Positions 1-64,000 of a stretch of 64,000 nt of DNA are shown piece by piece. The stretch is from Candidatus Brocadiia bacterium. GTDB taxonomy: Bacteria > Planctomycetota > MHYJ01 > JACQXL01. Location: NCBI GenBank assembly GCA_041658285.1, contig JBBAAP010000001.1, positions 260,916 to 324,915 on the forward strand. The letters run 5' to 3'. How positions within the stretch are numbered: position 1 is the first letter of the stretch; every line of letters starts with the position of its first letter. The notes beneath the pieces were generated by a model. That model was not told where the DNA came from. It did not search any database and saw only the letters and a list, made by a program, of their open reading frames with translations. The translations under genes and the position numbers were made by a program.

Positions 1-1627
1 GGAAGACCTTAACGATGGTGACGCCAAACATGACAAAGGACAGCCAGCGGACCAGCGCCGATTTCCGGGCGATGCCGATGACCAACAGCGCCAGCGCGTA
101 AACGGCCCATTCGACCGAAAGAGTCCGAAGCATCATCGATTCGGGCAACACCTTGCCGCAATAGCGGTACCAGGCCACGGTCTCCATAGTCATCATCCAG
201 AATCCCAGGCCGACGCTGAGCACCAGCAAGAGCGGCACCATAACATTGCGTTCGGTCCGGGCCGGGGCGCGCCGCATATATATGTAAGCCGCGCCCAGAT
301 ATCCAGCCAGGGCTATAAGGAAGGTGATGAATCGCTCGTTGATGATAGCCATGAAGCCGACGGCGTTGACGTTCATCGATTCGTATCCGGCCAGCCGGAT
401 GAATACCAGGAATACCAGAATCAGGATGCCGCCGACGCGGGTGGCCCAGGAACCGGTCTGGAAGCCTATCCATACCAGGCCGACGGCCTCAACTACCCAG
501 GCGATGGTTATCCATTTGTGCGACAGCTGGATGGGCACGACCAGGGTCAGGAAGGTCAGGGCGATGCCCAACAGAATCAGCACCAGGTATTTGTCCTCTT
601 TATTACGCATCTGGGCCAGACGGCCCAGGCCCATATAAACCCCGGTCATCAGCAGGGTGAATATGCCCATATAGGCCTCGTAATCTGACCAGAGCAGGCC
701 CAGACTGGCGCCGTAATACAGGAACGGCACAAATATCAGCAAGAACAGGTCGCCGAAGCCGGTCTTCTTGCGATTAACGATATTATAGAAGAATGACAGG
801 AAGGCAAATATCAGGAAGAACAGGGACATGAATAACTCGGTCCGGGGCAGTTTCTCAATATGGTAATGCTGGGCGGCCCAGCCGATGAACAGACCGATGG
901 TGAAGAAAAATGCCAGGTAATCCAGAAACTTCCAGCGCTTGAAATAGGCCGTGGCCAGGATGCCGATGTCAAGAATGGCGATGTAGGAAAACAGGGCAAT
1001 CTGGTTATCGATGCCGGTGGAAAGCATTATCGGGGTCAGGAATCCGCCGATAAGAGCCAGCACGGCGATGGGCGCGGCCGAATACCGGACCGACAGGATT
1101 ATGCCTATGAGCGTGACCAGTATCATGAATCCGAAGGCCGGCCTCTGCCCTATCAAGCCGTAGAAGGAGAATGCCGCAAAGACGGACAGGTAAAGTATGG
1201 CCAGCCCGCCGCCCATCAATCCGAAGGCCGGCCCGCGGAACTTGCGTAATACCGCGAAGTGGCCGATGGTTATCAGTCCCAACCCGCCGATGATGCCCAG
1301 TACCACCCGGCCGGTCTCGCCTATCCATTTATTGTCGAAGGCGTATTTGAGGAAGAACCCGGCGCCGATAATCAGGGCGAAGATGCCTATCCAGTTGGCG
1401 TACTTCATTCCGATTTTGGTTTCGATGCTATCGCCGGCCGGCTTGGGCTCGGCTGTAACCGTGGTCGGCTGTGATTCCATAACCTTGGCTACGACCGTTT
1501 CCACTTGGGCTTGTTCCGCCGGCTCAGGCGCTTTTTCGATGCCCAGTTGTTTTTCTATCCGGGCCAGGCGCTCGGCCAGCTCGTCAATCCGATGGGACAG
1601 GTTTTCATCAAAGGGTTTGTCTGCCAT
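1..1627 (-). CDS. DUF2339-like polytopic membrane protein; C-terminal part runs off the window start.
   Basis: I translated the reverse complement by hand from the ATG at 1625-1627 and the frame stays open to position 1. The N-terminal soluble segment (MADKPFDENLSHRIDELAERLARIEKQLGIEKAP...) is followed by many TM helices (ANWIGIFALIIGAGFFLKYAFDNKWIGETGRVVLGIIGGLGL...), which is the DUF2339 architecture. It is absent from the ORF track because the stop codon lies outside the window. Confidence 0.7.
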   Translation of the reverse strand, partial: MADKPFDENLSHRIDELAERLARIEKQLGIEKAPEPAEQAQVETVVAKVMESQPTTVTAEPKPAGDSIETKIGMKYANWIGIFALIIGAGFFLKYAFDNKWIGETGRVVLGIIGGLGLITIGHFAVLRKFRGPAFGLMGGGLAILYLSVFAAFSFYGLIGQRPAFGFMILVTLIGIILSVRYSAAPIAVLALIGGFLTPIMLSTGIDNQIALFSYIAILDIGILATAYFKRWKFLDYLAFFFTIGLFIGWAAQHYHIEKLPRTELFMSLFFLIFAFLSFFYNIVNRKKTGFGDLFLLIFVPFLYYGASLGLLWSDYEAYMGIFTLLMTGVYMGLGRLAQMRNKEDKYLVLILLGIALTFLTLVVPIQLSHKWITIAWVVEAVGLVWIGFQTGSWATRVGGILILVFLVFIRLAGYESMNVNAVGFMAIINERFITFLIALAGYLGAAYIYMRRAPARTERNVMVPLLLVLSVGLGFWMMTMETVAWYRYCGKVLPESMMLRTLSVEWAVYALALLVIGIARKSALVRWLSFVMFGVTIVKVF

Positions 1628-1767
1628 ATGCGGGTAATTTATTACCGAATGAGGTAATTGTCAACGAAATATAACCATATTTGACTGGGATTAAACTTAT
1701 TGTCCCGACGGAATAGTCGGGATAACGTGGCAGATAACTCGCTTCGCTCGAACTGTCACTAACGAGC

Positions 1768-2364
1768 TTATTTAGCGTCTGCAGAACTGCCGCTGATACC
1801 GGCCGAGACGATGAACTTCATCACCTCCGGGCCGTTCTTGTTTATGGGCGTGACCTGGTCTTTGCAGACTATTATCAGGTTGCCGGCGAAGTTATATGCC
1901 TGGGGCACATAGACCGCGACGTGGTCCTTAAGGTCCAACCCTGCCTGTCCCGTTGGGCGGGACGCAGACAGGCCCAGCTCGGCCAGGTCGTCACGGGTGA
2001 TAAAGCCTAATACTCTAACACTTGACTCAGAAGATAAAGATACCAGCACCGGGCGGTCAAACATCTTCTTTTCTCCGGTAAAGGCGCCGGTCAGGTCCTT
2101 GATGGATGTATATATCAGTTTTATCAGTGGGATGTGCTTGAAGGCCCTGTCAATCAGGTTCAATATGCTCCCGGCAAAAATGCCCGAAAGCAAATACCCC
2201 ACCGCCGTGACCAGCAGAATGGTGGCTACAAACCCAACACCGGGCAGAGGGATATGCAAAAGGCCATCAACCCAGTTAAAGACCAGATAGAGCACGTAAA
2301 CCGTAGCGGCTATCGGGACGATGAACAACAGGCCTTTGATAAAGTAACCGAGCATTTTTTTCAT
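1768..2364 (-). CDS. DUF502 family membrane protein
   Basis: 198 aa. The N-terminus (MKKMLGYFIKGLLFIVPIAATVYVLYLVFNWVDGLL) and the IPLIKLIYTSIKD motif are typical of DUF502. Confidence 0.75.
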   Translation of the reverse strand: MKKMLGYFIKGLLFIVPIAATVYVLYLVFNWVDGLLHIPLPGVGFVATILLVTAVGYLLSGIFAGSILNLIDRAFKHIPLIKLIYTSIKDLTGAFTGEKKMFDRPVLVSLSSESSVRVLGFITRDDLAELGLSASRPTGQAGLDLKDHVAVYVPQAYNFAGNLIIVCKDQVTPINKNGPEVMKFIVSAGISGSSADAK

Positions 2365-2444
2365 AGGTTTACCTTTACCACAAAGACACTAAGGACACAA
2401 AGAATAATTTACCTTCGTGCTCTTTGTGCCTTTGTGGTTAATTA

Positions 2445-5105
2445 TTACTCTTTAAGCGCCGCATGCGCCGCCGCCAGCCGGGCGATAGGCACGCGGTAAG
2501 GCGAAGCGCTGACGTAATCCAGTCCGACCTTATGGCAGAAATGGATGGATTGCGGGTCGCCGCCGTGTTCGCCGCATATGCCGATGCGGATGCCCTTACG
2601 GGCTTTGCGGCCCTTGGCCGCGGCCATAGCTATCAACTGGCCGACGCCGTCTTCGTCTATGCTGACGAACGGGTCGTAAGGAAGTATTTTATTGGCTACG
2701 TAGTATTTGATGAACCGGCCGGCGTCGTCGCGCGAGAAACCGAAGGTCATCTGAGTCAGGTCGTTGGTGCCGAACGAAAAGAACTCGGCCTCGAGCGCGA
2801 TTTTCTCGGCCGTCAGCGCCGCCCGGGGGATTTCTATCATCGTTCCGACCTTGTAATGGACCCGGATGCACTGCTCTTTCATTACCTGTTCGGCCACGCG
2901 GACCGCGATGGCCTTCTGGTCCTTGATTTCGTTGACGTGCCCGACTATGGGAATCATTATTTCGGGCTGGACCTTCTTGCCCTTCTTGGCCACGGCGCAG
3001 GCGGCCTCGATAATGGCCCGGACCTGCATCTCGGTTATCTCCGGATAGGTGATGCCCAGCCGGCAGCCACGGTGGCCCATCATAGGGTTGAACTCGGACA
3101 GCTCTTCGACGCGCTTGAGCAGTTTTTCCTTGGCCACGATTTCATCAGGTTCGCGGCTGCCTTCGAACTTGATGGTGGTGATTTCAACCATCAATTCCTC
3201 GCGCTTGGGCAGGAACTCGTGCAACGGCGGGTCTATCATCCGGATGGTCACCGGATAGCCCTTCATTATGTCAAAGAGCCTGAAGAAATCGTCTCTTTGC
3301 AGTGGCAAAAGCTTGTTCAGCGCTTTGCGGCGGAGTTCTTCGGTTTCAGCCAGAATCATTTCCTGGACAATGGGCAGGCGGTCCGGCGCGAAGAACATAT
3401 GTTCGGTTCGGCACAGGCCGATGCCCATGGCGCCGAATTTTATGGCCATATCGGCGTCGCGCGGGATGTCGGCGTTGGCTTCGACGCCCAGCGTGCGGAA
3501 CTTGTCGGCCCAGCTCAGGAGCTTGTTGAAATCCTGGAACATCTTTGATTTCTCAGGCGCCAGAGTCCCCTTGACCACCTGCATTATTTCCGAATCGTTG
3601 GTCTTGATGTCGCCCAGAAACACCTCGCCGGTCGAGCCGTCAATGGATATGAAATCGCCTTCCTTGACGGTAACGTTGCCGGAAGTAAATCTCTTATGCT
3701 TTTCGCTGACCTTGATGACCGAACAACCAACCACGCAGGGCTTGCCCATCTGGCGGCCGACCACGGCGGCGTGCGAGGTCATTCCGCCGGTGGCGGTCAG
3801 AACGCCCCTGGCCTTTATCATGCCCTCGACGTCGTCCGGCGACGTCTCCATCCTGACCAGCACCACCCGCTCGCCTTTCTGCGCCTGGTGCACGGCGTCA
3901 ACGGCGTTGAACACTGCCTTGCCGGAAGCCGCGCCGGGTGAGGCGTTAAGCCCTTTGGCGATGACCTTGGCCTTTTTCCTTGCTTCCAAATCGAATATCG
4001 GATGCAAGACCTGGTTAATCTGGTCCGGTTCTATCCTTAAAACGGCTTCTTTAATACTTATCAATTTTTCCTCGACCATATCCACGGCGATGCGCATGGC
4101 GGCGTAGCCGGTACGCTTGCCGTTCCTGGTCTGGAGCATATAGAGCTTGCCTTTTTCGATGGTGAATTCAAAATCCTGGATGTCACGGTAGTGTTTTTCC
4201 AGGCGGTCGGTGATACCGCGCAGTTGCTTGAAGGCCTCGGGCATTTCGTCAGCCAGCTTGGTAATCGGCTGGGGCGTACGGATGCCGGCCACCACGTCCT
4301 CGCCCTGGGCGTTGGTCAGGTATTCGCCGTAGAACTTTTTCTCTCCGTTAGCCGGATTGCGGGTGAAACCAACGCCGGTGGCGCTGGTCATGCCCAAATT
4401 GCCGAAAACCATGGTCTGGATATTTACGGCCGTGCCGATTTCTTCGGGTATCTTGTACATAGCCCGGTAGGCGTTGGCCCGGGGATTGCGCCAGGAACGG
4501 AATACGGCGTCGCGGGCCATCGACAGCTGGACCAGCGGGTCCTGCGGGAACGGCTTGCCTGAGCGCTCCAGTATCAGTTTCTTAAGCTTGGCAACCTTAT
4601 CTTTATTGCTGCCTTCGGACATACCCAGGTTCTTGGCGTATTCGATTTCTAAAACCACCTCACCGAACATCATCAGCAGGCGGCGGTAGCAGTCATAGGC
4701 AAAATCGGGGTTATTGGTCAGCTTGGCCAGCCCTTCGACGGTCTGGTCGTTCATGCCGACGTTAAGGATGGTGTCCATCATACCGGGCATGGAAAACTTG
4801 GCGCCAGAACGGACCGAAACCAGCAGCGGATTGACCGGGTCGCTGAACTTCTTGCCGGTGGCCGATTCGAGCATCTGGATATATTTAATGTATGTCTTTT
4901 CCAGGGCCGGCGGGAATTTCTGGCCGCTTTCATAATACAAGCGGCAAACTGCGGTGGATATGGTGAATCCCGGAGGAATCGGCACGCCCAACCGGGACAT
5001 CTCGGCTAGGTTAGCGCCCTTGCCGCCCAGGATGTCTTTCATCGCACCCTTGCCTTCGGTCTTCTTACCGCCGAAGAAATACAAATACTTTTTACTGTCA
5101 ACCAT
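2445..5105 (-). CDS. ppdK: Pyruvate, phosphate dikinase
   Basis: 886 aa. It has the PEP-utilizing enzyme phospho-His domain (GGMTSHAAVV), the N-terminal ATP-grasp domain and a C-terminal PEP-binding TIM barrel. The match is full-length and colinear with PPDK. Confidence 0.95.
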   Translation of the reverse strand: MVDSKKYLYFFGGKKTEGKGAMKDILGGKGANLAEMSRLGVPIPPGFTISTAVCRLYYESGQKFPPALEKTYIKYIQMLESATGKKFSDPVNPLLVSVRSGAKFSMPGMMDTILNVGMNDQTVEGLAKLTNNPDFAYDCYRRLLMMFGEVVLEIEYAKNLGMSEGSNKDKVAKLKKLILERSGKPFPQDPLVQLSMARDAVFRSWRNPRANAYRAMYKIPEEIGTAVNIQTMVFGNLGMTSATGVGFTRNPANGEKKFYGEYLTNAQGEDVVAGIRTPQPITKLADEMPEAFKQLRGITDRLEKHYRDIQDFEFTIEKGKLYMLQTRNGKRTGYAAMRIAVDMVEEKLISIKEAVLRIEPDQINQVLHPIFDLEARKKAKVIAKGLNASPGAASGKAVFNAVDAVHQAQKGERVVLVRMETSPDDVEGMIKARGVLTATGGMTSHAAVVGRQMGKPCVVGCSVIKVSEKHKRFTSGNVTVKEGDFISIDGSTGEVFLGDIKTNDSEIMQVVKGTLAPEKSKMFQDFNKLLSWADKFRTLGVEANADIPRDADMAIKFGAMGIGLCRTEHMFFAPDRLPIVQEMILAETEELRRKALNKLLPLQRDDFFRLFDIMKGYPVTIRMIDPPLHEFLPKREELMVEITTIKFEGSREPDEIVAKEKLLKRVEELSEFNPMMGHRGCRLGITYPEITEMQVRAIIEAACAVAKKGKKVQPEIMIPIVGHVNEIKDQKAIAVRVAEQVMKEQCIRVHYKVGTMIEIPRAALTAEKIALEAEFFSFGTNDLTQMTFGFSRDDAGRFIKYYVANKILPYDPFVSIDEDGVGQLIAMAAAKGRKARKGIRIGICGEHGGDPQSIHFCHKVGLDYVSASPYRVPIARLAAAHAALKE

Positions 5106-5147
5106 TTTTTTCTCCTATAGTCTTATTATAAAGTACACAATTAATGC

Positions 5148-5684
5148 TTATTCGCCTTCTTTCGTGGTTGCATTTTTAGTTGGCGGCGGGAACAAGCGGT
5201 CCTCGTCCTCCTGGGGCATTTCCAGTATGCCGGCCAGGGTGAAATCAACCCGCCAGGCCAGCGCCTTGGTCTCAGCCGATGCCGGCTCATACACGAAAGT
5301 AAATGTCTTGGAATATTCCGGATATTTCCAATGCCGCAGAACTACTTTGGCTTTCTGAACGTCTAGTCCAGTCCGACTGTCCTTTTCGTTATAATAATCG
5401 ATTGATTGCGTTTCCCAGTTTATCATCAAACTCCGGATAAGCACTCCGAAAATGGTCCATTTCATCATCATGTTGAAATCGCCGTATTTATAGCGGCTGC
5501 GGGTATTTTCCGACATACAGTAATAAGCCGTGCCGTAGTCTTCCTTTTCCAGGGCATCACGGAATATCTGCAGGTTCTTTTCCGGCGTCTCAATCGGGGC
5601 AATCGGCGGCCGGGGCGGGCAGGAAGCGCCCGGCAGCATAATAAGAAACACCGCGACCAATAATATTATTTGGTAAATTTTCAT
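5148..5684 (-). CDS. Hypothetical secreted protein, probably a lipoprotein
   Basis: The ORF track gives 5148..5735. I prefer the internal Met at 5684 because it starts the signal peptide MKIYQIILLVAVFLIMLPGASC (lipobox-like GASC). The mature part is rich in Trp and Tyr and matches no recognisable family. Confidence 0.5.
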   Translation of the reverse strand: MKIYQIILLVAVFLIMLPGASCPPRPPIAPIETPEKNLQIFRDALEKEDYGTAYYCMSENTRSRYKYGDFNMMMKWTIFGVLIRSLMINWETQSIDYYNEKDSRTGLDVQKAKVVLRHWKYPEYSKTFTFVYEPASAETKALAWRVDFTLAGILEMPQEDEDRLFPPPTKNATTKEGE

Positions 5685-5771
5685 AATTAACTGGCTGATT
5701 GTATAGCCATTAAGCCTGATGTCAAGAGAAATCAATAGGTTTAACTAATAAAGCTATTTATATTCAAATGG

Positions 5772-6641
5772 TTATTTAGATAAAGTCCGCATCGCACGGG
5801 TCAGGTATTTTAAGAGGTCCGAGGCTATCAACGAGTGCTGGCCGAGGTCTTTGGCGGCCAGGTCTCCAGCCTTGCCATGCAGGTAGACAGCCAGCTGGGT
5901 AGCCTGGAAATCGGGCAGCTTCTGGCCAAGTAAACCGGCGATGATTCCGGTCAGGACATCGCCCGAACCGGCCGTAGCCATGCCCGGGTTGCCGGTATCA
6001 TTAATGTAAATACGCTTGCCGTCGGTGACTATGGTCTGATAGCCCTTGAGGGCTATGATAATGCGGTGTTTCTTAGCGGTTTCTACGGATACTTTTTGGC
6101 GGTTGTGCTGGACATAAGCGCCGGACTTATTAATCAGACGGGCCATTTCGCCGGCGTGCGGAGTTAGAATAATGGAATTAGCTATGGACTTGACCATCCT
6201 GGGAATATATTCAGCATCGGATATGGCGTTAAGACCGTCGGCGTCAATCACTACTGGTTTCCGGCAGGCCAGCAGGAAATCCTGAACCAGCTTGATGGTC
6301 TCGTTGTTGCGCGATATGCCCGGACCGACCACGACAACATCAATATCCCTAGCCAGAGAAACCAGGCGCTCTTTGGCTTTATAAGCAAAGGTGCCGTCGT
6401 AGGTCTCGGGCATCGGAAAGGTAATAACCTCGGTCAGTTTGGAAGCCAGGATAGGCTGCTGTGATTTAGGCACGGCCAGGTAGACCAGCCCGGCGCCGGA
6501 CCTCAAAGCACCCATAGAACAGAGGTAGGCCGCGCCGGACATACCGGTAGAACCGGCCACCATCAGTATCTTGCCGTTATCGCCCTTATGGCAGTCGGGC
6601 CGACGGCAAGGCATTTCGGGTAATGTATCTATCAGTTTCAT
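5772..6641 (-). CDS. nnrD: ADP-dependent NAD(P)H-hydrate dehydratase (YjeF C-terminal domain family)
   Basis: 289 aa. It carries HKGDNGKILMVAGS and the GSGDVLTG ribokinase-like motifs typical of YjeF-C / Nnr2. Confidence 0.85.
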   Translation of the reverse strand: MKLIDTLPEMPCRRPDCHKGDNGKILMVAGSTGMSGAAYLCSMGALRSGAGLVYLAVPKSQQPILASKLTEVITFPMPETYDGTFAYKAKERLVSLARDIDVVVVGPGISRNNETIKLVQDFLLACRKPVVIDADGLNAISDAEYIPRMVKSIANSIILTPHAGEMARLINKSGAYVQHNRQKVSVETAKKHRIIIALKGYQTIVTDGKRIYINDTGNPGMATAGSGDVLTGIIAGLLGQKLPDFQATQLAVYLHGKAGDLAAKDLGQHSLIASDLLKYLTRAMRTLSK

Positions 6642-6733
6642 ATTTTTTATTATACGTATTCTATATTTTGCATTTGGAAAATCAACTTTTTATTGACATT
6701 AATGCAAATATGCTATAAATGGGAACTTAAATT

Positions 6734-7165
6734 ATGGCAATGAAACTTCCAGGTAAAAGCCGTATATCAGCGGCCGCTCATAAGGCGCCAGAGGTAAAAA
6801 AGGCACCGGAGCCCGCGGCACCGCCCTCACCGTCCGCCTATCCGATGAAGACGGCCATAACCTTCGGCGTGCTCCATGTAATATTCGCTTTATCTGTCAC
6901 CGTCTGGAACTTTAACCTGAGCATTTTGCAACCCAACAGCGCCGATTGGATTATCAGATTACTGGAAATCCCGGGCGCCCTGTTTGTCAGCCTGATCGGA
7001 CAGGCCGATAATGTCAACTCATTCCTGCCCTATCTTATTGTTTACCTCATCAATACACTTATCTATGCTGCCATAGGCTATGGCGTCGGCATCCTTATAA
7101 TAAAATATAAGATAGACGAGGAATTAAAAACCATCCTCCATCTGGAGGAAGAAGCATATCAATAG
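6734..7165 (+). CDS. Hypothetical small membrane protein
   Basis: 143 aa with a Pro/Ala-rich N-terminus followed by 3 predicted TM helices. A possible TTGACA...TATAAAT promoter lies at 6693-6719. Confidence 0.5.
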   Translation: MAMKLPGKSRISAAAHKAPEVKKAPEPAAPPSPSAYPMKTAITFGVLHVIFALSVTVWNFNLSILQPNSADWIIRLLEIPGALFVSLIGQADNVNSFLPYLIVYLINTLIYAAIGYGVGILIIKYKIDEELKTILHLEEEAYQ

Positions 7166-7213
7166 TTCCGGATTGCATCCGCTGATAATATTTTTACTGA
7201 AAGGAGAATTTAT

Positions 7214-8269
7214 ATGTTCAAAAGATTAACCATAGCAACCGTAATAGCCGTACTCATCGGAGGATTTTATATGAATATCCACAGCGAAGAAAACGATAAC
7301 GCTAATATCAAAACAACAACACCGGTTCTTAAAGTATCCATAGAAATTCCCAAGAGTATGGTCAATCTGGGCGAAAATGTTGACATAAACTTTACTTTGG
7401 CCAACCTTTCCCAGCAAAAGACCGATGTTATCAAGCCGATATTGGATGTTGACTCGGTTTCGTTCGAACTATCCCATACGCCGGACCAGGGTAAACCGTA
7501 CAGCTTCACTTATACCATTATAAATCCTTCTGTTTACGAGCATTCCCGCGATAAGATGGAAAAAATAACTCTGGATAAGTTCGGGCTGCCCGGCAGCACA
7601 AATAAGATAACATTTTCCATTCCGGCCATAAAACAGGGGCGATGGACAGCCAAAGCTTTTTATAAAGGCGGGCCTAACACTGTCAACTCAGAGGTAGCCT
7701 CATTCGCATCCCTGCCGCCGGCCCAGGATGCGGCCAAGGCCGGTATGAAATCAAACAACAACGAAGTGACCGCTACTATCGAAACCAACAAAGGCAATAT
7801 GACCCTTCGTTTCTTCCCTGAGGACGCGCCGAACCATGTAATAAATTTCATCCAACTGGCCAGGAAGGGCTTCTATAATAACCTGATTTTCCACCGGGTC
7901 ATCAAGGATTTTATGATTCAGGGCGGCTGTCCGGAAAAAACCGGCCGGGGCGGTCCGGGATATAATGTAAAAGGCGAATTTAACCAGCGTCAGCATCTCA
8001 AGGGAACGCTTTCAATGGCCAGAAGTAAGAGCAACGACAGCGGCGGCAGTCAGTTTTTCATCTGTCTGGAAGCAAGACCTGACTTGGATAGAAATTACAC
8101 CGTATTCGGCGAGATACTGGAAGGCATCAACGTGCTGGAAACCATCGGAAATGCCCCGACCAGCGGATCACAGGGTAAAACGCCAGACCGGCCGCTGGAA
8201 GATATGGTAATCAAGAATGTTACCGTCCAGACCAGGCCGGTGGTTGAACCAGCGCCATCCGGCAAATAA
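7214..8269 (+). CDS. Peptidyl-prolyl cis-trans isomerase, cyclophilin type, with an N-terminal beta-rich extension
   Basis: The C-terminal 170 aa is a cyclophilin fold (FHRVIKDFMIQGGCP, GTLSMARSKSNDSGGSQFFI). A strong SD (AAAGGAG) precedes the ATG, and the N-terminus is a signal/TM segment. Confidence 0.9.
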   Translation: MFKRLTIATVIAVLIGGFYMNIHSEENDNANIKTTTPVLKVSIEIPKSMVNLGENVDINFTLANLSQQKTDVIKPILDVDSVSFELSHTPDQGKPYSFTYTIINPSVYEHSRDKMEKITLDKFGLPGSTNKITFSIPAIKQGRWTAKAFYKGGPNTVNSEVASFASLPPAQDAAKAGMKSNNNEVTATIETNKGNMTLRFFPEDAPNHVINFIQLARKGFYNNLIFHRVIKDFMIQGGCPEKTGRGGPGYNVKGEFNQRQHLKGTLSMARSKSNDSGGSQFFICLEARPDLDRNYTVFGEILEGINVLETIGNAPTSGSQGKTPDRPLEDMVIKNVTVQTRPVVEPAPSGK

Positions 8270-8368
8270 ACAGGTCCCTCTCTTTGCGCCTGCTTGTATA
8301 ATAAACTCTGCGGCAGTCTGGGAATTTTTCTTGACAGAATGCCTGATTTTGATTACTATAACGTGTCT

Positions 8369-9184
8369 ATGAAAGTCACTTTTCTTGGTTCCGGAACAGG
8401 GATACCTTATACTCGGCGTGCTTCGCCCGGGATACTGGTTGAGTCAGGTAACATCCGTTTGCTTATGGACTCCGGCCCCGGCGCCTTAAGGCAGCTGGCT
8501 CAGCTGGGCATCAATTCACATCAGATTAGCCACCTGCTTTATACCCATTTTCACCCGGACCATACCAGCGACCTGATTACGTTCCTGTTCACAGCCCGTT
8601 ACCAGATAACATCGCCCTTAAAAAACGGTCTGACCCGAGCAACACAAAAGTTCATTAATAGCCATAAAACCGGATTTCGAACCGCCCCGCTGACAATCAT
8701 CGCGCCTAAGGGATTGAATAAATTCTACCGGAATATCCTTAACCTCTATTATAAGTGGATCGTACCCACTACCTATAAATTGACACTTAAAGAAGTACTG
8801 GAAAGTTCCTTCAAAGTCGGCAATCTCAATATCAAATCATCTGAGATGAAGCACGAAAAGTACAGCGTAGGTTATCGGCTGACAACTCCTGGCGGAAAAA
8901 GCCTGGTTTATTCAGGCGATACTGAATACTGCCCGAACATCGTACGGCTGGCCAAGAACTCCGATGTTCTGGTCTTAGAGGCCTCGGCTCCGGATGAAGT
9001 AGCTATGCCCTACCATCTCAGACCGCTGACCTCGGCCCGGATAGCATCCGAAGTAAACCCGAGAAAGCTTATTCTGACCCATCTTTATCCGGTCTGCGAC
9101 GAACATAACATTACCAATCAGGTGCATAGTCATTGGCCCGGCAAAGTGGAAACAGCATTGGATTTCAAGAGTTTTAAACTGTAA
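8369..9184 (+). CDS. MBL-fold metallo-hydrolase (RNase Z-like)
   Basis: It has the HxHxDH motif (HFHPDHTSDL). The tracked ORF begins at TTG 8294; the in-frame ATG at 8369 (MKVTFLGSGTG) matches the canonical MBL N-terminus. Confidence 0.75.
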   Translation: MKVTFLGSGTGIPYTRRASPGILVESGNIRLLMDSGPGALRQLAQLGINSHQISHLLYTHFHPDHTSDLITFLFTARYQITSPLKNGLTRATQKFINSHKTGFRTAPLTIIAPKGLNKFYRNILNLYYKWIVPTTYKLTLKEVLESSFKVGNLNIKSSEMKHEKYSVGYRLTTPGGKSLVYSGDTEYCPNIVRLAKNSDVLVLEASAPDEVAMPYHLRPLTSARIASEVNPRKLILTHLYPVCDEHNITNQVHSHWPGKVETALDFKSFKL

Positions 9185-9211
9185 TATTTTATATTAATAG
9201 GAGGAATCAAC

Positions 9212-10957
9212 ATGTCAAAGAATGTAGTTTTCGATGAACAGATACGGCTTTTGCTTAAAAAAGGCGTAGACAAAACGGTCCGGGCGGTTAAATACACCTA
9301 TGGCCCGGCCGGACGGGCGGTGATGATTGACAAGGGCTGGGGCAGCCCGTCCGTTACCCGGGACGGGGCCAGCGTAGCAGACGAAATCGATCTGATTGAC
9401 CCGCAAGAAAATCTGGGAGCCCAGATGGTCAAAGCGGCCGCCTCTAAAACAAATGACGATACCGGCGACGGCTCAACCACTACCGTTATCCTGGTCGGTG
9501 CGATATTCACCGAAGGGCTCAAACACGTCACCGCCGGCGGCAACGCCATGGCCATAGGCCGGGGGATCAAAAAGGCTGTCGCCAAACTGACCGAAGAAAT
9601 TAAAAAGATATCAGAACCGGTCAAGGTCGAACGCAGCAAAACCAACAAAATAATCAACCAGATAGCCACTGTGGCGGCCGGCAACGACCCGGTCATCGGG
9701 AAATTCATAGCTGACGCCATGGACAAGGTCTTGGCCGACGGCGTCATTACCATCGAAGAAGGCAAAGGCACCGAAACCGATGTCAAAATCGTCGAGGGTA
9801 TGCAATTCGACCGCGGTTTCGTGTCGCCCTACTTCATAACTAACCAGGAAAAGATGGAAGTTATCCTGAACAACCCATACATTCTTATCTACGAAGACAA
9901 AATCTCCAACCAGAATGATTTAATCCCGCTGATGGAGTCGCTCATCAAGGAAAAACGCCCGCTTCTTATTATCGCCGAGGACATTGAAGGCGATGCCCTG
10001 GCTACGCTGGTCGTCAATAAAGTTAAAGGCACGCTGGAATGCGCCGCGGTCAAAGCGCCCGGTTACGGCGACCGCCGGAAGGAAATGATTGAAGACATCG
10101 CTATAATGACCGGCGGCAAGGCCGTATTCAAAGACCTGGGCGTAAACATCAAGAAACTGCCTAAGGAATACCTGGGCACAGCCCGCAAGGTCATTATCGA
10201 TTCGGAAAATACCACCATCGTCGAAGGCGCCGGAACTTCCAAGGAAATTAAAGCACGTACCGAAAAAATAAGGTCAGAGATGGCCAAAAGCGATTCCGAT
10301 TACGACCGGGAAAAACTCCAGGAACGACTGGCCCGGTTCAGCGGCGGAATCGCACAGATAAACATAGGCGCGTCCACCGAAACCGAACTCAAGGGCAAGA
10401 AAGAGCGGGCTGAGTCGGCACTGTCAGCCGTTAAGGCGGCCCTGGAAGAAGGCGTAGTCACGGGCGGCGGAATTGCGCTGCTCCGTATCACCAGCGCGCT
10501 GGATAAACTTAAGTTCGAAGGCGACGAACAGATTGGCGTCGAGGTCATCAGAAAAGCCCTGGAACTGCCCTTCCGCCAACTCATTGAAAACAGCGGACGC
10601 GAACCGTCATCAATACGACGCAAACTCAACTTATCCACTAAACCAGACTGGGGATTTGATATCCAAGCCGGCGAAATCCGCAACATGACCGAAGCAGGCA
10701 TCCTGGACGCCACCAAGGTAGTTCGGACTGCATTACAAAACGCGGCCAGCGTAGCTGAACTGCTTTTAACCACCAACGCCGCAATCACCGATATCAAGGA
10801 AAAAAATGGGGGCGGACCGCAGATGCCTCCGGGCGGAATGCCCGGCATGGGCGGTATGCCTGGTATGGGTGGAATGCCCGGAATGGGTGGTATGCCCGAT
10901 ATGGGTGGTATGCCCGATATGGGTGGCATGGATATGCGCGGAATGGGTATGGATTAA
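9212..10957 (+). CDS. groEL: Chaperonin GroEL paralog 1 (Cpn60) with a C-terminal GGM repeat tail
   Basis: 581 aa, colinear with GroEL (GPAGRAVMIDKGWGSP, TGDGSTTTVIL, GGGIALLR). A strong SD (AGGAGGA) precedes it and no groES gene lies immediately upstream. The C-terminus carries GGMPGMGGMPGMGGM repeats. Confidence 0.93.
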   Translation: MSKNVVFDEQIRLLLKKGVDKTVRAVKYTYGPAGRAVMIDKGWGSPSVTRDGASVADEIDLIDPQENLGAQMVKAAASKTNDDTGDGSTTTVILVGAIFTEGLKHVTAGGNAMAIGRGIKKAVAKLTEEIKKISEPVKVERSKTNKIINQIATVAAGNDPVIGKFIADAMDKVLADGVITIEEGKGTETDVKIVEGMQFDRGFVSPYFITNQEKMEVILNNPYILIYEDKISNQNDLIPLMESLIKEKRPLLIIAEDIEGDALATLVVNKVKGTLECAAVKAPGYGDRRKEMIEDIAIMTGGKAVFKDLGVNIKKLPKEYLGTARKVIIDSENTTIVEGAGTSKEIKARTEKIRSEMAKSDSDYDREKLQERLARFSGGIAQINIGASTETELKGKKERAESALSAVKAALEEGVVTGGGIALLRITSALDKLKFEGDEQIGVEVIRKALELPFRQLIENSGREPSSIRRKLNLSTKPDWGFDIQAGEIRNMTEAGILDATKVVRTALQNAASVAELLLTTNAAITDIKEKNGGGPQMPPGGMPGMGGMPGMGGMPGMGGMPDMGGMPDMGGMDMRGMGMD

Positions 10958-11001
10958 AATTATTCTCCCCGCCATTAGCCGGGGGTCAAAGGAGATTAAA
11001 T

Positions 11002-11289
11002 ATGAATATCAGACCGTTAGAAGACAGAATCGTGATAAAACCACTTGAGGAAAAAACTACCACTGCCGGCGGAATCATCCTGCCGGATACAGTCAAGGAA
11101 AAACCCCAGAGGGGCGAGGTCGTAGCGGCCGGCTCCGGTAAAATTATGACCAGCGGTAAAAAAGCTCCTCTGATCCTAAAAAAAGGAGATACCGTCATAT
11201 TCGGCAAATACGCCGGAACAGAAATCAAGGTCGACGAGAAAACTTACATCATAATGAAGGAAGACGAAATCCTGGCCCGGATAGAATAA
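11002..11289 (+). CDS. groES: Co-chaperonin GroES
   Basis: 95 aa (MNIRPLEDRIVIKPLEE...AGGIILPDT...GEVVAAG). The SD is AAAGGAG. Confidence 0.95.
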   Translation: MNIRPLEDRIVIKPLEEKTTTAGGIILPDTVKEKPQRGEVVAAGSGKIMTSGKKAPLILKKGDTVIFGKYAGTEIKVDEKTYIIMKEDEILARIE

Positions 11290-11377
11290 TAATAAAAGTC
11301 TGCGGGTAACGAGTTCATCGGCTCGAAAATGAACTATCTTATGAACTCGTAAACCCATGAACCTGAAGGAGTAAACT

Positions 11378-13000
11378 ATGTCTAAGCAACTAATGTTCGA
11401 TTACGAAGCGCACCAAAAAATACTTAAAGGCGCCAAGTCCCTGGCCGATACACTCAGAATAACCCTTGGCCCGACCGGGCGGAACGTCCTGCTGGATAAG
11501 TCGTTCGGTAACCCGGAAATCATCAAGGACGGCAATGCCATATCTAAAGAGGTAGAACTACCCGATCCGTTCGAGAACATGGGAAGCAAAATGATCAGCG
11601 AGGCCGCTTCCAAAACTTCCGACGTCATAGGCGACGGCGCATCTGTCTCGGCCCTGCTGGCTTACGCCATATACGAATCCGGACTTAAATACCTGACTTC
11701 GGGCGCTAATCCGGTCGGGCTCAAAAACGGCATAGAAAAAGCCACGTCCACAATAGTAGACACGCTTAAAGAAATGTCCAGACCGGCCACCGAAAAATCA
11801 GATTACCAGAATATTGCTACCGTTTCGGCCAATCGGGATGAGAAAATCGGCAAGCTTATCGCCGAAGCGATGACTAAAGTCGGCAAAGAAGGCGTGATTA
11901 CGGTCGATGAAGGCAAAGGCCGGGAAACCACCCTGGAATTCACCGAAGGGCTATCGTTTGACAAGGGCTACATCTCGCCGTATTTCGTAACCAACCCGGA
12001 GAATCTGACCTGCGTCTTGAACGACTGCTATATCCTGCTCTACGAAAAAAAGATTACCAATCTGCAGGAAATGCTGCCGCTTCTGGAGCAGGTGGTCCAG
12101 ACCGGAAAATCAATATTAATAGTGGCCGAGGAAATCGAAGGCGAGGCGCTTACGGCCCTGGTCATCAACAAACTCCAGGGCAGCTTGAAATGCTGCGCCG
12201 TCAAGACGCCGGCTTTCGGAGACCGCAAGAAAGCCATTATGGAAGATATCGCCATAGTCACCGGCGGACAGTTCTTCTCCGAGGAACTGGGAGCTAAGCT
12301 AGAAGAAATATCGGTCAATAACCTAGGCAAGGCTAAAAGTATCAAAATCGATAAAGACAATACCTACATCGTCGAAGGCGCCGGCGCTAAGAAGAAAATC
12401 GAGGCACGCGTGGCTCAGATACGCAACCTGATTAAAACCACCACCTCGGATTATGACCGGGAAAAATATGAGGAACGGCTGGCTAAATTAGTCGGCGGCG
12501 TAGCGGTCATTAAGGTCGGCGCGCTGATGGAAACGATGATAAAAGAGAAGAAATCGGTCATTGAAAACGCGGTAAACTCGGCTCGAGCGGCCCGGGATGA
12601 AGGTTATCTGCCGGGCGGCGGACTGGCTTACCTAAAATGCCTGCCGGCGCTGGAAGACCTGAAAGAGAAAACATCAAACCCGGACGAACGTATGGGCATA
12701 ACTATCGTAGCCCAGGCAATGGAAATACCGCTCCGCCAGATTGCCGACAACAGCGGCCGCGACGGCGCCATGATCGTGGAAGACCTCAAAGAGAAATCAA
12801 AGGATGACGACCCCATCGGGTTTGACGCCTTCTCGGGCGAATATACCCATATGATCAAGGCCGGTATCGTCGACCCGACCAAGCTCCTGAGAAGCGCCAT
12901 CCAGAATGCTTCGAGCATCGCCGGACTGATGCTTTCTTCACGGACATTAATCACCGATTTCAAGGAGAAGGAAAAAACTATCGAAGGCAGTATCCAGTAA
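11378..13000 (+). CDS. groEL: Chaperonin GroEL paralog 2 (no GGM tail; degenerate nucleotide-binding loop)
   Basis: 540 aa, colinear with GroEL (TLGPTGRNVLLDKSFGNPEIIKDGN). The canonical GDGTTTATVL loop reads GDGASVSALL. Confidence 0.9.
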   Translation: MSKQLMFDYEAHQKILKGAKSLADTLRITLGPTGRNVLLDKSFGNPEIIKDGNAISKEVELPDPFENMGSKMISEAASKTSDVIGDGASVSALLAYAIYESGLKYLTSGANPVGLKNGIEKATSTIVDTLKEMSRPATEKSDYQNIATVSANRDEKIGKLIAEAMTKVGKEGVITVDEGKGRETTLEFTEGLSFDKGYISPYFVTNPENLTCVLNDCYILLYEKKITNLQEMLPLLEQVVQTGKSILIVAEEIEGEALTALVINKLQGSLKCCAVKTPAFGDRKKAIMEDIAIVTGGQFFSEELGAKLEEISVNNLGKAKSIKIDKDNTYIVEGAGAKKKIEARVAQIRNLIKTTTSDYDREKYEERLAKLVGGVAVIKVGALMETMIKEKKSVIENAVNSARAARDEGYLPGGGLAYLKCLPALEDLKEKTSNPDERMGITIVAQAMEIPLRQIADNSGRDGAMIVEDLKEKSKDDDPIGFDAFSGEYTHMIKAGIVDPTKLLRSAIQNASSIAGLMLSSRTLITDFKEKEKTIEGSIQ

Positions 13001-13047
13001 ATATCATCCCGACAAGCGGGACTAACTGATTCCGAACGGAGGATTAT

Positions 13048-14097
13048 ATGAACGATACCACAAATACCGGGATGATCCAGCCCGAAATACGCAAAGGAAA
13101 AACAGCTAGCTTCTGGATATCAATAATCCTGGGCATACTGCTGGTATTCAGCGCACTGGGTAATTTTATCCTGCTTATCGCATTAGCAGCTAAAGTCGGA
13201 AGCGTCGGGCAGTATAACAAAAGCGATTTCAATGAAACCTTCGTTCACGGCGACAACTCGGCCGACCACAAGATAGTCTGCATCACCGTGTCCGGCCCAA
13301 TTATAAGAGATTCAGCTCCATCGATGTTCAACCAGAGATTAGACCCGGTCAGCACGGTCATGGAATCCCTGGAAATGGCCAAGAATGACCATGATGTCAA
13401 AGCGATTATACTTGAAGTCAACAGCCCGGGCGGCGGCATAACCGAAAGCGACCAGATTTATAACGAACTGTTGCGGTTCAAAAAAGCACGTCCCGAAGTT
13501 AAAATCATCACTTCCATGGACAGCGTAGCCGCATCGGGCGGTTATTATATCTCTATGGCTACAGACCGGGTGGTCGCCCGGCCGACAACCATCACCGGCA
13601 GTATCGGCGTGATTATGGGGCTGATTAATATGGAAGAGCTCTTCAAGAAAATCGGCGTCAAGGAAGTCATCTTCAAATCCGGCGCCAAGAAGGATATGTT
13701 CTCACCCACTCGACAGATAACCGATGAGGAGAAACAGATTGCCCAAGCCATCATCAAGGAGATGTACGACCGATTCGTATCCGTGGTAGTCGAGGGACGC
13801 AAGAACCTGGACAAGGAAAAAATACTCCAGCTGGCCGACGGCCGCATCTATACGGGACAACAGGCTTTCGAACACGGGCTGGTCGATGAACTGGGTGACT
13901 TTAATGACGCATTTGAAGCGACCAAGAAGCTGGCCAACCTGACTAATGCCCGGGTAATCCGCTATAAAAAACGCTGGTCGTTCGGCGAGCTGTTCCTTTC
14001 AGAAATGCAGAATTTAAAACCGTCTATCAGCCTGCTGCCTGAAAATTCCGGACTTTCAATGGATACGCCCAGGTTCATGTATCTGTGGACATATTAA
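13048..14097 (+). CDS. sppA: Signal peptide peptidase SppA (36K type)
   Basis: It has an N-terminal TM segment and a ClpP/crotonase-fold S49 peptidase domain with IILEVNSPGGG and SMDSVAASGGYY motifs. Confidence 0.9.
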   Translation: MNDTTNTGMIQPEIRKGKTASFWISIILGILLVFSALGNFILLIALAAKVGSVGQYNKSDFNETFVHGDNSADHKIVCITVSGPIIRDSAPSMFNQRLDPVSTVMESLEMAKNDHDVKAIILEVNSPGGGITESDQIYNELLRFKKARPEVKIITSMDSVAASGGYYISMATDRVVARPTTITGSIGVIMGLINMEELFKKIGVKEVIFKSGAKKDMFSPTRQITDEEKQIAQAIIKEMYDRFVSVVVEGRKNLDKEKILQLADGRIYTGQQAFEHGLVDELGDFNDAFEATKKLANLTNARVIRYKKRWSFGELFLSEMQNLKPSISLLPENSGLSMDTPRFMYLWTY

Positions 14098-14131
14098 TAC
14101 CACTAACTCCCTTCGGTCGAAGTGGCCTAAC

Positions 14132-14248
14132 CCCATACACTTCGTGTATGGGATAAAAACCAGTAACTCGCTTTGCTAGCTCTAACCCAGTTATTTCTTT
14201 GAAATAACTGGATAAGTGCCAGTACGTCGCTTCGCTCCTACTGGCACT
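14132..14248. terminator. Three consecutive stem-loops between convergent sppA and the membrane-paralog gene
   Basis: The first is CCCATACAC-TTC-GTGTATGGG at 14132-14152 (9-bp stem). The second is CAGTTATTTC-TTT-GAAATAACTG at 14188-14210 (10-bp stem). The third is AGTGCCAGTA-14 nt-TACTGGCACT at 14215-14248 (10-bp stem, overlapping the TAG stop of the minus-strand gene). Confidence 0.6.
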
Positions 14249-15167
14249 AATTATGGCCACCGCTCAGGAAGAAGTAGATTGTCAGGATAGAGCCCAGAAT
14301 GCTCAACACCGCAAAGGCCTTGCTAGATATCTTGTTCTTGCCGCTGCCTACACCTTTGATAAGTATCAGTATAACCACCCAATAGACGAATATCATCAGG
14401 CTCTTATTATCCACGTCATTAGGGTCCATCACCTCGGGTATGCCGGTCCAGGGCCGACCGTAGGCAACATAGGCTACGTAACATCCTATCGGGAAGCTGG
14501 TAATGAAGAAAAACAGGTTAGCCCAAAACGAGGAAAGAACCGCCTTCATTATCGGGAATTGGCTGGTAGCCAGATGCATCAACCCGTAATATAATATATG
14601 CAGCAGGAACAATACGGTCATGACCATCATGGCGATATGAAGCGCGGTCACCCACAAAACACTCTCTCTTCGGAAAGTAATATTTTCTATCTTGGCGTCC
14701 GGGGCATCGGCGCCTTTGGGATAAATGTGGCTGGCGCCGGCATCATCGGTCATGATAATGTAAAAATAATACTGCTCATCCATTTTCATCCCGACTAAGG
14801 TTGCCGTATAAAATCCCGTATTACCGGCCGGGTACATGGGCGCCAGGTTAAACGGTTTTTTGGGCGCCGGCGTCTTGAAAACCATAGTCGGCCGGGCTTC
14901 TTCAACGTTAAGGCTGTAATAGGCCAGCTTCACATCCTTGGGCTTATTATCTGAAGTAACCAAAAGGTTTATGATGGCATCTTTACCCTCATAAAACTCT
15001 CCCCGGTTGCTGTATTCCATCTTGAATGAACCGACATCCTTGGTCTTGTGGCGGCTGGTCACGGCCATAAGCATTCCAAACGAATAGACAAAACCGATAA
15101 GCAAACCTATCCCTAACGTTACATAAAGCGGCCAGCGCGGGAATTTCTTTGTGGTTTCTTCTGACAT
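14247..15167 (-). CDS. Hypothetical membrane protein (tandem paralog A): N-terminal TM, ~150-aa periplasmic domain, 4 C-terminal TM helices
   Basis: 306 aa. It is clearly paralogous to the next gene, with shared blocks HI..M...LF.LH..YY and G.W.EYE.YG..WTG.P. Confidence 0.6.
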   Translation of the reverse strand: MSEETTKKFPRWPLYVTLGIGLLIGFVYSFGMLMAVTSRHKTKDVGSFKMEYSNRGEFYEGKDAIINLLVTSDNKPKDVKLAYYSLNVEEARPTMVFKTPAPKKPFNLAPMYPAGNTGFYTATLVGMKMDEQYYFYIIMTDDAGASHIYPKGADAPDAKIENITFRRESVLWVTALHIAMMVMTVLFLLHILYYGLMHLATSQFPIMKAVLSSFWANLFFFITSFPIGCYVAYVAYGRPWTGIPEVMDPNDVDNKSLMIFVYWVVILILIKGVGSGKNKISSKAFAVLSILGSILTIYFFLSGGHN

Positions 15168-15198
15168 AATTCCTCCTGTATTTTATATTATTTAATTA

Positions 15199-16101
15199 TT
15201 AAATATCACCATGCCCTATTGCAAACCTGACAACCATAGTCAGAATTCCGCCCAGCACGGTCAGCCAGGCAAAAGTCTTGTAGCTGACCAGGTTCTTCTG
15301 GGGGTTATTGGAAAAGACCGAACCCTTTACCAGGATTATTACAACAAACCAATAAGCAAAATTAAACAGCGTCTTGCTGTCGGTCATATCCCAACCCAGC
15401 GGGAAACCGGTCCAGTATGTCCCGTACTTTTCGTACTCGATCCAGATGCCCAGTGGGAATGCCGAAATACCATAACATAAAAGACCCCAAGCGATACCGG
15501 AAACCGCCTTATTGAAGCTCCAGTCAACCTTGTTCCACAGATAATTGAAGGCATAATAGAACCCGTGTAACAAGAAGAACAACGCCACAATCATCAGCAG
15601 GATATGCACGGTCAAACCAAAGGTATTTGGATCCTGTTTAAACGACACGTGATAAGGCACCTTGGTGGTCAGGAAGCTCTCGGGCATAACAACCACGTTA
15701 TTCTGGCTGTCCGTAACCTCGATAAAGAAATATGTTTTGTGGTTCTTTTCCATAGTCGGCAGCTGGTGCGCATAAAACCTGCCCTTTTCGGTCGGGCTCA
15801 TTAATTCAATCTTGAAATCAGATTTCTGGATATTGGGATACTTGGCCTTGAATTCCTCGTCCTTAAGCCAGTAAACCTTGGCGCCATCCAGCGGTATCTG
15901 CCCCTTCTGGGTCGAGGCGTTGATGAAGAAGCGGTACTGGTAACCCGCGTCCTCTTCCTTGTAGTGGTTATAAACCACTTTCAGGTCGCCCTTGACGGCC
16001 ATATCCGGCTTGCGTTTGGCCAACATCTCATAGCAGGCAAACGTCAACACCAGGCTCAAGAGCGTGACAAAGATATACATCGGCATCTTGGAATAACTCA
16101 T
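15199..16101 (-). CDS. Hypothetical membrane protein (tandem paralog B)
   Basis: 300 aa with the same architecture and conserved blocks as 14247..15167. Confidence 0.6.
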   Translation of the reverse strand: MSYSKMPMYIFVTLLSLVLTFACYEMLAKRKPDMAVKGDLKVVYNHYKEEDAGYQYRFFINASTQKGQIPLDGAKVYWLKDEEFKAKYPNIQKSDFKIELMSPTEKGRFYAHQLPTMEKNHKTYFFIEVTDSQNNVVVMPESFLTTKVPYHVSFKQDPNTFGLTVHILLMIVALFFLLHGFYYAFNYLWNKVDWSFNKAVSGIAWGLLCYGISAFPLGIWIEYEKYGTYWTGFPLGWDMTDSKTLFNFAYWFVVIILVKGSVFSNNPQKNLVSYKTFAWLTVLGGILTMVVRFAIGHGDI

Positions 16102-16241
16102 AATCGCTCCTTCACAAAATGAATAGTTTAATTAATAAAGGCAATAATTCCGTTCCGGGAAGAATCTTGATAGCAGGGGCGCCTCCGGCATTATGCCGGA
16201 GGCCGCGCCCTGATGATGGTCTTAGGGTATTTATCCTTAAA

Positions 16242-16397
16242 TTACTTGGCCTTGCCCATGATTCTGAACATGCCTGTGCCGCAGGTCGGGCATTTGCCCT
16301 TCATAGCCTGTCTCTTGTTCTTCATCGTCACCACTTTGGCGTCCTTGATGTCTCTTTTAGCCTTGCATTTCACGCAATAACCTTTTTCTGTCGCCAT
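16242..16397 (-). CDS. Small zinc-ribbon protein (DUF5679-like), 51 aa; missing from the ORF track
   Basis: Hand translation of the minus strand gives MATEKGYCVKCKAKRDIKDAKVVTMKNKRQAMKGKCPTCGTGMFRIMGKAK. A perfect SD (AAAGGAG) sits 8 nt upstream, there are two CxxC pairs, and a GC-rich hairpin (16176-16203) lies downstream. Confidence 0.7.
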   Translation of the reverse strand: MATEKGYCVKCKAKRDIKDAKVVTMKNKRQAMKGKCPTCGTGMFRIMGKAK

Positions 16398-16507
16398 ATT
16401 CGCGCTCCTTTACTTGCTGTCAGTTAACCGGCGCCGCGGCTTATTACCGCGGGGACGGAATACCGACATTTCTGAACTATAAACTATTAAGGCCCCCAAA
16501 TTACTGA

Positions 16508-17899
16508 TTATTTATTCGAAGTCAAGAAATATATCGTGTCTAATTTGAGTTTCCGGGCCGCCGCGGCCACGTCATCCTTGCTGACAGCGTCAATCCGCCC
16601 GATGATATCCTTGATGGAAATACCGGTCCGGCCGTTCAGGATAAGCTCCTGGTAAAAATTAATCATGGCCGATGCCGTGTCTTCAACCGATTTTAGGCGG
16701 GTGATAATGGACTTCTTGGTGTCGGACAACTCCTTGTCCGGAATGTCTGCCTGCTTCAATGCCTCAATCTGCTCCTTAATGATGGCTACAGCCTGATCGA
16801 ACTTGTCATGGTTAATGCCGGCCTTGATCATCATCAATCCCTTGGTCCGTTCGATTATGGAAAAGACGAAATAAGCCAGCCCGGCCTTTTCCCTGACATT
16901 GCGGAATAGTTTGGAATGCGGGAATCCGCCCAACACGCCATTGGCCACCATAAGATTAAATACATCGTCGTCCTTCCAGGTCGTATCCGTCCTCAATCCC
17001 ATAACCAGCTTGCCCTGGTCAATCGGCTGATTCTCCTTGATGACCCGCGGCTCGGCCGGCGCCGGCGGGTTCTTGATTGTTATTTTGGTATCTTTAATAT
17101 CCTTATGAAGCGATTTGAACGGCTTGAGAATAGAAACCACGGCCTTGGCCAGCTGTTCCGGCTTAAACTGCCCGACCGCGAATATCTCTATGGGCGCGCT
17201 AACCAATACCTTGCGGTGGTGTTGGTATAATAACTCCGGGGTTACCCGGGCAATGTCTTCAATCGTGCCGTATTCGAATATCCCGTACGGCTCAGTCTTA
17301 CACATCTCCTGGGTGCAGCGCTCCTCGGCAAAGGACATCTTGTCGTCGAACAAGCCCTCGATAAAGTCCTTGAGCTGCTGCTGTTCCTGTTTGCAGTAAT
17401 CCGGCCGGAGCTTCTTGCCTTCAGTCAGCGGGTTAAGAAGCATATCCTTAATGAACCCAAACGCCTTCTGGGTCATCTTGGAGCGTAAAACGCGCGACTG
17501 GACAAAACTCGGGCTGAGGAACTCGATGTAATATTCCAGGATGGAGTATTCGCCTATCTTGGAGATATCGCTGCCGAATGAGGCGCCGTAAAGCGACTCC
17601 ATAAATACGCTCATCTTGCGCATCGAGGGGAATTTACCGGAACCGCGCGACATCACCCTCAAGAGCATGGCGTTCAGGGTCGCCTCAAAGCTATTAACCA
17701 GCGGCTGGCGGACGAAAAGCTTGGCCACGATGGTCTTAAACTTATCCGTCGGATGAAGATGCAGGGTCACTCCGGGCAGGATGTCTTTAATGGTCGTAAA
17801 CATATTCAATTTGGTATCACATACGGACCGGACTGTCCAGAAAATAAGGTCTTTACTGTCCGCGGCGATAAAATCATTGACACCCGCACTATTATTCAT
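16508..17899 (-). CDS. M16 (pitrilysin) family peptidase-like protein, probably a non-catalytic subunit
   Basis: It shows M16 N- and C-domain architecture (LPGVTLHLHPTDKFKTIV, ...GLAYFVFS...), but I could not find an HxxEH motif. I prefer the start at the Met at 17899 (MNNSAG); the tracked ORF extends to 17920. Confidence 0.65.
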   Translation of the reverse strand: MNNSAGVNDFIAADSKDLIFWTVRSVCDTKLNMFTTIKDILPGVTLHLHPTDKFKTIVAKLFVRQPLVNSFEATLNAMLLRVMSRGSGKFPSMRKMSVFMESLYGASFGSDISKIGEYSILEYYIEFLSPSFVQSRVLRSKMTQKAFGFIKDMLLNPLTEGKKLRPDYCKQEQQQLKDFIEGLFDDKMSFAEERCTQEMCKTEPYGIFEYGTIEDIARVTPELLYQHHRKVLVSAPIEIFAVGQFKPEQLAKAVVSILKPFKSLHKDIKDTKITIKNPPAPAEPRVIKENQPIDQGKLVMGLRTDTTWKDDDVFNLMVANGVLGGFPHSKLFRNVREKAGLAYFVFSIIERTKGLMMIKAGINHDKFDQAVAIIKEQIEALKQADIPDKELSDTKKSIITRLKSVEDTASAMINFYQELILNGRTGISIKDIIGRIDAVSKDDVAAAARKLKLDTIYFLTSNK

Positions 17900-18997
17900 A
17901 TGCTGTCCTCGATGAAACAATTATTATCAATCCTGATAGTTATGATATTCCTCTGGCCCGGGCTTATCCTGGCCGAGGAGAAAAAAGCGCCGGCCAAACC
18001 CGACCCCAAGGCCGAGCGCGAAGCCAAAATCAAGGAGCTGGTCAAGCAACTCAGCGACCGCGATACCGACGTCCGGGTATCGGCCGCAAAATCGCTGGGC
18101 GAGATGGACGCCAAGGAATCAGCGCCGGATATCCGAAAACTGATATTCTCGGAAAAGATAATCGATGTGCGCGTGGCTGCGGTCCGGGCGCTGGGCGATA
18201 TGGATGCCAAAGACAAAGATTCTGTCAACGACCTGATAAAACTGCTTAAAGACGATGACTACGAGGTCAAACTGGCCGCCATGTCCGTGATGGGACAGCT
18301 AAAATCACAGAAGTTCAGCCCGGAACTCTACAAACTCTTTAAGGAAGAGATGTCCGAGGACATGAAAAAGGCCGCCGTCAACGCCCTGTCAAAGATGGGC
18401 GTCAAGGACTACAATACCGAACTGACCAAGATGCTCGATGATAAGAACATCGATACGCTCATGAAACGTAACGTTGTTTACGCCTTGGGTAAATTAGGCG
18501 CCAAGGAATCAACCATGAAGATAACCAAGCTGGCCAAGAACCCGGAAGAGCACGCCACCATCCGCCAGGCAGCGCTGGGGGCGCTGGGCGACCTGGGCGC
18601 GCGCGATATGGTGCCCGATATGATAAAGCTACTGTCCGACCGCGATGTCGATATCAGGAAAACCGTGGTCCGGGCGCTGGGCAAACTCAACGCCCGCGAG
18701 GCCATCCCCGACCTCTTGAATATTCTCAAGACCGACGCCTTTGTCCGGAGCATGGCCGCCCTGGCCCTGGGCGATATGAACGCCAAAGACGCCATACCGG
18801 ACCTGATAGCTTTGCTCAAGGATAAAAGCCAGCAATTGCGCGGCATCGCCGGGATAGCGCTGGTGGCGTTAAAGCAGAAAGACCAGGTGCCAAAGGAAAA
18901 CATCGCCGATATCAAAGCCCTGCTGGATATCCACGACGACGACCTGATAACCCGGGCCCAAAAAGCGCTCCAGGCCTTAAGCGTGGAGAATAAGTAA
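17900..18997 (+). CDS. HEAT / PBS-lyase repeat protein with signal peptide
   Basis: It has repeated D.D..VR..AA.ALG.M....A.P.L..LL.D units. The tracked ORF starts at 17753, but the signal peptide (MLSSMKQLLSILIVMIFLWPGLILA) begins at the ATG at 17900. That ATG shares the CATATG hexamer with the divergent upstream gene. Confidence 0.7.
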   Translation: MLSSMKQLLSILIVMIFLWPGLILAEEKKAPAKPDPKAEREAKIKELVKQLSDRDTDVRVSAAKSLGEMDAKESAPDIRKLIFSEKIIDVRVAAVRALGDMDAKDKDSVNDLIKLLKDDDYEVKLAAMSVMGQLKSQKFSPELYKLFKEEMSEDMKKAAVNALSKMGVKDYNTELTKMLDDKNIDTLMKRNVVYALGKLGAKESTMKITKLAKNPEEHATIRQAALGALGDLGARDMVPDMIKLLSDRDVDIRKTVVRALGKLNAREAIPDLLNILKTDAFVRSMAALALGDMNAKDAIPDLIALLKDKSQQLRGIAGIALVALKQKDQVPKENIADIKALLDIHDDDLITRAQKALQALSVENK

Positions 18998-19003
18998 AAT
19001 ATC

Positions 19004-20767
19004 CTACCTCTTAAAGAACTTGCCTATCTGGTCTTTAGTCAGCTTATATATGGCCGGGCGGCCGTGCGGACAGGTGGCTTTGTAGCCGCTCTTTTCAGCC
19101 AAATCCAACAGAGCTTTTATCTCTTGCCCGGACATCGGGTCGCCGGCCTTGATGGCCGCCTTGCAGGCCATCATCTTGACCATCTTGTCCAGGACCTTGG
19201 TTCGGTCTGATTTTGATATGTCATCATCAGCCAGCTCGTCCAGCAGTGATTTGATAAACTCGGCCATATCAATCTTTGTCAGCAACGCCGGCACGGCCAG
19301 TATCCGAACGGTATTCCTGCCGAACTCCTCGACCTCCAGCCCGATATCCTTCAGATACTCCGCCGCCTCGCGGACCAGCAGGAACTGCTTATGGGTCAGC
19401 TCGACCGACTGCGGCAGCAATAACCGCTGTTTTAGGACGCTGCCGGCCGAGAACTGTTCCATAAACGCCGTATAAAGCAGGCGCTCGTGCAGGGCGTGCT
19501 GGTCTATTATGGCCATGCCGTCCGGGACTTCCATTATAATGTAAGAGTTGTGGATTTGTATGAAAGGCAGCCGAGCGGTCCATCGATTCTCTTGCCCGCT
19601 GGTCTCTGTGTCCGGATATGAACTAACCGGCTGACCAACATCCTTGCCTCCGAAAAAATCCATCATCGCTTTCATTGTCCCGCTCTGTACTGATTCCTGA
19701 GGTATCACGCCGCCCGGCTCTATGGTGTTAATCCCCTCTAAAGGCCGGCCATCATTTGTCTGATGTGTCTGTGTCTCGCCAACCAGTTTGCCCCTGATAG
19801 TCGAGATAATCCGGTCGTGTAGCTGCCAGGCGTTGCGGAAACGCACCTCTATCTTGGTCGGGTGGGCGTTAACGTCCACCTGCGACGGGTCGATATCGAT
19901 AAACAAGACCACGAACGGGTACTGGCCGGACGGTATCAGCGAATAATACGACTGCCCGATAGCCCGGCTGATGACTCGGTCGCGGATGTAACGGCGGTTT
20001 ACGTAATAGAACTGGTATTTGGAATTAGGCCGGTTATATTCCGGGCGCGACATATACGCCCTGATGCTTAGGCCTTCGGACCGGTATTCGACGTATTCCA
20101 GCTGGCCGGCCGTGTCAGTGCCGAAAAACTGCCTGATGCGCTCCATCAAATCATCGGTCGCCGGCAGGTTGATTAACTGCTTATCCTGATGCTTGAGCAA
20201 AAAGCGCACCTCCGGGTGCGACAGTGCAAAACGGGTGACCGCGTCGGTGATATGCCCCAGCTCCACGGGCGGGCTTTTGAGGAACCGGCGCCGGGCCGGG
20301 GTATTGAAAAATATGTTCTCCACGGTGATGCTTGTGCCGGGCGCGCCGGCTGTCGGCTTGGGTTCGGTCACCTGTCCGCCTGATGCGGTAATCTCGTATG
20401 CCTCGGTCCGGTCAGCCGTCCGGGACACCAGCCTGACCTGCCCGATGGCGCCGATGCTGGCCAGCGCCTCGCCCCGAAACCCGAATGTCCGGACGGCAAA
20501 CAGGTCTTCCTCGGTATCTATCTTGCTGGTCGAATGCTGTTTGAATACCAGCGGCAGGTCGTCCGGCAGGATACCCCGTCCGTCATCGGTGATGCGGATG
20601 ACCCGCTTGCCGCCCTCTTCGACATAGACCTCGATGGACCGGGCGCCGGCGTCGAGCGAGTTCTCTATCAACTCCTTGACCACCGAGGCCGGGCGCTCGA
20701 TAACCTCACCAGCCGCTATTTTGTCTGCCAGCAGCTGTGATAATACTTTTATCCTATTTGAATCCAT
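19004..20767 (-). CDS. mutL: DNA mismatch repair protein MutL
   Basis: It has the GHKL ATPase N-terminus (LADKIAAGEVIERPASVVKELIENSLDAGA) and a C-terminal dimerisation domain. Confidence 0.95.
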   Translation of the reverse strand: MDSNRIKVLSQLLADKIAAGEVIERPASVVKELIENSLDAGARSIEVYVEEGGKRVIRITDDGRGILPDDLPLVFKQHSTSKIDTEEDLFAVRTFGFRGEALASIGAIGQVRLVSRTADRTEAYEITASGGQVTEPKPTAGAPGTSITVENIFFNTPARRRFLKSPPVELGHITDAVTRFALSHPEVRFLLKHQDKQLINLPATDDLMERIRQFFGTDTAGQLEYVEYRSEGLSIRAYMSRPEYNRPNSKYQFYYVNRRYIRDRVISRAIGQSYYSLIPSGQYPFVVLFIDIDPSQVDVNAHPTKIEVRFRNAWQLHDRIISTIRGKLVGETQTHQTNDGRPLEGINTIEPGGVIPQESVQSGTMKAMMDFFGGKDVGQPVSSYPDTETSGQENRWTARLPFIQIHNSYIIMEVPDGMAIIDQHALHERLLYTAFMEQFSAGSVLKQRLLLPQSVELTHKQFLLVREAAEYLKDIGLEVEEFGRNTVRILAVPALLTKIDMAEFIKSLLDELADDDISKSDRTKVLDKMVKMMACKAAIKAGDPMSGQEIKALLDLAEKSGYKATCPHGRPAIYKLTKDQIGKFFKR

Positions 20768-21188
20768 TTTTGTAAGCAGATTAAGCTGATTTATCTGATT
20801 TTAATCAAGTATTAATTTAGATTAGTAGACCGCTTATGTCAACCAAATTTCCTACACCCGAATACTTCAAATATAACCACTAAAACTACTGATTTTTAAT
20901 TTTACCACGAAGACACGAAAGTAAGAAAGCACTAAATTTCGTGTTTTGATAGTTTGGCTGTTAGAACATAGTGAGTTATCAGCCGACTATACCTAGCAGT
21001 CCATCGGCTGTTAGCGACAAAGGAGCGTTACAGCCGAGGATACCCAGCAGTAATTCACTAACGTTCAAACTGCTGGAGTATAATTCGCTAACACTCAAAC
21101 TGCCAGAGTACTGTTTCGAGTTTTCGTGGTATATTAATAAAATAATCAGTGTTCTCAGTGCCCTCAGTGGTTTAATATGGCGGATTTC
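20768..21188. repeat. Intergenic region composed of CAC-NNA-G family repeat modules
   Basis: It contains TACCACGAAGACACGAAAGTAAGAAAGCACTAAATTTCGTGTTTTG and GAGTTTTCGTGGTATATTAATAAAATAATCAGTGTTCTCAGTG. Its segments 20950-21000 and 21090-21110 recur as reverse complements at 23950-24040. Confidence 0.75.
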
Positions 21189-22451
21189 TTAAACAGTATC
21201 AGCCAATACGCTAATGGCGTGGCGGACCTTGACCCGGCCCTTATCAGCCGAACCGAGCAGGTATTCCAATTGCATCATACAGCCCGGGCAGTTGGTGACC
21301 ACAACATCGGGATTGGATTTGACAATACCGTCCAGCCGGGCTTGGCCGATGCGCCGGGACAGCTCCGGATACTTAAAACCGAACAACCCGCCCCCGCCGC
21401 AGCACAGGTCGGCCTCGGATTCACGATAGGCAGTTTCCTTGCGCAGGAACGACCTTATCATCTCCGGCGAATTATTCCAGGTGGAATGGCAAGGCTCGTG
21501 GTATAATGTAGAGTTCGGAGCGCTGGGTTTGGAGTAATTAATTCTATTCTCAGCCAGGCAGAATTCCATCACATCCATTATCTCAGGATGGCTCTGTGTC
21601 CTCTGAGCCTCCGTAGCTAGTAACAAAGGATACTCCGTTTTAAGCATCCGGCCGCAGGTAGCGCAAGCGGTCAGGACGATGTCAGCGTCCTTAAGCGCTT
21701 TGATATTATGTTGGGCCAGCTTCCGGGCGGTCCGGACATCACCCGAAAGCAATGCCGGCAGTCCGCAGCATAACTGGTCCTGCGGAATATAGTAATACAC
21801 GCCCATCTTATCCAGCACCTTGATGATATCGCCCAGCACTTCAGGGTAGATATAATTTATGGCACATCCGACGAATATAGCCACCTTTGGCTTATTGCCT
21901 CTGTGGCTCTGTGGCAAATATGAATCCAGCGCCGGTTTCTTAGCCAGCCGCGGTATCTTGGCAGTCAGCTCGCCCAGCGCCAGAGGCAGGTGCCGGAGCG
22001 GCGGACGGGCATACCCTGTAGAGGCAGGCCTCGCGCCTGCCTTATTTCGGGCAACCGCAAGGGTTGCCCCTACAAATTTCCAAATAGGAATAATCCGACT
22101 CATTACCCAAATCGACAGGTCATAGAGCCAGCGGTGCGGCAGAATCCAGTTAAACCCGAGCCATACCGGCAGAGGCAGTCCCTTTTGACGGACCGCCCGG
22201 GCCCGGCCGGACTTGAAGGCCTTGCCGGTCTCAACCAATGACGGGCAATTATCCTCACAGCGCAGGCACATCAGGCAGGAGTTGATAATCTCACGGGACC
22301 GGCTGGAATGGATGGGCAGTTGTTCCTTAAGGAAGGCAATGCGTCCGCGTGCCACCAGGGCTTCATCTTTAAGCGCGGCGAATACCGGGCAGACCGACCG
22401 GCACTGGCCGCATTTAGCGCACTGTTCTAAAACTTGAGGGTCTAATCTCAT
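21189..22451 (-). CDS. glcF: (Fe-S)-binding oxidoreductase, GlcF/GlpC-like, with two 4Fe-4S motifs and CCG domains
   Basis: It has CAKCGQCRSVCP and CLMCLRCEDNCP ferredoxin motifs followed by cysteine-rich CCG domains (CCGLPA, CCGGGG). Confidence 0.8.
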   Translation of the reverse strand: MRLDPQVLEQCAKCGQCRSVCPVFAALKDEALVARGRIAFLKEQLPIHSSRSREIINSCLMCLRCEDNCPSLVETGKAFKSGRARAVRQKGLPLPVWLGFNWILPHRWLYDLSIWVMSRIIPIWKFVGATLAVARNKAGARPASTGYARPPLRHLPLALGELTAKIPRLAKKPALDSYLPQSHRGNKPKVAIFVGCAINYIYPEVLGDIIKVLDKMGVYYYIPQDQLCCGLPALLSGDVRTARKLAQHNIKALKDADIVLTACATCGRMLKTEYPLLLATEAQRTQSHPEIMDVMEFCLAENRINYSKPSAPNSTLYHEPCHSTWNNSPEMIRSFLRKETAYRESEADLCCGGGGLFGFKYPELSRRIGQARLDGIVKSNPDVVVTNCPGCMMQLEYLLGSADKGRVKVRHAISVLADTV

Positions 22452-22502
22452 TATTAATTAGCCACGAATAAACTCGAATTAACACTAAATTATTCGTGTT
22501 TA

Positions 22503-23906
22503 TTAGTGTGCATTCGTGGTTTCAGCGGGGAATATTTTGCCGGAATTCATTATCCCCTTGGGGTCAAAGAGTGTTTTCAACTGCTTCATCAGCTCTATCT
22601 CGGCGGCGCTCAGCTCCAGCGCCAGGAAACGCGACTTGGTCAGCCCGATGCCGTGCTCGCCTGAAAGCGTTCCGCCGCACTTAACGGTCTCGGTAAAGAG
22701 TTCGTCCAACGCCTTTTCCAACGATGTTTTGTGTGCCTCGTTAGAGATAAGGAAATTAACGTGCAGGTTGCCGTCGCCCAGATGGCCGAAGGTGGCAATG
22801 GGGATTCCGTATTTTGATTCTATGGACTTAATCACGGCCAGGATATGGGTGATTTGGTCACGCGGCACGCAGATGTCCTCACTGGCCTTCTGGGCGGTGA
22901 TGGAATAAAGCGCCGGAGAAACGGCCTTGCGGATGGCCCAGAGCGATTTGGCTTCTTCCGGGCCGTTTGCCCGGAGCATCTTGCCCGGCCTTGACTGGCT
23001 GATTAATTCCTCCAGCGCCTTGGCTTGGCCGGCCAAGTCGTTCGGGTCGCCGTCCAGCTCTATCAAAATCCCGCTCCCAATTTCGGATTTCGGATTTCGG
23101 ATTTCGGATTTACCAAAATCAATATCTTTAAGATATGCTGTAACCGCCTTGAGCGATGAAGCGTCCATAAACTCTATGGCCCGGGGCAATATCCGTTTGG
23201 CCAGCGTATCCAACCCCAGCTTTACGGCCGCCGGTTCATTATCGTAAAATATAAAGAAAGTCGCCTCGGACTGCGGTTTGGGCACCAGCCGCAGGATTAT
23301 CTGGGTGATGATGCCCAGGGTTCCCTCGGAACCGATAAACAGGCGGGCCAGGTCGTAGCCGGTCGAGCGCTTGAGCGTCTTGCGTCCGGTATGGATGATT
23401 TGACCGCTGGGCAGGACAGCTTCCAGCCCAAGCACGTAATCCCTGGTGGTGCCGTATTTGATACAGCGCAGGCCTCCGGCGCCGCAGGCAACATTGCCGC
23501 CCAGGGTGCAGAAATCGGCGCTGGCCGGGTCAGGCGGGTAAAACAGGCCGTGCCGGCTGACCGCCTTCTGAAAATCAGCGCAGACCACACCCGGCTCAAC
23601 CACGGCCGTGAAGTTAACCGGATTAATCTCTATGATACGGTTCATTAAAGACAGGTCTATGACAATCCCGCCCTTGACCGGCACGGCCGAGCCGGTAACG
23701 GAACTGGCCGCACCCCGCGGGTAGACCGGGGTAGCGTGCTCCGAGGCAATCTTAAGGACATCGGATATCTCGGCGGCATTAAGCGGCTTAACAACTATGT
23801 CCGGCAGATGCTGGAGTTTGGAGGCGTCGTAAGACGCGGCTAACCGGTCCTCAGGCAACCTGGAAATCCGTTCCGCCGAGATTATTTTTCTTAGTTTGTC
23901 GTACAT
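22503..23906 (-). CDS. glcD: FAD-linked oxidase, GlcD / D-lactate dehydrogenase-like
   Basis: It has the FAD-binding PCMH domain (PRGAASSVTGSAVP...) and the conserved C-terminal GTLSGEHGIG motif. It contains an in-frame heptanucleotide repeat insert. Confidence 0.85.
   Translation of the reverse strand: MYDKLRKIISAERISRLPEDRLAASYDASKLQHLPDIVVKPLNAAEISDVLKIASEHATPVYPRGAASSVTGSAVPVKGGIVIDLSLMNRIIEINPVNFTAVVEPGVVCADFQKAVSRHGLFYPPDPASADFCTLGGNVACGAGGLRCIKYGTTRDYVLGLEAVLPSGQIIHTGRKTLKRSTGYDLARLFIGSEGTLGIITQIILRLVPKPQSEATFFIFYDNEPAAVKLGLDTLAKRILPRAIEFMDASSLKAVTAYLKDIDFGKSEIRNPKSEIGSGILIELDGDPNDLAGQAKALEELISQSRPGKMLRANGPEEAKSLWAIRKAVSPALYSITAQKASEDICVPRDQITHILAVIKSIESKYGIPIATFGHLGDGNLHVNFLISNEAHKTSLEKALDELFTETVKCGGTLSGEHGIGLTKSRFLALELSAAEIELMKQLKTLFDPKGIMNSGKIFPAETTNAH
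23080..23111. repeat. Heptanucleotide microsatellite (ATTTCGG) x4.6 inside the glcD-like coding sequence
   Basis: Copies start at 23080, 23087, 23094 and 23101, followed by a partial copy. On the minus strand it encodes KSEIRNPKSEIG, an insert relative to E. coli GlcD in the loop before the conserved ELDG. Confidence 0.85.
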
Positions 23907-24190
23907 ATTAATTAGTTTACTTAGGATTATGTATAAATCAAGACATTTAAGAAAGTATACTCTGGCAGTTTGATGGCGTCTTTGGCGCCAGAATTACTGC
24001 CAAGTATCCTGGGCTAATAACTCACTGCATTCTAACAGCCCACGGATAATTAAAGTTGAGTTCTGGCCAAATAAATTGACACTTCCGGATAAAATGACTT
24101 AATATGATTTAAGGAAAATAAAATCAGGCAAAAGGAAATAGACGCGAACGGGTGTGTTTCCAACCCAAATAATAATGATGGAGGCTAAAT

Positions 24191-26014
24191 ATGGGTTTAT
24201 TTGCGTCAATAATTCATTTACGAGATGTTGAGCAAAACCAGGTAATCAAAGAAATTGATAAGCGTATGAGTGAGTCAGGGTATCGCAGGAGTGAATTATT
24301 GTCTATTCCCCAAAGTGGTCCTTCCACACTCCCCGACCACAAAAAATGGATGAACGATGGCAAGTACTACTTAGTTTCGCCTAAACAAGGTAATTGGGTA
24401 ACCATTATTGAGTCGCCACTTGTAACTACCGAACCATATGGAAGCGGCCTTGCCAACATGTTAAGCAAAACATTATCCACATACTCATTAGCGTTAAGTG
24501 TCCACGATAGTGATATCTTCTTCTACAATTTAGATTATAAGGGAGTCCCCAAAGACGGGTATAACAGTTATCCTCAGTACTTTGAGGATGCGCGACTCAG
24601 TAATGCTAAGGTAAAAGAACAAAGGCATACGCCGGAAGAGTTTCAACCAATTTTACCTCAAGGCGTAACAATGGAGCAATTAAAAAACATTTTAAATGCC
24701 GGCTGGTGGAATGAATTTGATACGGGTTCTTTAGGTAATGATGGCGCAGTCACCGGAAATGATGAGTATTTTGGTTCAGAGGAAAATAGAATGACCGATT
24801 TTGGCACCTTACTACAATTAGGTGGCAAAGTGACTAAATATCCATATGCGTTTTGGGATGGGTCGGAAGATATTCTATGGAAGGAATTCAAGGCTATTAG
24901 ATACTTAAAACAGAAAAATAGCTGTATGATATTTTTCGATAATGAAATCCAGGAGAACTCAACTTATGCACAAAGGTTTTTTTCCTTATGCATTGATTTC
25001 AGCACATTTTTATTATTAGCATTAATTTGTACACTAGCGCCTGAGCCATACGATACAATTTCCGCATTTACCTTGATTGTATGGTATATTGTATGGCATA
25101 AAATATTCCGAAAAACAGGACAAACCATTGGAACAAAGTTAATGAGAATAAGAGTTGTTCCGATGTATGGGTCTAAATTATCTTTTATAGCCCCGTTTTA
25201 CCGAATATTTTTAAGCGCTCCTCAATTTGCTCTTTTTGCGGCATACGAAAACATAGACCGGCATGAAGACCAATCTATCCTTGATAAGGTATCGCATACA
25301 TATACAATTAAACTAAAAAATAAAATCGTTAGCAAAGGGACCGTTTCTACCGGCGGAGATGCTGCAACCCAGGGACAAAAAATCTTTACAGGCAGAAATA
25401 AATACCGCCAAGCGAGCATTCAACGACTGAGCAAGTTTGGTATCAAAATTCCCGGACACCTACCTTTAATCGAGAATAATTCGGAGTTGAATCCTAGAAG
25501 TAAGGATGAGGTAATAGGCAAAATATGCGCCTTTGGATATGTCATTGGCATGGGGTACACTGATAAAACAGATGATTTGATTGCCAGTATAGATAAATAC
25601 AAACTTTGGCCATATGTCAGTCAGTTCCAGGCCAAGTGCCTTAAAAATCCGGGTAGTATAACAAAACAGGACAAGACAAATTTTATGTGGCTGGCCGAGT
25701 GCGTTTATGCATTTGCTTGGTGTCTGAAGATTGTTGAACTGGATTGCACTAAAACCTGCCCTGATAATCTGGCTGATTTAACCGTTCCAGGCCATACGCC
25801 GGATGAATTCATGAAGAACAAGGAAATGAGGAGCCTTGAAGAAATACAACAAGAAGCGGATTTTCATTACTGCTTACATTGGTATGAGCAACAATGCCGT
25901 ATAGATGGCAAAAAGGGGTTAGTTGGAGAAGGGGTAATCTGGGAAAGAAGAAGAGCATTGGATTGGACGATTGGCGTTTCTAACGACTGGGATGATATGC
26001 CAAGCGATACCTAA
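24191..26014 (+). CDS. Hypothetical protein with a central RDD-family membrane domain (low-GC islet)
   Basis: 607 aa with GGAGG as SD. The central TM pair carries the RDD-like motif (GQTIGTKLMRIRVV). The C-terminal ~250 aa contain FMWLAECVYAFAWCLKIVE ... ERRRALDWTIGVSNDWDDMPSDT, which resembles DUF4272-type C-terminal domains. GC content is markedly lower than in the flanking DNA. Confidence 0.6.
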   Translation: MGLFASIIHLRDVEQNQVIKEIDKRMSESGYRRSELLSIPQSGPSTLPDHKKWMNDGKYYLVSPKQGNWVTIIESPLVTTEPYGSGLANMLSKTLSTYSLALSVHDSDIFFYNLDYKGVPKDGYNSYPQYFEDARLSNAKVKEQRHTPEEFQPILPQGVTMEQLKNILNAGWWNEFDTGSLGNDGAVTGNDEYFGSEENRMTDFGTLLQLGGKVTKYPYAFWDGSEDILWKEFKAIRYLKQKNSCMIFFDNEIQENSTYAQRFFSLCIDFSTFLLLALICTLAPEPYDTISAFTLIVWYIVWHKIFRKTGQTIGTKLMRIRVVPMYGSKLSFIAPFYRIFLSAPQFALFAAYENIDRHEDQSILDKVSHTYTIKLKNKIVSKGTVSTGGDAATQGQKIFTGRNKYRQASIQRLSKFGIKIPGHLPLIENNSELNPRSKDEVIGKICAFGYVIGMGYTDKTDDLIASIDKYKLWPYVSQFQAKCLKNPGSITKQDKTNFMWLAECVYAFAWCLKIVELDCTKTCPDNLADLTVPGHTPDEFMKNKEMRSLEEIQQEADFHYCLHWYEQQCRIDGKKGLVGEGVIWERRRALDWTIGVSNDWDDMPSDT

Positions 26015-26103
26015 GAGCCCTTGGGGACAGTCCCGCATTCGAGAGCCCTTGGGGACAGTCCCGCATTCGGCAAGAGCCCTTGGGGACAGTCCCGCATTCG
26101 GCA
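26014..26103. repeat. Tandem array A: 3 copies of a 28-31-bp unit (AGAGCCCTTGGGGACAGTCCCGCATTCG) containing the GGGACAGTCCC palindrome
   Basis: The copies start at 26014, 26042 and 26073 with no spacers. The first copy overlaps the stop codon of the 607-aa gene. Confidence 0.85.
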
Positions 26104-26180
26104 AACGCTGTTTTTATAGCCATTCCAAGGCGTTATTTTCTAAAAATAACCCTCTTTTAGCCTTGGAGAGTATTATATAG

Positions 26181-26311
26181 GAGCTGTGTTAGTCAACACC
26201 GGAGCTATGTGATATAACATAAGAGCTGTGTGATATAACATAAGAGCTGTGTGATATAACATAAGAGCTGTGTGATATAACATAAGAGCAATATGACATC
26301 ATATTGCTCTT
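26181..26311. repeat. Tandem array B: 5 copies of a 21-bp unit (GAGCTGTGTGATATAACATAA) followed by a perfect 11-bp-stem hairpin
   Basis: The copies start at 26181 (degenerate), 26202, 26223, 26244 and 26265. The hairpin AGAGCAATATG-ACAT-CATATTGCTCT follows at 26284-26311. Confidence 0.85.
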
Positions 26312-26458
26312 GGGGCCCGGATAAACCAAGTAATTAAGCCCATTTAAGAGCATCATTTTCTCAAACCCGCCCTATTCCACCTCAAAAACGAATATAACGC
26401 ACTTCCAGCCAGGGGGGGGTATCCCCCCCATACTATACCCCCTCCCCCCGGATACTAC

Positions 26459-26580
26459 ATACCTTGTGAGGTGGTTATATATACCTTGTGAGGTGGTTAT
26501 ATATACCTTGTGAGGTGGTTATATATACCTTGTGAGGTGGTTATACATACCTTGTAAGGTGGTTATATATACCTTGCATC
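26459..26580. repeat. Tandem array C: 5.5 copies of a 22-bp unit (ATACCTTGTGAGGTGGTTATAT), preceded by G8 and C7 homopolymer tracts at 26412-26429
   Basis: The copies start at 26459, 26481, 26503, 26525 and 26547, with a partial copy at 26569. The array abuts the suhB stop. Confidence 0.85.
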
Positions 26581-26584
26581 TTAC

Positions 26585-27391
26585 CTACCCCCTATTTATG
26601 ACCCGGACCATCTCGTTATGTATCAATCCGTTGGAGGCAAGAATCTCTCTCTTGCCAAACAACCGGAACGGCCCGCCCTTGAAGTCGCTGACCTTGCCGC
26701 CGGCCTCCTGCGCGATAAGCGCTCCGGCCGCCGTATCCCAGGGCTTTAATTCCCGTTCCCAGAACCCGTCCAGCCGACCCATAGCTAAATAGCATAAATC
26801 CAAAGCGGCCGCCCCAGCCCGGCGCACCGCCTGGGCCGTCAGGCAGAAGCGTTGGAAGTTCCTAAAGTTATCACCAGGCTTCTGTCTTATAATGTAAGGA
26901 AACCCGGTGCAGAGCATGCCGCTGGTCAGGCGTTTGACCTTTGATACCTTTATTCTTCCATCATTAAGCCACGCGCCCTTTCCTTTGACGGCTGAGAATA
27001 ACTCGTCCAGGGCCGGACTATAGACCGCGCCGATAAGCGGCGTCTGGCCTTGCACCAGGGCTATGGACACGCAATAGAACGGGAATGAGTGCGAGAAGTT
27101 TGTAGTGCCGTCCAAAGGGTCGATGACCCAACATAATGATGAATTATGAGTTATAAATTCTGAATTATAACGCCTTATCGAACCAGCGTCTTCTTCGGAC
27201 AAGATTTGGTGCTGTGGAAAGCGCTTGCGGATGGCGCTGATAATCAGCTTCTCGGAGAGCTTGTCGGCTTTGGTGACCAGGTCAAGCTCGGTGGACTTGG
27301 TTTTGGCAGAACATCTGCCTTCGAGACTGTGTATTAACCGCCCAGCCCGACGGGCAAGAACCCTGGCAAATTGGAGATATTCGTTCATCAT
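26585..27391 (-). CDS. suhB: Inositol monophosphatase family protein (SuhB-like)
   Basis: It has the WVIDPLDGTTNF and GAAALDLCYLA... IMPase motifs. Confidence 0.85.
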   Translation of the reverse strand: MMNEYLQFARVLARRAGRLIHSLEGRCSAKTKSTELDLVTKADKLSEKLIISAIRKRFPQHQILSEEDAGSIRRYNSEFITHNSSLCWVIDPLDGTTNFSHSFPFYCVSIALVQGQTPLIGAVYSPALDELFSAVKGKGAWLNDGRIKVSKVKRLTSGMLCTGFPYIIRQKPGDNFRNFQRFCLTAQAVRRAGAAALDLCYLAMGRLDGFWERELKPWDTAAGALIAQEAGGKVSDFKGGPFRLFGKREILASNGLIHNEMVRVINRG

Positions 27392-27459
27392 ATAAAGTTA
27401 TTTTAATAATACCCTCTTAGGGCCGGACTGTCAAAACAATCTTATTACCCGTCTTCGCC

Positions 27460-27610
27460 ATATTAAACCACTAAGTGCACTAAGAACACTGATTGTTTCA
27501 TTAATATACCACGAAAACTCGAAATAACCAAAACACAAAATTTAGTGTTTTCTTACTTTCGTGCCTTCGTGGTAAGATTGAAAATCAGTGATTTCAGTGT
27601 TCTCAGTGGT
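27460..27610. repeat. Mosaic palindromic intergenic repeat (CAC-NNA-G family), full copy
   Basis: The left arm AACCACTAAG..AACACTGA pairs with the right arm TCAGTGTTCTCAGTGGTT. The inner module ...CCACGAAAACTCGAAAT...CTTACTTTCGTGCCTTCGTGGTAAG is the reverse complement of the module at 28963-29040. Confidence 0.8.
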
Positions 27611-27616
27611 TGTATT

Positions 27617-28933
27617 TTAAGTATTAGGTTTTAACCGGCTGTTGAGCTGTTTTGCCTTGTCTTTGATAGCCTCTAAATCATCAAAACCAACGCCGGGCAT
27701 ACGGCAGGAGTAAACCGATTTGTTGTGCAGGAGCGGTTCGGCAGTTATCTGAGGAAGTTCTTTGGCCGCCTTGAGGAAATCTGGCGTGCCGGGAACCGGG
27801 GCGTATTGGGCCATCTTGATTATCCCGCCGCTTTTATGGACGAACTCGATGCTTTGGTCCACTTCCTCGAGCGCCTGGCCGGGCAGTCCCATCAGGACAT
27901 AAACGCCGACATCAACCGGCTTGAATCCGGATTGGTAAAGATAGCCCAGCGTCCGGGGCAGGTCGGCCGAAGCGGTCTTGCGCGACGAATCTTCCTGCCG
28001 ACTGACGCTCTCGAACCCGAGCCTGATGGTCTTGAATCCGGCCCGGCATAACTTGCCGGCCAGCTGTTTGTCTATCAAACTTATATGCAACCCGTTGGGC
28101 GTATGGAAACGCGCTTTTTGGTTAAGCCCCCGGCTGATGATGCCGTCAATAATCGGTTCGATATGCTTATGGCTGTCGAACAACAGGGCGTCATCGTAAA
28201 AGGCGATATCCTCAACGCCCAAATCCGAAATATAATAATTTATTTCATCGATTACCTGACTGGGTTCCCGGCAAGTATAGCCGTCGTTAAGCTCTGCGCT
28301 GGCGCAGTATGAACAGCGGAACGGGCATCCGCGCGAGGTAATCATCGCCGCGGATTTCAATCCCGGATAAAGATGATAGGCCGGATAGGATTCTGTATTT
28401 GGAGTATTGGATACGGGATTTATTCCGATTGTCTTAACTAATTCCAGGACCTGCTCCTCGCCCGGCCCGGTGATGACATAATCAGCCCCGGAGTTCCGGC
28501 GGGCGTGTTCGGCGCAGAGCGTGGCATATACCCCGCCCAAAGCTATGGGCGATTTCGGATAGGCTTTCCGGATAACAGCGATGATCTCAGCCACGCCGGT
28601 GTACCAGTAGGTCATCATCGAGGTGACCAGAACCAGGTCCGGTTCGGACGGCAATGCCTTGAGCCGGCCGGCTAATTCCGCGGGCGTGATGCCGTAACGT
28701 TTGTACTTGCGCGGTATCCCGGAAAAACAGTCCGGCTTGGCGATTACCTGGCTCCGGAAATGGCCGCAGTTATACGGGCCGGAAGACTCTACGCCCTCGG
28801 CCAGGCAATCAATCAGGCTGATTGGGTAACCGCGCTGCTCCAGGAATCCGCCCAGATACAAAAGGCCAAGCGGCTTCATCCACAGGTCATAGGCGGCGAA
28901 GTCGTGTATCCAGGGATTGACCAGAAGAATCAT
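27617..28933 (-). CDS. B12-binding domain / radical SAM protein
   Basis: It has an N-terminal cobalamin-binding Rossmann domain and a CPFRCSYC radical SAM cluster motif. Confidence 0.8.
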   Translation of the reverse strand: MILLVNPWIHDFAAYDLWMKPLGLLYLGGFLEQRGYPISLIDCLAEGVESSGPYNCGHFRSQVIAKPDCFSGIPRKYKRYGITPAELAGRLKALPSEPDLVLVTSMMTYWYTGVAEIIAVIRKAYPKSPIALGGVYATLCAEHARRNSGADYVITGPGEEQVLELVKTIGINPVSNTPNTESYPAYHLYPGLKSAAMITSRGCPFRCSYCASAELNDGYTCREPSQVIDEINYYISDLGVEDIAFYDDALLFDSHKHIEPIIDGIISRGLNQKARFHTPNGLHISLIDKQLAGKLCRAGFKTIRLGFESVSRQEDSSRKTASADLPRTLGYLYQSGFKPVDVGVYVLMGLPGQALEEVDQSIEFVHKSGGIIKMAQYAPVPGTPDFLKAAKELPQITAEPLLHNKSVYSCRMPGVGFDDLEAIKDKAKQLNSRLKPNT

Positions 28934-28940
28934 AGATTAA

Positions 28941-29045
28941 TCCAAATACAACCACTAAGAACACTGAAATCACTGATTTCAATCTTACCACGAAGGCACG
29001 AAAGTAAGAAAGCACTAAATTTCGAGTTTTCGTGGTATATTAATA
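28941..29045. repeat. Mosaic palindromic intergenic repeat (CAC-NNA-G family), inverted relative to the copy at 27460-27610
   Basis: The sequence is AACCACTAAGAACACTGAAATCACTGATTTCAATCTTACCACGAAGGCACGAAAGTAAGAAAGCACTAAATTTCGAGTTTTCGTGGTATATTAATAAAA. Its terminal 30 bp are identical to 21116-21145. Confidence 0.8.
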
Positions 29046-29070
29046 AAACTTTACCGTGAAATCAGATGAA

Positions 29071-29754
29071 TCAGCGGTTTCTTTTTATGACAAACACCCA
29101 TAAGGGAGGAACGAACATTATCAGCAGTAATACTGCAGCCAGCCCGATATTTATTGGCTGGCTGAGGATGGCGTATGATTTGTCGATATTAGGCCGGGTC
29201 AACTGCCAGACCTGGGGCAGGCTGTTCATTGTTACCAATCTAAGATAGAAGAATATTATCAGGCTCATCACCCTGAGAAACCGCCACTGTTCCAGGTGCT
29301 TGGTTATCTGGACCCAGCTGAACTGCCCGTTGGCCGGGATATTGCTCGGCCACAGGCGCGGGATGATGCGCGGCACTTTTTGGCAGTAGGCGTCATAATC
29401 CGCTCCGAAACGCTGGCGCAGGAATGTTTCCTCCTTGCGGATGCGCCAGTTGATGACGCCCAAATAGAAAATAACCATATAGGCAACGGTGATATAAATA
29501 TTGAGCGAGATGATGCAAAGCCCGGCATCGAGCAGGATATTGGCGAAGTAAAACGGGTTGCGGACAAACCGGTACGGCCCGGCGGTGATGAGCTGTTCCT
29601 GCTTGACCAGGTAACCGGACGAGATGAAGTGTATGACCTGTCCGACGAATATGAGCGCCCCGCCGATTACCAGCGAGGTAACGCTGGGATAAGACCAGAC
29701 CAGCAGGGACAGGATGAATAACTTGCGGACATTGGTCCGGAGCTTGAATTTCAT
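29071..29754 (-). CDS. Isoprenylcysteine carboxyl methyltransferase (ICMT)/PEMT-family membrane methyltransferase
   Basis: It has the GPYRFVRNPFY and EE..L...FG..Y..Y motifs of the ICMT/PEMT family. Confidence 0.75.
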   Translation of the reverse strand: MKFKLRTNVRKLFILSLLVWSYPSVTSLVIGGALIFVGQVIHFISSGYLVKQEQLITAGPYRFVRNPFYFANILLDAGLCIISLNIYITVAYMVIFYLGVINWRIRKEETFLRQRFGADYDAYCQKVPRIIPRLWPSNIPANGQFSWVQITKHLEQWRFLRVMSLIIFFYLRLVTMNSLPQVWQLTRPNIDKSYAILSQPINIGLAAVLLLIMFVPPLWVFVIKRNR

Positions 29755-29756
29755 AT

Positions 29757-30389
29757 CTATTTAATATCGTCCGACGGCCGGTAGTTCTTGCGGCTGAATA
29801 TCCAGAGCCGCCTGACCCGCCAGAACCATTTCATGAATTTCTTGTCTTCATTAGTCATCTTGGCCGGGAAATAGCGGTTCTTGAATTTGAGCAGGCTGGC
29901 CCGGTCAATCAGGCAAAGATAATTAAAAATCTGCTTGAAACCGAAGGCGCGCCGGCGGAAATACAGGGCGTTGGCAAAATCTATCAGGTAAGGCTTCATA
30001 TCCGGCCCGACCAGGATATTGCGTTTCTGGGCCAAGTCAAGATGGACCACGCCTTTGGCGTGGATGGCCGAGATAAGCGCCTCGATTCTAGGTATTATTT
30101 CGTAAGGCAGTTTTTCTTTGAACCGGCCCAGCGGTTCGCCTTGGATATATTCTGTTATCAGGCCGGAGTCGGTGCGGTCAATCAGGACCGGGATGCCGCT
30201 GATGCCGCGGAGATGCTTCATGACCGCGACTTCGTTGCCGATAAGGGTATTGCCCCAGACGGTCCGGGTCAGGCCGGGGCATTCGGAATAATCCTTGAGC
30301 ACGGCTTTCCGGCCCCGGTAGTCGATTATCTTCACCACCGGGGTAAATGGGGTTGATTTCTTTATGACTTCAATGACCTTGTATTCCAT
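29757..30389 (-). CDS. Protein kinase-like fold protein (Kdo/WaaP lipopolysaccharide kinase or RIO-like)
   Basis: It has VHLDLAQKRNILV (catalytic-loop-like) and LIDFANA (DFG-like) motifs. I prefer the start at MEYKV (30389), which leaves 4 bp to the upstream gene. Confidence 0.6.
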   Translation of the reverse strand: MEYKVIEVIKKSTPFTPVVKIIDYRGRKAVLKDYSECPGLTRTVWGNTLIGNEVAVMKHLRGISGIPVLIDRTDSGLITEYIQGEPLGRFKEKLPYEIIPRIEALISAIHAKGVVHLDLAQKRNILVGPDMKPYLIDFANALYFRRRAFGFKQIFNYLCLIDRASLLKFKNRYFPAKMTNEDKKFMKWFWRVRRLWIFSRKNYRPSDDIK

Positions 30390-30393
30390 TATT

Positions 30394-30990
30394 TTATAAT
30401 ATCCAGGGCTTGCCGACAATCAAGGCCGTTCCGATAAGCACCGCGATACCCACCTGTATCTCCTGGTTCCCCCGGAACACGGACCACTGCCAGGACTTGA
30501 GGGTTCTTTTTTCATACGGCGTCAGGCGGCGGGGTATATAATCCGGCACGTTTTTATCATAGTCGGCGTAGTCCTGGCCGAACTTTTCCAGAAGGCGTGT
30601 CTTTTCTATACGGTTCTTGGCCGGCACATACTGGAACAGGAACGCGGCTAACTCAATAGCCAGTATGTAATAAATATAAGGATTGATGGCCAGGATATTA
30701 CAGCCGAGCATAATGATGAAAGTGCCGGCATACATCGGGTTCTTGATGTAGGCATAAGGGCCGCTGGTGGTAAGCGACTTGTTCTTTTCCAGGTGGCCAG
30801 TGGCCCAGATGCGGATAATCTCGCCGATGGCCACCAAAGCCAGGCCGCTGGCCAAGAACGGCAGGTAATCTATGCCGCTTTTTGTCTTAGGCAATCCGGG
30901 CTCGGCGAACCAGACCAGCACACCGAAGATGGCCAGAACAGATAAGAACCTGAGATTAATCTTCTGAATCCGCTTCTTCAAACTTGACAT
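30394..30990 (-). CDS. ICMT/PEMT-family membrane methyltransferase (second paralog)
   Basis: It has GPYAYIKNPMY plus a C-terminal FG.DY..Y motif. Confidence 0.75.
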   Translation of the reverse strand: MSSLKKRIQKINLRFLSVLAIFGVLVWFAEPGLPKTKSGIDYLPFLASGLALVAIGEIIRIWATGHLEKNKSLTTSGPYAYIKNPMYAGTFIIMLGCNILAINPYIYYILAIELAAFLFQYVPAKNRIEKTRLLEKFGQDYADYDKNVPDYIPRRLTPYEKRTLKSWQWSVFRGNQEIQVGIAVLIGTALIVGKPWIL

Positions 30991-32009
30991 AATATCCTTT
31001 CCATCTGACTGACGGAATTATCCCATCGGAACTTTTGGGACATCTGGTAACCGTTTTCCGAGATACTCTTGAGCAAATCCCGGTCTTTTAGAAGCCTTAT
31101 TATACTTTCGGCTAATTCGGCCGGATTCTTTGGCGCAGAAACAAGAGCCGTCCGGTTATGGATTGCATAATCACGGCAACCTCCGTTGTCGGTAGTCGCC
31201 AGCGCCGTGCCGCAGGCCATGGCTTCGAGTCCGGGCAGACCGAACCCTTCATACCAGCTCGGGCAGATGAATACATCGCACGAAGAATAAATATTGCGCA
31301 ATACCGCACCATCAGCGTTTTGGAAATAATCGTATTTGAATCCGGCCTGATTGAATGCCGGCCTTCGGTTCCGGGCGCCGAATAATACCACCTTAACATC
31401 AGGGAATGATTCAAACGCCTTGTTTATCGCTTCCACGCCATCAGCCAGCCCTTTCCAATCAGCCGTATGGTAAAGCATGCCCAACCGCAGGGTCCCATAA
31501 GTTTTACCGGACGGAAAGAATTCCTGCTCATCGATGGCATTAGGCACGTAATCTGACGGCTGGCCGTATTTATTCTTAAGCTCATCCCTAAGCCATCCGG
31601 AAACGGCTATTTTCCGGAAAGGCATGGCATAGGTGGCCTCGACCTGTTTCAGGTCTGCCGGCTCAACCAGGCCTTCCATATGCTGGATCAGGTAAAATTT
31701 GCGCCCTTTGGAGTCCGGGATGTTATTAAGCTCGGCCGCAGTTTTCCAGGAGCTGGCCATAATGATATCGGCATCAGGGATATAATCGGACTCGAAAGAC
31801 GGCACGAATATAATCCGGACAGGTTTGAGGTCAATCCATCCAATCGTATCAATTAAAGAATGAGTCGCGTTGCGCAACCAGCTCAAGCGCGGCTGCTTGA
31901 CAACCAGAGTCACTTTATGATTAAGTCTGGCCAACCGCCGGGCATATTCGCAGATAATCTTAACCCCACCGCTTATTTTAATATGTGGCGCCAGAAATGT
32001 TATGCGCAT
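30978..32009 (-). CDS. Glycosyltransferase family 4 (GT1 fold)
   Basis: It has the EGFGLPGLEAMACG motif and a GT-B fold. Confidence 0.85.
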   Translation of the reverse strand: MRITFLAPHIKISGGVKIICEYARRLARLNHKVTLVVKQPRLSWLRNATHSLIDTIGWIDLKPVRIIFVPSFESDYIPDADIIMASSWKTAAELNNIPDSKGRKFYLIQHMEGLVEPADLKQVEATYAMPFRKIAVSGWLRDELKNKYGQPSDYVPNAIDEQEFFPSGKTYGTLRLGMLYHTADWKGLADGVEAINKAFESFPDVKVVLFGARNRRPAFNQAGFKYDYFQNADGAVLRNIYSSCDVFICPSWYEGFGLPGLEAMACGTALATTDNGGCRDYAIHNRTALVSAPKNPAELAESIIRLLKDRDLLKSISENGYQMSQKFRWDNSVSQMERILCQV

Positions 32010-32010
32010 A

Positions 32011-32538
32011 TCATTCTTTGACCAGGACGGTATAAACCTCCCAGTATTTATAAGGCAGGATTTTCAGGAACTTTTCGCCGCGCCGCTGTTTGATATTAAG
32101 CAGCCATTCCAGGAAGCTGTCAAACAGGCTGGGCTTATGCCAGTTGCGGTCTACCTGTATGCGGGATGACTTAAAATTGAAATGAAAATCACGGTAATAA
32201 GATTTAGTATGAGCCCGGTCGTAATTACGGAATGTCTCGAAGTTAAAATACCGGCAATGGGTCGGGTCGCCGAAGGCGCTCGGGCTGAAACAATGCGGTA
32301 CTCGAATTATCAGCTGCCCGCCCGGGCTGAGCACCCGATGGAATTCTTTCATGACTGCTTCCAGGTCAGTAATGTGTTCCAGGACGTGAGCGCAGTAAAT
32401 CTCTTCAACGCTGTTATCCTTAATTGATGGCAATCCCTGGCGGATATCGCAAACGATATCCACCCCGGGCAGTTTAGCCACGTCAACCCCGGTATAACCA
32501 TCGCGCTTTTTATTACCGCATCCTATATCTAATTTCAT
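32011..32538 (-). CDS. Class I SAM-dependent methyltransferase
   Basis: It has LDIGCGNKKRDGYTGVDV (motif I) and VLSPGGQLII motifs. Confidence 0.8.
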   Translation of the reverse strand: MKLDIGCGNKKRDGYTGVDVAKLPGVDIVCDIRQGLPSIKDNSVEEIYCAHVLEHITDLEAVMKEFHRVLSPGGQLIIRVPHCFSPSAFGDPTHCRYFNFETFRNYDRAHTKSYYRDFHFNFKSSRIQVDRNWHKPSLFDSFLEWLLNIKQRRGEKFLKILPYKYWEVYTVLVKE

Positions 32539-33518
32539 TTCAAAACCTCTTTGATGATATCCAACAGTTTCGGCGCATTGGCATTTATGGAATATCCCTG
32601 CTCCACTGTGGCCCGGCCGGCCAGCCCTAGGTTCCGGCGCAATTCAATACTCTCTACTAAACGGCTGATTTGATCAAACCATTCCTGGTCTGTTTTGGCA
32701 AGAAAGCCGTTGATATTTTCCTTGATTATCTGGTTATGGACGCCAACCGGCGAAGCTACGGCCGGCAGACCGGCGGCCATACATTGAAGCAGCTTAGTGG
32801 CGCATTTGCCGCGCGACCATAAGTCGTCAGGCAACGGCGCCAGGCCGATATCAAAACTCAAGATGTCGTTAACCTCTTCCAACTCGCTCCACTGTTTTTT
32901 CATTACCGGCATTCCGGCGCAGTCGAAGAAATCATTACAGACTATTTTAAGCCTGGTCGTTTTATGTTTATCGTGTATCCGGTCAAGCACATCGCTGAGT
33001 TTCTTCAGGAATACCAGAGACTTCCTGCCGCCAATCCAGCCCAAAGTAACCGTATCATTCGGGTGATGCTCTTTAACAGAATACTTCTTCGTTTCTATGG
33101 AGGTAGGAATAACCCAAACTCTGGAATTATGAGGCAACGCCAGTGATTGGAGATAATCGTTTCCGGCAATGACTCCGTCCACATTGCTGACGGTATTGAT
33201 AAAATGTTTCATCCGGGCAGGTGAATCGGGCGAATCGTGCCGGGAGCTGTTGAACATAACCGCATCGTCAAAATCATATATCAGGCGGCTATTTTTACGA
33301 AGGTGCTTGAGCCAGAACGGCGTGACCCGTTTTTTCTGGATAAAAACAACATCCCAGTTCCCGGCTTTACGCGTCAACTGCCACCATTTCCAGATTGATT
33401 TCGGCGCAGTCATTACATCTGTCTGAATGCCGTGCTCGTTCAAATAATCCAGGTACTGGGCAACCCGATAACGCGGCGCCGGGTGGTTCTTGTCTCTGAC
33501 CAGAAAGAGTATCTTCAT
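32535..33518 (-). CDS. Glycosyltransferase family 4 (GT1 fold)
   Basis: It has a GT-B fold with a C-terminal nucleotide-sugar binding region (GLPAVASPVG). It overlaps the downstream gene by 4 bp, which fits an operon. Confidence 0.8.
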   Translation of the reverse strand: MKILFLVRDKNHPAPRYRVAQYLDYLNEHGIQTDVMTAPKSIWKWWQLTRKAGNWDVVFIQKKRVTPFWLKHLRKNSRLIYDFDDAVMFNSSRHDSPDSPARMKHFINTVSNVDGVIAGNDYLQSLALPHNSRVWVIPTSIETKKYSVKEHHPNDTVTLGWIGGRKSLVFLKKLSDVLDRIHDKHKTTRLKIVCNDFFDCAGMPVMKKQWSELEEVNDILSFDIGLAPLPDDLWSRGKCATKLLQCMAAGLPAVASPVGVHNQIIKENINGFLAKTDQEWFDQISRLVESIELRRNLGLAGRATVEQGYSINANAPKLLDIIKEVLK

Positions 33519-33528
33519 AATCTGCCAA

Positions 33529-36500
33529 TTATTTAGGCGCGGGAGACCTACCCGGATGTCCCCGGCCGGTACGTGGCGGCGAGACTTCTATATCCTTGGG
33601 CTCGGGGAATTTGATGTCGGAACCGGCTATGGCCAAGGCTGCCTGATAGACCAGCGTGGCTATTTGCGACATCTTATCAGGCATCAATTTATCAGCCGTA
33701 TCGCCGATGGTATGTTCTTCCTCAAACGGACCGGAGGTGAAATTCAGGGCCGGCACCTTGGCCTGGTGGAACGAGGCGTGATCCGAACCGTATTTAAACA
33801 GGAAATCAATATTAGTCTTGAGATTCAAGCTCAGTGATGCATTAGCTTTATTGACCACTTCAAACAATTCCGGGTTAAATGCCTTACCCATAATAAACAA
33901 CTCACCCAGATTCCCGCGGCCAATCATATCCAAATTGAGCATGGCCGTTTTTTTATAATCCATCATAGCGCGCGAGGAATCTATTTTAGAAAAAGGATTC
34001 GCTGAAGAAATACCGGCCGCGAATTTAGAACCCCATAACCCTGATTCTTCGCCGCCGAATGCAATGAAAATAATCGTGCGTTTAGACGGTTTCTTTGCCA
34101 AGGCTTCGGCGATGGCCAACAGTCCGCCGACGCCGGAGGCATTATCATTTCCTCCTGCAAATGCTTTACCCTCATAATTCAAACCCAGATGGTCATAATG
34201 AGCGCCGATAATCAACGCTTCCCCTTTTAGCAAGGGGTCATTCCCTTCCAGTATGCCTATTACATTAGCAGTATTGACGACCTCTTCCCAAGCAGTGTGT
34301 ATTTTAATAGTCACCCGACGGTTTTCTTTAGAATCATCGGGATTCAAATTAACCAACAGCGCAGGTATTGGAAAAGGCTGAAGCCGTGACTGGCTGGAAA
34401 GAGTCATCGAACGCAGGGAGACATTTCTTTGCTTCGGCTCATCGGAAGCGACTCTTTGCTGGATTGCCTGTGACGGGAATTCTTCCCAGGCAATGTCCGG
34501 GGAATCCAGCCCCTTAATACTGTAAATTAATACCGCTTTGGCCCCGTGCTTTCCCGCATTAGTCACTTTAGAGAGCACCGAAGCATATTTGGTGGTAGTA
34601 ACCGGAAAAGCATCTGGTAATCCATCCTTTATCAGCACTACCTTATCTTTAACATCTTTATTGGCATAATCATCACGTTGATGTTCGGGGGCAGATATGC
34701 CGTACTCAACGAATACGGCCGGACAATTTTGGATATCAATATCCGCATTACCCGAGAAGTTATAAGGGAGAAAATCCTTGCCTAAAACCAATTGTTTGCC
34801 GTCAATCTCAAGCAGGGTATTTTTCCCTAATTTCCTGAAAGGTATGGGAAACGATTCAAGGTATGAATTACTTTTTAGGGGCGGCTTTAATCCATATTTC
34901 CGGAACTCGCCGGCAATATACTCGGCAGATAGTTTATCGCCTTTGCTGCCAGGCGCCCGGCCTCCCATATCAACGGATGCCAGATATTCCGCGTGTTTCT
35001 TTATGATATTACCGTCAATAGCTGATGAAGATTGTCCAGCGTCCTGGAACCGGTGTTCCAGCGCGTTATATGGCGGATTGAAATCGCCTTTCTGGGCCAT
35101 CCGACCGGCGCTGAATAGCACATACTGATCCCAGCGGTAGAAAAATATTGTCCGCCCCGGCCGTTCAACCGCATCTTTGGACAACCCCATAAATACGGTT
35201 ACGTATTTATCCTTATTGAACGGGTTACGCTCGGAAACCATCAGTGCATATTTCGATTCATTGTATGAAGCACCCATAATACTAAAACTATTCTCCTTAA
35301 CTTGCAAAGCACCGGAAGACGATAATTTTAACGCAACACTATTAATCGCCGGACCGCCTAAAATCAATAGGGAATTCCCATCCAACTCATTTTCGGTTAC
35401 GTCTTTATCCATCTTAACCGCTGCCGTCCTGGTTGAGGCTACCCGCTCGGCTATTTTCTGATAAATACTATTCTCATCAGCTACACCTTTGGTCGGACAA
35501 ATTATTATTAAATTCTGGTCGGAAAGAGTCATCCCCAGGCAAGGCGAAAGCTCCTGCCGGCTGAATTTACGGAAGATATTGTATTCAGGGTCAAACACCA
35601 AAGATATGACTTTAGTTGATCCTTTCGGCGCCGGTAAAGTCGCCCTTTGGGTTGAGCCTATAATATCCAAAGTATTGGTAAGCTGCCCCTGGTCAGTGGT
35701 TAAAACGAACGGAATAGAAAACCTGTATGACTCTTTGGCTGATTGCTTTATGGCAAAAGATACTTGTTGCGAACCATCCGCCCCGTTGCTTAAAGCGACA
35801 TCTTCGATAGAAATAACCGGGGCTCCGGTTCGTTCCAACCATTGGGCAAAAAACCATTTCAGGTCACCGGCTTTTTTACCGGATGACTTTTCGAATGCGG
35901 CCTGAAAATCACTCCAGGAAGCCTTGCCTGCACCATGTTCTTTTATAACCAGGCGTAACGCATCGAAGAATGCCTGGTCGCCTATGGTCTGGCGCATCAT
36001 ATGGAACACCATCGATGCCTTGCCATAACCGATTTCACTGTCCTGCTCGCCCATTTTTGATATGAATCTACGGGCCGGGTAATCGTTAGAATCATTCACA
36101 TAAGCCGAAAACTTAACATACGTATTGCGGCGGTAATTTATGGCGTCCTGCTTGGTCTTTTTTAACTCAAGATAGTAATAATTGGAGCAATAAGAAGTCA
36201 ACCCTTCGCACCAATTACCGTCTTTTTCATCCACATTTACGTAATTTCCCCACCAGCAGTGCATAATCTCGTGGCCAAGACCGCCCTCATTTGCATGCCG
36301 GCCGCTCATGATAACATCCTTGCCAAGCAAAGTATATGAAGGCATGCCATAACCGGTGGTGAAAAAGTTTTCCACAATGGAAAAAGACTTGAACGGATAC
36401 GGTGTCAACGCCTGCGAATAAAGAGTGATAAATTCCTTGGCAGCGTCAATATGCATCTGGGCAAATTGTTGAGACTCCTTGGAAAAATAAGTGGCTATTC

Positions 36501-37242
36501 TTACGCCCTGATGATTCTCCTCGGTCACAATATACGGCCCGGCCACCAAGCTATAAGAATCAAAAGCAACCTGGCTGGTCCAAGTGGTTTTAATCCGATC
36601 TTTCTTCTCGCCGATTTCGATACGTTCTTTAAGTTCATTCTGCCCGACCACTTCCCATCCTTTTGGCGTTATGGCTGTTACTTCAAAAAGCATCATCGGC
36701 GATAATCCTGTCCGGGGATACCAGCCGGTACCGTGATGCAGATAGATGCCTTTTTCGCTGATGATACCCGATGTTAATCCCCCGCGGATAAATCCAAGAG
36801 ATTGCTCGCCTTGGACTTCATCATATATCTTCCCCTCGTAAACACACTCGAGAAACTCAACCCCGGCTGTGATATTAAATGTATAAATCGTCAGCTGGTC
36901 CGGAGACGCAAAAGCATTGTATTTAATCTTCTCTGATTTACCCTGATTAATTACTGAAAGAGATTTCAAGGTTACCTGTGGATGCAAGGCAAAATAAATC
37001 GGCGTAACCGAATTTATATCTTTGGGTATTTCTATGCTCATTACATCCCGGCCCTTTATGGTATGCCCCGCCGGATCGAGCTCCACATTAAGAGTATGCT
37101 TTTTTATATCCAGAGCCAAAGCCATCGGCGGCGTTCCCGAAGATGAACTTGGACCAACATCTACTTTTCCGCCTTTGGCCGCACAGCTTGCCACCAGTAT
37201 AAGAATCGTCAAAACCGCTATTACATTAAATCTGCTAAACAT
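33529..37242 (-). CDS. Secreted lipoprotein fusing an M1 aminopeptidase N-like domain to a C-terminal M28 aminopeptidase domain
   Basis: 1237 aa. The lipoprotein signal is MFSRFNVIAVLTILILVASC. The M1 zinc motif is HEIMHCWWGN ... WCEGLTSY (HExxH-x18-E). The C-terminal M28 motifs are GAHYDHLG, GGNDNASGV and GGEESGLWGS. Confidence 0.8.
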   Translation of the reverse strand: MFSRFNVIAVLTILILVASCAAKGGKVDVGPSSSSGTPPMALALDIKKHTLNVELDPAGHTIKGRDVMSIEIPKDINSVTPIYFALHPQVTLKSLSVINQGKSEKIKYNAFASPDQLTIYTFNITAGVEFLECVYEGKIYDEVQGEQSLGFIRGGLTSGIISEKGIYLHHGTGWYPRTGLSPMMLFEVTAITPKGWEVVGQNELKERIEIGEKKDRIKTTWTSQVAFDSYSLVAGPYIVTEENHQGVRIATYFSKESQQFAQMHIDAAKEFITLYSQALTPYPFKSFSIVENFFTTGYGMPSYTLLGKDVIMSGRHANEGGLGHEIMHCWWGNYVNVDEKDGNWCEGLTSYCSNYYYLELKKTKQDAINYRRNTYVKFSAYVNDSNDYPARRFISKMGEQDSEIGYGKASMVFHMMRQTIGDQAFFDALRLVIKEHGAGKASWSDFQAAFEKSSGKKAGDLKWFFAQWLERTGAPVISIEDVALSNGADGSQQVSFAIKQSAKESYRFSIPFVLTTDQGQLTNTLDIIGSTQRATLPAPKGSTKVISLVFDPEYNIFRKFSRQELSPCLGMTLSDQNLIIICPTKGVADENSIYQKIAERVASTRTAAVKMDKDVTENELDGNSLLILGGPAINSVALKLSSSGALQVKENSFSIMGASYNESKYALMVSERNPFNKDKYVTVFMGLSKDAVERPGRTIFFYRWDQYVLFSAGRMAQKGDFNPPYNALEHRFQDAGQSSSAIDGNIIKKHAEYLASVDMGGRAPGSKGDKLSAEYIAGEFRKYGLKPPLKSNSYLESFPIPFRKLGKNTLLEIDGKQLVLGKDFLPYNFSGNADIDIQNCPAVFVEYGISAPEHQRDDYANKDVKDKVVLIKDGLPDAFPVTTTKYASVLSKVTNAGKHGAKAVLIYSIKGLDSPDIAWEEFPSQAIQQRVASDEPKQRNVSLRSMTLSSQSRLQPFPIPALLVNLNPDDSKENRRVTIKIHTAWEEVVNTANVIGILEGNDPLLKGEALIIGAHYDHLGLNYEGKAFAGGNDNASGVGGLLAIAEALAKKPSKRTIIFIAFGGEESGLWGSKFAAGISSANPFSKIDSSRAMMDYKKTAMLNLDMIGRGNLGELFIMGKAFNPELFEVVNKANASLSLNLKTNIDFLFKYGSDHASFHQAKVPALNFTSGPFEEEHTIGDTADKLMPDKMSQIATLVYQAALAIAGSDIKFPEPKDIEVSPPRTGRGHPGRSPAPK

Positions 37243-37290
37243 ATCTTATCCTTTCATTCTTTGGTTTATTTATTACCGGCAGGATATAAA

Positions 37291-38286
37291 TCATCTTTCT
37301 AAAGACGGCATCCACAAATACATAAATCTGCCGGTGCCGCCCTGAAGAAAAGCCTCACGTAACGGTAAAATAACGCTGGCCAGAGCAAACATCTCATTAG
37401 ACGGTGATTCAATCCTGAAGGCCGTTTCCAAAACACCTTTTTTCTTCTTATAGCGAATTACTTTAGCTTCGGTTATTTTAGACATTTCTTTAGCTTTGAC
37501 AAATGCATCAGTCAGGTAACCGGTAGCGTCAATCAATTTAGCCTGAACCGCCTGTTCTCCGGTCAGCACGCGTCCGTCAGCTATTTGCAGCAATTCAGCG
37601 CGGCTAAGAACCGATTTCCGGTTGGCATAGACAGTATCAATGAATCTATTATACATCTGGTCGATAATATTCTGCATGAACTCCTTCTCTGAAGAAGTCA
37701 TTTTACGGAAAGGAGAACCGATGTCTTTAGCCTGGCCTGATTTGACAACTACTGTTTCCACGCCTATTTTACCCAATAAATCTTCGATGGTAACAAATAC
37801 CGAAATAACGCCAATGCTGCCCGTTATCGATGTCGGGTGCGCAATCAGGTAATCCGCGGTCATGGCGATATAATAACCACCGGAAGCAGCCGTATCCTTC
37901 ATCAAAGCGATTACCGGCCTGCCGGGAAAACGTATTTTATATTCACTGAGTGTTTTATGAATAATATCGCTGGCTGTCACCCCACCGCCGGGGCTGTCAA
38001 TTTCCAGTATAATCGCTTTAATTGTATCATCCTTCTCTGATCTCATCAGGAGCTCTTTGATTTTCTCCGGAGTCACCGCATCCTGCCGCGCAAGCACTGA
38101 ATAATCATCCGAGCTCATTATCAAACCGGATACGGGAATTATAAGGATTTTATTGGGGCTTTCTTCTTCGCCGCACACAAAGACTTCTTCAACCTCTTCT
38201 TTAGGCTTGAGGTCCATTGAAAAAACCGTGCATCCGGAAATTAACAGCCCCGCAAAGACGGCCAGAATAAATATTCTAGTATTCAT
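37291..38286 (-). CDS. sppA: Signal peptide peptidase SppA (second paralog, lipoprotein)
   Basis: It has a LISGC lipobox and ILEIDSPGGG and DTAASGGYY motifs. Confidence 0.85.
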   Translation of the reverse strand: MNTRIFILAVFAGLLISGCTVFSMDLKPKEEVEEVFVCGEEESPNKILIIPVSGLIMSSDDYSVLARQDAVTPEKIKELLMRSEKDDTIKAIILEIDSPGGGVTASDIIHKTLSEYKIRFPGRPVIALMKDTAASGGYYIAMTADYLIAHPTSITGSIGVISVFVTIEDLLGKIGVETVVVKSGQAKDIGSPFRKMTSSEKEFMQNIIDQMYNRFIDTVYANRKSVLSRAELLQIADGRVLTGEQAVQAKLIDATGYLTDAFVKAKEMSKITEAKVIRYKKKKGVLETAFRIESPSNEMFALASVILPLREAFLQGGTGRFMYLWMPSLER

Positions 38287-38434
38287 GCTAATTAATCATT
38301 AAGCTTCTTTGATAATATTTTATATATTAAAAAAACACGGCGATAATGTCAATAAAATCTGTTGACAGGGAAATTCAATATGGTAAGCTGATGTTTTATT
38401 TAATTGTTCCCCGGGCATGTAATTTTACTTATCT

Positions 38435-39880
38435 ATGTGCGGTGTTATAGGCATATGCGGACGCCCCAATGTCGTCAATTACCTCTACCAGGGGCTGGGA
38501 GCTCTCCAGCATAGAGGCCAGGATGCGGCCGGAATCATCACCTATGACAACCAATTTCACCTGAAAAAAGGTGATGGTTTAGTCCAGACTGTTTTTAACC
38601 CCAAAAATATATCCAGGCTGACCGGCGCCACGGGACTAGCTCATGTCCGCTATCCCACAGTCGGAGCCGGTTCGGCCGAAGATGCCCAGCCGATTTATGT
38701 CAACACCCCTTTTGGCATTGCCATGGCCCATAACGGCAATGTCACGAATTATTTCGAGCTCAAGGATGACTTATACACAAAAAACCTCAGGCATCTTAAC
38801 TCCGGCTGCGACATTGAAGTCATCCTTAATGTATTCGCCGATGAATTGACAAAGCAAAATCTTCATAAATTCACCCCTGAAACAGTTTTCAAGGCTGTCC
38901 ACGGAGTTTTCCGCCGGGTTCAGGGCAGCTATTCGGTCGTCGGCATTATTGCCGGAAAAGGCATGTTTGCTTTCCGTGACCCGCACGGTATAAAGCCCCT
39001 GATCTTCGGTCGCAAGGACGAAAGCTATATTTTCGCTTCCGAAAGCGTGCCTTTGGACATATTAGGATATAAAATAGAACGAGACGTCCAACCAGGTGAG
39101 GCTATTTTTATAAGCGAGCAGAATGCCTTTTTCAAGGCCAGCCGCCAGTTTCACAGCAAACGATTAGTAAAAGCCAAGCATACACCCTGCATCTTTGAAT
39201 GGGTTTATTTTGCCCGTCCTGATTCTGTCATGGATGGCATCAGCATATACGAAGCCAGATTAAGATTGGGACAGGAGCTTTCCAAGGAAGTAAGAAAAGC
39301 CGGGTTAAAAGCGGATGTGGTCGTTCCCGTTCCGGATAGCTCCAAGCCGGCCGCTTCGTGCATGGCGACAGAGCTGGACCTGCCTTACCGGGAAGGATTA
39401 GTCAAAAACCGCTATATCGGCCGAACATTCATTATGCCTCTCCAGGAAGCGCGTGAAGTATCGGTTCGGCAAAAACTCAATCCGGTAAAAAGCGAAATCA
39501 GAGGCAAGAAGATATTACTGGTTGATGACAGCATCGTGCGCGGAACCACCTCGCGCGAAATAATAAACCTGGTCCGCGATGCCGGCGCCAAAGCGATTTA
39601 CTTTGCGGTTACCTGCCCGCCCCTGAAATTCCCCTGTGTTTACGGGATTGACATGCAGACTAAACAAGAATTCATCGCCCGCAACAAAACCGTTAAAGCC
39701 ATCTCCAAAGAAATTATGTCGGACGAATTGATTTATCAAACGTTACCCGGACTTGTCCGGGCCGTCAGCCCTAATCATAAGTTCTGCACGGCCTGCTTCT
39801 CGGGCATCTATCCGACCAAGATTTCCGACCGGATGTTCAAGCAGATAGAAGAAGACCGTATGTGCCTGGCTAAGTGCTGA
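38435..39880 (+). CDS. purF: Amidophosphoribosyltransferase
   Basis: It has the MCGVIGI N-terminal nucleophile Cys and a PRTase domain (VDDSIVRGTTS). Confidence 0.95.
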   Translation: MCGVIGICGRPNVVNYLYQGLGALQHRGQDAAGIITYDNQFHLKKGDGLVQTVFNPKNISRLTGATGLAHVRYPTVGAGSAEDAQPIYVNTPFGIAMAHNGNVTNYFELKDDLYTKNLRHLNSGCDIEVILNVFADELTKQNLHKFTPETVFKAVHGVFRRVQGSYSVVGIIAGKGMFAFRDPHGIKPLIFGRKDESYIFASESVPLDILGYKIERDVQPGEAIFISEQNAFFKASRQFHSKRLVKAKHTPCIFEWVYFARPDSVMDGISIYEARLRLGQELSKEVRKAGLKADVVVPVPDSSKPAASCMATELDLPYREGLVKNRYIGRTFIMPLQEAREVSVRQKLNPVKSEIRGKKILLVDDSIVRGTTSREIINLVRDAGAKAIYFAVTCPPLKFPCVYGIDMQTKQEFIARNKTVKAISKEIMSDELIYQTLPGLVRAVSPNHKFCTACFSGIYPTKISDRMFKQIEEDRMCLAKC

Positions 39881-40001
39881 TACAATCTCACCACACATCG
39901 CACAGACGCGTAAAGATCCAATATAAAGTTATCTTTTATATGGATTTTCTTGATTTCCTTTGTTCAATTAGTTAAATCCTTTTGCTTTTGTTTTATCTTG
40001 C

Positions 40002-40083
40002 GCCGGGATGGTGGAATTGGCAGACACATACGTTTGAGGGGCGTATGCTGAAAAGCGTGCGAGTTCGAGTCTCGCTCCCGGCA
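40002..40083 (+). tRNA. tRNA-Leu (anticodon GAG), type II with long variable arm
   Basis: I folded it by hand: acceptor stem GCCGGGA/TCCCGGC with discriminator A; D-arm GTG-(GAATTGGCAGA)-CAC; anticodon stem TACGT/GCGTA with loop TTGAGGG (anticodon GAG, G37); a 13-nt variable arm; T-arm GCGAG-TTCGAGT-CTCGC. Confidence 0.85.
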
Positions 40084-40146
40084 TATTTTCTTTTATCCCA
40101 AAGAATTGAAGCACACAAATAATCCTCAGCGTTTTTGCGGTGAATA

Positions 40147-41067
40147 ATGCGCCGATACTACTCCTTTAACGCATACTTAAAAGACAAATTCCCCGGCCTG
40201 CGTGTTTATAAAATCGCGCTGGATGCCGGGTTTACCTGCCCCCATCGTTCCGGACCGGACAGAACCGGTGGCTGTATTTACTGCGAGAACCGCTCTTTCA
40301 GCCCGAATGCCCGCCTCGACCCGCGCCCGTCCATATCAGAACAACTCCGGATGGGCATGGATTTTTACCGCCGTAAATACCAAGCGGATAAATTCATCGC
40401 CTACTTCCAGGCATACAGCAATACGCTGGGGCCAATAGAACTGCTCAAGCAACGCTATGACGAAGCACTGTCCGGCACTGACGTGGTCGGCCTGGATATC
40501 GGCACCCGGCCGGATTGCATATCCGATGAAGCCATAAACCTGATTGCCTCATATACCGATAAATACACGGTCTGGGTGGAATACGGCCTGCAATCCGCTG
40601 ACGACAAAACACTGGCATTAATCAATAGAGGGCATACTTATGCGGATTTCGAGTCGGCCGTTAAGCGAACCCGCAATAAAAATATCGCCATCGGCACCCA
40701 CCTGATTATCGGGCTGCCCGGCGAGACAAATGACACCATAATTAATTCCGCCCGAAAGGTCGCGGGACTCGGCATAGACAGCGTAAAATTACATCATCTT
40801 TATATTGCCAAGAATACCGAGCTTGCTAATTTATATGGTTCGGGCAAGGTGCAAATTATGTCCCTGGCCCAGTACATCCCGCTGGTGTGCGATATACTGG
40901 AAATTCTGCCGCCACAAATGATAGTCCAGCGGCTAACCGGAGAATTAAGCGGAGAATACCTGATTGCGCCCAAATGGGAAGCCAGCAAAAATACTATCAT
41001 CGGAATGATAGAAAAAGAATTGGAAAGAAGGAATTCGTATCAAGGCTGCAAATATAAACAACCTTAA
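40147..41067 (+). CDS. Radical SAM protein, TIGR01212 (YhcC-like) family
   Basis: It has FTCPHRSGPDRTGGCIYC near the N-terminus and a TIM-barrel radical SAM core. Confidence 0.8.
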   Translation: MRRYYSFNAYLKDKFPGLRVYKIALDAGFTCPHRSGPDRTGGCIYCENRSFSPNARLDPRPSISEQLRMGMDFYRRKYQADKFIAYFQAYSNTLGPIELLKQRYDEALSGTDVVGLDIGTRPDCISDEAINLIASYTDKYTVWVEYGLQSADDKTLALINRGHTYADFESAVKRTRNKNIAIGTHLIIGLPGETNDTIINSARKVAGLGIDSVKLHHLYIAKNTELANLYGSGKVQIMSLAQYIPLVCDILEILPPQMIVQRLTGELSGEYLIAPKWEASKNTIIGMIEKELERRNSYQGCKYKQP

Positions 41068-41086
41068 AAACCGATAAATTCAACAA

Positions 41087-43927
41087 ATGAGCAATAATAA
41101 CATTATTTCCATACACGGCGCGCGCGAACACAACCTCAAAAATATCAGCCTGGACATCCCCCGCGATAAAATGGTTGTCATCACCGGTGTATCCGGTTCG
41201 GGCAAGTCATCCTTGGCCTTTGACACCATATACGCCGAAGGCCAGCGACGCTACATTGAAAGCCTTTCGGCTTACGCCCGGCAGTTCCTGGAACAAATGG
41301 AAAAACCAGATGTAGAGGAAATTAAAGGCCTGCCGCCGACCATATCTATCGGACAACGCTCCGGCGTAGGCACGCCCCGCTCCATCGTAGCCACGACCAC
41401 TGAAATTTATGACTACCTCAGGGTCCTTTTCGCCCGTTGCGGGCAAGCGTACTGTTATAAATGCAACCGCCTGATTACACGACAATCAGCCCAACAGATT
41501 ATCCAGCAAATCAGAAACCTGCCGGCCGGGTCGCGCATTGCCATTCTGGCGCCGATTATCCGGGGTAAAAAAGGCGAATCAAAAGACGTCTTTAGCCGAA
41601 TCAGGCGAGAAGGATTTATCCGGCTCAGGGTTGATAATAAAATAATCGAACTGGGCACCCGTAAACTCTACCCCAAAATAGACAAGAACAAGAAACATAA
41701 TATTGATATCGTCGTCGACCGACTGACGCTCGAAGGCGATCTTAAAACACGCCTGTCCGATTCCGTTGAACTGGCCCTGAGGCTGGGTGAAGGACTGATT
41801 ATTGTCAATGTAGAAAAAGGCCGCTCTTCGAAAGACACCGTCTTCAGCGAACATTACGCCTGCGTCGAATGCGGGATTTCCATATCGGAGTTCAGCCCGC
41901 GGATGTTTTCATTTAACAGCCCTTACGGCGCCTGCCCGACCTGCAACGGACTGGGCACGCGCATGGAACTGGATGCCAACCTGATTGTGCAGGACGAATC
42001 ATTGACGCTGACTAACGGCGCCATAGACGCCTGGCGCAAGTCCGGTAAACGGATGGCTATCTACTATCACCAGATTCTCCGTGATTTCGCCCGCACCTTT
42101 GATGTCAACATGGATATCCCTTTTTATAAACTGCCTGAGGAAAAGCGGAAAATACTGCTGTTCGGAACCTCACCGGCTGAAGAACAAAAATATCACAGCT
42201 ATTTCACCGGCGTCATCCCCGACCTGGAAAAAAGGTTCCACAAAACCACCAGCGAATACGTCAAGAAACGGATTCACCAGTATATGAGCGAGCTTTCCTG
42301 CCCCACCTGCAAAGGCAGCCGCCTGAAAAAGGAAATCCTAGCCGTGAGTTTGGGCGGGAAAAATATCCACGAAATCATCCATATGAACGTGGAAGAGTCA
42401 TTGAATTTCTTCAATAGCCTGGTCCTGACTAATGAACAGATAATAATCGCGGCTTCGCTTCTGAAGGAAATAAAAAGCCGCCTATCCTTCCTGTTGGACG
42501 TGGGCTTATCCTATCTGACCTTGGACCGGCGCAGTCTCACCCTGGCCGGCGGCGAATCACAGCGCATCAGGCTGGCCTCCCAGGTCGGTTCCGGGCTGGT
42601 CGGCGTATGCTACGTTCTGGACGAACCGACCATAGGTTTGCATCAGCGCGATAACCAGAAACTGCTCAATACTTTAAAGAAACTCCGTAATATCGGCAAT
42701 TCCGTAATCATCGTCGAGCACGACGAAGAAACCATTCATGCAGCCGATTACCTGATTGATATCGGCCCGGGTGCCGGCCGTAAAGGAGGCCAAGTAGTCC
42801 TGGCCGCCAAGCTCGAAGACGCACTCAAAGACGAAAACTCTCTGACCGTCAAATACCTGACCGGCAAACTTAAAATAGAACTGCCCCAAAAAAGAAGGTC
42901 GCTGGAAGACCGGCTCTGGCTTGAAGTCAAAGGAGCATCGGAGCATAATCTCAAGAATATAGACGTTCGTTTCCCTCTCGGCTGTTTCTGCTGTGTCACC
43001 GGAGTTTCCGGCTCGGGCAAATCCACCATCGTCGAAGACGTCCTTTACCGCGGCCTGATGCGCCAGATTTACAAAAGCCGAATCAGCACCGGCGCATTCA
43101 AGGAAATCACCGGCAGCAATAACCTGGATAAAGTCATCATCATCGACCAGTCGCCTATCGGCAAAACGCCCCGGTCGAACCCGGCCACCTATACCGGGGT
43201 CTTCGACGAAATCCGCGACGTCTTCGCCGCCACTAAAGAAGCCCGGATGCGCGGCTACCAGTCATCACGCTTCAGCTTCAACCTCAAAGGCGGCCGATGC
43301 GAACCCTGCCAGGGCCAGGGCACTAAACTCATTGAAATGCATTTCCTGCCCGATGTCTACGTCACCTGCGACGAGTGCAAAGGAAAGCGTTATAACCGTG
43401 AAACCCTCGAAGTAACCTATCGCGGCAAAAATATCGCCGATGTGCTTGATATGGAATGCTCCACCGCGCTGGAGTTCTTCCAGAATTTCCCAAAAATAAT
43501 CAGGATGCTCAAGATTCTTGATGATGTCGGCCTGGGCTATGTCACCCTGGGCCAATCCAGCATCACCCTTTCGGGCGGCGAAGCCCAGCGCATCAAGCTG
43601 GCAGCCGAATTGGGCAAGCTTTCCACCGGCAGCACCCTTTACATATTAGATGAACCGACTACCGGACTCCATTTCTCGGATATCAACAAACTCATTAATG
43701 TGCTCAACCGGCTGGTGGATATGGGCAACACCGTCATCATGATAGAGCACAATATGGACGTCATAAAGATGGCCGATTACATCCTCGACCTCGGACCGGA
43801 AGGCGGCAACGAAGGCGGCTCTGTCGTAGCCGAAGGTCCTCCGGAAAACATCATCAAAGTGGAGAAATCCCACACCGGCAGAATACTCAAAAAATACCTG
43901 TTGAATAACTCGGCCAAACCAAAATAG
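41087..43927 (+). CDS. uvrA: Excinuclease ABC subunit A
   Basis: 946 aa with two ABC ATPase modules ([22 protein letters not shown]) and zinc fingers (CVECG...[14 protein letters not shown]...CDECKGKR). Confidence 0.97.
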
Positions 43928-43972
43928 ACTGCTGCCGGCGTCTCCGCTCTCTTTTAAGTTATGGGTGTTTTC

Positions 43973-44001
43973 TTGACATCAACGCCAATGCTTTATATAA
44001 A
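43973..44001 (+). promoter_or_regulatory. Sigma70-like promoter (TTGACA-17 nt-TATAAA) immediately upstream of nfeD; it would give a near-leaderless transcript
   Basis: TTGACA lies at 43973-43978 and TATAAA at 43996-44001, with the ATG at 44011 and no SD between them. Confidence 0.5.
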
Positions 44002-44010
44002 TAAGCCCCT

Positions 44011-45492
44011 ATGAAGAAAATACTTGCGGTTCTGTTCCTGATGCTGCTAGTCGGATTACCGGTCGCCTGGTCCGCCCCGGACAACGCGCCGGCCAGCCCG
44101 ACCAATACATCAAGCGTCAAACAGCTGGTCTATGTCATCCCCATAAAAGGCGCCATCATGGATTGGGGGCTGAACTACTTCGTCAAACGCTCCATCGAAA
44201 CAGCCAAATCAAATAACGCCGCGCTTATCATATTCGACATCGACACGCCCGGCGGACGGGTGGATATCAGCATTGAATTATGCAATATCATAGAGAACGC
44301 CGCGCCCATAACAACCGTGGCTTATGTGGACAAATGGGCCGTCTCGGCCGGCTCGCTCATCTCTATCGCGGCTGATAAAATAATAATGAAAGACGGCGCT
44401 ATCATCGGCTCGGCCGAAGTGGTCGGCGCGCCGGTCGGCCACGAGGAAAAATACGCTTCGGTGATGAGAACCGAGTTCAAGGCCCGGGCCCAGAAAAAGG
44501 GCTACCCCCATAATCTGATGATGGCCATGGTCGACAAGGATATGGAGGTCTTCGAGGTTAAGGTCGACGGCAAACGCGACTTCCTTACCCGCGACGAGAT
44601 AAAAAACCTGTCCATGCAGGGCAAAGAGGTGGCCGAAATCGGGCTGGTCATCGGCAAAGGTAAACTCCTCAACCTGACCGCCCGCGACGCCCTCAACTAC
44701 GGCCTGGCCACGGCCATCAAGGATAACCGCGATGAAATCCCGGCGCTCTTTGATATTAAATCATTCAAAATAACAGAAGCATCCCAAACCTGGTCGGAAT
44801 ACCTGGTCGCCTTCTTAGCCGACCAGACGGTCACGCTTATCCTCGTCGCCGTCGGTTTGATAGCCGGCTATTCGGCGTTCCAGATGCCGGGCACAGGACT
44901 GCTGGAAGCTATCGCCGTCCTCTGCTTCGGCATAATATTCTTCAGTCAGTACCTAGTCGGCCTGGCGCAGGTAACAGAAATACTGCTTTTTATTCTCGGC
45001 ATAGGATTAATCGGAGTGGAAATCTTCTTACTGCCCGGATTCGGGGTGGCCGGCATCAGCGGCGCAATCCTTATCTTCGTCAGCCTGATATTATCCATGC
45101 AAAACTTCACACTGCCGGACATAGAAAAAGCCCCCTGGCAATGGACCATACTCCAGCATAATTTTGTCACAGTCGGCGCGGCGCTTATCATCTCCATAGT
45201 TATATTAATCATCATCGCCCGGTTCCTGCCTTCGATGCCCATATTCAACCGGATGATACTGCCCACGGCGCTGGCCACCCCGGCCGGAATCACCGTTTCC
45301 GGGATAGACGCCGGCACGCTGGTCGGCAATAAAGGGATTGTCTTGACGGACCTCAGGCCTTCGGGTAAGATACGCCTCGATAACAGCGAAGAAACACTGG
45401 ATGTGGTCACCGACGGCGACTTCATCAACAAAGGCGAATCCGTCGTCATCGACGCGGTCGAAGGCAGTCGGATTGTCGTTAGAAAGGCATAA
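44011..45492 (+). CDS. nfeD: NfeD-like membrane-bound serine protease (long form: ClpP-class domain + TM + OB-fold)
   Basis: It has a signal peptide, a ClpP/crotonase-like domain (IIFDIDTPGGRVD, WAVSAGSLISIAAD), a block of 5+ TM helices, and a C-terminal OB domain (GIVLTDLRPSGKIRL). Confidence 0.8.
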   Translation: MKKILAVLFLMLLVGLPVAWSAPDNAPASPTNTSSVKQLVYVIPIKGAIMDWGLNYFVKRSIETAKSNNAALIIFDIDTPGGRVDISIELCNIIENAAPITTVAYVDKWAVSAGSLISIAADKIIMKDGAIIGSAEVVGAPVGHEEKYASVMRTEFKARAQKKGYPHNLMMAMVDKDMEVFEVKVDGKRDFLTRDEIKNLSMQGKEVAEIGLVIGKGKLLNLTARDALNYGLATAIKDNRDEIPALFDIKSFKITEASQTWSEYLVAFLADQTVTLILVAVGLIAGYSAFQMPGTGLLEAIAVLCFGIIFFSQYLVGLAQVTEILLFILGIGLIGVEIFLLPGFGVAGISGAILIFVSLILSMQNFTLPDIEKAPWQWTILQHNFVTVGAALIISIVILIIIARFLPSMPIFNRMILPTALATPAGITVSGIDAGTLVGNKGIVLTDLRPSGKIRLDNSEETLDVVTDGDFINKGESVVIDAVEGSRIVVRKA

Positions 45493-45556
45493 TAGCCACA
45501 GAGTCACAGAGGACACGGAGTAATACTAATGGTTTTGTCCCCTGTAGTTTTATAGA

Positions 45557-45925
45557 ATGGACATTAACCAACTTACGGAAAAAATTATCGGATGTGCGAT
45601 TGAAGTTCATCGATATCTTGGACCAGGGTTGCTTGAAAATATCTATGAATCCGCTCTCTGTATTGAGTTAGAAGCGGCTAAGTTAAAATATGGCCAACAG
45701 GTAGTTATACCGGTTATTTATAAAGGGAAACAAATTGGAGAAAACAGGATCGATTTAATAGTGGAAAATGAGGTCGTAGTTGAAATAAAGAGTGTGGAAA
45801 GATTTGATCCGGTTTTTGAAGCACAGGTTTTGACATATTTAAAAATAACTGGTAAAAAAGTTGGGTTATTGATTAATTTTAACAGTCGATTGCTTAAAGA
45901 CGGAATAAAAAGATTCATATTATGA
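45557..45925 (+). CDS. GxxExxY protein (PD-(D/E)XK nuclease superfamily, TIGR04256-like)
   Basis: 122 aa with G-LLENIY and D.IVE..VVVEIK motifs. It is low-GC and sits inside a palindromic intergenic repeat. Confidence 0.85.
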   Translation: MDINQLTEKIIGCAIEVHRYLGPGLLENIYESALCIELEAAKLKYGQQVVIPVIYKGKQIGENRIDLIVENEVVVEIKSVERFDPVFEAQVLTYLKITGKKVGLLINFNSRLLKDGIKRFIL

Positions 45926-46026
45926 TTCTCCGTGAACTCTATGTTTCTGTTAAAAGACGGGAATAGGAAAAATTATATTATGATTCTCTGTGAACTCTGC
46001 GCCTCAGTGGCAAAGACAAGGTATTT

Positions 46027-46485
46027 ATGAGTCTGGAACTGATTATTTTAATCTACGCCCTGGCGCTGGCAATATTGGTGGTCGAAGCCTTTGTGCCCAG
46101 CGGCGGCATCCTGGCTTTGGTCGGCGGCATCGGGCTGGTCGTCAGCCTTTATTACTCATTCACCAAATACGGCGCCCTGCTCGGCTCGGCCCAGTCTATC
46201 ATCGCGCTTATACTCATACCACTGGTCATTTACATCGGCTTCAGGAAAATGACCTTGAAGAAAAACCTGGATACCTCCGAAGGCTTCACTTCGGAAAAAG
46301 CCGGGCTGGACCAACTGCTCAATAAGGAAGGCATAGCTCATACAAACCTCAGGCCCTCCGGCACCGCCGTCATCGAAGGCAAAAAGATTGACGTCGTCAC
46401 CGAAGGCGATATGATCGACAAGGACACCCAAATCAAAGTAATAAAGGTCGAAAGTAACAGAGTTATTGTAAGGATAAAATCTTAA
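46027..46485 (+). CDS. NfeD short-form protein (membrane anchor + OB-fold)
   Basis: 152 aa with two TM helices and a C-terminal OB fold (NLRPSGTAVIEGKKIDVVTEGDMI). It directly precedes floA. Confidence 0.8.
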   Translation: MSLELIILIYALALAILVVEAFVPSGGILALVGGIGLVVSLYYSFTKYGALLGSAQSIIALILIPLVIYIGFRKMTLKKNLDTSEGFTSEKAGLDQLLNKEGIAHTNLRPSGTAVIEGKKIDVVTEGDMIDKDTQIKVIKVESNRVIVRIKS

Positions 46486-46497
46486 TAGGAGGTTTTT

Positions 46498-47517
46498 ATG
46501 GAACTGACAACTATCGGAATCGGCATAGGCTTGCTTGTCTTGATTGTGGTGGGAATAATCGTGTCCAAGTTCTTCTTCCTGTGGCTCCAGGCCCTGCTTT
46601 CCGGCGCGCCGGTAAAACTGCTGGACCTGGTCGGTATGTGGTTCCGGAAAGTCGACTCATACACCATCGTCGTCAACCGGATTAACGCCGTCAAGGCCGG
46701 GCTGAACATCCCCACCGACAAGCTCGAAGCCCACTACCTGGCCGGCGGCAACGTCACCAACGTAGTCCGGGCGCTTATCGCCGCCAATAAGGCGGGCATT
46801 CCCCTGATTACCGAACGGGCCATGGCCATCGACCTGGCCGGACGGGACGTGCTCGGCGCCGTCCATACCAGCGTTCTGCCCAAGGTCATCGACTGCCCCA
46901 AACAATCCGAAGGCACCCGCGCCACCATTGACGCCGTAGCCAAGGACGGCATCCAGCTCCGGGCCCGGGCCAGGGTCACCGTCCGGACCAACCTGGACCG
47001 CCTGGTCGGCGGCGCTACCGAGGAAACCATCATCGCCCGCGTCGGCGAAGGCATCGTCACCACCATCGGCTCGGCTGATACATATAAAATGGTCCTGGCC
47101 AGCCCGGACAGCATCTCCAAGAAGGTACTGGAAAAAGGGCTCGATGCCGGCTCGGCTTTTGAAATCCTGTCCATAGACATTGCCGACGTCGATGTCGGCG
47201 ATAACATCGGCGCCAAACTCCAGACCGACCAGGCCGCGGCCGACCTCAAGATCGCCCAGGCCAAGGCCGAAACCCGGCGCGCTATGGCTGTGGCGTCCGA
47301 GCAGGAAATGAAGGCCAAGACCCAGGAAATGAGAGCCAAAGTCGTGGAGGCCGAATCCGAGGTGCCCAAAGCCCTGGCCTACGCCTTCCGCGAAGGCAAA
47401 CTCGGCGTGATGGATTATTACAACATAAAGAATATCCAGGCCGATACGGAGATGCGCCATTCCATCGCCGAACCCAAACAGCCCGAAAAGGGAAATCCCG
47501 AAAAACACAACCACTAA
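46498..47517 (+). CDS. floA: Flotillin-like protein FloA (UPF0365/YqfA family)
   Basis: It has an N-terminal TM segment and an SPFH-like region ([28 protein letters not shown]...). Confidence 0.85.
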
Positions 47518-47586
47518 TTAACGATATTTCATACCGGCCTTTCCCCGGACAGGGGAAAGGCCGGTTCTCTGATTAAAGAGTAAGCC

Positions 47587-49041
47587 GTGCTCATCAAACA
47601 AAGGACCAAAAACCTAATCCCCGCACTCCTGCTTATCCTCTGCCTTGCCCTGCCCAGCGCCGTAATATTAGCCGCCTCGCCGACGACGGACATCGCCGGC
47701 CGGATTGACTCGTTGGTGGTCAAGCACCACCTGACCAAGTCGCACCTGGGCGTCAAGATAATCTCCTGGCCCGAACGCCAGGTCGTCTACGAAAAGAACC
47801 CCGACTATCTTATGGCCGTGGCCTCCAATATGAAACTCATCACCACCGGCGTGGCACTGTGCAAACTCGGGCCGGACTTCCAGTTCGCCACCTCGCTTTA
47901 TTACGACGGCGTTATACAGAACGAAACTCTCCAGGGCAACCTGGTGGTCAAGAGCAACGGCGACCCCAATATCTCCGGCCGGTTCTACAACGACAAACCG
48001 CTGGCCGTATTCGAGCAATGGCGTAATAAGCTGGCCGGGCTGGGCGTTACCAACGTCCAGGGCAATATCATCCTCGACGATACCGCATTCGACCGCGACT
48101 ACGTCAACGACTACTGGCCCAGCAACCAGCTCAACTGCTGGTACTGCGCCCCGGTCTCGGGCATCGCCTTCAACGACAACTGCATCGACATCACTGTCCG
48201 CCCGGCCGAAAATACCAAAGCCGCGACATCGCCCCCGACCAAATACGTCAGCCTCATCAACAACAGCTATCCGGGCTCCAGAAATACCCTGACCTTCTGC
48301 CGCCTGCCCGGCACCAACGTCATCACCGTCAAAGGCGCCATCTCCGGCGATATACTCTGCCACAAGGAATCAGTTCCGGTGGACAACCCGGTTTTATTCT
48401 TCGGCACGGTCCTTTCGGAAACGATGACCAAGAACATAACCATCAGCGGCAAGGTCGTCCTGGCCGAACGCGCCTACGACCCCAAGGCCGACCGGCTGAC
48501 CGAAATCTGCCGGAACAGCACCGACCTCAAGAAGACCATCACCGTCACCAACCAGCGCAGCCAGAACCTCTACGCCGAACAGATATTCAAACTGCTCGGA
48601 TGCCAGTTCAAGGGCAAAGGCACATTCGAGACCGGCGCCGCCGCCGTCGGCGATTTCCTGGACCGGCAGGTCAATATCCCCAGCAATACTTACCTGATAT
48701 CGGACGGCTCAGGCCTGGCCCGGAGCAACTGGGTCGCCCCCGGCCAGATGGTCCAGTTCCTGAGCTATATGGCCGGCCACAAGTATTTTAACGATTACCG
48801 CGACTCGCTCAACAACCGCGCCTGGCCCGAAGGCAACAACAAGAAGAAATCACGCATCTGGGCCAAGACCGGCACCATCAACAACGTTAAATGCCTGTCC
48901 GGATACGTCTGCGGCGACAACGGCAAGCCCAGGTATATATTTTCCATAATGAACAACGGGCTAGAATACGTGCCCGAAGGCCCCTACGGCGCGCTCGAAT
49001 TCCAGAACGAGGTGGCGAAATTATTAGCCGAAGAAAAATAG
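47587..49041 (+). CDS. dacB: D-alanyl-D-alanine carboxypeptidase/endopeptidase (PBP4, S13 family)
   Basis: It has a signal peptide, an SxxK motif (SNMK) and overall PBP4 architecture. Confidence 0.85.
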   Translation: MLIKQRTKNLIPALLLILCLALPSAVILAASPTTDIAGRIDSLVVKHHLTKSHLGVKIISWPERQVVYEKNPDYLMAVASNMKLITTGVALCKLGPDFQFATSLYYDGVIQNETLQGNLVVKSNGDPNISGRFYNDKPLAVFEQWRNKLAGLGVTNVQGNIILDDTAFDRDYVNDYWPSNQLNCWYCAPVSGIAFNDNCIDITVRPAENTKAATSPPTKYVSLINNSYPGSRNTLTFCRLPGTNVITVKGAISGDILCHKESVPVDNPVLFFGTVLSETMTKNITISGKVVLAERAYDPKADRLTEICRNSTDLKKTITVTNQRSQNLYAEQIFKLLGCQFKGKGTFETGAAAVGDFLDRQVNIPSNTYLISDGSGLARSNWVAPGQMVQFLSYMAGHKYFNDYRDSLNNRAWPEGNNKKKSRIWAKTGTINNVKCLSGYVCGDNGKPRYIFSIMNNGLEYVPEGPYGALEFQNEVAKLLAEEK

Positions 49042-49254
49042 CCACTGAGGCACAGAGAACACCGAGAATTAATTATATTTAATCTCTATGAACTCTGAGT
49101 CTCTGTGGCTTAACTTATGAGAAAAGAAGAATACACCACAGACAAGCTCGAATACAATCTGGTTTTATAAGGAATCCAAGAGAACAAGAATAATTATTTT
49201 TCCTGAATTCCTGGTCTCCTTATAAATAGAATTCTCAGTGCTCTCTGTGCCTCT

Positions 49255-50136
49255 GTGGCAAAGATTTATATGAGATATGAAGGCAACATCATCCGCCCGC
49301 CCAGCGAGGCAGACAGTTATCTGCTCCAGATAACCTACGGCTGTTCGCACAACAAATGCGCCTTCTGCGGCACCTACGACCAGAAATTCCGCGTCCGCCC
49401 GCTCGAAGACGTCCTGACCGACATCGCACTGGCCGGCAAATGCGTGCCCCACACCCGGCGTGTGTTCCTGTGCGACGGCGACGCTATGATTCTGCCCAAC
49501 AGCCAGCTCCTGAAAATACTCAAAGCGCTGGCTATGGTTTTCCCCGAGCTCCAACGGGTTGGCATCTACGCCAACGCCCGCGATATAATCAAGAAGACCG
49601 ACTCCGAGCTGGCCGAGCTGGCTGAACACAAGCTGACCATCGCCTATATCGGGCTGGAAAGCGGCAACGACGAAGTGCTCCGCCGTGTCAACAAAGGCGC
49701 CACCGCATCGGATATGATAACAGCCGTTAAGAAAGCACAGGCCAACGGCATAAAGATGTCCGTCATCGGGCTGATTGGGCTGGGCGGTAAAGAGCTCTCC
49801 CAACCGCACGCGCTGGACACGGCCAAAGCCGTCAACCTGATGAACCCGCGTTATTTCAGCCTGCTTACATTAATGATAGTAAACGGCACGCCGCTGGCCG
49901 ATGATTATAAGTCAGGCAAGTTCGAACTGCCCGAAGCCGAGGATATGGTCAAAGAAATCCGGCTGGTAGTCGCCAACATAGACAGCAACCAGACCATCTT
50001 CCGAGCCAACCACGCATCCAATTACGCGCCGCTGGCCGGCACCTTCAACAAAGACAAAGCCCGACTACTGGCCGAGATAGACAGCTACCTTAAGGGCGAC
50101 AACAACTTCCGCCCCGAGTTCATGCGCGGATTGTAG
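49255..50136 (+). CDS. Radical SAM protein
   Basis: It has a GCSHNKCAFCGTY cluster motif (C-x4-C-x2-C variant). Confidence 0.7.
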   Translation: MAKIYMRYEGNIIRPPSEADSYLLQITYGCSHNKCAFCGTYDQKFRVRPLEDVLTDIALAGKCVPHTRRVFLCDGDAMILPNSQLLKILKALAMVFPELQRVGIYANARDIIKKTDSELAELAEHKLTIAYIGLESGNDEVLRRVNKGATASDMITAVKKAQANGIKMSVIGLIGLGGKELSQPHALDTAKAVNLMNPRYFSLLTLMIVNGTPLADDYKSGKFELPEAEDMVKEIRLVVANIDSNQTIFRANHASNYAPLAGTFNKDKARLLAEIDSYLKGDNNFRPEFMRGL

Positions 50137-50242
50137 ATTAGTGTTACTTTGAGCAAAGCGAATTAGTAACACTTATCCCCGAAACGAAGTGGAGTGGGAG
50201 TTACTGCCACGTTATCCAGTGCGAAGCACTGGAAAAACAAAC

Positions 50243-50270
50243 AAGGGGCGACCATTACTGGTCGCCCCTT
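50243..50270. terminator. Bidirectional rho-independent terminator between convergent genes
   Basis: It is a perfect 12-bp stem (AAGGGGCGACCA / TGGTCGCCCCTT) with loop TTAC. T-rich tracts lie on both sides (GAAAAACAAAC upstream, TAGTTTGTG downstream). Confidence 0.75.
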
Positions 50271-50351
50271 TAGTTTGTGCTTAGTGCCGGTTCGAGCCTG
50301 CGAGTTACCCGGCACATTATCCCTTCGCGCCAGCGAATGGGACACTTCCCG

Positions 50352-51158
50352 CTAGACGGTAATGCCTACCTGGATGTGCAGGTAGAGCAGGCCGGTCGGG
50401 TCGAGCACCCAAGCGCAGAAGCACTTATCCGGCGTTGGAGTTGCTACAAAGGCATCGGCCCTGGTGGCGTCCCTTAACTTGGTTAAGAGCGATGCATTGA
50501 CCGCATTCTCCGACGCGATGAGGTCAGCGTGATACTCACTGTTGACTATCAGCTGTCCGCCCTGCATAAGCCTCTGCTGGAGAGCCGCCTTGAGCGCGTT
50601 CATCTCCCTGGGGCTGGTGATGTTGTAAGGCGCCCCGTCAGCCAGGTCAGCTTCCCTGATCCAGCCCTGGGCCCTTTCATCTCCGGCCAGGTAGAACGCC
50701 GCAATCGGCGCCACCGAGCGTCCCCGGATTCGGTCTCCGGTGAACCTCAAGGTCTTGTCCCCTATCTTGATGGCCCAACGGTCCTTGGCGTTGTCAACCG
50801 CATCCTTGAAGACCTTGGCAACCACCCCGTTAACCGTGGCAAACGCCTGGTTAATCTTGGTGTTCCAATCGTCAAAGGCCTTCTTGAGGTTCTCGGTATG
50901 AGAACCCCTGATACCTTCGGCAGACCGGCCTCGCTTGGAGACATAACCGCCCGGCACATAAAGGGCATAGCCCTTGGATGCCGGAGTGGCCATCCGGTTG
51001 ATAAACGTCCCGTCATCCGGGATTTTGGCCTGTCGGCGGTCGTTGATGCGTTCGGCATTGTTCTTCAAACCCTCAGCCCACCGGTCAGGCATATCGCCGG
51101 CAACTTCCCAGGTGGCCGGGACAAACAGTTTCAGTTCAAACTTCTTTTGGAATGGCAT
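50352..51158 (-). CDS. Hypothetical soluble protein (high GC)
   Basis: 268 aa with no TM segments and no family I can recognise. Coding is inferred from a long ORF with codon usage matching the host GC. Confidence 0.5.
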   Translation of the reverse strand: MPFQKKFELKLFVPATWEVAGDMPDRWAEGLKNNAERINDRRQAKIPDDGTFINRMATPASKGYALYVPGGYVSKRGRSAEGIRGSHTENLKKAFDDWNTKINQAFATVNGVVAKVFKDAVDNAKDRWAIKIGDKTLRFTGDRIRGRSVAPIAAFYLAGDERAQGWIREADLADGAPYNITSPREMNALKAALQQRLMQGGQLIVNSEYHADLIASENAVNASLLTKLRDATRADAFVATPTPDKCFCAWVLDPTGLLYLHIQVGITV

Positions 51159-51729
51159 AAATCACCTCTTACTCGCTGTTAGCCTTCAGACATCCCGAAA
51201 GCATTCGGGAGGGCTGAGGCGTTACAGCCGAGTTAGATCCCGTCTGTTCCGACGGGATAATCCTTGCAGAATTCTATCTCGTTATACGGATACAGTGTCC
51301 GAATTCCACCCAAGAAACCCATATTCGCAGGAGACAAGGGCAACCCTTTGGCCAAGGAAACCCGGGGCAACCCGGCATCCCTGCCCGACTGGTCAGCCAC
51401 CCCTACCAACCCGGTCAGGCGGGCTTACGGATACCCCGGAGGGTGCGTTTCCTGTGCCCGAGGGCGCCCTTGCCCTCCACTATATACTCTGCCGGACCCC
51501 CACCCCTTTTGGGGAAAAATCCGGGAATTCCGGAAAGAAAGTTTAGCCAGAGCAAAACCTCCTGTAAGGACGGATTAACACGGATAAATATGGCTATAAT
51601 TAAATCTGTGTAATCAGTGGCTAAAACTTGACAGCCCCACGGAAATGGTATATTAGAGGCTTATTAATTATTAATTGAAGTTGTGGCAAAGTCAAGCAGG
51701 TAAAATAATCGTATTAAAGGATGCGTTGT

Positions 51730-52515
51730 ATGAATGAAGCCAGCAGGTTCCTTCGTTATGTATTGCCTAGTTTAATAATGTTACTAGAGTTTTTTATATA
51801 CCTATGTATTTCTAACTTTGGGGATGCGAAAAAATTACTAGAATATATACGTGGTGACATAGGAATAGCTATTATTTCTTTCTTGGGCGTCGGCGCTATG
51901 GGATATTTTTTATCAATGTTTTATTATTCCCTTTGCCCTCTAGTAGATTATCGCCCCCTTATTAAGGCTTGTACGGAATGGAATTTGTTAAGATTACAAG
52001 ATAGAAGTACACACAAACCTATAGATGTTGATAAGATTTCGCGTGATGGCGCGTGGCGAATAGCAGTTACGCTCTGGCAGGAAAATAAGATGAAAGACGA
52101 GGGGATAAAAGGAGCAGATGATAGGCAAGAAAGGTTTAGCGATATACTTAATAGTCACGGTGTAGCTTTAATTGGCGCAATTATAGGAATCCTTGGATGG
52201 TTTGCTTATATCACGTATACTGGGTTTATTAGGTCTCCAGTTTTTTGGGACAAGTGGCCTTTTATTATTTCGGTACCTATGCTAATAATACTTTTGCACA
52301 TATCTAATTTTAAGAATGCTCGTGAAACTGCTCTAACAATAGGGGAAACTGTATTATTTAATGCATTATCGAATAACTTTAAAATACCTTCAGAATTATA
52401 TGTCGAAAATAAAATACCAGAAGAGGAAAGAAGAAAAATAAATGCTAAGAAAATCTTTAGCATTAATTTTGGCAAGTATAACAAAGTAACATTTGAACGG
52501 TTTTATAATAATTAA
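51730..52515 (+). CDS. Hypothetical 4-TM membrane protein (low-GC islet); possible membrane effector
   Basis: It has two TM hairpins (residues ~13-70 and ~157-205) separated by a charged soluble loop. The tracked start is 51721; I prefer the ATG at 51730 because of the upstream AAAGG. Confidence 0.55.
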   Translation: MNEASRFLRYVLPSLIMLLEFFIYLCISNFGDAKKLLEYIRGDIGIAIISFLGVGAMGYFLSMFYYSLCPLVDYRPLIKACTEWNLLRLQDRSTHKPIDVDKISRDGAWRIAVTLWQENKMKDEGIKGADDRQERFSDILNSHGVALIGAIIGILGWFAYITYTGFIRSPVFWDKWPFIISVPMLIILLHISNFKNARETALTIGETVLFNALSNNFKIPSELYVENKIPEEERRKINAKKIFSINFGKYNKVTFERFYNN

Positions 52516-52529
52516 TCAAGGGTTATCAG

Positions 52530-53546
52530 ATGACTATAAATTGTTTATTCTGTAATCAACCACTTACCCAAGATGCTCAAATTCTCACGACATGGATTTA
52601 TTTAGATAGCTGTAAAGAATGTGGGCTTTATTATAAAGACCAACGAGCCGATGTTACCACTAAAATCAATGCCGATGATAAAGTTCGTATTGCATCGTAC
52701 CTGCAAACAAAGAAGCTGAATAATTCACAAATAAGACCAGTTATTACTGACTTTAAAAACAAATCAGGAACAATTGAGGAATTAGAAGATAATGGAATAA
52801 ATCCTAATAAAATAACGCTAATTACAATTGAAGAAATGATAGATCAGTTCCCTAAAAGAATTGATGAGAAACTAAATAAGGCATTACAGAACTTAGGAAA
52901 ACTATCTCATTACTTAGGTGAACCAATTACTGTGGGTTTAAACTACCAACCAATTTTGTATGCGTTAAACTCAGGGGAATTTGAGGCAATATTATTCGCT
53001 TTGCGTGATGATGGCTATATAAAATGTACGTGGGATGGTATTGCTGGAACTAACCTCATTGTAATAACCCCTAAAGGTTATGAACGTATTTATGAATTAG
53101 GCAAGGTTAACCCGACCTCTCATCAGGCGTTTGTGGCGATGTGGTTTCCTGATCCTGTGAAAAATGAGACGGAGCATAACTTTTTGGATAATGTCTATAA
53201 AGAAGGGTTCGCAAAAGCAATTGATAATGCTGGCTATAAGCCTCAATTAATAAAGAATAAGGAATTCCTCGGCGAGATACACGATGAAATTATTGCAGAG
53301 ATAAAAAGGAGCAGGTTTTTAGTGGCCGATTTTACAGGCCAAAGAGGCGGGGTTTATTATGAGGCCGGATTTGCCCATGGATTAAATATCCCAGTCATAT
53401 ATACCTGTCACTGTGATTATATGAAGGACTGTCACTTCGACACCAATCACTATAATCATATCGTCTGGAAAGATGAGGCAGATTTATATACCCAATTATT
53501 GAATAGGATAAGGGCAACCATTGGACAGGGACCAAAAACAAATTAA
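52530..53546 (+). CDS. Zinc-ribbon / winged-helix / nucleoside 2-deoxyribosyltransferase-like (NDT/SLOG-type Rossmannoid) protein
   Basis: It has an N-terminal CxxC-x17-CxxC ribbon (CLFCNQ...CKECG). The middle is wHTH-like (AILFALRDDGYIKC...LIVITPKGYERIYEL). The C-terminus has FVAMWF (NDT beta1, cf. YFGAGWF) and RFLVADFTGQRGGVYYEAGFAHGLNIPVIY (NDT active-site region, cf. GLGMELGYALSQGKYV). Confidence 0.6.
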   Translation: MTINCLFCNQPLTQDAQILTTWIYLDSCKECGLYYKDQRADVTTKINADDKVRIASYLQTKKLNNSQIRPVITDFKNKSGTIEELEDNGINPNKITLITIEEMIDQFPKRIDEKLNKALQNLGKLSHYLGEPITVGLNYQPILYALNSGEFEAILFALRDDGYIKCTWDGIAGTNLIVITPKGYERIYELGKVNPTSHQAFVAMWFPDPVKNETEHNFLDNVYKEGFAKAIDNAGYKPQLIKNKEFLGEIHDEIIAEIKRSRFLVADFTGQRGGVYYEAGFAHGLNIPVIYTCHCDYMKDCHFDTNHYNHIVWKDEADLYTQLLNRIRATIGQGPKTN

Positions 53547-53699
53547 GCATTTTCCATCTTAATTCTTCCACCCTTCCTCCGTATTTTTTACCCATTCCTT
53601 CGTGCTTGCCCCCCGGAAAACCGCCTGAATCGCCATTTAATTGCCTTTCTGGCACATAGGGGGTGGCATCCCCCCTACCCCACACCATCCCTACCATAC

Positions 53700-54065
53700 C
53701 CTCAAGCCCATCCATATCTACCCAGGGCTTGGGGGTGCTTATACCTCCAACCCACCCATATCTACCTAGGGCTGGACCGTCATCCACCCTGGGATTGACC
53801 GTAATCCACCCAGGGCTTGAGGGTCATTATACCTCCAGCCCACCTACATCTTACCTCCAACCCATCCACATCTACCCAGGGCTTGACCGTCATCCACCCT
53901 GGGCTTGACCGTAATCCACCCAGGGCTTGGGGGGCATTATACCTCCATACCACCCACATCTTACCTCCAACCCATCCACATCTACCCAGGGCTGGACCGA
54001 CATCCACCTAGGGCTTGACCGTAATCCACCCAGGGCTTGAGGGTAATTATACCTGGTATGGAGGG
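53700..54065. repeat. Minisatellite: ~110-bp unit, ~3.3 tandem copies with nested 22-bp sub-repeats
   Basis: TCTACC(C/T)AGGGCT recurs at 53761, 53871 and 53981 (period 110), and ATCCACCCAGGGCTTGACCGT-like subunits recur within each unit. The ORFs called here (53395..54090, both strands) are repeat artefacts. Confidence 0.8.
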
Positions 54066-54203
54066 TAAGGCACCTTCGGAGTACTCGCAAATATTTTGAC
54101 TTATTTTATGTTTTAACCTATATTAAAACACGAAGCAGACGAATAATCTTTAATGCCACGAATAAGATTCGTGGGATTCGTTCTATTAGTGAGATTCGTG
54201 TTT

Positions 54204-54884
54204 ATGGATAACAGACCAGATGAGCAATTGACCGCGGCATATGTGTCCGGTGAACAGCCGGCATTCGACCACCTGGTCCACCGCTGGCAACCGAGGCTGT
54301 TCGGGTTCGCCTGCCGTAAGCTTTCCTGCATCGAACTCTTCGTGCCCGATACCAAACGAGGCGAAAGTAAAATCAACTCCGACGCCGACGAGGTGTCTGA
54401 GTCAACCATCGTATCCACCTGGAAAAACATCCGGCGCTTTAACGACACCCGGAAATTCTCGTCCTGGATTTATAAAATCTGCAAGGACGAGTGTTATATG
54501 TTCACCCGGTCCGAAGCGCGCCGGAACAAACATTGCGTGCCCCTGCCTGAGGATATCGACAAACTCAGATACGGCAAGGTGCGTGAATACGCCGAGGCCA
54601 AAATCACGATGGACTGCATCCTGGCTATCCTGAACCACCGACAGCACCGCTTGTTCGACCTGATTGTCGAGGACGGACGGCATTACGAGGCCATCCTGCA
54701 GGAGGACGAACTGTTCCGGGCAAATAACGAGCCGGAGCTGAGGGACGAATTCGCCGTGCTGATGGAAATGCTCTGGCTCAAACGGCAGAAGGAGATTGAC
54801 AACCTGCATAAGCACGACACCGAGTTCAGGGATATCAGCCTGCGGTACCACGCCGACGGCCCGCATATAAAGAAGGATAATTAG
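54204..54884 (+). CDS. RNA polymerase sigma factor, ECF-like
   Basis: Region 2 is present (AFDHLVHRWQPRLFGFA ... STWKNIRRF ... FSSWIYKICKDE). The tracked start is 54153; I prefer the ATG at 54204 (MDNRPDEQL). Confidence 0.65.
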   Translation: MDNRPDEQLTAAYVSGEQPAFDHLVHRWQPRLFGFACRKLSCIELFVPDTKRGESKINSDADEVSESTIVSTWKNIRRFNDTRKFSSWIYKICKDECYMFTRSEARRNKHCVPLPEDIDKLRYGKVREYAEAKITMDCILAILNHRQHRLFDLIVEDGRHYEAILQEDELFRANNEPELRDEFAVLMEMLWLKRQKEIDNLHKHDTEFRDISLRYHADGPHIKKDN

Positions 54885-55036
54885 CTAAGAAGAATTAGCC
54901 ACGAATGGACACGAATAAACACGAATATCACGGATTAAATTAATACTAGGAGAATTTACCACGAAGGCTCGAAACTATTAAAGCACGGAATATTTCGGGT
55001 TTTCGCTATTTCGTGGTTTCGTGGTAAAGGACTTAT

Positions 55037-55564
55037 ATGAACAAACGGCCTATTATTATAAAGATAATTCTAATCCTGCTTATCTGGGAAAACCTTGTAT
55101 TCGTCTTAGGCCTGGCTGATACATTTATTGTGCACAAATCATGGAGTTCATTTCTCATTCCAAGTATAATTCTCCTCGCTTACGCATACATTGCGGGTTT
55201 ACTGTCTTTGGTTTCGACCATAGGCGTTTGGCGCGCTAAGAAATGGGGCTGGTGGACCGGCGCTTTGTATTTCATATTTCTCGTAATAATAAATATAAGT
55301 TTATTTATTCCCTTGCCCGGGTTTATTGGAATGTTCAGTCAATCCCCTCTTGGAATATCTTTTTATATTGAGCGTGTGTGTTGGGGCCTATTTAGCGCCT
55401 TGATATTCCTGGCTTTCTTCAAGGATAACGTGCTGGAATATTTCGGCTTTCAACAACTGCCCAAAACAAAGGTAATTGCCATCTTATCTTTAACCGCCCT
55501 GTTAATTTTATTGATACTTGTCATACTGATGGCGAAATTTACTCCTTATCTAAACAGAATATAA
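55037..55564 (+). CDS. Hypothetical 4-TM membrane protein (paralog 1, low GC)
   Basis: 175 aa. Its start MNKRPIIIKIILILLIW and the block GVWRAKKWGWWTGAL are shared with the next gene. Confidence 0.6.
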   Translation: MNKRPIIIKIILILLIWENLVFVLGLADTFIVHKSWSSFLIPSIILLAYAYIAGLLSLVSTIGVWRAKKWGWWTGALYFIFLVIINISLFIPLPGFIGMFSQSPLGISFYIERVCWGLFSALIFLAFFKDNVLEYFGFQQLPKTKVIAILSLTALLILLILVILMAKFTPYLNRI

Positions 55565-55583
55565 ATACAAAATGGGAGCGTAT

Positions 55584-56105
55584 ATGAACAAGCGGCCTCT
55601 TATTATAAAGATAATCCTCTTCCTGCTTATCTGGGGATGTGCCTTATCTATTTTCAAGCTAAGTTATTTATTTATTTTGTATGGTAAAAATATTATCTAC
55701 GCGGATACGTTCAGCTTCGTTTATATATACATAGCTCTTATGGGATTACTGTCTTTAATTTCAGCAGTCGGTATCTGGCGCGCTAAGAAATGGGGCTGGT
55801 GGATAGGTGCTTTACGTTTTATGTGTAACGCATTATGGAATGCAAATAGATTTATTTGGATACCCCTCGGGTTTATTGGAACAGCCAGTAAATATTCTTC
55901 TGCGAAATATTGCCTTGAATATGGTGGTTTTGGGCTAGTTTCCGCCTTTTTATTCATGCTTTTCTTCAATAAGAATGCACTGGAATATTTCGGCCTGCAA
56001 CAACAACCTAAAATAAAGGCAATAGTTATCTTGTTTGTAATAGCTCTGACAATTGTAGCTGTGTTAAATATGCCATCGTTGATATTTATTTACCGCCATA
56101 TTTAA
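55584..56105 (+). CDS. Hypothetical 4-TM membrane protein (paralog 2, low GC)
   Basis: It has MNKRPLIIKIILFLLIW and GIWRAKKWGWWIGAL. I prefer the ATG at 55584, which has a GGGAG SD; the tracked start is 55572. Confidence 0.6.
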   Translation: MNKRPLIIKIILFLLIWGCALSIFKLSYLFILYGKNIIYADTFSFVYIYIALMGLLSLISAVGIWRAKKWGWWIGALRFMCNALWNANRFIWIPLGFIGTASKYSSAKYCLEYGGFGLVSAFLFMLFFNKNALEYFGLQQQPKIKAIVILFVIALTIVAVLNMPSLIFIYRHI

Positions 56106-56169
56106 GATAATACTTATAATTTCTGATTTTTACTATTTCGTGTTTTCGTGGTAAGGCAAGGGAGCTTAT

Positions 56170-57576
56170 ATGAAAGATTGCGCTAAATTCAAGGCCGACA
56201 TCACCGATTACGCCCGGGGCGCGCACGAGCATATCAAGGATTTCGACGCCTTGTTCGACCACCTGCGCCAATGCGAAGACTGCCGGAACAAGCTCTTCGG
56301 GCTGGAGGAAACATTCACGCATCTCAAATCCAAAGGCAAGAAGAAGCAATCCCTGGATGAATTAAAGCAGATATTCCGAAAAGGCCTGCCGCCGGAGCGC
56401 AAGCCGACCGAGGCCGAGGGTATGCTCAGGCAAGGCATCAGCGCCTTTAAGGAAGGTAAATTCCCGGCCGCCCGGATTCTGCTCAATATCGCCGTCAAGC
56501 TCCTACCGGAGGATGACAAGCTGTCGGACACGGACAGACAGACCAAGGCCGACGCCTATTACCACCTGGGGCTGGTGCACCAGGCGGACAACAACCTGGA
56601 CGGCGCGCTCTACACATTTTCACGGGCCATCGAGCTGGACCCGGACGACGCCGACGCCCATTTCTACCGGGCCGGTATCTACCACAATTACAACCAGCTC
56701 AAGGCGGCGCTCAAGGATTACAGCGCGGCTATCGAGCTCAACCCCGATTACACCGAGGCCCTGCGTGAGCGGGCCAGCCTGCTCTTCGACATCCGGCAGT
56801 TCCAGCCGGCCGTGGCCGATGCCGACCGGCTTATCGAATTGGAGCCGGCCAACGGCTGGCATTATTTCCTGCGGGCTATGATTTACGAAACGATGGGCCG
56901 GCTTGAGGAGGCCATCTCGGACTGCACCAAGGCTTTGGAACTTCAGCCGCCGGAGCACGAGCCCTTACAGGGTAAAATCCCCCCGGCCTTGAACGCACTG
57001 GCCTACACCATACGGGGACGGAGCTACGGGCTGATGGGCGAGCTGGCCAAGGCCCGGGCAGATTTCGACCGGCTGATTAAGCTGGAGCCGGACAACCCGG
57101 ACGCATATTTCTACCGGGGCGTGATGTTCGCCCAGGGGGCGCAGATGATGTCGGAATCGGACCAATACCAGGCGTTGCTGGCCAAGGCCGTGGCCGATTT
57201 CAGGCAGTCGCTCAAGCTCAAGCCGGGCGACCGGACCACCAACGATTACCTGGTCCAGGCCGAGCAGGAACTGGCCGGACGGCAGATGGAGGCCAAAATC
57301 CGGGACATCCAGAACGAGATAGCATCGCGTTACCAGAAAGACAGCGCCAAACTGCAGGACAAATACGAGGCCGAGATAACCCTGCTTAAGAAAGAGATAG
57401 AGCTGTTAAAGGAGCACGTCAAGGTGATAGCCGAAATCTCCAAGCAGAAGCCGGAGTACCATTACCATATCGAGACGCCTATGCCTGTAATAAAACCGAT
57501 GCGGGATATTTTCCAACAACCGCCGGCCCATCCGATTAGCCCGACCGACATAAAGATTCCGCCGAAGAAGGATTAA
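56170..57576 (+). CDS. Putative anti-sigma factor: N-terminal zf-HC2 (H-x3-C-x2-C), TPR repeats, C-terminal coiled coil
   Basis: It has HLRQCEDCRNK near the N-terminus, multiple TPR units (AYYHLGLVHQADNNLDGALYTFSRAIELDP...) and a heptad-rich tail. Confidence 0.6.
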   Translation: MKDCAKFKADITDYARGAHEHIKDFDALFDHLRQCEDCRNKLFGLEETFTHLKSKGKKKQSLDELKQIFRKGLPPERKPTEAEGMLRQGISAFKEGKFPAARILLNIAVKLLPEDDKLSDTDRQTKADAYYHLGLVHQADNNLDGALYTFSRAIELDPDDADAHFYRAGIYHNYNQLKAALKDYSAAIELNPDYTEALRERASLLFDIRQFQPAVADADRLIELEPANGWHYFLRAMIYETMGRLEEAISDCTKALELQPPEHEPLQGKIPPALNALAYTIRGRSYGLMGELAKARADFDRLIKLEPDNPDAYFYRGVMFAQGAQMMSESDQYQALLAKAVADFRQSLKLKPGDRTTNDYLVQAEQELAGRQMEAKIRDIQNEIASRYQKDSAKLQDKYEAEITLLKKEIELLKEHVKVIAEISKQKPEYHYHIETPMPVIKPMRDIFQQPPAHPISPTDIKIPPKKD

Positions 57577-57585
57577 CAATCAACT

Positions 57586-58191
57586 ATGCCGACCATTCCG
57601 ACGCACGCGTTTATGGGTTATGTGGTGGCCAGCCTGGGCAGTGGTTATGTCCCGGCCGAGCGGCGGCACAGTTACGGCGTTACAGTTATGGCGCTTTCGG
57701 TCCTGCCGGATGCCGATGCCCTGTTTATGAAATGGATTCCTTACGGGAATATGCTCGGCCACCGGGGATTGAGCCATTCACTGGTCTTTGCCGGACTGCT
57801 GGCATTGGCCGCCGTTTTCATCCTGCGCGATGTCCGCCGGAACTTCCCCGGCGGGGTCTGGGGACTGTTCGGTCTTTTCTGGATAGCCTTTGCCATGCAC
57901 GGCGTGCTGGACGCATTGACGAACGGCGGGCTGGGCGTGGGATTCTTCATACCGTTTGATAACAGCCGCTTCTTCTTCCCGATTCATCCGATACCGGTAT
58001 CGCCGATTGGCATAGGAACCCTTTTACATCTGTGGTGGAGCATAGAATGCTTTGCCGCGGAATTCCTGATGCTCTGGACTATCGGCTTGGGCGTGATTAT
58101 TTTAGCACGCGGCAGGTTCAGATATCGCTCGGCGGTTTCAGCAATACTTATCTTAATCGGTATCGTTTCCTGGATTAGCCGGATATTTTAG
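57586..58191 (+). CDS. Membrane-bound metal-dependent hydrolase, YdjM family
   Basis: It has LPDADAL and HRGLSHSL motifs and 4-5 TM helices. Confidence 0.7.
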   Translation: MPTIPTHAFMGYVVASLGSGYVPAERRHSYGVTVMALSVLPDADALFMKWIPYGNMLGHRGLSHSLVFAGLLALAAVFILRDVRRNFPGGVWGLFGLFWIAFAMHGVLDALTNGGLGVGFFIPFDNSRFFFPIHPIPVSPIGIGTLLHLWWSIECFAAEFLMLWTIGLGVIILARGRFRYRSAVSAILILIGIVSWISRIF

Positions 58192-58250
58192 GCACTACTG
58201 GCAGTCAACAGACAGACTCCTACTAACTTCAATAATATATATAAAATTAT

Positions 58251-58278
58251 TTGACATTTTCTGCTGTCCGGGTATAGT
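58251..58278 (+). promoter_or_regulatory. Sigma70-like promoter (TTGACA-16 nt-TATAGT) driving the pseudopilin operon through a ~180-nt structured leader
   Basis: TTGACA lies at 58251-58256 and TATAGT at 58273-58278. Two 75-nt direct repeats follow (58309-58383 and 58384-58458), each with two hairpins, then a GAGGAGG SD. Confidence 0.6.
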
Positions 58279-58462
58279 CACCCTCGTAGAAGTAACTGCA
58301 ATTATATGTATCCTGCTAAACTACGTTTAGCTGGATTTGAGTCGCTAGAGCGACTAAAGCCCAACAGCGATGGGAAATGTAGTTATCCTGCTAAACTACG
58401 TTTAGCTGGATCTAAGTCGCTGTAACGACTAAAGTCTAACAGCGACTAAGAGGAGGAGTTAT

Positions 58463-59002
58463 ATGAAACACAGCAATAATAGCAAGGGCGGGTTTACGTT
58501 GATTGAACTGCTGGTGGTTATCGCCATTATCGGCATCCTGGCCAGCCTGGTCCTGCCGGGCGTGGCTAACGCCAAGTTCAGGGCTAATATGCTCAAGTGC
58601 AGCCGCAACCTGACCAGCCTTTACGCCGGTCTGCTCCAGTATGAAATGTCAATGGGCGGCTACCCCAGAGGCGATACTTATAAGGGCGCCGGGTTCTGGA
58701 ACGTCCTGCGCCAGATGCCCACCCCGGAAACATCGGCCCTGGGCACCAAGAACCACGATAAGTTCGTCTGCCCGTTGGTCGGAGATGCCCCGGGCGACGG
58801 CGTCTGCAATTACCGCGGTCCTAATTTCACCATCACCGCGGCTACGGATGAAAGCCGCCCCATCGGCGCCGATAGAACAACCAACCACGACCCGGAAAAC
58901 AGCCAGAAGGATATCAACGTCCTTTATTTCGGCGGACAGGTCATCGCGGTCAAGGCCAGCTCGGCCGATTGGACCGACGCGGATTCCAGATTGCAGGATT
59001 AA
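58463..59002 (+). CDS. Prepilin-type N-terminal cleavage/methylation domain protein (DUF1559 / H-X9-DG-like pseudopilin)
   Basis: It has GFTLIELLVVIAIIGILASLVLP and a C-terminal NVLYFGGQV motif (cf. NVLFADGHV). Confidence 0.85.
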   Translation: MKHSNNSKGGFTLIELLVVIAIIGILASLVLPGVANAKFRANMLKCSRNLTSLYAGLLQYEMSMGGYPRGDTYKGAGFWNVLRQMPTPETSALGTKNHDKFVCPLVGDAPGDGVCNYRGPNFTITAATDESRPIGADRTTNHDPENSQKDINVLYFGGQVIAVKASSADWTDADSRLQD

Positions 59003-59054
59003 CCGATAAGAAAGATTACCGCCTCCGATTTCGGAGCCGGCAAGGATAGTGCTT

Positions 59055-60059
59055 ATGAGTTATCGCCAGGCCGTCAGGTTCGTACTCATCGTCGTCATCG
59101 GGTTAATCATATCGATGCCGGTATCGGCCGAGGACACCTCGCCCCTGCCCAAGTTGAAACAGCGCTGGGAACTGGACATCACTTACCAGCCGCTAAAGAT
59201 TTTCACCTTTACCGACCCGGCCGGCGCCAATTCTTATTACTGGTTCTTCAAGTATACGCTGACCAACAACACCAAGGAATCAATCAAGCTCAATCTCGAT
59301 GTCTGCCTAAAGGCCGATATCCGCCTTAAAACGGATGAGAAGCTGTCCGGATATTTCCCGCAACTGGCCAGCCGGTTCTACCAGGATTCCATCTACCCGG
59401 TTGTCGAGCGGGAACTGATTTCGGCCGAGGAAAAGCTGGCCGGTTTCCCGGCCGCCATGCGCGAGGACACCATCATCAAGTATAAAAAGGGCCTGCGCTA
59501 TATGAACTGCAAGGACCTGAGGGAGAAACGTGAAATCCTGGCCGGCGAGAAAATCGAGGCCATGGCCATCTTCACCGACGTCGACGCCCGGGCCGACCAG
59601 GTGGAGTTATTCATCGGCGGGCTGTTCGATGTGGTCAAGTCGTCCTACCGCAAGGAGGACAAGCAGTTCACCCAGGAATACGAATCCAAAATACTCCGGC
59701 TGGTTTTCTCCTGCCAGGGCGACGAGTTCTCCAAGCAGTTCGCCTCGCCCCAGCTGGAATCGAAGGAATGGATTGTCAACACCTACGGCCCGATCGGCGA
59801 CAAGAATACGGTCGACAACCTGATTAAAGGGCTGGCTGACGAGAACCCGGCCGCGCGCTGGATTGCCTGGTGGCTACTGCGCCGGATGACCGACAAGACG
59901 CTGGAATACAACCCGGACCTGGACGCCGAAGCCAACAAGGATTCCATCGAGAACTGGAAGGAATGGTGGTATTGCACCAAGGAGAAACTGGAATACAACC
60001 AGAACCTGAACAAGTTCGAACCCAAACCGGCGCCGACGGCTGAGCCAGAAACCAAGTAA
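59055..60059 (+). CDS. Hypothetical secreted protein
   Basis: It has a signal peptide and no recognisable family. An AAGGA SD lies 8 nt upstream of the ATG at 59055; the tracked GTG is at 59049. Confidence 0.55.
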   Translation: MSYRQAVRFVLIVVIGLIISMPVSAEDTSPLPKLKQRWELDITYQPLKIFTFTDPAGANSYYWFFKYTLTNNTKESIKLNLDVCLKADIRLKTDEKLSGYFPQLASRFYQDSIYPVVERELISAEEKLAGFPAAMREDTIIKYKKGLRYMNCKDLREKREILAGEKIEAMAIFTDVDARADQVELFIGGLFDVVKSSYRKEDKQFTQEYESKILRLVFSCQGDEFSKQFASPQLESKEWIVNTYGPIGDKNTVDNLIKGLADENPAARWIAWWLLRRMTDKTLEYNPDLDAEANKDSIENWKEWWYCTKEKLEYNQNLNKFEPKPAPTAEPETK

Positions 60060-60138
60060 TCCAACCAAGCTGAGATAAAACATTCCACGCTGATTTTTTG
60101 CTTGACTGATTCTATTTCTTCCCTATAATACCGTGGTT

Positions 60139-63100
60139 ATGGAACAGATTAACCAACTGACCGGCCGGCTGGCCGGGGTGCGGGCCAGGATCAGGATGCT
60201 TTTCCTGGCGGACGGCCTGTCCCGGATAGTCATCTACGCGGCCGCGTTCGCGGCGCTGACCTTCGCCATCGACTGGTCAATGCCGGAACTGCCGCCGGCT
60301 GTAAGGCTGGTCTTCCTGGGCGCCGGCGCCGTTGGCCTGTTCTGGCTGGCCTACCGCTACGTCATCTACCCGCTCCGAACGACCATATCCGACGACTCGC
60401 TGGTGATATACCTGGAACGCAAATATCCGCAGCTTAAGGAACGACTGCTCAGCGCGCTGCAGTTATCCATTTCGGCGCCGCCGACCCAATCGCCTGAGCT
60501 GATACAGGCGCTGGTCAACGAGGCTTTTGACAGCTCCAGGGAGATGAACTTCAACGCCATAATCAATTCCAAACACCAAAAACGGCTGGCATTGTCAGGC
60601 ATTGCGCTGGCGGCTTTGTGCGGGCTTTACATTATATCATACCCCGGGATGGCCGGCATCTGGCTGAACCGTCTGTTCGGCGGCGAGGCCCGCTGGCCCA
60701 AGCGGACTAACATCGCAATCGAGGTCAGGAACGCGCCCGACAATATCGCGGCCCGTGACCGGGACGTGGCCGTACTGGCCAAAGTGGTCAAGGGCTCCAT
60801 ATCAAAGGCTTACATCAATTACCGCGTCATAACCGCGGATAAACCAACAACGGACATACAGACGGAACGGATGTCGATGTCGGAGAAGGACGTCTTCCGG
60901 TTCGACTTCCTGCGGGTCAAGGAATCATTCGAGTTTTATGTCACCGGCGGCGACGACCGGACTAATCCTATTGTCATCAAGGTGCTGTCCCCGCCCGGGC
61001 TGGAGCGCATTTACTGCCAATACGAATACCCCGAATACATCAGGTCATCGACCGGTCTGAAGAACACCGGGCGCATCGAAGGCGGCAACGTCAAGGCGCC
61101 GGTCGGGACCGCGGTAACGATTATCGCACTGGCCAACATCGACATCGGCAAGGCCGATATGTCAATCAGCTCCGATACCGGCAACAAGCAGGCCGGCATA
61201 CCGGCCCAGTTGATAACGATGGCGCTGGCCAAAGACGCCGAGGGCAGGCCGCGCCAGGTCGAGGGCCGGTTTACGGCAATGAATGACGGCGCTTACGCCA
61301 TCAAGCTGACCGGACTGAACAGCCTGTCCAACCACCAGCCGATAGAGTATCCCATAAGCGTCACGCGCGATACGGCTCCGGTAATCAAGGTGCAGGAGCC
61401 AACGGTTGAATACAAATACGTCACGCCCGACGCGTCGGTGCCGATGGCGCTATTGGTCACGGACGATTACGCCGTGGCCAGGATATGGATGGGCTACAGC
61501 CTGGCGGGCGAATCCGGAAGCGACGCCACGGCCGAGCGCCAGCTGCCCATGTTCGAATCAGCCACGCCGGCCCAACAGTCCAAGGTGGAAACCTCGCACG
61601 TCTTCGAGCTGGCTGAAATCAAGCCCAAGGACGGCGACGTCATCAGGTATTATTTCGGCGCGGAGGACAACTGCGCCATTCCCCGGCCCAACCAGTCGCG
61701 CACCGGCGATTACCGGCTGATTGTCATCAGCCCGGTCCAGATGGAAAAGAAGATGGACGAAATGATGCTCCGCATCAAGGACGACCTGCGCCGGGTCAAG
61801 GACCTGCAGGAGCGCGAGCTGGCCGAATCAACCAAGATAGACCCGTCGGCCGACGACAAGAGATGGAGCGAGCAGACCGCCCCGACCATCAACCAGCGCA
61901 TCTCGAACCAGCGGCGCGTCGGCCAGGAATCGGAGCGCATGTCCAAGGATTTATCGCAGGCGTTTAAGGACGCATCGGCCAATAAGATTTGGGACGAGGC
62001 GGCCAAGAAGAAACTGCAGGAGATGAGCCAGCTGATGAAGGATATATCGGCCGAGAAATCGCCTGAGGCGGTAAAGTCGCTGAACCAGGCCAAGGACGGC
62101 AAGGACGCGGAATCGCGCAAGGACAACCTGGAAAACAGCCGGGCCGCCCAGCAGGACATCGCCGATGACCTTAAGGACGCCCTGTCCCGGATGGAGCAGT
62201 GGGAGGATTTCCAAGAAATCGTGCGCCTGACCAAGGACATTCTCCAGCGCCACAAGAAAGCGCTGGAAGACATAAAGCAGACCACGGCCGACACGCCATC
62301 GGCCAAGGAAGCGGTCAAGGAATCCGAGAAATCGGTGCAGAAGGACATCGAGACGCTCGAGTCCAAGATGCAGCGGGTCAGCCAGAAGCTCCAGGAATCA
62401 CAGCCCTATTACGCCCAGAAGCTGGACCAGGCGCAGGCGATGATGAGCCAGAACCTGCTCAAGGAAAATATGCGCGAGGCGGTCGAGGCCTTAAACCAGA
62501 ATATGGGCGGCAAAGCCATCGACAAGGCCAACCAGGTCGAGTCCGGGCTGTCACAGCTGTTATCATTCCTGGAAGACAAGGTCTCGCGCGACGAGCTGTC
62601 CCAGAAGCTGGAGCGTCTGGAATCGCGGATGAACGAGTTGAACCAGCTCAAGGACGAGGAGTCGAAGATAGACGAGAAGGCCGGCCAGCTCAGCCAGGAC
62701 GAGCAGAAATCGCCTGATAAATCGCTGACTCCAGAGCAGAAGAAAGAACTGGAGCGGCTGAAACAGCGCCAGAAGGAACTGGAGAAAAAGGCCAACGCAC
62801 TGGCCGATGAACTAGAAAAGGAGAAGGAGAAGAAAGCGGCCAAGGGTATGAAAGCCGCTTCCGGCAAGATGGGCTCGGCTTCGGAGAATATGTCACAGGG
62901 CAAGCCCAAATCGGCCAAGGAGGACACCGAAGAAGCATTAAAGGAACTGGAACGCGTCTACGAACTTATGCGCGAGAAAGCCGACCAGCTCCAAGACCAG
63001 GAAAGACAGCAAAAACTGGATGAACTGGAGCAGATGCTGCGCGATATCCGCGAGAAAGAGGACATCATCCACCAGGATACGGCCGAGCTGGACCAAAAGC

Positions 63101-63690
63101 GCCCGGCCGACAACCAGTGGCCGCGCGAGAACATCATCACCCTGAAGAAACTCGGCAAGGACCAGACCGAATTGGCCCGGCTGACGGCCGAGGTGGAACA
63201 GAAGCTTAAGGCCGAAAACTCCATCGTCTTCACCCAGGCGCTGGCGCTTATCGGCGACGATATGAACAAGGTCGGCAAATTCCTGGCCGACGAATACCGG
63301 ACCGACCGCTACACCCTGGCCATAGAGGAAGACATCATCCGCCGCCTGGACGAACTGATTAAAGCCTTTAAGAACGAGAAACTAAGGCGCAAAGCCCCCC
63401 TGCAAAAGGGAGGAAGCGGCGGAGGCGGAGGCGGGCAGGACTCATTGCTCCCGCTCATCGTCGAGCTCCGAATGCTCAAAACGCTGCAGGAAGGACTCAA
63501 GTCCGACACGGATAAGTTCAAGAAGAACAACGCCGGCGGGCAGACCGCCGGGTTCAACTCGGCCCAGCAGATGATACTGCGCCGGCTGAGCGAACAGCAG
63601 GGAATCCTGGCCGATATGGCGGCCAAGTTCGCCGAGAAGATGCGGGCGCTGGATAATATGAAACCGCCCGAGAAACCCAAAGAGGAATAA
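60139..63690 (+). CDS. Large membrane-anchored coiled-coil protein, DUF4175-like
   Basis: The N-terminal double TM (RIVIYAAAFAALTFAIDW...LVFLGAGAVGLFWLAYRYVIYPL) followed by LERKYPQLKERLLSALQL matches the DUF4175 N-terminus. A >600-aa K/E/Q-rich coiled coil follows, and a Gly run (GGSGGGGGGQ) lies near the C-terminus. Confidence 0.65.
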   Translation: MEQINQLTGRLAGVRARIRMLFLADGLSRIVIYAAAFAALTFAIDWSMPELPPAVRLVFLGAGAVGLFWLAYRYVIYPLRTTISDDSLVIYLERKYPQLKERLLSALQLSISAPPTQSPELIQALVNEAFDSSREMNFNAIINSKHQKRLALSGIALAALCGLYIISYPGMAGIWLNRLFGGEARWPKRTNIAIEVRNAPDNIAARDRDVAVLAKVVKGSISKAYINYRVITADKPTTDIQTERMSMSEKDVFRFDFLRVKESFEFYVTGGDDRTNPIVIKVLSPPGLERIYCQYEYPEYIRSSTGLKNTGRIEGGNVKAPVGTAVTIIALANIDIGKADMSISSDTGNKQAGIPAQLITMALAKDAEGRPRQVEGRFTAMNDGAYAIKLTGLNSLSNHQPIEYPISVTRDTAPVIKVQEPTVEYKYVTPDASVPMALLVTDDYAVARIWMGYSLAGESGSDATAERQLPMFESATPAQQSKVETSHVFELAEIKPKDGDVIRYYFGAEDNCAIPRPNQSRTGDYRLIVISPVQMEKKMDEMMLRIKDDLRRVKDLQERELAESTKIDPSADDKRWSEQTAPTINQRISNQRRVGQESERMSKDLSQAFKDASANKIWDEAAKKKLQEMSQLMKDISAEKSPEAVKSLNQAKDGKDAESRKDNLENSRAAQQDIADDLKDALSRMEQWEDFQEIVRLTKDILQRHKKALEDIKQTTADTPSAKEAVKESEKSVQKDIETLESKMQRVSQKLQESQPYYAQKLDQAQAMMSQNLLKENMREAVEALNQNMGGKAIDKANQVESGLSQLLSFLEDKVSRDELSQKLERLESRMNELNQLKDEESKIDEKAGQLSQDEQKSPDKSLTPEQKKELERLKQRQKELEKKANALADELEKEKEKKAAKGMKAASGKMGSASENMSQGKPKSAKEDTEEALKELERVYELMREKADQLQDQERQQKLDELEQMLRDIREKEDIIHQDTAELDQKRPADNQWPRENIITLKKLGKDQTELARLTAEVEQKLKAENSIVFTQALALIGDDMNKVGKFLADEYRTDRYTLAIEEDIIRRLDELIKAFKNEKLRRKAPLQKGGSGGGGGGQDSLLPLIVELRMLKTLQEGLKSDTDKFKKNNAGGQTAGFNSAQQMILRRLSEQQGILADMAAKFAEKMRALDNMKPPEKPKEE

Positions 63691-63695
63691 TATTA

Positions 63696-63999
63696 TGCGT
63701 TACGGAATGATACTGGCGCTGACGGCGTTCTTTGCGGGCTGGCTCTACGCGGCCGCCGAGAATGCCGATTCCGACCGCGATACCGAGAAGATAGAGCGGC
63801 TTATCGAAGAGCTGGACCGCGAGCTCAAGCCGGCGCCGGTGCAGGAACAGGTCAAGCCGACCGAGATACTCCAGAAGGTGGCTGAGAAGATGGCCCGGGC
63901 CGAGGATTACCTGTCGCGCTCGTCCGTTTACGGGCCGAAAAACCCTTTGCCCGGCAACGACCAGTCCCAGTCGGAGGCCATCAAGGAAATAAACCGGCT
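63696..63999 (+). CDS. Hypothetical protein; N-terminal fragment that continues beyond the window
   Basis: The ORF is open from ATG 63696 to the window end. It has a signal-like N-terminus (MRYGMILALTAFFAGWLYAAA). Confidence 0.4.
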
Positions 64000-64000
64000 C

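Follow-up and report, generated by a model that had tools for sequence, protein, structure and literature searches.

The palindromic repeats in the intergenic spacers of a 64-kb stretch of Brocadiia (Planctomycetota) DNA, hereafter the window, are copies, without a gene, of a small palindromic element that appears to be mobile and the complete form of which carries a GxxExxY/PDDEXK_3 nuclease gene in its loop. The sequences directly show the repeat grammar, the association of the nuclease gene with the repeats across phyla, insertion polymorphism, nesting and a decay series.

Repeat units and palindromic elements in the window

The arms of the elements consist of two to six tandem units of 8–10 nt (CCAC-NNA-G, CAC-NNA-G and similar), with the consensus C-(A/G)-C-N-N-(A/G)-G followed by 1–3 spacer bases. 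Consistent with an earlier sequence-only reading, which had noted CAC words about 8 nt apart, unit spacing was 8 nt in 5 cases, 9 nt in 14 and 10 nt in 4. The pattern TACCACGAARRCWCGAAA matched the window nine times and was absent from 100 shuffles. No single arm is a palindrome by itself; arms pair as imperfect palindromes of 60–160 nt, some of them nested in each other's loops. This palindromic layout, also proposed earlier, was recovered as inverted repeats I1–I19 by a repeat finder and by folding, which predicted stable stems of −20 to −63 kcal/mol. The outermost unit is CCAC, and the element termini read TTT(A/G)CCAC ... GTGG(T/C)AAA. The stems, rich in A/T, lead into YAAA and then a T-rich stretch; the hallmark of an intrinsic terminator, a G+C-rich stem running straight into a T run, was not found.

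Unit arms are almost confined to the intergenic 11% of the window, the other 89% being coding, and every arm with at least three strict units is either intergenic or overlaps the end of a gene. The sole exception to the latter is an unrelated coding GGM repeat. Elements occupy 13 spacers. CAC-NN-A arms were confirmed at 11 of the 12 spacers previously ascribed to one module set, whereas 23907–24060 has no CAC-unit arm and shares a different repeat with 20956–21000 (I4, in the element nested in the loop of copy A). The variable dinucleotide is common to the units of one arm far above permutations (p = 0.0003, 11 arms), and the two arms of the same element are more alike than arms of different elements (p ≤ 0.003). 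Co-variation between arms, as claimed earlier, thus holds at this level but not as strict compensation: the spacer between units 1 and 2 is fully complementary in only 7 of 68 CACGAAA-type hairpins. The elements are listed below; all except the cassette and its gene are given without strand (MFE, minimum free energy in kcal/mol).

2376–2439: ORF-less hairpin of CACAAAG/CACTAAG units, three per arm; MFE −34.7 (minus strand) and −23.4 (plus strand); between co-directional minus-strand genes (DUF502 gene, pyruvate phosphate dikinase)
20861–21182: composite copy A; outer CACTGA/CACTAA-type arms 20877–20900 and 21143–21172 enclosing a CACGAA-type inner hairpin (arms 20903–20940 and 21114–21133), whose loop holds a nested element of 158 nt (20956–21113); I1, I2, I4
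22460–22520: ORF-less hairpin of 10-nt CACGAAT/CACTAAT units
27456–27616: composite copy B; outer CACTAA/CACTGA arms 27466–27495 and 27582–27611, with a CACGAA-type inner hairpin (27505–27576) inside them; I3, I5, I8; MFE −62.7/−53.7
28944–29049: composite copy C; matches B in inverted orientation (97% over 105 nt) but has lost 16 nt internally
45493–46026, plus strand: complete cassette with its ORF, inserted (534 nt) with respect to the closest relative genome; repeat D12
45495–45525: left arm of the cassette, GCCACAGAGTCACAGAGGACACGGAG
45557–45925, plus strand: GxxExxY/PDDEXK_3 nuclease gene, 122 aa, in the cassette loop
45926–45950: degenerate right arm of the cassette
45975–46013: intact right arm, in the 3′ part of the cassette, which also holds a 58-nt partial duplication of the ORF 3′ end
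49040–49112: hairpin with no ORF, built from CACAGAG/CACTGAG units like the cassette arms; MFE about −31 on either strand
49131–49260: disrupted CACAGAG-type element with a degenerate left arm (about 49131–49160) and an intact right arm (49230–49260); I16
49165–49228: palindrome nested in the preceding element, of another unit type (TTATAAGGA..CCAAGA units)
51575–51625: partial weak hairpin of CACGGAT/CACAGAT/CCACTGAT units, the thirteenth site; MFE −10.7
54126–54203: ORF-less hairpin of CACGAAG/GACGAAT units with a small inner hairpin
54897–55028: lone left arm of four 9–10-nt CACGAAT units (54897–54940), then a complete CACGAA-type hairpin (54955–55028); I18; MFE −28.2/−19.8
56134–56155: lone right arm of CACGAA type (TTTCGTGTTTTCGTGGTA), 14 nt before ATG 56170

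Several elements touch the ends of neighboring genes. The right arm of 22460–22520 overlaps the final codons of the FAD-oxidase gene 22503–23906 (minus strand; frame read from the sequence), the hairpin at 49040 begins within the TAG that terminates the S13 peptidase gene, and the degenerate second outer arm of copy C runs into the 3′ end of gene 29071–29754 (minus strand). The hairpin 54126–54203 ends right before ATG 54204, the probable true start of a sigma-70-family gene (an internal Met in the translation).

Copies A and B are 90% identical over 144 nt once the nested insert of A is removed, and this high identity, together with that of B and C (97%), points to recent copying. Copies B and C, both within 27392–29070, had been described as inverted copies that bracket the B12-radical SAM gene. 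The inverted relationship is real, but the bracketing is a misreading, because B and C are two separate complete elements in neighboring spacers; the radical SAM gene lies outside both and is not cargo. Most copies, B and C included, carry no ORF.

A nuclease gene in the loop of the complete element

The ORF at 45557–45925 matched PF13366 with 147.8 bits (cut-off 22; profile positions 2–117 of 117) and TIGR04256 with 151.4 bits (cut-off 35). The PD-(D/E)XK fold, the D...ExK catalytic residues and the QxxxY motif are all present, and its product is predicted to be a minimal RecB/Cas4-like nuclease with intact catalytic residues. The gene is the element's own cargo, which the sequence-only reading had overlooked, as it had the span of the elements over many phyla. 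The family is very large: at least 7998 clusters matched at E ≤ 1e-5 among the 8000 candidate clusters listed. A PDB sequence search found no solved structure for GxxExxY/PDDEXK_3, and a survey of the superfamily gives its function as 'Unknown' (PMC3424549). Apart from that survey, literature searches for GxxExxY, PDDEXK_3, PF13366 and TIGR04256 returned incidental mentions only; those for PF05635 and TIGR02436 returned nothing relevant. The searchable literature yielded no description of an association between such nuclease genes and unit palindromes, and exact-string searches with four CACGAAA-type and four CACAGAG-type 15-mers retrieved no papers.

Nuclease genes and unit arms occur together in many genomes

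We gathered 80 PDDEXK_3 metagenome loci by protein similarity only, 70 of which had at least 140 nt on both sides of the gene. Unit arms were present upstream in 54/70, downstream in 54/70 and on both sides in 44/70. Arm density was 6.5 per kb within 140 nt of the PDDEXK_3 ORF versus 0.44 per kb elsewhere in the same loci, and a repeated CNCNNRR unit was found in the flanks of 82/88 cassettes. Conversely, where left and right arms lie 200–1200 nt apart, the ORF filling the gap is PDDEXK_3 in 39/43 pairs, with no other recurrent cargo between arms. The gene product of the complete form is 120–130 aa long, and the ORF always sits in the loop, exactly so in L121; the same hairpin occurs without an ORF in L032 and L036 of the same Elusimicrobia bin, and in L059, L063 and L107 of another bin. 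PDDEXK_3 genes with arms were also found in an Elusimicrobia bin and in a bin labelled Thermoplasmata archaeon, and in four cultured isolates (Bernardetia, Bacteroides finegoldii, Gemmatirosa kalamazoonensis and Sphingomonas parapaucimobilis), with isolate nuclease genes wedged into ade|manC, radA|FAD-protein and fabD|fabG. The nuclease gene is often multi-copy. CAC and CGC arm variants occur among nuclease proteins 77–87% identical, so arm type tracks protein relatedness only loosely; comparing protein clade with arm type cannot settle the matter, since a gene and its arms share their inheritance.

Contrary to the condition under which the earlier reading would have failed, the motif is not confined to the window. 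The ORF-less CACGAAA-type hairpin was found in at least 120 stretches from more than 15 phyla, with a median length of 83 nt. A partner arm lay within 130 nt downstream of 77/124 left arms, versus 0/121 in the upstream control. ORF-less CACGAAA hairpins vastly outnumber ORF-bearing ones, with 2 PDDEXK_3 genes in ~780 kb of arm-selected loci. In viral contigs the arm pattern gave eight single matches, judged near chance, and an alignment search found no PDDEXK_3 relatives, indicating that the elements are not obviously phage-borne.

Insertion polymorphism and decay

In the closest relative (L218, FloA 94% identical), the junction reads NfeD1b-TAA-A-ATG-NfeD and is an empty site, whereas the window carries 534 extra bases; the L220 allele is empty as well. 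At the S13-peptidase|radical-SAM spacer, the closest relative has a CACGAA hairpin and the window has CACAGAG-type elements, and the two genomes have entirely different spacers around the B12-radical SAM gene. In the empty/filled pair no clear target-site duplication emerged, the best candidate, AAGGCATAA / AAGGTATTT, agreeing at 6/9 positions. A TA duplication of the IS630/Tc1-like kind was rejected, because the flanking dinucleotides (TA, AA/TT, AG/CT) vary with unit type and are palindromic, and thus belong to the element.

Decay is seen in truncated ORFs between arms in L095 (5895–6045), L045 (2218–2330), L153/L154 and the window (45975–46013), and Gemmatirosa carries a frameshifted copy. 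The same junctions (trpC-type, ligase-type) are filled in many divergent metagenome contigs, which points to long vertical persistence, not frequent movement.

Genomic context and rival explanations

The elements follow stop codons and precede the sigma-70-like promoter of the gene that comes next. Copy B, for example, begins 7 nt past the radical SAM stop codon, and the promoter of the next gene (27434–27406, minus strand) lies beyond it. Gene context was tandem in 15, convergent in 4 and divergent in 1 of 20 cases. This placement between stop codon and next promoter, in mostly tandem or convergent context, would suit hairpins useful to the host as mRNA 3′-end stabilizers, as terminators, or as sites of RNase processing or supercoiling, roles that have been put forward for REPs, with the GxxExxY gene acting as an independent selfish loop-homer or a processing enzyme. 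Stems of −20 to −63 kcal/mol, the excess of ORF-less over ORF-bearing copies, and a loop that always houses the ORF and accepts other elements too are also in keeping with this explanation, which we nevertheless regard as unlikely. The more stable strand is the sense strand in 8 cases and the antisense strand in 5 (p = 0.29), so orientation relative to transcription looks random, and B and C are near-identical yet inverted. Complementary spacer positions are limited to the 7/68 hairpins above, a terminator scan of 20700–29200 flagged no element, and the whole window gave no Rfam match at the gathering threshold. Furthermore, orthologous spacers of the closest relative manage without an element or with one of another type, and structure alone leaves a conserved CAC..AG unit every 8–10 nt across phyla unexplained. 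Selection on an RNA-level hairpin was likewise rejected: the G·U excess on the transcribed strand was mixed in the window and non-significant in a larger sample (8 versus 5), and the spacers are not compensatory.

GTGGCAAAG had been noted just upstream of start codons, and is indeed present before 46027, at 49255 and before 51721. At the second site it ends the right arm 49230–49260, 10 nt before ATG 49270; the terminal GTG is not the start of the 49255 ORF, as the relative supports ATG 49270. A terminal GTG serving as the start of the next gene is plausible only in one trpC-type metagenome locus set. The proposal that the elements carry promoters or translation signals did not hold in general, with Shine-Dalgarno-like motifs at 7% of outer ends versus 10% of controls. 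GTGGTAAAGG before the ATG at 2364 and 55037 and in L093 has an attractive Shine-Dalgarno look, at few sites. Resemblance to sigma-54 promoters, DnaA boxes and integron attC sites was discarded, as spacing or motifs misfit.

Movement by a canonical transposase encoded elsewhere (RAYT/HUH, IS630-like or other) would make the elements ordinary MITEs or REPs and the nuclease gene irrelevant cargo. Their small size, abundance and intergenic location, and the inverted repeats at their ends, agree with this, the TACCAC...GTGGTA ends could hint at a TA target, and our view of the source genome spans 64 kb. We consider it quite improbable, however: the flanking dinucleotides vary with unit type and belong to the element, no GTAG or CGTC tag is present, PDDEXK_3 fills the gap between paired arms in 39/43, and a Pfam scan of 40 window proteins found no transposase, including RAYT (Y1 HUH).

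It is highly improbable that the units are operator arrays, another earlier suggestion, for a DNA-binding regulator such as a ribbon-helix-helix protein on tandem 7–9-bp direct or inverted repeats: short units every 8–10 bp in both orientations, homogeneous within an arm, resemble the tandem arrays bound by MetJ and omega repressor, but the elements lie after stop codons and upstream of sigma-70-like promoters, not over them, are nearly absent from divergent spacers (1/20), nest, decay, are missing as insertions from a close relative, and adjoin genes without a common function.

Discussion

We consider it probable that the elements form a REPIN/RAYT-like or homing-like selfish family in which a PD-(D/E)XK nuclease replaces the HUH transposase. 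The elements land in short intergenic spacers, typically directly past a stop codon, or in the loop of a resident element, giving rise to mosaic structures, and are gained, lost and replaced on the time scale of related species. The nuclease, whose link to the arms is positional, may be what moves them: it would recognize the unit arrays, or the hairpin or cruciform formed by them, and cut, and host repair or replication would then copy the element. Such copying could resemble homing, or the trans-mobilization of ORF-less copies, as has been proposed for RAYT transposases and REPINs. Counting against nuclease-driven movement, a PD-(D/E)XK nuclease alone cannot join DNA, and no transposon is known to depend on a PD-(D/E)XK enzyme alone. 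The scarcity of ORF-bearing relative to ORF-less CACGAAA hairpins, the loose match of arm type to protein relatedness, the lack of a clear target-site duplication and the persistence of filled junctions weigh against it as well. The window has at least five unit types and one nuclease gene, so an enzyme specific for unit type would require paralogues elsewhere in the genome.

Previous assignment to MITEs or REP/BIME-like elements is borne out insofar as the elements are dispersed, palindromic, nested, intergenic and polymorphic; they depart from classical REP/BIME in size, unit structure and end tag. REPs are defined as imperfect palindromic stem-loops of 20–40 bp with an unpaired GTAG/CGTC tag and a RAYT gene flanked by repeats (PMC3733652). 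The elements described here are high-copy (13 spacers in 64 kb), extragenic and mostly in co-directional or convergent context, but measure 60–160 nt and lack GTAG/CGTC at their ends; the 40 window proteins scanned include no RAYT, and the gene between arms is PDDEXK_3. They share with REPIN-RAYT systems (Bertels & Rainey 2011, PMC3116915; Di Nocera et al. 2013, PMC3733652) short, dispersed extragenic hairpin palindromes with many gene-less copies, one small enzyme gene between inverted repeats, after-gene placement and long persistence in lineages. They differ in that the enzyme is a 120-aa PD-(D/E)XK (RecB/Cas4-like) nuclease instead of an HUH Y1 transposase, the arms are tandem 8–10-nt arrays instead of single 20–40-bp REP stem-loops, the GTAG/CGTC tag is missing, the nuclease gene is often multi-copy and itself decaying, and the spread covers many phyla and one bin labelled archaeal. 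Like E. coli BIMEs, with their REP/PU motifs, they are modular palindromic mosaics in co-directional or convergent spacers; however, there is no similarity in sequence or units, and BIMEs alternate REP orientation with fixed linkers, whereas mosaics here arise by nesting in loops.

MITEs (Correia/NEMIS, RUP, Nezha) are likewise small and non-coding, with terminal inverted repeats, nesting and insertion polymorphism, and derive by deletion from a coding parent. Here, however, the parent has no recognizable transposase, the coding form encoding only the 122-aa PD-(D/E)XK nuclease; target-site duplication is not clear, and the inverted repeats are internally periodic.

Homing endonuclease genes are free-standing or intron-borne, I-Ssp6803I being a PD-(D/E)XK example. 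Similarities are a small nuclease gene precisely in conserved junctions, empty alleles (L218, L220) beside filled ones, and degeneration after fixation. Homing genes, by contrast, normally have neither an inverted-repeat enclosure nor hundreds of gene-less shells, and instead of a unique conserved site the target here would be a repeat. In the Leptospira-type 23S rRNA intervening sequences, which RNase III removes, a long stem carries an ORF (PF05635) in its loop. Both systems place a small ORF, from an expanded uncharacterized family, between the arms of a long inverted repeat within an essential transcription unit, but the 23S ORF encodes a four-helix bundle rather than a nuclease, the sequences are inserted in rRNA helices, and to our knowledge tandem-unit arms have not been described for them.

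More tentatively, the CAC-unit palindromes and the GxxExxY nuclease may constitute a previously unrecognized class of prokaryotic mobile element, spread over many phyla and possibly across domains, in which the nuclease causes both itself and hundreds of gene-less shells to be copied, or, as a variant, the enzyme may be dedicated to hairpin processing. Either would give the very large GxxExxY/PDDEXK_3 family its first function. The near-constant shell of unit arrays around GxxExxY genes provides a concrete, testable substrate, namely the unit arrays, and the family is a possible second nuclease-plus-palindrome system, parallel to REPIN/RAYT with another enzyme fold.

The elements also affect how genomes are read. 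They break assemblies: for the B12-radical SAM protein a single public contig (L001, 1453 nt) was returned, and it terminates within B and C. They lengthen host ORFs or shift their ends (22503–23906 here, the epimerase gene in L214), mislead start-codon calling (49255 versus 49270; 54153 versus 54204) and split gene pairs whose translation is coupled in relatives (TAA-A-ATG in L218). Recognizing them would help annotation and operon prediction in Planctomycetota, Acidobacteriota, Desulfobacterota, Bacteroidota and others, and the mobile-element reading, if true, would account for a type of spacer repeat in many uncultured lineages.

Tandem CAC units form intergenic palindromes

We inspected all 12 spacers in which the sequence-only reading had described palindromes of CAC-type units, and searched the proposed unit grammar directly in the window. 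Each arm contains 2–6 tandem units of 8, 9 or 10 nt (spacing in three-unit arms: 8 nt, n = 5; 9 nt, n = 14; 10 nt, n = 4), and each unit opens with CAC and has A as its sixth base, with G usually next. A C precedes the outermost unit to give CCAC, and the opposite arm ends in GTGG.

Examples of arms, with window positions
2378: ACCACAAAGACACTAAGGACACAAAG
45496: GCCACAGAGTCACAGAGGACACGGAG
28952: AACCACTAAGAACACTGAAATCACTGA
28986: TACCACGAAGGCACGAAAGTAAGAAAGCACTAAAT
54899: GCCACGAATGGACACGAATAAACACGAATATCACGGA

The arm pattern is far above chance in the window, as the 18-mer pattern TACCACGAARRCWCGAAA had 9 matches versus none in 100 shuffles. Arms with at least three units all lay in spacers or straddled gene ends, with one coding exception, in a window that is 89% coding. 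The palindromic layout was recovered by a repeat finder (I1–I19), folding gave long imperfect stems (−20 to −63 kcal/mol), and units inside one arm were homogeneous (p = 0.0003). The pattern search, shuffles, repeat finder and folding thus bear out the palindromes. Eleven of the 12 regions carry CAC-unit arms; the remaining one, 23907–24060, has no such arm and shares a different repeat with 20956–21000.

Two GroEL-type chaperonin genes are adjacent (9212–10957 and 11378–13000). The GGM-repeat tail of the first (10838–10930) was rejected as an unrelated coding repeat that mimics an arm and yields spurious matches in simple CAC-unit scans. Arm-like strings CCACAGAGCCACAGAGGC and GGCTCAGAGGACACAGAGCC at 21585–21622 and 21880–21914 (minus strand) lie in frame within 21189–22451, a CCG-domain Fe-S (GlcF-like) gene, and could be chance matches or old element remnants.

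A nuclease gene occupies the loop of one element

In a Pfam scan, genes adjoining the elements had ordinary housekeeping functions, with the single exception of the ORF at 45557–45925 (122 aa) in the cassette 45493–46026 (plus strand). Its left arm lies at 45495–45525, and the right arm begins with the base directly following the stop codon. The ORF is a full-length PF13366 PDDEXK_3 match (E = 2e-43) and reaches 151 bits (cut-off 35) for TIGR04256, ‘GxxExxY protein’. In an alignment with 47 homologues, D66, E76, Q90 and Y94 are invariant and K78 is present in at least 90% of sequences; together these residues make up the PD-(D/E)XK triad and the QxxxY motif that mark RecB-family nucleases. Structure prediction with AlphaFold is confident (pLDDT 95), and a sequence search detected no solved structure. 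The searchable literature lists PDDEXK_3 as a family of unknown function with ‘multiple transfers’ between divisions (PMC3424549).

Arms and nuclease are associated across phyla

Scanning metagenomes with an alignment of three PDDEXK_3 sequences, with protein similarity as the sole criterion, gave more than 410 relatives, of which the best 80 were analyzed. Nearly all of these 80 had GCCACAGAGNCACAGAGNCACAGAG upstream and CTCTGTGNCTCTGTGNCTCTGTGGC downstream, with lineage variants of the unit (CGCAGAG, CGCGGAG, CACGGAG, CGCCAAG and CTCAGAG). In the 70 of these 80 whose flanks both extend for 140 nt or more, arms were found upstream in 54, downstream in 54 and on both sides in 44. Arm density in loci from the best 80 was 6.5 per kb beside the ORF versus 0.44 per kb elsewhere. 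When left and right arms lay 200–1200 nt apart, the ORF filling the gap was PDDEXK_3 in 39 of 43 cases. The same arrangement occurs in cultured isolates and thus does not arise from metagenome binning.

GxxExxY genes in cultured isolates
Bernardetia: ade / GxxExxY / mannose-1-phosphate guanylyltransferase
Bacteroides finegoldii: radA / GxxExxY / FAD-dependent protein
Gemmatirosa kalamazoonensis: frameshifted GxxExxY copy beside a CGCAGAG hairpin
Sphingomonas parapaucimobilis: fabD / GxxExxY / fabG, with a CGCGAAG arm

Arm type only loosely follows protein relatedness; however, the two proteins found with CACGAA arms, one in a bin labelled as archaeal and one in an Elusimicrobia bin, are mutual nearest neighbours (60% identity). 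The same filled junction is common to many divergent contigs among the best 80, which points to long vertical persistence. At four metagenomic trpC-type junctions (L139, L141, L157 and L164; CTCTGTGGCAAATATTTTAGAA), the GTG that terminates the right arm shares the reading frame of the downstream protein (V/M-A-N-I-L-E-T-I-V-E-Q), whose gene may have recruited this arm end as its start codon; sister loci L142 and L155 keep a separate ATG.

The motif is not confined to the window: scanning species-representative genomes with the CACGAA pattern gave at least 120 stretches in many phyla. Among the matches listed, the bacterial labels are Desulfobacterales, Planctomycetota, Elusimicrobiota, Ignavibacteria, Acidobacteriota, Gemmatimonadota, Armatimonadota, Bacteroidota, Nitrospirota, Latescibacterota, KSB1, WOR-3, Ratteibacteria, Edwardsbacteria, Desantisbacteria and Binatia; one Thermoplasmata archaeon bin also carries these arms, and many single genomes have multiple matches. 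A reverse-complement partner followed within 130 nt downstream for 77 of 124 left arms listed, whereas the upstream control gave 0 of 121, and the median element among these matches is 83 nt. CACAGAG-type arms adjoin CACGAA-type arms in several phyla (L017, L065, L087, L097 and L127). The loci selected by CACGAA contain two PDDEXK_3 genes, both touching arms. One, in the Elusimicrobia locus L121, sits exactly in a hairpin loop, and the same hairpin occurs without the ORF in L032 and L036 (same bin) and in L059, L063 and L107. The other, in the Thermoplasmata locus L045, lies between two complete hairpins, with a truncated copy nearby.

Elements nest, move and decay

Three composites occur in the window, each preceded by a stop codon.

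Composite elements
A, 20861–21182: another copy, sharing 90% identity with B across 144 nt, with a further 158-nt element in the inner loop
B, 27456–27616: nested palindrome; outer CACTAA/CACTGA arms 27466–27495 and 27582–27611, inner complete CACGAA hairpin 27505–27576
C, 28944–29049: B inverted, 97% identical over 105 nt, with a 16-nt internal deletion and a degenerate second outer arm

Such near-identical copies within the window show recent duplication. Inverted copies do bracket the B12-radical SAM gene, as had been proposed; since B and C are separate complete elements, the gene lies between them and is not cargo. At two of the composites, a near-consensus sigma-70-type promoter (27434–27406 and 20842–20814, minus strand) is located between composite and next gene. 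For the identical radical SAM protein, the search returned a single public contig (L001, Logan, 1453 nt; window 27554–29006), which starts and stops inside B and C, its ends being mutually inverted copies; the repeats evidently break short-read assemblies.

The window belongs to a bin labelled Candidatus Brocadiia, and its FloA and radical SAM proteins match those of a 467-kb contig at 100% identity. The closest available relative, JAZDFB010000010.1, is syntenic with the window (FloA 94% and radical SAM 89% identical; ~15–20% nucleotide difference across the region). Its NfeD1b/NfeD junction is empty and translationally coupled (...GTCTAA-A-ATGAGT...), and in the window an extra 534 bases (TAGCCAC ... 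CAGTGGCAAAGACAAGGTATTT) separate this TAA from the ATG. This junction is also empty in the more distant relative L220 and has a different insert of ~50 nt in L219. Between the S13 peptidase and radical SAM genes, the relative has one CACGAA-type hairpin, and the window has a CACTGAG/CACAGAG hairpin and a second such element split by a palindrome of other units. Around its B12-radical SAM gene, the relative has no composites; it has palindromes of CCAGGAG/CCAAGAG units and two extra ORFs on either side (L221 6372–7787, 471 aa; 9390–10574, 394 aa), neither with a Pfam match, at exactly the positions of B and C. Empty, filled and swapped spacers indicate that elements are gained, lost and replaced between genomes ~15–20% apart. 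Elsewhere in the relative (L221 11540–14124), two rve-type integrase/transposase genes adjoin an inositol monophosphatase gene. Decayed cassettes document a route from coding to gene-less forms.

Decayed cassettes
L095 5895–6045: last 36 codons only, between arm remnants
L045 2218–2330: ~290 nt of the ORF gone
L153/L154 and window 45975–46013: ORF 3′ end and right arm

The units appear to be recognized as sequence

Co-variation of the variable triplet between arms had been read as templated copying. The two arms of one element are more alike than either is to arms from a different element (alignment scores 17.6 versus 14.7, p < 0.0002), units are homogeneous, and spacers in CCAC-type cassettes are identical in 37% versus 22% of comparisons (p = 0.003); base-by-base pairing, however, is not kept. 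The dinucleotide between units 1 and 2 is fully complementary in only 7 of 68 CACGAA hairpins, and its commonest state (28/68) is AG on one arm versus AA on the other, giving a G·T pair on one strand and an A·C mismatch on the other. These data speak against a transcript hairpin under selection, as do the strand preference (the more stable strand is sense to flanking genes in 8 cases and antisense in 5, p = 0.29, a small sample), the inversion of B and C relative to the same transcription direction, the absence of any Rfam match, and intrinsic terminator scoring of 20700–29200, which called none of the elements. An RNA-level role is less favoured but, given the small sample, may still exist. 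Unmaintained pairing, random-like strand and orientation, and a CAC..AG unit conserved across phyla favour recognition of the units as sequence, with a protein acting on DNA as the simplest agent.

Other repeats and neighbouring genes

Further repeats lie among the elements. The 570-nt spacer after gene 24191–26014 contains three different tandem arrays in series.

Tandem arrays
26013–26104: 28–31-nt unit, 3 copies
26202–26289: 21-nt unit, 4.2 copies (GAGCTGTGTGATATAACATAA)
26459–26576: 22-nt unit, 5.4 copies (ATACCTTGTGAGGTGGTTATAT)

In the closest relative, the orthologous site (L221 11480–11530) has no more than two copies of the 22-mer. A 110-nt tandem array (53716–54054; 2.8 copies, 91% matches; 22-nt sub-units ATCCACCCAGGGCTTGACCGTA / TACCTCCAACCCACCCACATCT) occupies the spacer before a sigma-70-family gene, directly upstream of hairpin 54126–54203. 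Another repeat family, itself containing inverted repeats (GGCTGTTAGAAC...ACTGCTGG / ACTGCCAG), has copies at 20956–21113, in the loop of composite A, and 23958–24053, upstream of gene 24191, and also occurs in the genome of the relative and another Planctomycetota bin (L095 5718–5812; L104 1170–1220). The inverted pair said to bracket glcF–glcD exists, and its members belong to this different family. CCAGGAG/CCAAGAG palindromes flanked by TTATAAGGA...TCCTTATAA follow the same tandem-unit grammar with CCA replacing CAC (window 49165–49228; L056; L104; L221 6307–6340 and 7836–7930); the window copy is nested in a CACAGAG-type element, and several others flank the 471-aa ORF in the relative.

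Host ORFs read into arms before a stop codon is reached, so that neighbouring proteins gain C-terminal residues from the elements or have their own replaced: the FAD-oxidase gene terminates (...T-T-N-A-H-stop) within a right arm at 22503–22520, and a ribulose-phosphate epimerase gene ends inside a left arm (L214 7038–7072). The longest-ORF starts 49255 and 54153 fall inside arms and are probably wrong; the radical SAM gene starts at ATG 49270, as alignment with the relative shows, and the sigma-factor gene probably starts at ATG 54204, just after the hairpin. Arms also lie either side of adjacent paralogous genes (55037–55564, 175 aa; 55572–56105, 177 aa; 72–73% nucleotide identity over long stretches), one without a Pfam match and the other matching DUF2127 below the Pfam cut-off.

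Comparison with known systems and a possible mechanism

The earlier interpretation is right in part, as the elements are MITE/REP-like and mosaic; it missed the cargo gene and how widespread the family is. REPs are defined by a GTAG or CGTC tag, a 20–40-bp unit and a RAYT gene (PMC3733652), and the elements here have no such tag or unit and, among the 40 window proteins scanned, no RAYT gene between them. Like MITEs, they have inverted repeats, are small and do not code for protein, but their coding form encodes no recognisable transposase, and no target duplication is clear. The characteristic repeat strings were not found in the searchable literature; curators of TIGR04256 may already know informally of flanking repeats.

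The unit grammar, nuclease cargo in the loop, cross-phylum association, empty and filled sites, loop nesting and decay series are established. Their association suggests nuclease-driven copying of the elements. Several points count against this mechanism: to our knowledge a PD-(D/E)XK nuclease has no DNA ligase activity, the elements show no evident target duplication, far more CACGAA hairpins lack the gene than carry it, and the loose tie between arm type and protein as well as the shared filled junctions also weigh against it. Nearest in logic are REPIN/RAYT systems, which likewise combine a palindromic repeat family with one flanked enzyme gene but differ in enzyme and arm architecture, and a homing endonuclease gene with an acquired repeat shell. 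In nuclease-driven copying, the enzyme would act on the unit arrays, or on the hairpin or cruciform formed by them, and the break at the array would be repaired by copying. Gene-less hairpins may have turned gene-bearing through homing into their loops, or gene-less derivatives may be mobilized in trans, as in REPIN/RAYT.

Follow-up and report, generated by a model that had tools for sequence, protein, structure and literature searches.

How did a small gene of the GxxExxY family come to lie between two NfeD genes of a Candidatus Brocadiia bacterium, enclosed by inverted arms, and how is it related to the gene-less palindromes of the same family that are found elsewhere on the stretch of 64,000 nucleotides which we analyzed (the window)? 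We suggest that what lies at 45493-46026 is a copy of a composite element that is widespread and has autonomous and non-autonomous members, similar to the pairs IS/MITE or RAYT/REPIN, and we give this reading a probability of roughly 0.55. The unit of gene and arms looks like an undescribed mobile, or formerly mobile, element, and no prior description of it was found in the literature that we searched.

The window sequence confirms that the GxxExxY gene is enclosed by inverted arms, as had been reported in a first-pass annotation, with small corrections of the coordinates. The left arm had been placed at 45491-45517 and the right arm was thought to end near 46020; both are present but at slightly different positions. 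The features of the locus are:

45494-45520, plus strand: left arm, AGCCACAGAGTCACAGAGGACACGGAG, three CRCNRAG units (AGCCAC-A-GAG T CAC-A-GAG GA CAC-G-GAG)
45521-45556, plus strand: spacer of 36 nt between the left arm and the ATG
45557-45925, plus strand: GxxExxY / PDDEXK_3 nuclease gene, 122 amino acids
45928-45947, plus strand: inner truncated right arm, CTCCGTG AA CTCTATG and then degenerate, which ends copy 1 of a duplication
45948-45985, plus strand: copy 2 of the last ~35 nt of the gene, a dead 3′ fragment whose remnant codes roughly for ...KDG..IL and a stop
45986-46011, plus strand: outer right arm, CTCTGTGAACTCTGCGCCTCAGTGGC, CTCTGTG AA CTCTGCG C CTCAGTG GC, which closes the element
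46012-46026, plus strand: AAAGACAAGGTATTT, the 15 nt that separate the right arm from the start codon (ATG) of the small NfeD gene

The left arm begins one nucleotide past the TAA stop codon of the NfeD1b gene and is complementary to the outer right arm at 20 of 26 positions. A partial right arm, CTCCGTGAACTCTATG (45928-45943), follows directly 3′ of the stop codon of the nuclease gene and also pairs with the left arm (23 nt, 78%). The gene was rightly described as low in GC, with 0.30-0.39 versus about 0.55 in the flanks. The annotated neighbors are NfeD, FloA, an S13 peptidase, and a radical-SAM enzyme. No sigma-70-like promoter was found in the spacer 45521-45556, and the AAGG within 46012-46026 may be a ribosome-binding site.

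The comparison with relatives answers the first part of the question. In four of them (L082, L083, L084, L085), the NfeD1b stop and the NfeD start are at most 9 nt apart or overlap, and neither arms nor gene are present at the junction; the small NfeD protein of L082 shares 84% of its amino acids with that of the window. Blastn of the window against L083 reveals an extra segment of 540 nt (45485-46026), which includes 46012-46026 and contains one left and one right arm. Judged by these alignments, the whole 534-bp segment 45493-46026 is an insertion between the two NfeD genes. This agrees with the earlier proposal that gene and arms form one mobile cassette, as the block including its arms is absent from the junction in the four relatives. 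The two companion proposals, namely that GxxExxY genes target pre-existing palindromes and that a second palindrome at ∼49 kb is an empty site, are disfavored at the window locus because the ancestral site has no palindrome.

Target-site duplications, by which the first-pass annotation had proposed to recognize insertions, could not be detected: anchored direct repeats at the flanks are as frequent as expected from permutation, and none was found at the two sites for which an uninterrupted relative is available. Two candidates for long duplications that were seen by eye have been dropped. In the pair AGAAAGGCAT / AGACAAGGTAT of the window the shared AAGG may be a ribosome-binding site, and CCAATCCC at the junction of the ACP and ligase genes in Acidobacteria was discarded because its right-hand motif also stands upstream of the ligase start in the arm-less L234.

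A stretch of 24 bp at the end of the gene is indeed repeated downstream (45917-45940 and 45975-45998, 23/24 identical). This repeat had been taken for an insertion duplication or a terminal repeat, but it is neither a target-site duplication nor a terminal repeat. It belongs to a longer, partial tandem duplication of ∼57/58 bp (45891-45947 versus 45948-46005, 85% identical, one 1-nt indel), and the duplicated block comprises the last 35 nt of the open reading frame and the first two units of the right arm. Similar tandem duplications of 3′ end and right arm are found in other genomes (L078, L018). The duplication is a decayed partial tandem copy, a frequent by-product among GxxExxY units.

The encoded protein matches TIGR04256 over the whole profile (1-116/116, E=1e-44, 151 bits with a cut-off of 35) and PF13366 (E=2e-43, 148 bits, cut-off 22). 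PDDEXK_3 / GxxExxY is the sole match in Pfam and NCBIfam, and no HUH Y1 transposase was found there. In an alignment of 43 homologues E27, D66, E76, Q90, and Y94 lie in invariant columns and the column of K78 is nearly invariant; by our own assignment these residues, K78 included, are the putative catalytic ones. The AF2 model (pLDDT 94) has an alpha-beta-beta-beta-alpha-beta core, so that invariant columns and predicted fold together display the PD-(D/E)XK core of the family. The best structural matches of the model in the PDB are Cas4 SSO0001 (4ic1) and lambda exonuclease, with a TM-score of only about 0.53. Matches to Cas4 HMMs in PADLOC are weak (E~3e-3), no other defence-system model of PADLOC was matched, PHROGs gave no match, and a PDB sequence search no relative. 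According to the model the protein is probably a minimal PD-(D/E)XK core of the Cas4 / lambda-exonuclease type. With the nuclease domains of the Cas4 / lambda exonuclease / RecB type it shares the D...E.K core and the QxxxY motif (Q90, Y94), and its fold match to Cas4 covers the core only. Cas4, however, has ∼200 amino acids whereas the window protein with 122 is about half the size, and in place of the four Fe-S cysteines and the cas-gene neighborhood of Cas4 we find only C13 and C35, NfeD/FloA as neighbors, and no CRISPR context. As there are only two cysteines, the protein has no 4-Cys Fe-S cluster. The family, with its 30,513 clusters at 50% identity, is very large. Its genes probably occur as large sets of paralogues in single genomes; the window contains one copy in 64 kb. 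For none of its members was a function found in the literature searched.

The architecture is by no means peculiar to the window. At 50-79% identity we found 80 GxxExxY loci with such arms, which come from more than 12 phyla. A GxxExxY gene is enclosed by a strict pair of arms in 51 instances, and most of the remaining loci have variant arms by eye. The density of arms is 47-fold higher beside the gene (139 arms in 33 kb versus 34 in 381 kb elsewhere). Other GxxExxY genes could have lacked the arms, which would have spoken against the first-pass proposal, but the opposite is the case, and we could show that the architecture of gene plus arms holds for the GxxExxY clade of the window in more than 12 phyla. 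In 80/80 loci the AT content of the gene exceeds that of the flanks. One cluster unites proteins of Planctomycetes, a spirochaete, and an Ignavibacterium, all of which have CACNAAG arms, and the window protein from its Brocadiia host clusters with proteins of Acidobacteria and Sumerlaeota that have GAG-type arms. As far as the clustering of the sequences can tell, this shows that arm type tracks protein clade and not host phylum, which likewise counts against genes targeting palindromes.

Between arms, other cargo was limited to two isolated larger open reading frames (L071, L081), and no recurrent second family was seen. Genes for four-helix bundles, which would be expected as cargo by analogy to the intervening sequences (IVS) of 23S rRNA, were not among the enclosed genes. 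In the viral contigs that we searched no GxxExxY relative was present; nine exact arms were found there, none with GxxExxY behind and most visibly in short palindromes. Identical GxxExxY proteins were seen in one genomic context each, and same-site copies are ancient and under strong purifying selection. Nothing therefore points directly to recent transposition, and domestication of the gene may have taken place. It may be added that co-transfer alone could produce the co-occurrence and co-variation of arms and protein.

The arm itself is a sequence of ∼30 bp with the terminus TTWGCCAC followed by three units of 8-9 nt with the core CRCNRAG. Left and right arms share one consensus, TTWGCCACAGAG R CACAGAG R(N) CACAGAG, and are tandem heptad arrays without internal dyad. 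The pattern GCCACWGAGNCNCAGAG with at most 3 mismatches matches 11 times in the window versus 1.67 expected, a number that is reached in 0/100 shuffles. Generalized arms, defined by at least 3 CRCNRAG units, occur 186 times in 515 kb (window and related loci) versus once after shuffling. When same-site copies are aligned, the flanks are randomized and GCCAC.GAG.C.C.GAG.C.C.GAG is invariant; the dN/dS of the protein is 0.02-0.15 with saturated dS. Within these alignments we could show that the core positions of the arms and the protein are both under purifying selection. The variable fourth position of the units matches between left and right arm in 0.47-0.57 of the cases versus 0.44-0.47 expected, and there is no sense-strand bias toward wobble (G.U) pairs (42 vs 30, p=0.19). 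We rejected on these grounds, the lack of excess complementarity at the variable positions and of a strand-specific wobble bias, that the arms are kept as a helix. With a conserved core and variable positions that are complementary only at chance level, they look like recognition arrays and not like a compensated helix. Arms also occur singly or in direct orientation in many cases, and several arm variants occur side by side within genomes. Palindromes of the AAG and the GAG type are both present in the window, but only a single GxxExxY gene.

The second part of the question concerns the gene-less palindromes. In the window these are:

2377-2438, unstranded: palindrome without gene, CACNAAG variant, loop of 10 nt
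21116-21172, unstranded: incomplete third copy of the repeat with nested palindromes; a solo right-type arm forms its end
27467-27611, unstranded: nested palindromes, in which the loop between outer arms of the CACTAAG type contains a second palindrome of the CACGAA type
28951-29075, unstranded: inverted near-identical copy of 27467-27611 on the other side of the gene 27617-28933
49040-49110, unstranded: gene-less palindrome of the same family as the arms of the nuclease gene, with 27-nt arms and a 17-nt AT loop
49133-49259, unstranded: palindromes that are degenerate or nested; the right-type arm at their end (49234-49259) is well preserved

The palindrome at 49040-49110 had been assigned to the right family, although with boundaries (49042-49115) and a loop (20 bp) that needed correction. 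Its outer TAG is the stop codon of the upstream S13 peptidase gene, and the right-type arm at 49234-49259 lies 10 nt before the ATG (49270) of the radical-SAM gene. The proposal that it is a MITE-like derivative is the better reading, as its loop, in the part beside the right arm, is similar to the 3′-terminal codons of a GxxExxY gene and as intermediates are found elsewhere. One of these consists of the left arm, 37 nt, the last 100 nt of the gene, and the right arm (L095), another is an internally deleted second copy (L018). Such partly deleted intermediates, as we could show, link the gene-less palindromes to the full units. In a census of metagenomes that started from the arms, 68 of 141 exact arms are in palindromes with loops of at most 120 nt and all units with loops of 400-580 nt contain GxxExxY (5/5); gene-less short palindromes outnumber gene-bearing units by about 10:1. 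At one junction of a stop codon and an ATG a gene-less palindrome is present in L028 and absent in L027, which shows, at the level of the aligned sequences, that gene-less palindromes are themselves insertions. Next to near-identical ACP genes of Acidobacteria the junction with the ligase gene carries a full unit, a solo arm, nothing, or another palindrome. At one of the same junctions a heptad palindrome of another type (GCAGGAG) was found, and heptad palindromes may therefore be a broader group, not all of them tied to GxxExxY. Arm types of the gene and of gene-less palindromes in the same locus match in two cases and differ in two, few cases in all.

How could such a unit work? We suggest that the arms would be terminal inverted repeats and not an RNA helix, each of them an array of sites which the encoded nuclease binds or cleaves, and that the nuclease could act in trans on the gene-less palindromes as non-autonomous members. 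From co-occurrence and co-variation we infer that the protein recognizes the arms. Movement would proceed by cleavage at the arms and host repair or recombination, with a hydrolytic enzyme and without target duplication, and it would be rare, since copies have remained at the same operon junctions over very long periods. We know of no PD-(D/E)XK protein that acts alone as a transposase. It is a further and less probable step to see in the GxxExxY units a new class of prokaryotic mobile elements, with a Cas4/lambda-Exo-like nuclease of ∼120 aa as sole protein, which would recognize arrays of CRCNRAG heptads, and the intergenic heptad palindromes as its non-autonomous offspring. With the same reserve, a partnership of the REPIN/RAYT type might have been invented independently with a different enzyme in Acidobacteriota, Planctomycetota, Chloroflexota, Verrucomicrobiota, and other phyla.

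The likeness to REPIN/RAYT lies in a nuclease gene between inverted copies of a short repeat (Bertels & Rainey 2011, PMC3116915; PMC3337134; PMC5581495), in the much greater abundance of the repeat as gene-less inverted doublets between genes, and in a mostly vertical, long-lasting inheritance with the enzyme gene under purifying selection. RAYTs, however, are HUH Y1 enzymes similar to the TnpA of IS200/IS605 and not 120-aa PD-(D/E)XK proteins, REP sequences are hairpins with a GTAG head whereas the arm consists of three tandem heptads, and RAYTs are typically single-copy and vertical, whereas GxxExxY proteins are 75-82% similar across phyla, which suggests transfer. The host range, with Acidobacteriota, Planctomycetota, Chloroflexota, Verrucomicrobiota, and others, is also different. 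IS elements and MITEs likewise have terminal inverted repeats of ∼30 bp that bracket a single enzyme gene, internally deleted derivatives that keep only the ends, discrete presence or absence at orthologous sites, and termini that carry stop codons and fit tightly between genes. What distinguishes the GxxExxY units from them is the absence of a detectable target-site duplication and of a transposase of the DDE, HUH, serine, or tyrosine class, together with ends built of iterated heptads. Among the copies found, none recurs identically in a second context. From integron attC sites the units were set apart by reading only: the palindrome encloses the open reading frame rather than following it, and the neighbors are NfeD, FloA, S13 peptidase, and radical-SAM genes.

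A rather unlikely alternative is that the arms act as RNA, as in an intervening sequence. They would pair in the polycistronic transcript, and RNase III would cut the stem or the stem would mask the ribosome-binding site of the gene; the cassette would thereby be harmless in the operon and controlled in its expression, and the gene-less palindromes would be elements of mRNA processing or stability. In fact, the minimum-free-energy fold of 45488-46018 closes the left arm on the outer right arm (z = -3.4). There is neither promoter nor terminator within the window unit, which is therefore probably part of the transcript of the NfeD/FloA operon. The ATG follows 0-16 nt past the left arm in about half of the units, so that the purine-rich arm (GGAG/GAGG) must contain the ribosome-binding site, and the right arm is rich in CCUC. 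In size and layout the units resemble the IVS of Coxiella and Leptospira, which have 428-444 nt, a 28-bp terminal stem, an internal open reading frame, and excision by RNase III (PMC4990558). The common features are ∼430-530 nt, an inverted repeat of ∼26-28 bp, and a possible closing stem around an open reading frame of ∼120 aa, and these IVS are also regarded as selfish and tolerated, since excision or processing spares the host gene (PMC4990558). Nevertheless, the GxxExxY unit lies between protein-coding genes and not in rRNA helices (Rfam finds no rRNA in the window), and it encodes GxxExxY and not the four-helix bundle S23p. Its arms, with a closing stem that is predicted, are a conserved sequence motif and not just any complementary pair. 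A primary sequence conserved across phyla would not be needed for a helix, the variable arm positions are not compensated, G.U-compatible changes are not enriched on the sense strand, and solo and direct-orientation arms are numerous. Rfam gave no family match at the gathering threshold and only noise up to E 10.

More improbable is a homing model, in which the palindromes spread by other means and GxxExxY is a gene for a homing-type endonuclease. The enzyme would cleave palindromes without gene at their dyad, and repair from a filled copy would bring the gene into the loop via the homology of the arms of ∼27-30 bp, about the length of minimal recombination substrates. Loops do seem to be insertion points, as the nested palindromes 27467-27611, 28951-29075, and 49133-49259 illustrate, and the several states of the ACP-ligase junction in Acidobacteria would also fit. 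As in free-standing homing endonuclease genes, including PD-(D/E)XK ones such as I-Ssp6803I, the persistence of a small nuclease could depend on cutting sites that lack it. The target, however, would be a dispersed repeat family and not one allele, and the ancestral window site did not contain the putative target; with no palindrome there, arms and gene arrived together or in two steps. In addition, arm type follows the protein clade across host phyla, and no orthologous pair with the same arms and the gene present versus absent was found; the search via ACP homologues yielded only a solo arm, no arm, or another palindrome.

We give slightly poorer prospects to a domesticated system, in which gene and palindromes are no longer selfish. 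The nuclease would then be of use to the host, for example in defence or in the processing of hairpins or cruciforms at replication forks, with the arms as operators or substrates. Such a role has a parallel in the proposal for single-copy RAYTs, and RAYT/REPIN systems are mostly vertical and persistent (PMC5581495; bioRxiv 10.1101/2022.05.22.493013). The vertical copies at fixed operon junctions with their low dN/dS at saturated dS and the size of the family are in line with it. On the contrary, the systematic AT-richness relative to the host, the similarity across phyla, and the 'multiple transfers' reported by earlier phylogenies of the family (PMC3424549) speak against domestication, as do the frequent decay products, which point to a selfish history, and the defence and phage models, among which only Cas4 was weakly matched. 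Finally, that abundant terminator- or REP-like palindromes, which are common in the intergenic regions of the window, merely flank a small acquired gene by coincidence is hardly credible given the 47-fold enrichment of arms beside GxxExxY across phyla, their absence from the ancestral site, and the lack of a T-tract after the arms.

For the composite element that we prefer, the link between GxxExxY and a precise, conserved motif array leads to the first hypothesis on the substrate of these proteins that can be put directly to the test. It also points to a probable source of one class of intergenic palindromes, which are frequent in little-studied but environmentally dominant phyla. If the nuclease mobilizes or maintains the palindromes, nuclease and palindromes would be a second, independently evolved counterpart of REPIN/RAYT on a Cas4-like fold, which would bear on the recruitment of small nucleases by mobile elements and CRISPR systems.

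On the practical side, the arms are a cheap marker to find and delimit GxxExxY cassettes, and their recognition helps to avoid spurious peptides of the type 'HRGTEAQR' / 'SVPLCLCG' that arise from translated arms. Public gene calls begin the GxxExxY gene of the window 24 codons late, which is why a look-up of the exact protein gave no match; the locus was reached in the public data via the neighboring NfeD protein.

The GxxExxY gene of the window lies in an operon-like run of genes that are all encoded on the plus strand, in a MAG which one source calls 'Candidatus Brocadiia bacterium'. It is enclosed by two inverted arms, each an array of three 8–9-nt units:

44011–45492, plus strand, NfeD1b-type membrane protease (Pfam)
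45494–45520, left arm AGCCACAGAGTCACAGAGGACACGGAG, three 8–9-nt units with a CACNGAG core
45557–45925, plus strand, full-length GxxExxY/PDDEXK_3 open reading frame (TIGR04256, E=1e-44; PF13366, E=2e-43)
45891–45947 and 45948–46005, tandem duplication of 57/58 bp, 85% identity
45986–46011, outer right arm CTCTGTGAACTCTGCGCCTCAGTGGC, three 8–9-nt units with a CACNGAG core, 20/26 complementary to the left arm
46027–46485, plus strand, small NfeD protein (Pfam)
46498–47517, plus strand, flotillin FloA (Pfam)
47587–49041, plus strand, S13 D-Ala-D-Ala carboxypeptidase (Pfam)
after the carboxypeptidase, plus strand, radical-SAM enzyme (Pfam)

The duplicated block comprises the final 35 nt of the reading frame plus two units, the first ones, of the right arm. 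Downstream of the gene there are therefore a truncated inner right arm, then a dead remnant of the gene's 3′ end, and last the complete outer arm. The 24-bp repeat of the gene's 3′ end described in the first-pass annotation has the sequence reported there (23/24) but is part of this longer tandem duplication.

One genome per species was scanned, giving 80 loci with GxxExxY relatives of 50–79% identity from Acidobacteriota, Sumerlaeota, Chloroflexota, Verrucomicrobiota, Cloacimonadota, Ignavibacteria, Marinimicrobia/Fidelibacterota, Planctomycetota, Proteobacteria, Bacteroidota, Spirochaetes, and Calditrichaeota. Locus after locus, (A/T)GCCACAGAG-N-CACAGAG-N-CACAGAG stands immediately 5′ of the gene and its complement immediately 3′. 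When only CACNGAG is accepted, 45 of the 71 evaluable loci have a left arm no more than 200 nt upstream, and the count for a right arm no more than 200 nt downstream is again 45 of 71; most remaining loci carry the lineage variants CACGAAG, CACTAAG/CACAAAG, or CGCAGAG. The generalised unit CRCNRAG yields 186 arms in 515 kb versus one after shuffling, and the spacing between a left arm and the right arm that follows it has a bimodal distribution (<100 nt or 300–600 nt). From the outside in, the consensus common to both arms is TTWGCCACAGAG R CACAGAG R(N) CACAGAG. Loci picked by gene or by arm are biased samples, mostly MAG or metagenome contigs, and the motif-based detector misses degenerate copies. 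Atypical layouts (L054, L063, L075 (Rhodospirillales), L065, and L079) include right-type arms that stand only upstream, directly oriented left-type arms at both flanks, and reversed chirality. In 80/80 loci the gene has a lower GC content than its flanks (mean −10.5 points), the difference being 21 points in the window (0.30–0.39 versus ∼0.55 in the surroundings). The gene's GC content tracks that of the host (r=0.91, 80 loci) and is also low at sites that are apparently ancient and vertically inherited.

The protein was modelled with AlphaFold2 on an alignment of 43 homologues (mean pLDDT 94); among solved structures the model's best matches are Cas4 SSO0001 (E=8e-4, TM 0.53), lambda exonuclease, and LHK-Exo, and weak Cas4 HMM matches agree with this. 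In the alignment of the 43 homologues E27, D66, E76, Q90, and Y94 are conserved and K78 is nearly invariant. We take E27, D66, E76, and K78 as the predicted catalytic core and Q90…Y94 as a putative RecB-type QxxxY motif. The protein has only two cysteines and therefore lacks a Cas4-type iron–sulfur cluster. With 30,513 clusters (50% identity, E≤1e-3) the family is very large. Its top-scoring members (the search representatives P0260–P0265 and others) have ∼275–295 aa with two GxxExxY domains, presumably through fusion or read-through of tandem units.

Sets of loci sharing one site were available from Acidobacteria (between acyl carrier protein, ACP, and AMP-ligase), Verrucomicrobia, ten Anaerolineae, Sumerlaeota, and Marinimicrobia. 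Their dN/dS is 0.02–0.15 despite mostly saturated dS, and thus the protein has been kept by selection during long vertical descent; identical GxxExxY proteins were each found in one context only. In the alignments the arm positions GCCAC.GAG.C.C.GAG.C.C.GAG are invariant while the flanking intergenic DNA is randomised; the arms vary only at unit position 2 (A/G), at position 4 (any base), and in the spacers. The motif variant (GAG or AAG) is identical on both arms of an element and follows the clade of the protein, not the host: one cluster unites CACNAAG-type proteins from Planctomycetes, a spirochaete, and an Ignavibacterium, and the Brocadiia protein of the window groups with GAG-type proteins from Acidobacteria and Sumerlaeota. 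Selection has conserved the arms as well as the protein, and the two co-vary. We suggest, with a probability of roughly 0.55, that the heptad arrays would be terminal inverted repeats at which the nuclease binds and cuts, that rare movement would be completed by host repair or recombination, and that gene-less palindromes, that is inverted arm pairs without the gene, would be served in trans.

The main alternative is that the arms might act in RNA, their stem masking translation or forming an RNase III site, as does the stem of ORF-bearing intervening sequences of 23S rRNA (PMC4990558). The predicted transcript fold is closed by both arms (z=−3.4), no promoter or terminator lies inside the unit, and about half of the units must have their ribosome-binding site within the purine-rich left arm, so a stem could serve either purpose. 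However, complementarity at position 4 between the arms of an element does not exceed chance (0.47–0.57 observed versus 0.44–0.47 expected), and sense-RNA G·U changes are not enriched over antisense ones (42 versus 30, p=0.19; weighted 20.7 versus 17.6). This lack of compensation counts against pairing as the target of selection, and together with the invariant motif it indicates that the arms act as a pair of inverted recognition-motif arrays rather than as a compensated helix. We consider the RNA role unlikely as the main explanation, although it can coexist with DNA recognition. Homing of the gene into pre-existing palindromes is a poorer candidate still.

On the contigs of four relatives of the small NfeD protein (84, 68, 59, and 51% identity; L082–L085) the stop of NfeD1b overlaps the start of NfeD or lies 1–9 nt from it, and no arms are present at this junction. 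The ancestral junction hence had neither arms nor gene. Aligned with L083 (blastn), the window has a 540-nt extra segment (45485–46026) with exactly one left and one right arm, which also takes in 15 nt (AAAGACAAGGTATTT) ahead of the NfeD ATG. The unit of gene and arms is an inserted cassette. No target-site duplication was detectable; the arm terminus TTAG/CTAA often provides the upstream gene with its stop codon.

The arms also occur without the gene. In a metagenome search by arm (at least 120 loci, at least 604 kb), 68 of the 141 exact arms among the matches listed are in palindromes with loops of up to 120 nt, 8 have loops of 121–300 nt, 34 are partnerless, and 19 more are partnerless but near a contig end; all five units with loops of ∼400–580 nt among these matches contain GxxExxY. 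Viral contigs gave nine exact arms, most visibly in short palindromes and none with GxxExxY behind it. No second recurrent cargo family was seen between arms, only two isolated larger ORFs. These (L071, 3390–4473, 310 aa; L081, 1308–2857, 330 aa) are unrelated and could have come to lie between two elements by chance, unless they represent rare alternative cargo. L028 has a gene-less palindrome at a stop|ATG junction where L035 and L043 have degenerate forms and L027 has none; this palindrome is itself an insertion. In L028 (1282–1406) its left arm takes the place of the upstream gene's stop codon, and read-through lengthens the upstream protein by ∼12 residues (…NEPQSHRDSEKK*).

Intermediates connect the two forms: L095 has, beside a full copy, a left and a right arm that frame 37 nt followed by the gene's final 100 nt, and the second copy in L018 is internally deleted. 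The 3′ end and right arm form a 185-nt tandem copy in L078, and L003 and L072 have full tandem copies; the 57/58-bp duplication of the window is a further such case. By these comparisons, gene-less derivatives outnumber gene-bearing units and are themselves inserted. The Acidobacteria ACP|ligase junction is occupied by a full unit, by a left arm on its own, or by another kind of heptad palindrome, or lacks arms, and as these states differ among identical or near-identical ACP genes, turnover occurs. A fully domesticated host function has, in our estimate, a slim chance. The first-pass prediction that other GxxExxY genes share the arms holds, with 51 arm pairs enclosing the reference gene and an arm density within ∼200 nt of it 47 times that elsewhere in the same loci; mere coincidence of arms and gene is negligible as an explanation.

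The unit shares its logic with RAYT/REPIN (PMC3116915, PMC3337134, PMC5581495) and with IS/MITE pairs, and its layout with ORF-bearing 23S intervening sequences. In contrast to the former it has neither an HUH enzyme nor hairpin REPs, in contrast to IS/MITE pairs neither a DDE or HUH enzyme nor a target duplication, and unlike the intervening sequences it lies outside rRNA. A full-text search found no mention of the arm sequences and, for GxxExxY, PDDEXK_3, PF13366, and TIGR04256, only three passing mentions of the family; a superfamily survey of 2012 (PMC3424549) lists PF13366 as 'Unknown... Multiple transfers'. That these units form a new class of element is a tentative proposal.

Among Acidobacteria, intergenic heptad arrays may be a more general phenomenon. 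The ACP|ligase junction of L226–L229 (∼1745–1855) has a palindrome with GCAGGAG-type arms, and direct GATTGAG repeats as well as GGCTGAG repeats occur in similar places (L236, 750–845; L045, 3′ of the gene). In L062 (1767–1869) the GxxExxY gene is broken after residue 93 by an unrelated miniature element of ∼105 nt with its own 16-bp inverted ends (TTTACCCTGTTAAATA). The viral contig IMGVR_UViG_3300035696_002251 (L087, ∼5100–6100) has at least three tandem repeats of ∼120 nt with one heptad palindrome each, and an ORF runs through them, giving a repetitive peptide.

The seed arm pattern has 11 matches in the window versus 1.67 expected by chance, and further arms were located at:

2377–2438, AAG-variant arms
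21146–21172 and 49234–49259, solo arms
27467–27611 and 28951–29075, nested palindromes
49040–49110, gene-less palindrome with the arm type of the window unit

The last of these bears out the recurrence ∼3 kb away that had been noticed at first reading. Its loop beside the right arm (ATTATAT-TTAAT) resembles the last codons and stop of the neighbouring gene (ATTATATTATGATT), which is suggestive only. The two nested palindromes are near-identical (∼110–125 bp), inverted, and flank a B12-binding radical-SAM gene (27617–28933, minus strand); with a partial third copy 6 kb away (21116–21172), they constitute a repeat family of composite palindromes. Two arm-type sequences (21591–21617 and 21891–21915) lie in frame within a Fer4/CCG-domain gene (ORF 21189–22451, minus strand), where they are translated as ...ATEAQRTQS... 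and ...LPQSHRG...; they may be solo arms inserted into a coding region and bring to mind the Rickettsia palindromic elements.

Follow-up and report, generated by a model that had tools for sequence, protein, structure and literature searches.

Pairs of an ECF sigma factor and a class I ZAS anti-sigma factor, such as SigW-RsiW of Bacillus subtilis, SigR-RsrA and RpoE-ChrR, are the described systems closest to the locus analysed here, and soluble anti-sigma factors are known in 10 ECF groups (PMC7826278). In a window of 64 kb, the whole stretch of DNA that was analysed, a sigma factor gene (54204..54884, + strand) and an anti-sigma gene (56170..57576, + strand) resemble these pairs in that the sigma factor is a small two-domain protein with a clearly homologous region 2, the adjacent partner gene encodes an N-terminal C/H...H-x3-C-x2-C motif with ChrR-like spacing that is invariant in orthologues, and the best PDB matches of both partners come from one complex, that of SigW and RsiW (5wuq). 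They differ in the C-terminal domain of the sigma factor, which was not recognised by any region-4 sequence model, in a 15-aa insertion in region 2 (present in the sigma factors of the window and of the orthologous loci L002 and L146), in an anti-sigma factor that is soluble, a minority arrangement, and has a long helical region at its C terminus besides TPR repeats, and in the foreign genes that part the two genes. The latter are two low-GC paralogous membrane-protein genes, TM1 (55037..55564, + strand) and TM2 (55584..56105, + strand). GC contents of the sigma, TM1, TM2 and anti-sigma genes were 0.545, 0.386, 0.360 and 0.581, with GC3 values of 0.74, 0.44, 0.38 and 0.78, respectively; the gene coordinates of the preliminary description were confirmed on re-checking the window. 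The best overall reading, to which we assign a probability of roughly 0.7, is that of a conserved sigma/anti-sigma operon, the spacer of which combines a generic palindromic element of phased words with an insertion hot spot.

The sigma protein of 226 amino acids has two domains and lacks regions 1.1 and 3. Region 2 was identified by Pfam as Sigma70_r2 (PF04542; E = 4.5e-8, 33.2 bits against a cutoff of 24), and a profile of the clade, which is small (~25 proteins), matched region 2 of SigW/SigE in the PDB at 2.5e-13 to 3.5e-13, with the matches ending at position 108. No Pfam or NCBIfam match to region 4 was obtained for any of the ~25 clade members. The AF2 model (pLDDT 80) contained a confident four-helix C-terminal domain at residues 125-203 (pLDDT 77-92), and Foldseek aligned the model over 190-208 columns to full-length sigmaE, SigW, AlgU and CnrH with a probability of 1.0 and TM-scores of only 0.31-0.49. 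The protein shares region 2, a two-domain architecture and a co-encoded anti-sigma factor with the ECF family.

The anti-sigma candidate has an N-terminal zinc motif, C4/H31-x3-C35-x2-C38, that conforms to the ZAS motif, followed by TPR repeats of families called by Pfam and a C-terminal coiled-coil-like region; no membrane segment was seen in its hydropathy profile (maximum 0.72). The residues C4, H31, C35 and C38 were invariant among seven orthologues with identities as low as 32%. Its N-terminal profile matched RsiW (5wuq_C, E = 6.9e-4) over 36 residues around the HxxxCxxC helix, the next matches being unrelated (E > 0.2). For the pair named earlier as ECF sigma factor and zf-HC2 anti-sigma factor, Pfam called neither zf-HC2 (no match at E <= 0.1) nor region 4; the conserved residues, the PDB profile match and the fold match are the basis of these assignments. 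The TPR/ZAS gene was linked to the sigma gene in all eight loci examined, the two overlapping by 8 nt in L148. The locus would be a regulatory unit of two genes, conserved in a Brocadiia-related planctomycete clade, in which an ECF-type sigma factor is partnered by a ZAS-like anti-sigma factor that is cytoplasmic and has a zinc motif and TPR repeats. By homology, the anti-sigma factor would keep the sigma factor inactive by binding its two domains, and release would follow a cytoplasmic cue, for example thiol or zinc chemistry or a partner acting through the TPR repeats.

The four sequences highlighted previously were each found exactly once at their places: CTATTTCGTGGTTTCGTGGTAAAGG (55006-55030) upstream of TM1, CTATTTCGTGTTTTCGTGGTAAGG (56133-56156) upstream of the anti-sigma gene, the phased-repeat string CCACGAATGGACACGAATAAACACGAATATCAC (54899-54931) and the perfect palindrome CCACGAATAAGATTCGTGG (54156-54174) upstream of the sigma gene. 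A distance of 15-17 nt to the start codons, as first described for the two upstream strings, had to be corrected, since 6 and 13 nt separate their ends from the ATGs, or 9 and 15 nt when the count begins at ...GGTAA. Their near-identity proved longer than described, with 31 of 36 positions identical between 54992-55027 and 56119-56154, and past this 36-nt repeat similarity picks up again at CTTATATGAA and spans both start codons. The perfect palindrome is part of a compound palindrome of ACGAA/TTCGT words (54126..54203, + strand) that lies 3' of the promoter candidate and 5' of the sigma start codon and folds as RNA at -24.5 kcal/mol (z = -3.8); at the equivalent site before the sigma gene, L002 and L146 have a palindrome made of other words. 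Three or four CACGAAT/CACGGAT words, phased at a period of 10, make up a left arm (54898..54933, + strand; TRF 54900-54927) that begins 14 nt past the sigma stop codon and pairs with TTTCGTGGTTTCGTGG in the fold of 54895-55032 (z = -3.2). Homologous arms were present in L146 and in L002, the latter with CACAGAT words and the same GGA/AAA spacers. Next to it lies a complete palindromic element of CACGAA words (54955..55028, no strand assigned) with gapless 37-nt arms (54955-54991 and 54992-55028; -28.2 kcal/mol, z = -4.4); motif copy 1 (55009-55027) forms its right end and is 9 nt away from the start of TM1. Motif copy 2 (56136-56154), 15 nt before the anti-sigma start, lies in an orphan right arm (56119..56156, + strand) that is a direct repeat of 54992-55027, has no adjacent left partner and did not fold by itself (z = +0.43). 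The TTCGTG, CACGAAT and palindrome motifs of the preliminary description are arms of generic hairpin-forming elements.

In most lineages the short sigma/anti-sigma spacer would hold such a generic element. Comparison of the pair's synteny in relatives, suggested earlier as a check, showed that the membrane genes are present or absent and that the cargo varies among orthologous loci. The spacer contains no gene in L007, L147 and L148, a four-helix-bundle 'IVS' gene in L004-6 and L149 (two lineages), a lipoprotein-like gene in L002, a TM homologue together with an unrelated gene in L146, and the two membrane-protein genes in the window. In cargo-holding loci, GC3 was 0.32-0.47 in the cargo and 0.59-0.78 in the sigma and TPR genes on either side. 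The L004 insert is flanked by a 16-nt direct repeat and the window insert by the 36-nt repeat; a second case in the window is a GxxExxY gene (45557-45925, GC 0.34) between CACAGAG arms. Outside the sigma loci, a TM homologue in L150 is a low-GC insert with HEAT and DUF366 genes as its neighbours on the two sides and is followed by AATCTGTGAAATCTGTGGCT, and in L153, within a low-GC genome, GCCACAGATTTCACAGATT precedes the gene. Later insertion of the membrane-protein cassettes, one of two possibilities raised at the outset, is thus favoured by the variable cargo, its low GC3, the direct repeats of the arms and the homologues elsewhere beside similar arms, but for the notion that they were carried on CAC-repeat elements the evidence reaches only a position between or next to the arms. 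Neither elements nor cargo showed a target-site duplication (57 arm pairs), and no transposase or integrase was seen among the flanking genes. The cargo would most likely have entered at the repeat arms or the AT-rich loop, by recombination or by insertion.

TM1, a small membrane protein of 175 amino acids, has about five hydrophobic segments in the Kyte-Doolittle (KD) profile. TM2 is its tandem paralogue (47% identity, direct repeats spaced 547 nt), the start of which is most likely at 55584 as judged from the alignment with TM1; the description of both as paralogous four-TM proteins therefore stands as to paralogy, but not as to strictly four segments, as there are four to five. A word-indexed search with TM1 retrieved only TM1 itself, and a full HMMER search retrieved 227 remote relatives, by which the family is real. 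Pfam scored TM2 at 21.2 bits for DUF2127 (PF09900; cutoff 24.3) with no match for TM1, while one relative, P0244, scored 24.9 bits. A foreign low-GC membrane-protein gene would have entered the spacer before the split from the L146 lineage, and a later tandem duplication would have given TM1 and TM2; right arm, ribosome-binding site and start context would now form the direct repeat before TM1 and the anti-sigma gene. As a TM homologue is kept in the same slot in two lineages, the TPR proteins of which are only 56% identical, it may have gained a role in the system. The membrane proteins could then be working parts, for example a membrane anchor or sensor for an anti-sigma factor that itself lacks a membrane segment, with the repeated arm and ribosome-binding site tuning relative translation of TM1 and the anti-sigma gene or mRNA processing. 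Conserved blocks such as WRAKKWGWW indicate that TM1 and TM2 are under constraint, and one remote relative, P0293, is fused to TPR repeats. Such co-option as a whole appears unlikely, however, since L002, the L004 group, L007, L147, L148 and L149 carry other cargo or none in place of the TM gene, the closest outside homologues occur in settings devoid of sigma or anti-sigma genes, and the GC3 of TM1 and TM2 is still foreign.

Under the reading of an operon with a cargo-bearing spacer, the four genes would probably be co-transcribed from a sigma-70-like promoter candidate, TTGACT-17-TATATT (54096..54124, + strand), recognised at the level of consensus matching (10 of 12 matches). Its -10 region, CTATATTA, is invariant in L002 and L146, and the -35 region is similar. 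A gene for a YdjM-family inner-membrane protein (57586..58191, + strand; Pfam YdjM, E = 9.5e-23) starts 9 nt 3' of the anti-sigma gene and would probably close this transcription unit; L146 has it at the same position. Just 5' of the promoter candidate, beyond the region described previously, we observed a G5-loop-C6 hairpin followed by a tandem array with a 22-nt sub-period and a 110-nt super-unit (53655..54070, no strand assigned); TRF reported 53742-54054 with period 110, 2.8 copies and 91% matches, as well as several 22-nt rows. Arrays of 22-nt period also occur 5' of the orthologous sigma gene in L002, L004, L007, L146 and L148.

The element ends might alternatively be portable outward promoters, as in Correia elements, with ...GTGGTAWWWT approximating an extended -10 (TGnTAnnnT) and providing TM1 and the anti-sigma gene with promoters of their own. 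A and T prevail past GTGGTA in the 126 instances listed, T being enriched at +4 to +7, and the window offers examples in TGGTATATT (21129, 27506 on the minus strand, and 29035) and TGGTAAGAT. This seems distinctly improbable: the hexamers at TM1 and the anti-sigma gene, TAAAGG and TAAGGC, have no T as their sixth base, an RNA beginning 7 nt further on would lose all or part of the ribosome-binding site, GGTA is imposed by the search pattern itself, and many copies would send antisense transcription into a neighbouring gene. A promoter scan (4 sites found, 6.7 expected) returned nothing at the motif copies; near these genes it found only the site at 54096 and a weak one inside the TM2 end (56079-56108).

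The motif is not special to the sigma/anti-sigma locus. With up to 3 mismatches, TTTCGWGNNTTCGTGGTA matched the window nine times, against 0.05 expected, mostly as divergent pairs that form hairpin palindromes between unrelated genes. The copies are spread over five unrelated intergenic spacers in either orientation to the flanking genes, four of the nine aim into the 3' end of a gene, and distances to the next start codon range from 9 to 134 nt. Besides the sigma locus, at least five spacers have the element, at 20.9, 21.1, 27.5 and 29.0 kb and, as a CACGAAT variant, at 22.5 kb; the sequences at 20.9, 27.5 and 29.0 kb are one composite of ~150 nt, to the family of which the element before TM1 belongs. 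The bare heptamer CACGAAT was not enriched across the window (11 found, 8.8 expected), the related enrichment residing in phased arrays and the longer motif: the window holds 19 phased triple-word arrays, compared with 1-5 in shuffles, and 14-15 of them fall within its intergenic 10%. Hairpin z-scores of the elements were -3.2 to -8.7. Among the matches to the exact motif listed from GTDB genomes, 40 of 126, drawn from MAGs of at least 10 phyla, have CCACGAA as a partner no more than 160 nt away, against 0 of 22 in the viral contigs used as control, and the flanking genes in other phyla are ordinary housekeeping genes (ATP synthase, GrpE, RuvX, RNase P and similar). As extrapolated from the 64-kb window, the family is dispersed over the source genome and, with identical words, over many phyla.

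The proposed element would be a hairpin-forming palindrome, each arm built of a 6-7-nt 'CAC' word repeated three times in phase (period 9-10), that starts with ACCAC... right after the upstream stop codon and ends with ...GTGGT(A) right before the next ribosome-binding site. Orthologous sigma loci show the same spacer architecture built from other words (CACAGAT, CGCAGAG, CACAAAG), and word identity shifts in concert at orthologous sites (CACGAAT, CACGGAT, CACAGAT). At the RNA level the hairpins might act in processing, stability or translation; the variable 2-nt spacers between words showed no covariation between element arms, and folding was better on the transcribed strand in 9 of 15 cases, not a consistent advantage, so that covariation does not support an RNA-hairpin function. 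The conserved feature of the elements may be the words themselves.

The first interpretation offered, that TTTCGTG-N-TTTCGTGGTAA (motif of interest TTCGTGGTA) is an operator or promoter for the sigma factor or a dedicated regulator of a small envelope-stress regulon with TM1 and TM2 as effectors, draws on the two similarly oriented, near-identical copies close to start codons and on the related words before the sigma gene, but is very improbable given the dispersal, orientations and start distances of the nine copies, including compact copies at 27.5 and 29.0 kb that lie in opposite orientations relative to the genes, the occurrence in at least 10 phyla beside housekeeping genes, most of these phyla not having been shown to have this sigma clade, the different words at homologous sites of sigma orthologues that are 68-71% identical, and a half-motif spacing of 10 bp that does not suit a -35/-10 promoter. 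A generic dispersed repeat, named at the time as what would speak against a regulon, is what was found in the window and in the GTDB genomes.

Compared with known repeat families, the elements resemble the Correia/NEMIS elements of Neisseria, ERIC/IRU and REP/REPIN doublets, which are likewise dispersed intergenic elements of 50-150 nt with inverted arms in either orientation, with strong hairpin potential and nesting; co-transcription with the neighbours, a feature of those families, is probable here as well. They share with MITEs terminal inverted repeats, small size and many dispersed copies in either orientation. They differ from these families in that the arms consist of three phased copies of a short word, that near-identical words occur in at least 10 phyla whereas known miniature repeat families are lineage-restricted, and that word identity shifts in concert at orthologous sites. 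REP sequences are defined as short G+C-rich stem-loops tagged by an unpaired GTAG or CGTC (PMC3733652). Neither tag was present in the window elements read or in the 57 arm pairs tabulated, and the ends read (A)ACCAC...GTGGT(A). For 62 small ORFs next to the motif in other genomes, the top families included neither RAYT (IS200/IS605-like) nor another transposase. The flanks of the 57 arm pairs, rich in T/A to the left and in A to the right, showed no direct repeat that would indicate a target-site duplication, the right flank being partly constrained by the search pattern.

As regards the cargo, integron cassettes with attC sites are similar in that promoterless small foreign genes of varied function sit at a defined spot and the bounding imperfect palindromes vary in sequence while keeping their architecture. 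This is a resemblance only, since a cassette array is lacking, the arms are built of words repeated in phase, and no R''/R' core sites (RYYYAAC/GTTRRRY) were found in the element arms. In the intervening sequences (IVS) of 23S rRNA, too, a transcribed region contains a long inverted repeat with a small accessory ORF in its loop, and RNase III cuts the IVS out at the stem. The four-helix-bundle/23S_rRNA_IVP family, named for those sequences, is the cargo in L004 and L149, and the GxxExxY gene of the window sits likewise. In contrast to the rRNA IVS, the elements described here lie between protein-coding genes, and the cargo in the window is a membrane protein.

Five genes read in the same direction at this locus, encoding the sigma factor (54204-54884; GC 0.545, GC3 0.74), the membrane proteins TM1 (55037-55564; GC 0.386, GC3 0.44) and TM2 (55584-56105; GC 0.360, GC3 0.38), a TPR protein that is the anti-sigma candidate (56170-57576; GC 0.581, GC3 0.78) and a YdjM-family protein (57586-58191; GC 0.553, GC3 0.66). 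These values confirmed the compositional break at TM1 and TM2 noticed earlier, and amino-acid content alone does not explain it. TM1 and TM2 are 47% identical, in agreement with their description as paralogs, and both are membrane proteins, with 4-5 hydrophobic segments rather than strictly the four proposed; the hydropathy profile of the TPR protein contained none.

Region 2 of the sigma factor was clear (Pfam E = 4.5e-8; PDB profile about 1e-13 to SigW/SigE), and no region-4 sequence match was found by Pfam or PDB profile search. Every member of its clade of about 25 proteins, the named ones from Planctomycetota MAGs, has region 2 only. An AlphaFold model (25 clade members, pLDDT 80) indicated a confident four-helix C-terminal domain, and a Foldseek search with the whole chain resulted in alignments to sigmaE, SigW, AlgU and CnrH with probability 1.0 and modest TM-scores. 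In the TPR protein, residues C4, H31, C35 and C38 were invariant in seven orthologues, and the N-terminal profile matched RsiW (5wuq_C, E = 6.9e-4) over the HxxxCxxC helix; of the zf-HC2 assignment in the preliminary description, the motif therefore stood, but there was no Pfam zf-HC2 match. Because this protein evidence is joined by conserved linkage of both genes, the pair was accepted as a predicted ECF-type sigma factor and ZAS-like soluble anti-sigma factor, with region 4 and the anti-sigma domain divergent. Soluble anti-sigma factors are a known minority (PMC7826278), and these findings delimit a small clade, among planctomycetes, of ECF-like sigma factors in which region 4 is unrecognisable and the partner is a soluble zinc-motif/TPR anti-sigma factor.

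A metagenome scan for sigma relatives returned only two true clade members, one already known, so synteny was taken from exact-protein look-ups; genes in the fetched loci are simple ORF calls. Spacer contents differed between loci (identities are to the window proteins). In L148 (sigma about 39% identical) the spacer is empty, the sigma and anti-sigma genes overlapping by 8 nt, and in L007 (TPR protein 44% identical) and L147 (sigma about 41% identical) it is a palindrome only, of CGCAGAG and CACAGAT words, respectively. L004, L005 and L006 (TPR protein 37% identical) hold a four-helix-bundle gene (PF05635/TIGR02436), with a 16-nt direct repeat at both its ends in L004, as does L149 (PF05635), a paralogous locus in the same MAG as L147. 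The spacer of L002 (sigma 71% identical) contains a 150-aa lipoprotein-like gene, and that of L146 (sigma 68%, TPR protein 56% identical) a TM homologue of GC 0.36 and an unrelated 169-aa gene, where the window has TM1 and TM2. The GC3 of every inserted gene was below that of its neighbours. The L146 homologue is 41% and 38% identical to TM1 and TM2, respectively, less than these are to each other, which suggests that a TM gene arrived before the window and L146 split and was duplicated afterwards. In L149 (MAG JACRIK01) the TPR protein located 3' of the insert (5148-6263; 371 aa) is without the N-terminal zinc-motif domain; at that locus the anti-sigma factor may have been cut short by the insertion, or uncoupled by it.

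The sequences upstream of TM1 and of the anti-sigma gene that had been called nearly identical (54992-55027 and 56119-56154) agree at 31 of 36 positions, and beyond this stretch similarity restarts at CTTATATGAA and runs across the start codons. Each of the four sequences quoted in the preliminary description occurs once only, where it had been placed; the distance of 15-17 nt to the start codons was in error, the gaps between the sequence ends and the ATGs being 6 and 13 nt. Allowing up to three mismatches, TTTCGTGNTTTCGTGGTAA had nine matches in the window (0.05 expected), at 20902, 27506, 28985 and 54956 on the minus strand and at 21114, 27557, 29020, 55009 and 56136 on the plus strand. Five of the nine are directed towards a start codon, 9, 15, 51, 114 and 134 nt away, and four towards the 3' end of a gene. 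At the motif sites read, the sequence takes the form of a palindrome, ACCACGAA-nn-CACGAAA, loop, TTTCGWG-nn-TTCGTGGTA, between co-directional minus-strand genes, each arm consisting of three phased copies of a word of 6-7 nt. Of the two compact copies, at 27.5 and 29.0 kb, each is the reverse complement of the other, so the orientation of the element relative to genes is not fixed. The window has three copies (20876-21172, 27467-27612 and 28950-29070) of a larger composite, about 150 nt long, formed by a CACTAAG/CAGTG palindrome whose loop contains the CACGAA palindrome; the copy at 20.9 kb is split by a 170-nt insertion carrying its own 30-nt tandem repeat (21051-21110). Palindromes of the phased-word architecture, made of other words, were found at 2368-2441 (CACAAAG words), 22458-22524 (CACGAAT), 45496-45520 with 45928-46013 (CACAGAG arms), 49042-49112 (CACTGAG/CACAGAG) and 51579-51625. 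A tRNA-Leu(GAG) identified by ARAGORN (40002-40083) has CAC/CGC-word arms on both sides, within 39881-40146. When triple phased words (6-mers, at most one mismatch, period 8-11) were counted blind, the window had 19 arrays, 14-15 of them in its intergenic 10%, and Markov shuffles had 1-5. Folding was strong for complete elements (z = -3.2 to -8.7), and the single arm that precedes the anti-sigma gene did not fold (z = +0.43).

Genes related to the cargo, that is, to the genes held in the spacer, were also sought elsewhere. A word-indexed homology search with TM1 returned TM1 itself as sole match; a full HMMER search was needed, and it identified 227 remote relatives, with DUF2127 borderline at best. 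Around the two closest of these outside the sigma loci, sigma/anti-sigma genes are absent. One, P0243 (38% identical to TM1), is a gene of GC 0.375 in a locus of 0.50, between HEAT-repeat and DUF366 genes, and is followed by AATCTGTGAAATCTGTGGCT; an arm of the same kind precedes the TPR gene in L146. The other, P0244, lies in a genome of uniformly low GC (0.38), with GCCACAGATTTCACAGATT before the gene and, on the same contig, nested CACAGAT/GCGGAT palindromes and a 22-nt tandem array. Within the window, a GxxExxY gene (45557-45925; GC 0.34, 122 aa, TIGR04256 E = 1e-44) is a second case of cargo between arms: the region 45493-46026 has CCACAGAGTCACAGAGGACACGGAG as left arm and two right arms of CTCYGTG type, the arms being of CACAGAG words.

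GTDB species genomes were scanned for exact TTTCGWGNNTTCGTGGTA, giving at least 120 matches; as we estimate about 500 random matches for a database of that size, single matches carry little weight. CCACGAA nevertheless lay within 160 nt upstream in 40 of the 126 matches listed, against about 1% by chance (estimated from k-mer length), and the flanks of those 40 have the same three-word arms. Among the matches listed, palindromic carriers were Desulfobacterales (including a 7-Mb chromosome), several Planctomycetota, Elusimicrobiota, Ca. Edwardsbacteria, Ca. Desantisbacteria, Ignavibacteria, Cyclobacteriaceae, Saprospiraceae, Gemmatimonas, Armatimonadia, Ca. Binatia and one Thermoplasmata archaeon MAG, a spread that may be inflated by MAG binning errors, in the archaeal case above all. 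The archaeal contig (L060, MAG JAEHCK01) has, near 2400-2500, CACGAA palindromes and also CACAGATAAACACAGATAAACAGAGAT word arrays resembling those of the planctomycete loci, the result either of spread across domains or of faulty binning. Far-apart arm pairs enclosing cargo were rare among the matches listed (7/86, against 0 in the control direction).

The first possibility raised for the duplicated TTCGTG sequences, a shared operator defining a regulon, fits the start codons that some copies face. The motif is, however, a generic dispersed repeat occurring in many spacers and phyla beside housekeeping genes (the small ORFs next to it encode ATP synthase epsilon, GrpE, RuvX, RNase P, HypA, ScpA and similar proteins), and this distribution refutes the regulon, as had been specified beforehand, removing a tempting but wrong prediction for the locus. 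The alternative of late-inserted cassettes was supported by the variable spacer cargo across loci, the low cargo GC3 and the arm repeats flanking the insert. The best-supported reading of these sequences takes the locus as a conserved sigma/anti-sigma operon, the internal spacer of which carries a generic phased-word palindrome and would be an insertion hot spot. It would have taken up a foreign membrane-protein gene that was later duplicated, and the duplicated TTCGTG sequences would be copies of the right arm and ribosome-binding site left flanking the insert. How the cargo entered, and a role of the hairpin in mRNA processing, stability or translation, are conjectural parts of this scheme. 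The spacer repeatedly took unrelated foreign genes, though product stoichiometry should matter there, and the element type that marks it has the same words across many phyla of uncultivated anaerobes.

Comparison of the sequences right after the sigma stop codon in the window (CCACGAATGGACACGAATAAACACGAAT), L002 (CCACAGATGGACACAGATAAACACAGG) and L146 (CCACGAATGAGCACGGATG) showed that the spacers GGA and AAA are retained and all word copies have changed alike; CACGGAT is a one-step intermediate. Ahead of each of the three sigma genes, the 5' leader contains a conserved promoter-like block (TTGACT or TTTGCT, 17 nt, TATATT) and, after it, a palindrome, the words of which are different in each. 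In 57 CACGAA arm pairs among the matches listed, the words are nearly invariant and the 2-nt spacers vary independently between arms, with no covariation (Watson-Crick pairs 29 against 29.4 expected and 17 against 22.5 expected). No target-site duplication was visible across these pairs, and a folding advantage of the transcribed strand was inconsistent (9/15). Given the lack of spacer covariation and strand bias, a selected RNA structure is not claimed; recognition or copying would then act on the words as such, or else the elements are DNA-level palindromes inserted either way round.

Other identities for the elements were considered and rejected. A general tie to IVS-type selfish genes was dropped, as no gene family was enriched beside the CACGAA motif (a single PDDEXK_3 among 62 small flanking ORFs, matches listed). 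Viral contigs, scanned as a control, had 22 motif matches, none palindromic, against a viral origin. Intrinsic terminators were rejected, with no U-tract straight after the stems and 6 sites in a terminator scan against 5.0 expected, as was REP membership, the GTAG/CGTC tag being absent from the window elements read and from the 57 arm pairs; DnaA-box, uptake-sequence and Rho-loading readings fitted poorly in sequence or distribution on inspection. No Rfam family was found at gathering score in the window, in a scan that also missed the tRNA-Leu, or at E <= 1 in 53400-56300, and a full-text literature search on the element, words and cargo families found no description of this element type.

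Immediately ahead of the sigma promoter, six of eight orthologous loci have a tandem array of 22-nt period (window 53655-54070, L002 4175-4522, L004 3988-4405, L007 7-264, L146 10-96 and L148 3670-3939; not L147 or L149), preceded in the window, L002, L004 and L148 by a run-of-G/loop/run-of-C hairpin and 'ACTACAC'. Its units differ between genomes, although the window and L002 share TGACCGTCAT; such fast-changing units at a conserved position are odd. Two further 22-nt arrays occupy a convergent spacer (26202-26289 and 26459-26576). Directly upstream of the array at 53655-54070, a two-gene low-GC island (51721-53546; 0.34-0.36) encodes a membrane protein with a weak BA5345-family match and a 338-aa protein whose C-terminus is TIR-like/nucleoside-deoxyribosyltransferase-like (PADLOC 'TIR' effector, E = 1.6e-8), and may be a defence module. 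The spacer upstream of a prepilin-type gene (58463-59002) contains, at 58192-58462, a direct repeat in two copies of about 80 nt each (gtatcctgctaaactacgtttagctggat...gtcgct...gactaaag...).

The discrete word classes CACGAAA, CACAGAT, CGCAGAG, CACAAAG and CACTGAG are found repeatedly, in Planctomycetota, Desulfobacterota, Elusimicrobiota, Bacteroidota, several candidate phyla and one Thermoplasmata MAG. A bolder reading, which we consider rather unlikely, is that the phased-word palindromes form an undescribed cross-phylum, perhaps cross-domain superfamily of the form ACCAC-word x3 ... word' x3-GTGGT, serving as portable landing or recombination sites for small low-GC genes. GxxExxY, four-helix-bundle 'IVS' and small membrane-protein genes would then travel between operon spacers of co-habiting anaerobes, and the words would be the recognised unit because they are conserved and evolve in concert, with no covariation in the spacers between them. 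If true, whether through gene capture or binding by a conserved factor, this would give a new handle on accessory-gene spread among uncultivated anaerobes. In the annotation of MAGs, the elements also give rise, time and again, to spurious ORFs and to 'motif' discoveries that are false.

Among known systems, the closest analogues are SigW-RsiW-type pairs for the two proteins, Correia/ERIC/REPIN-type palindromic repeats for the elements, and 23S rRNA intervening sequences and integron cassettes for the cargo-in-palindrome layout, at least one defining feature of each being missing here. Gene capture by the putative superfamily would resemble that of integrons or rRNA intervening sequences but would proceed without a linked recombinase.
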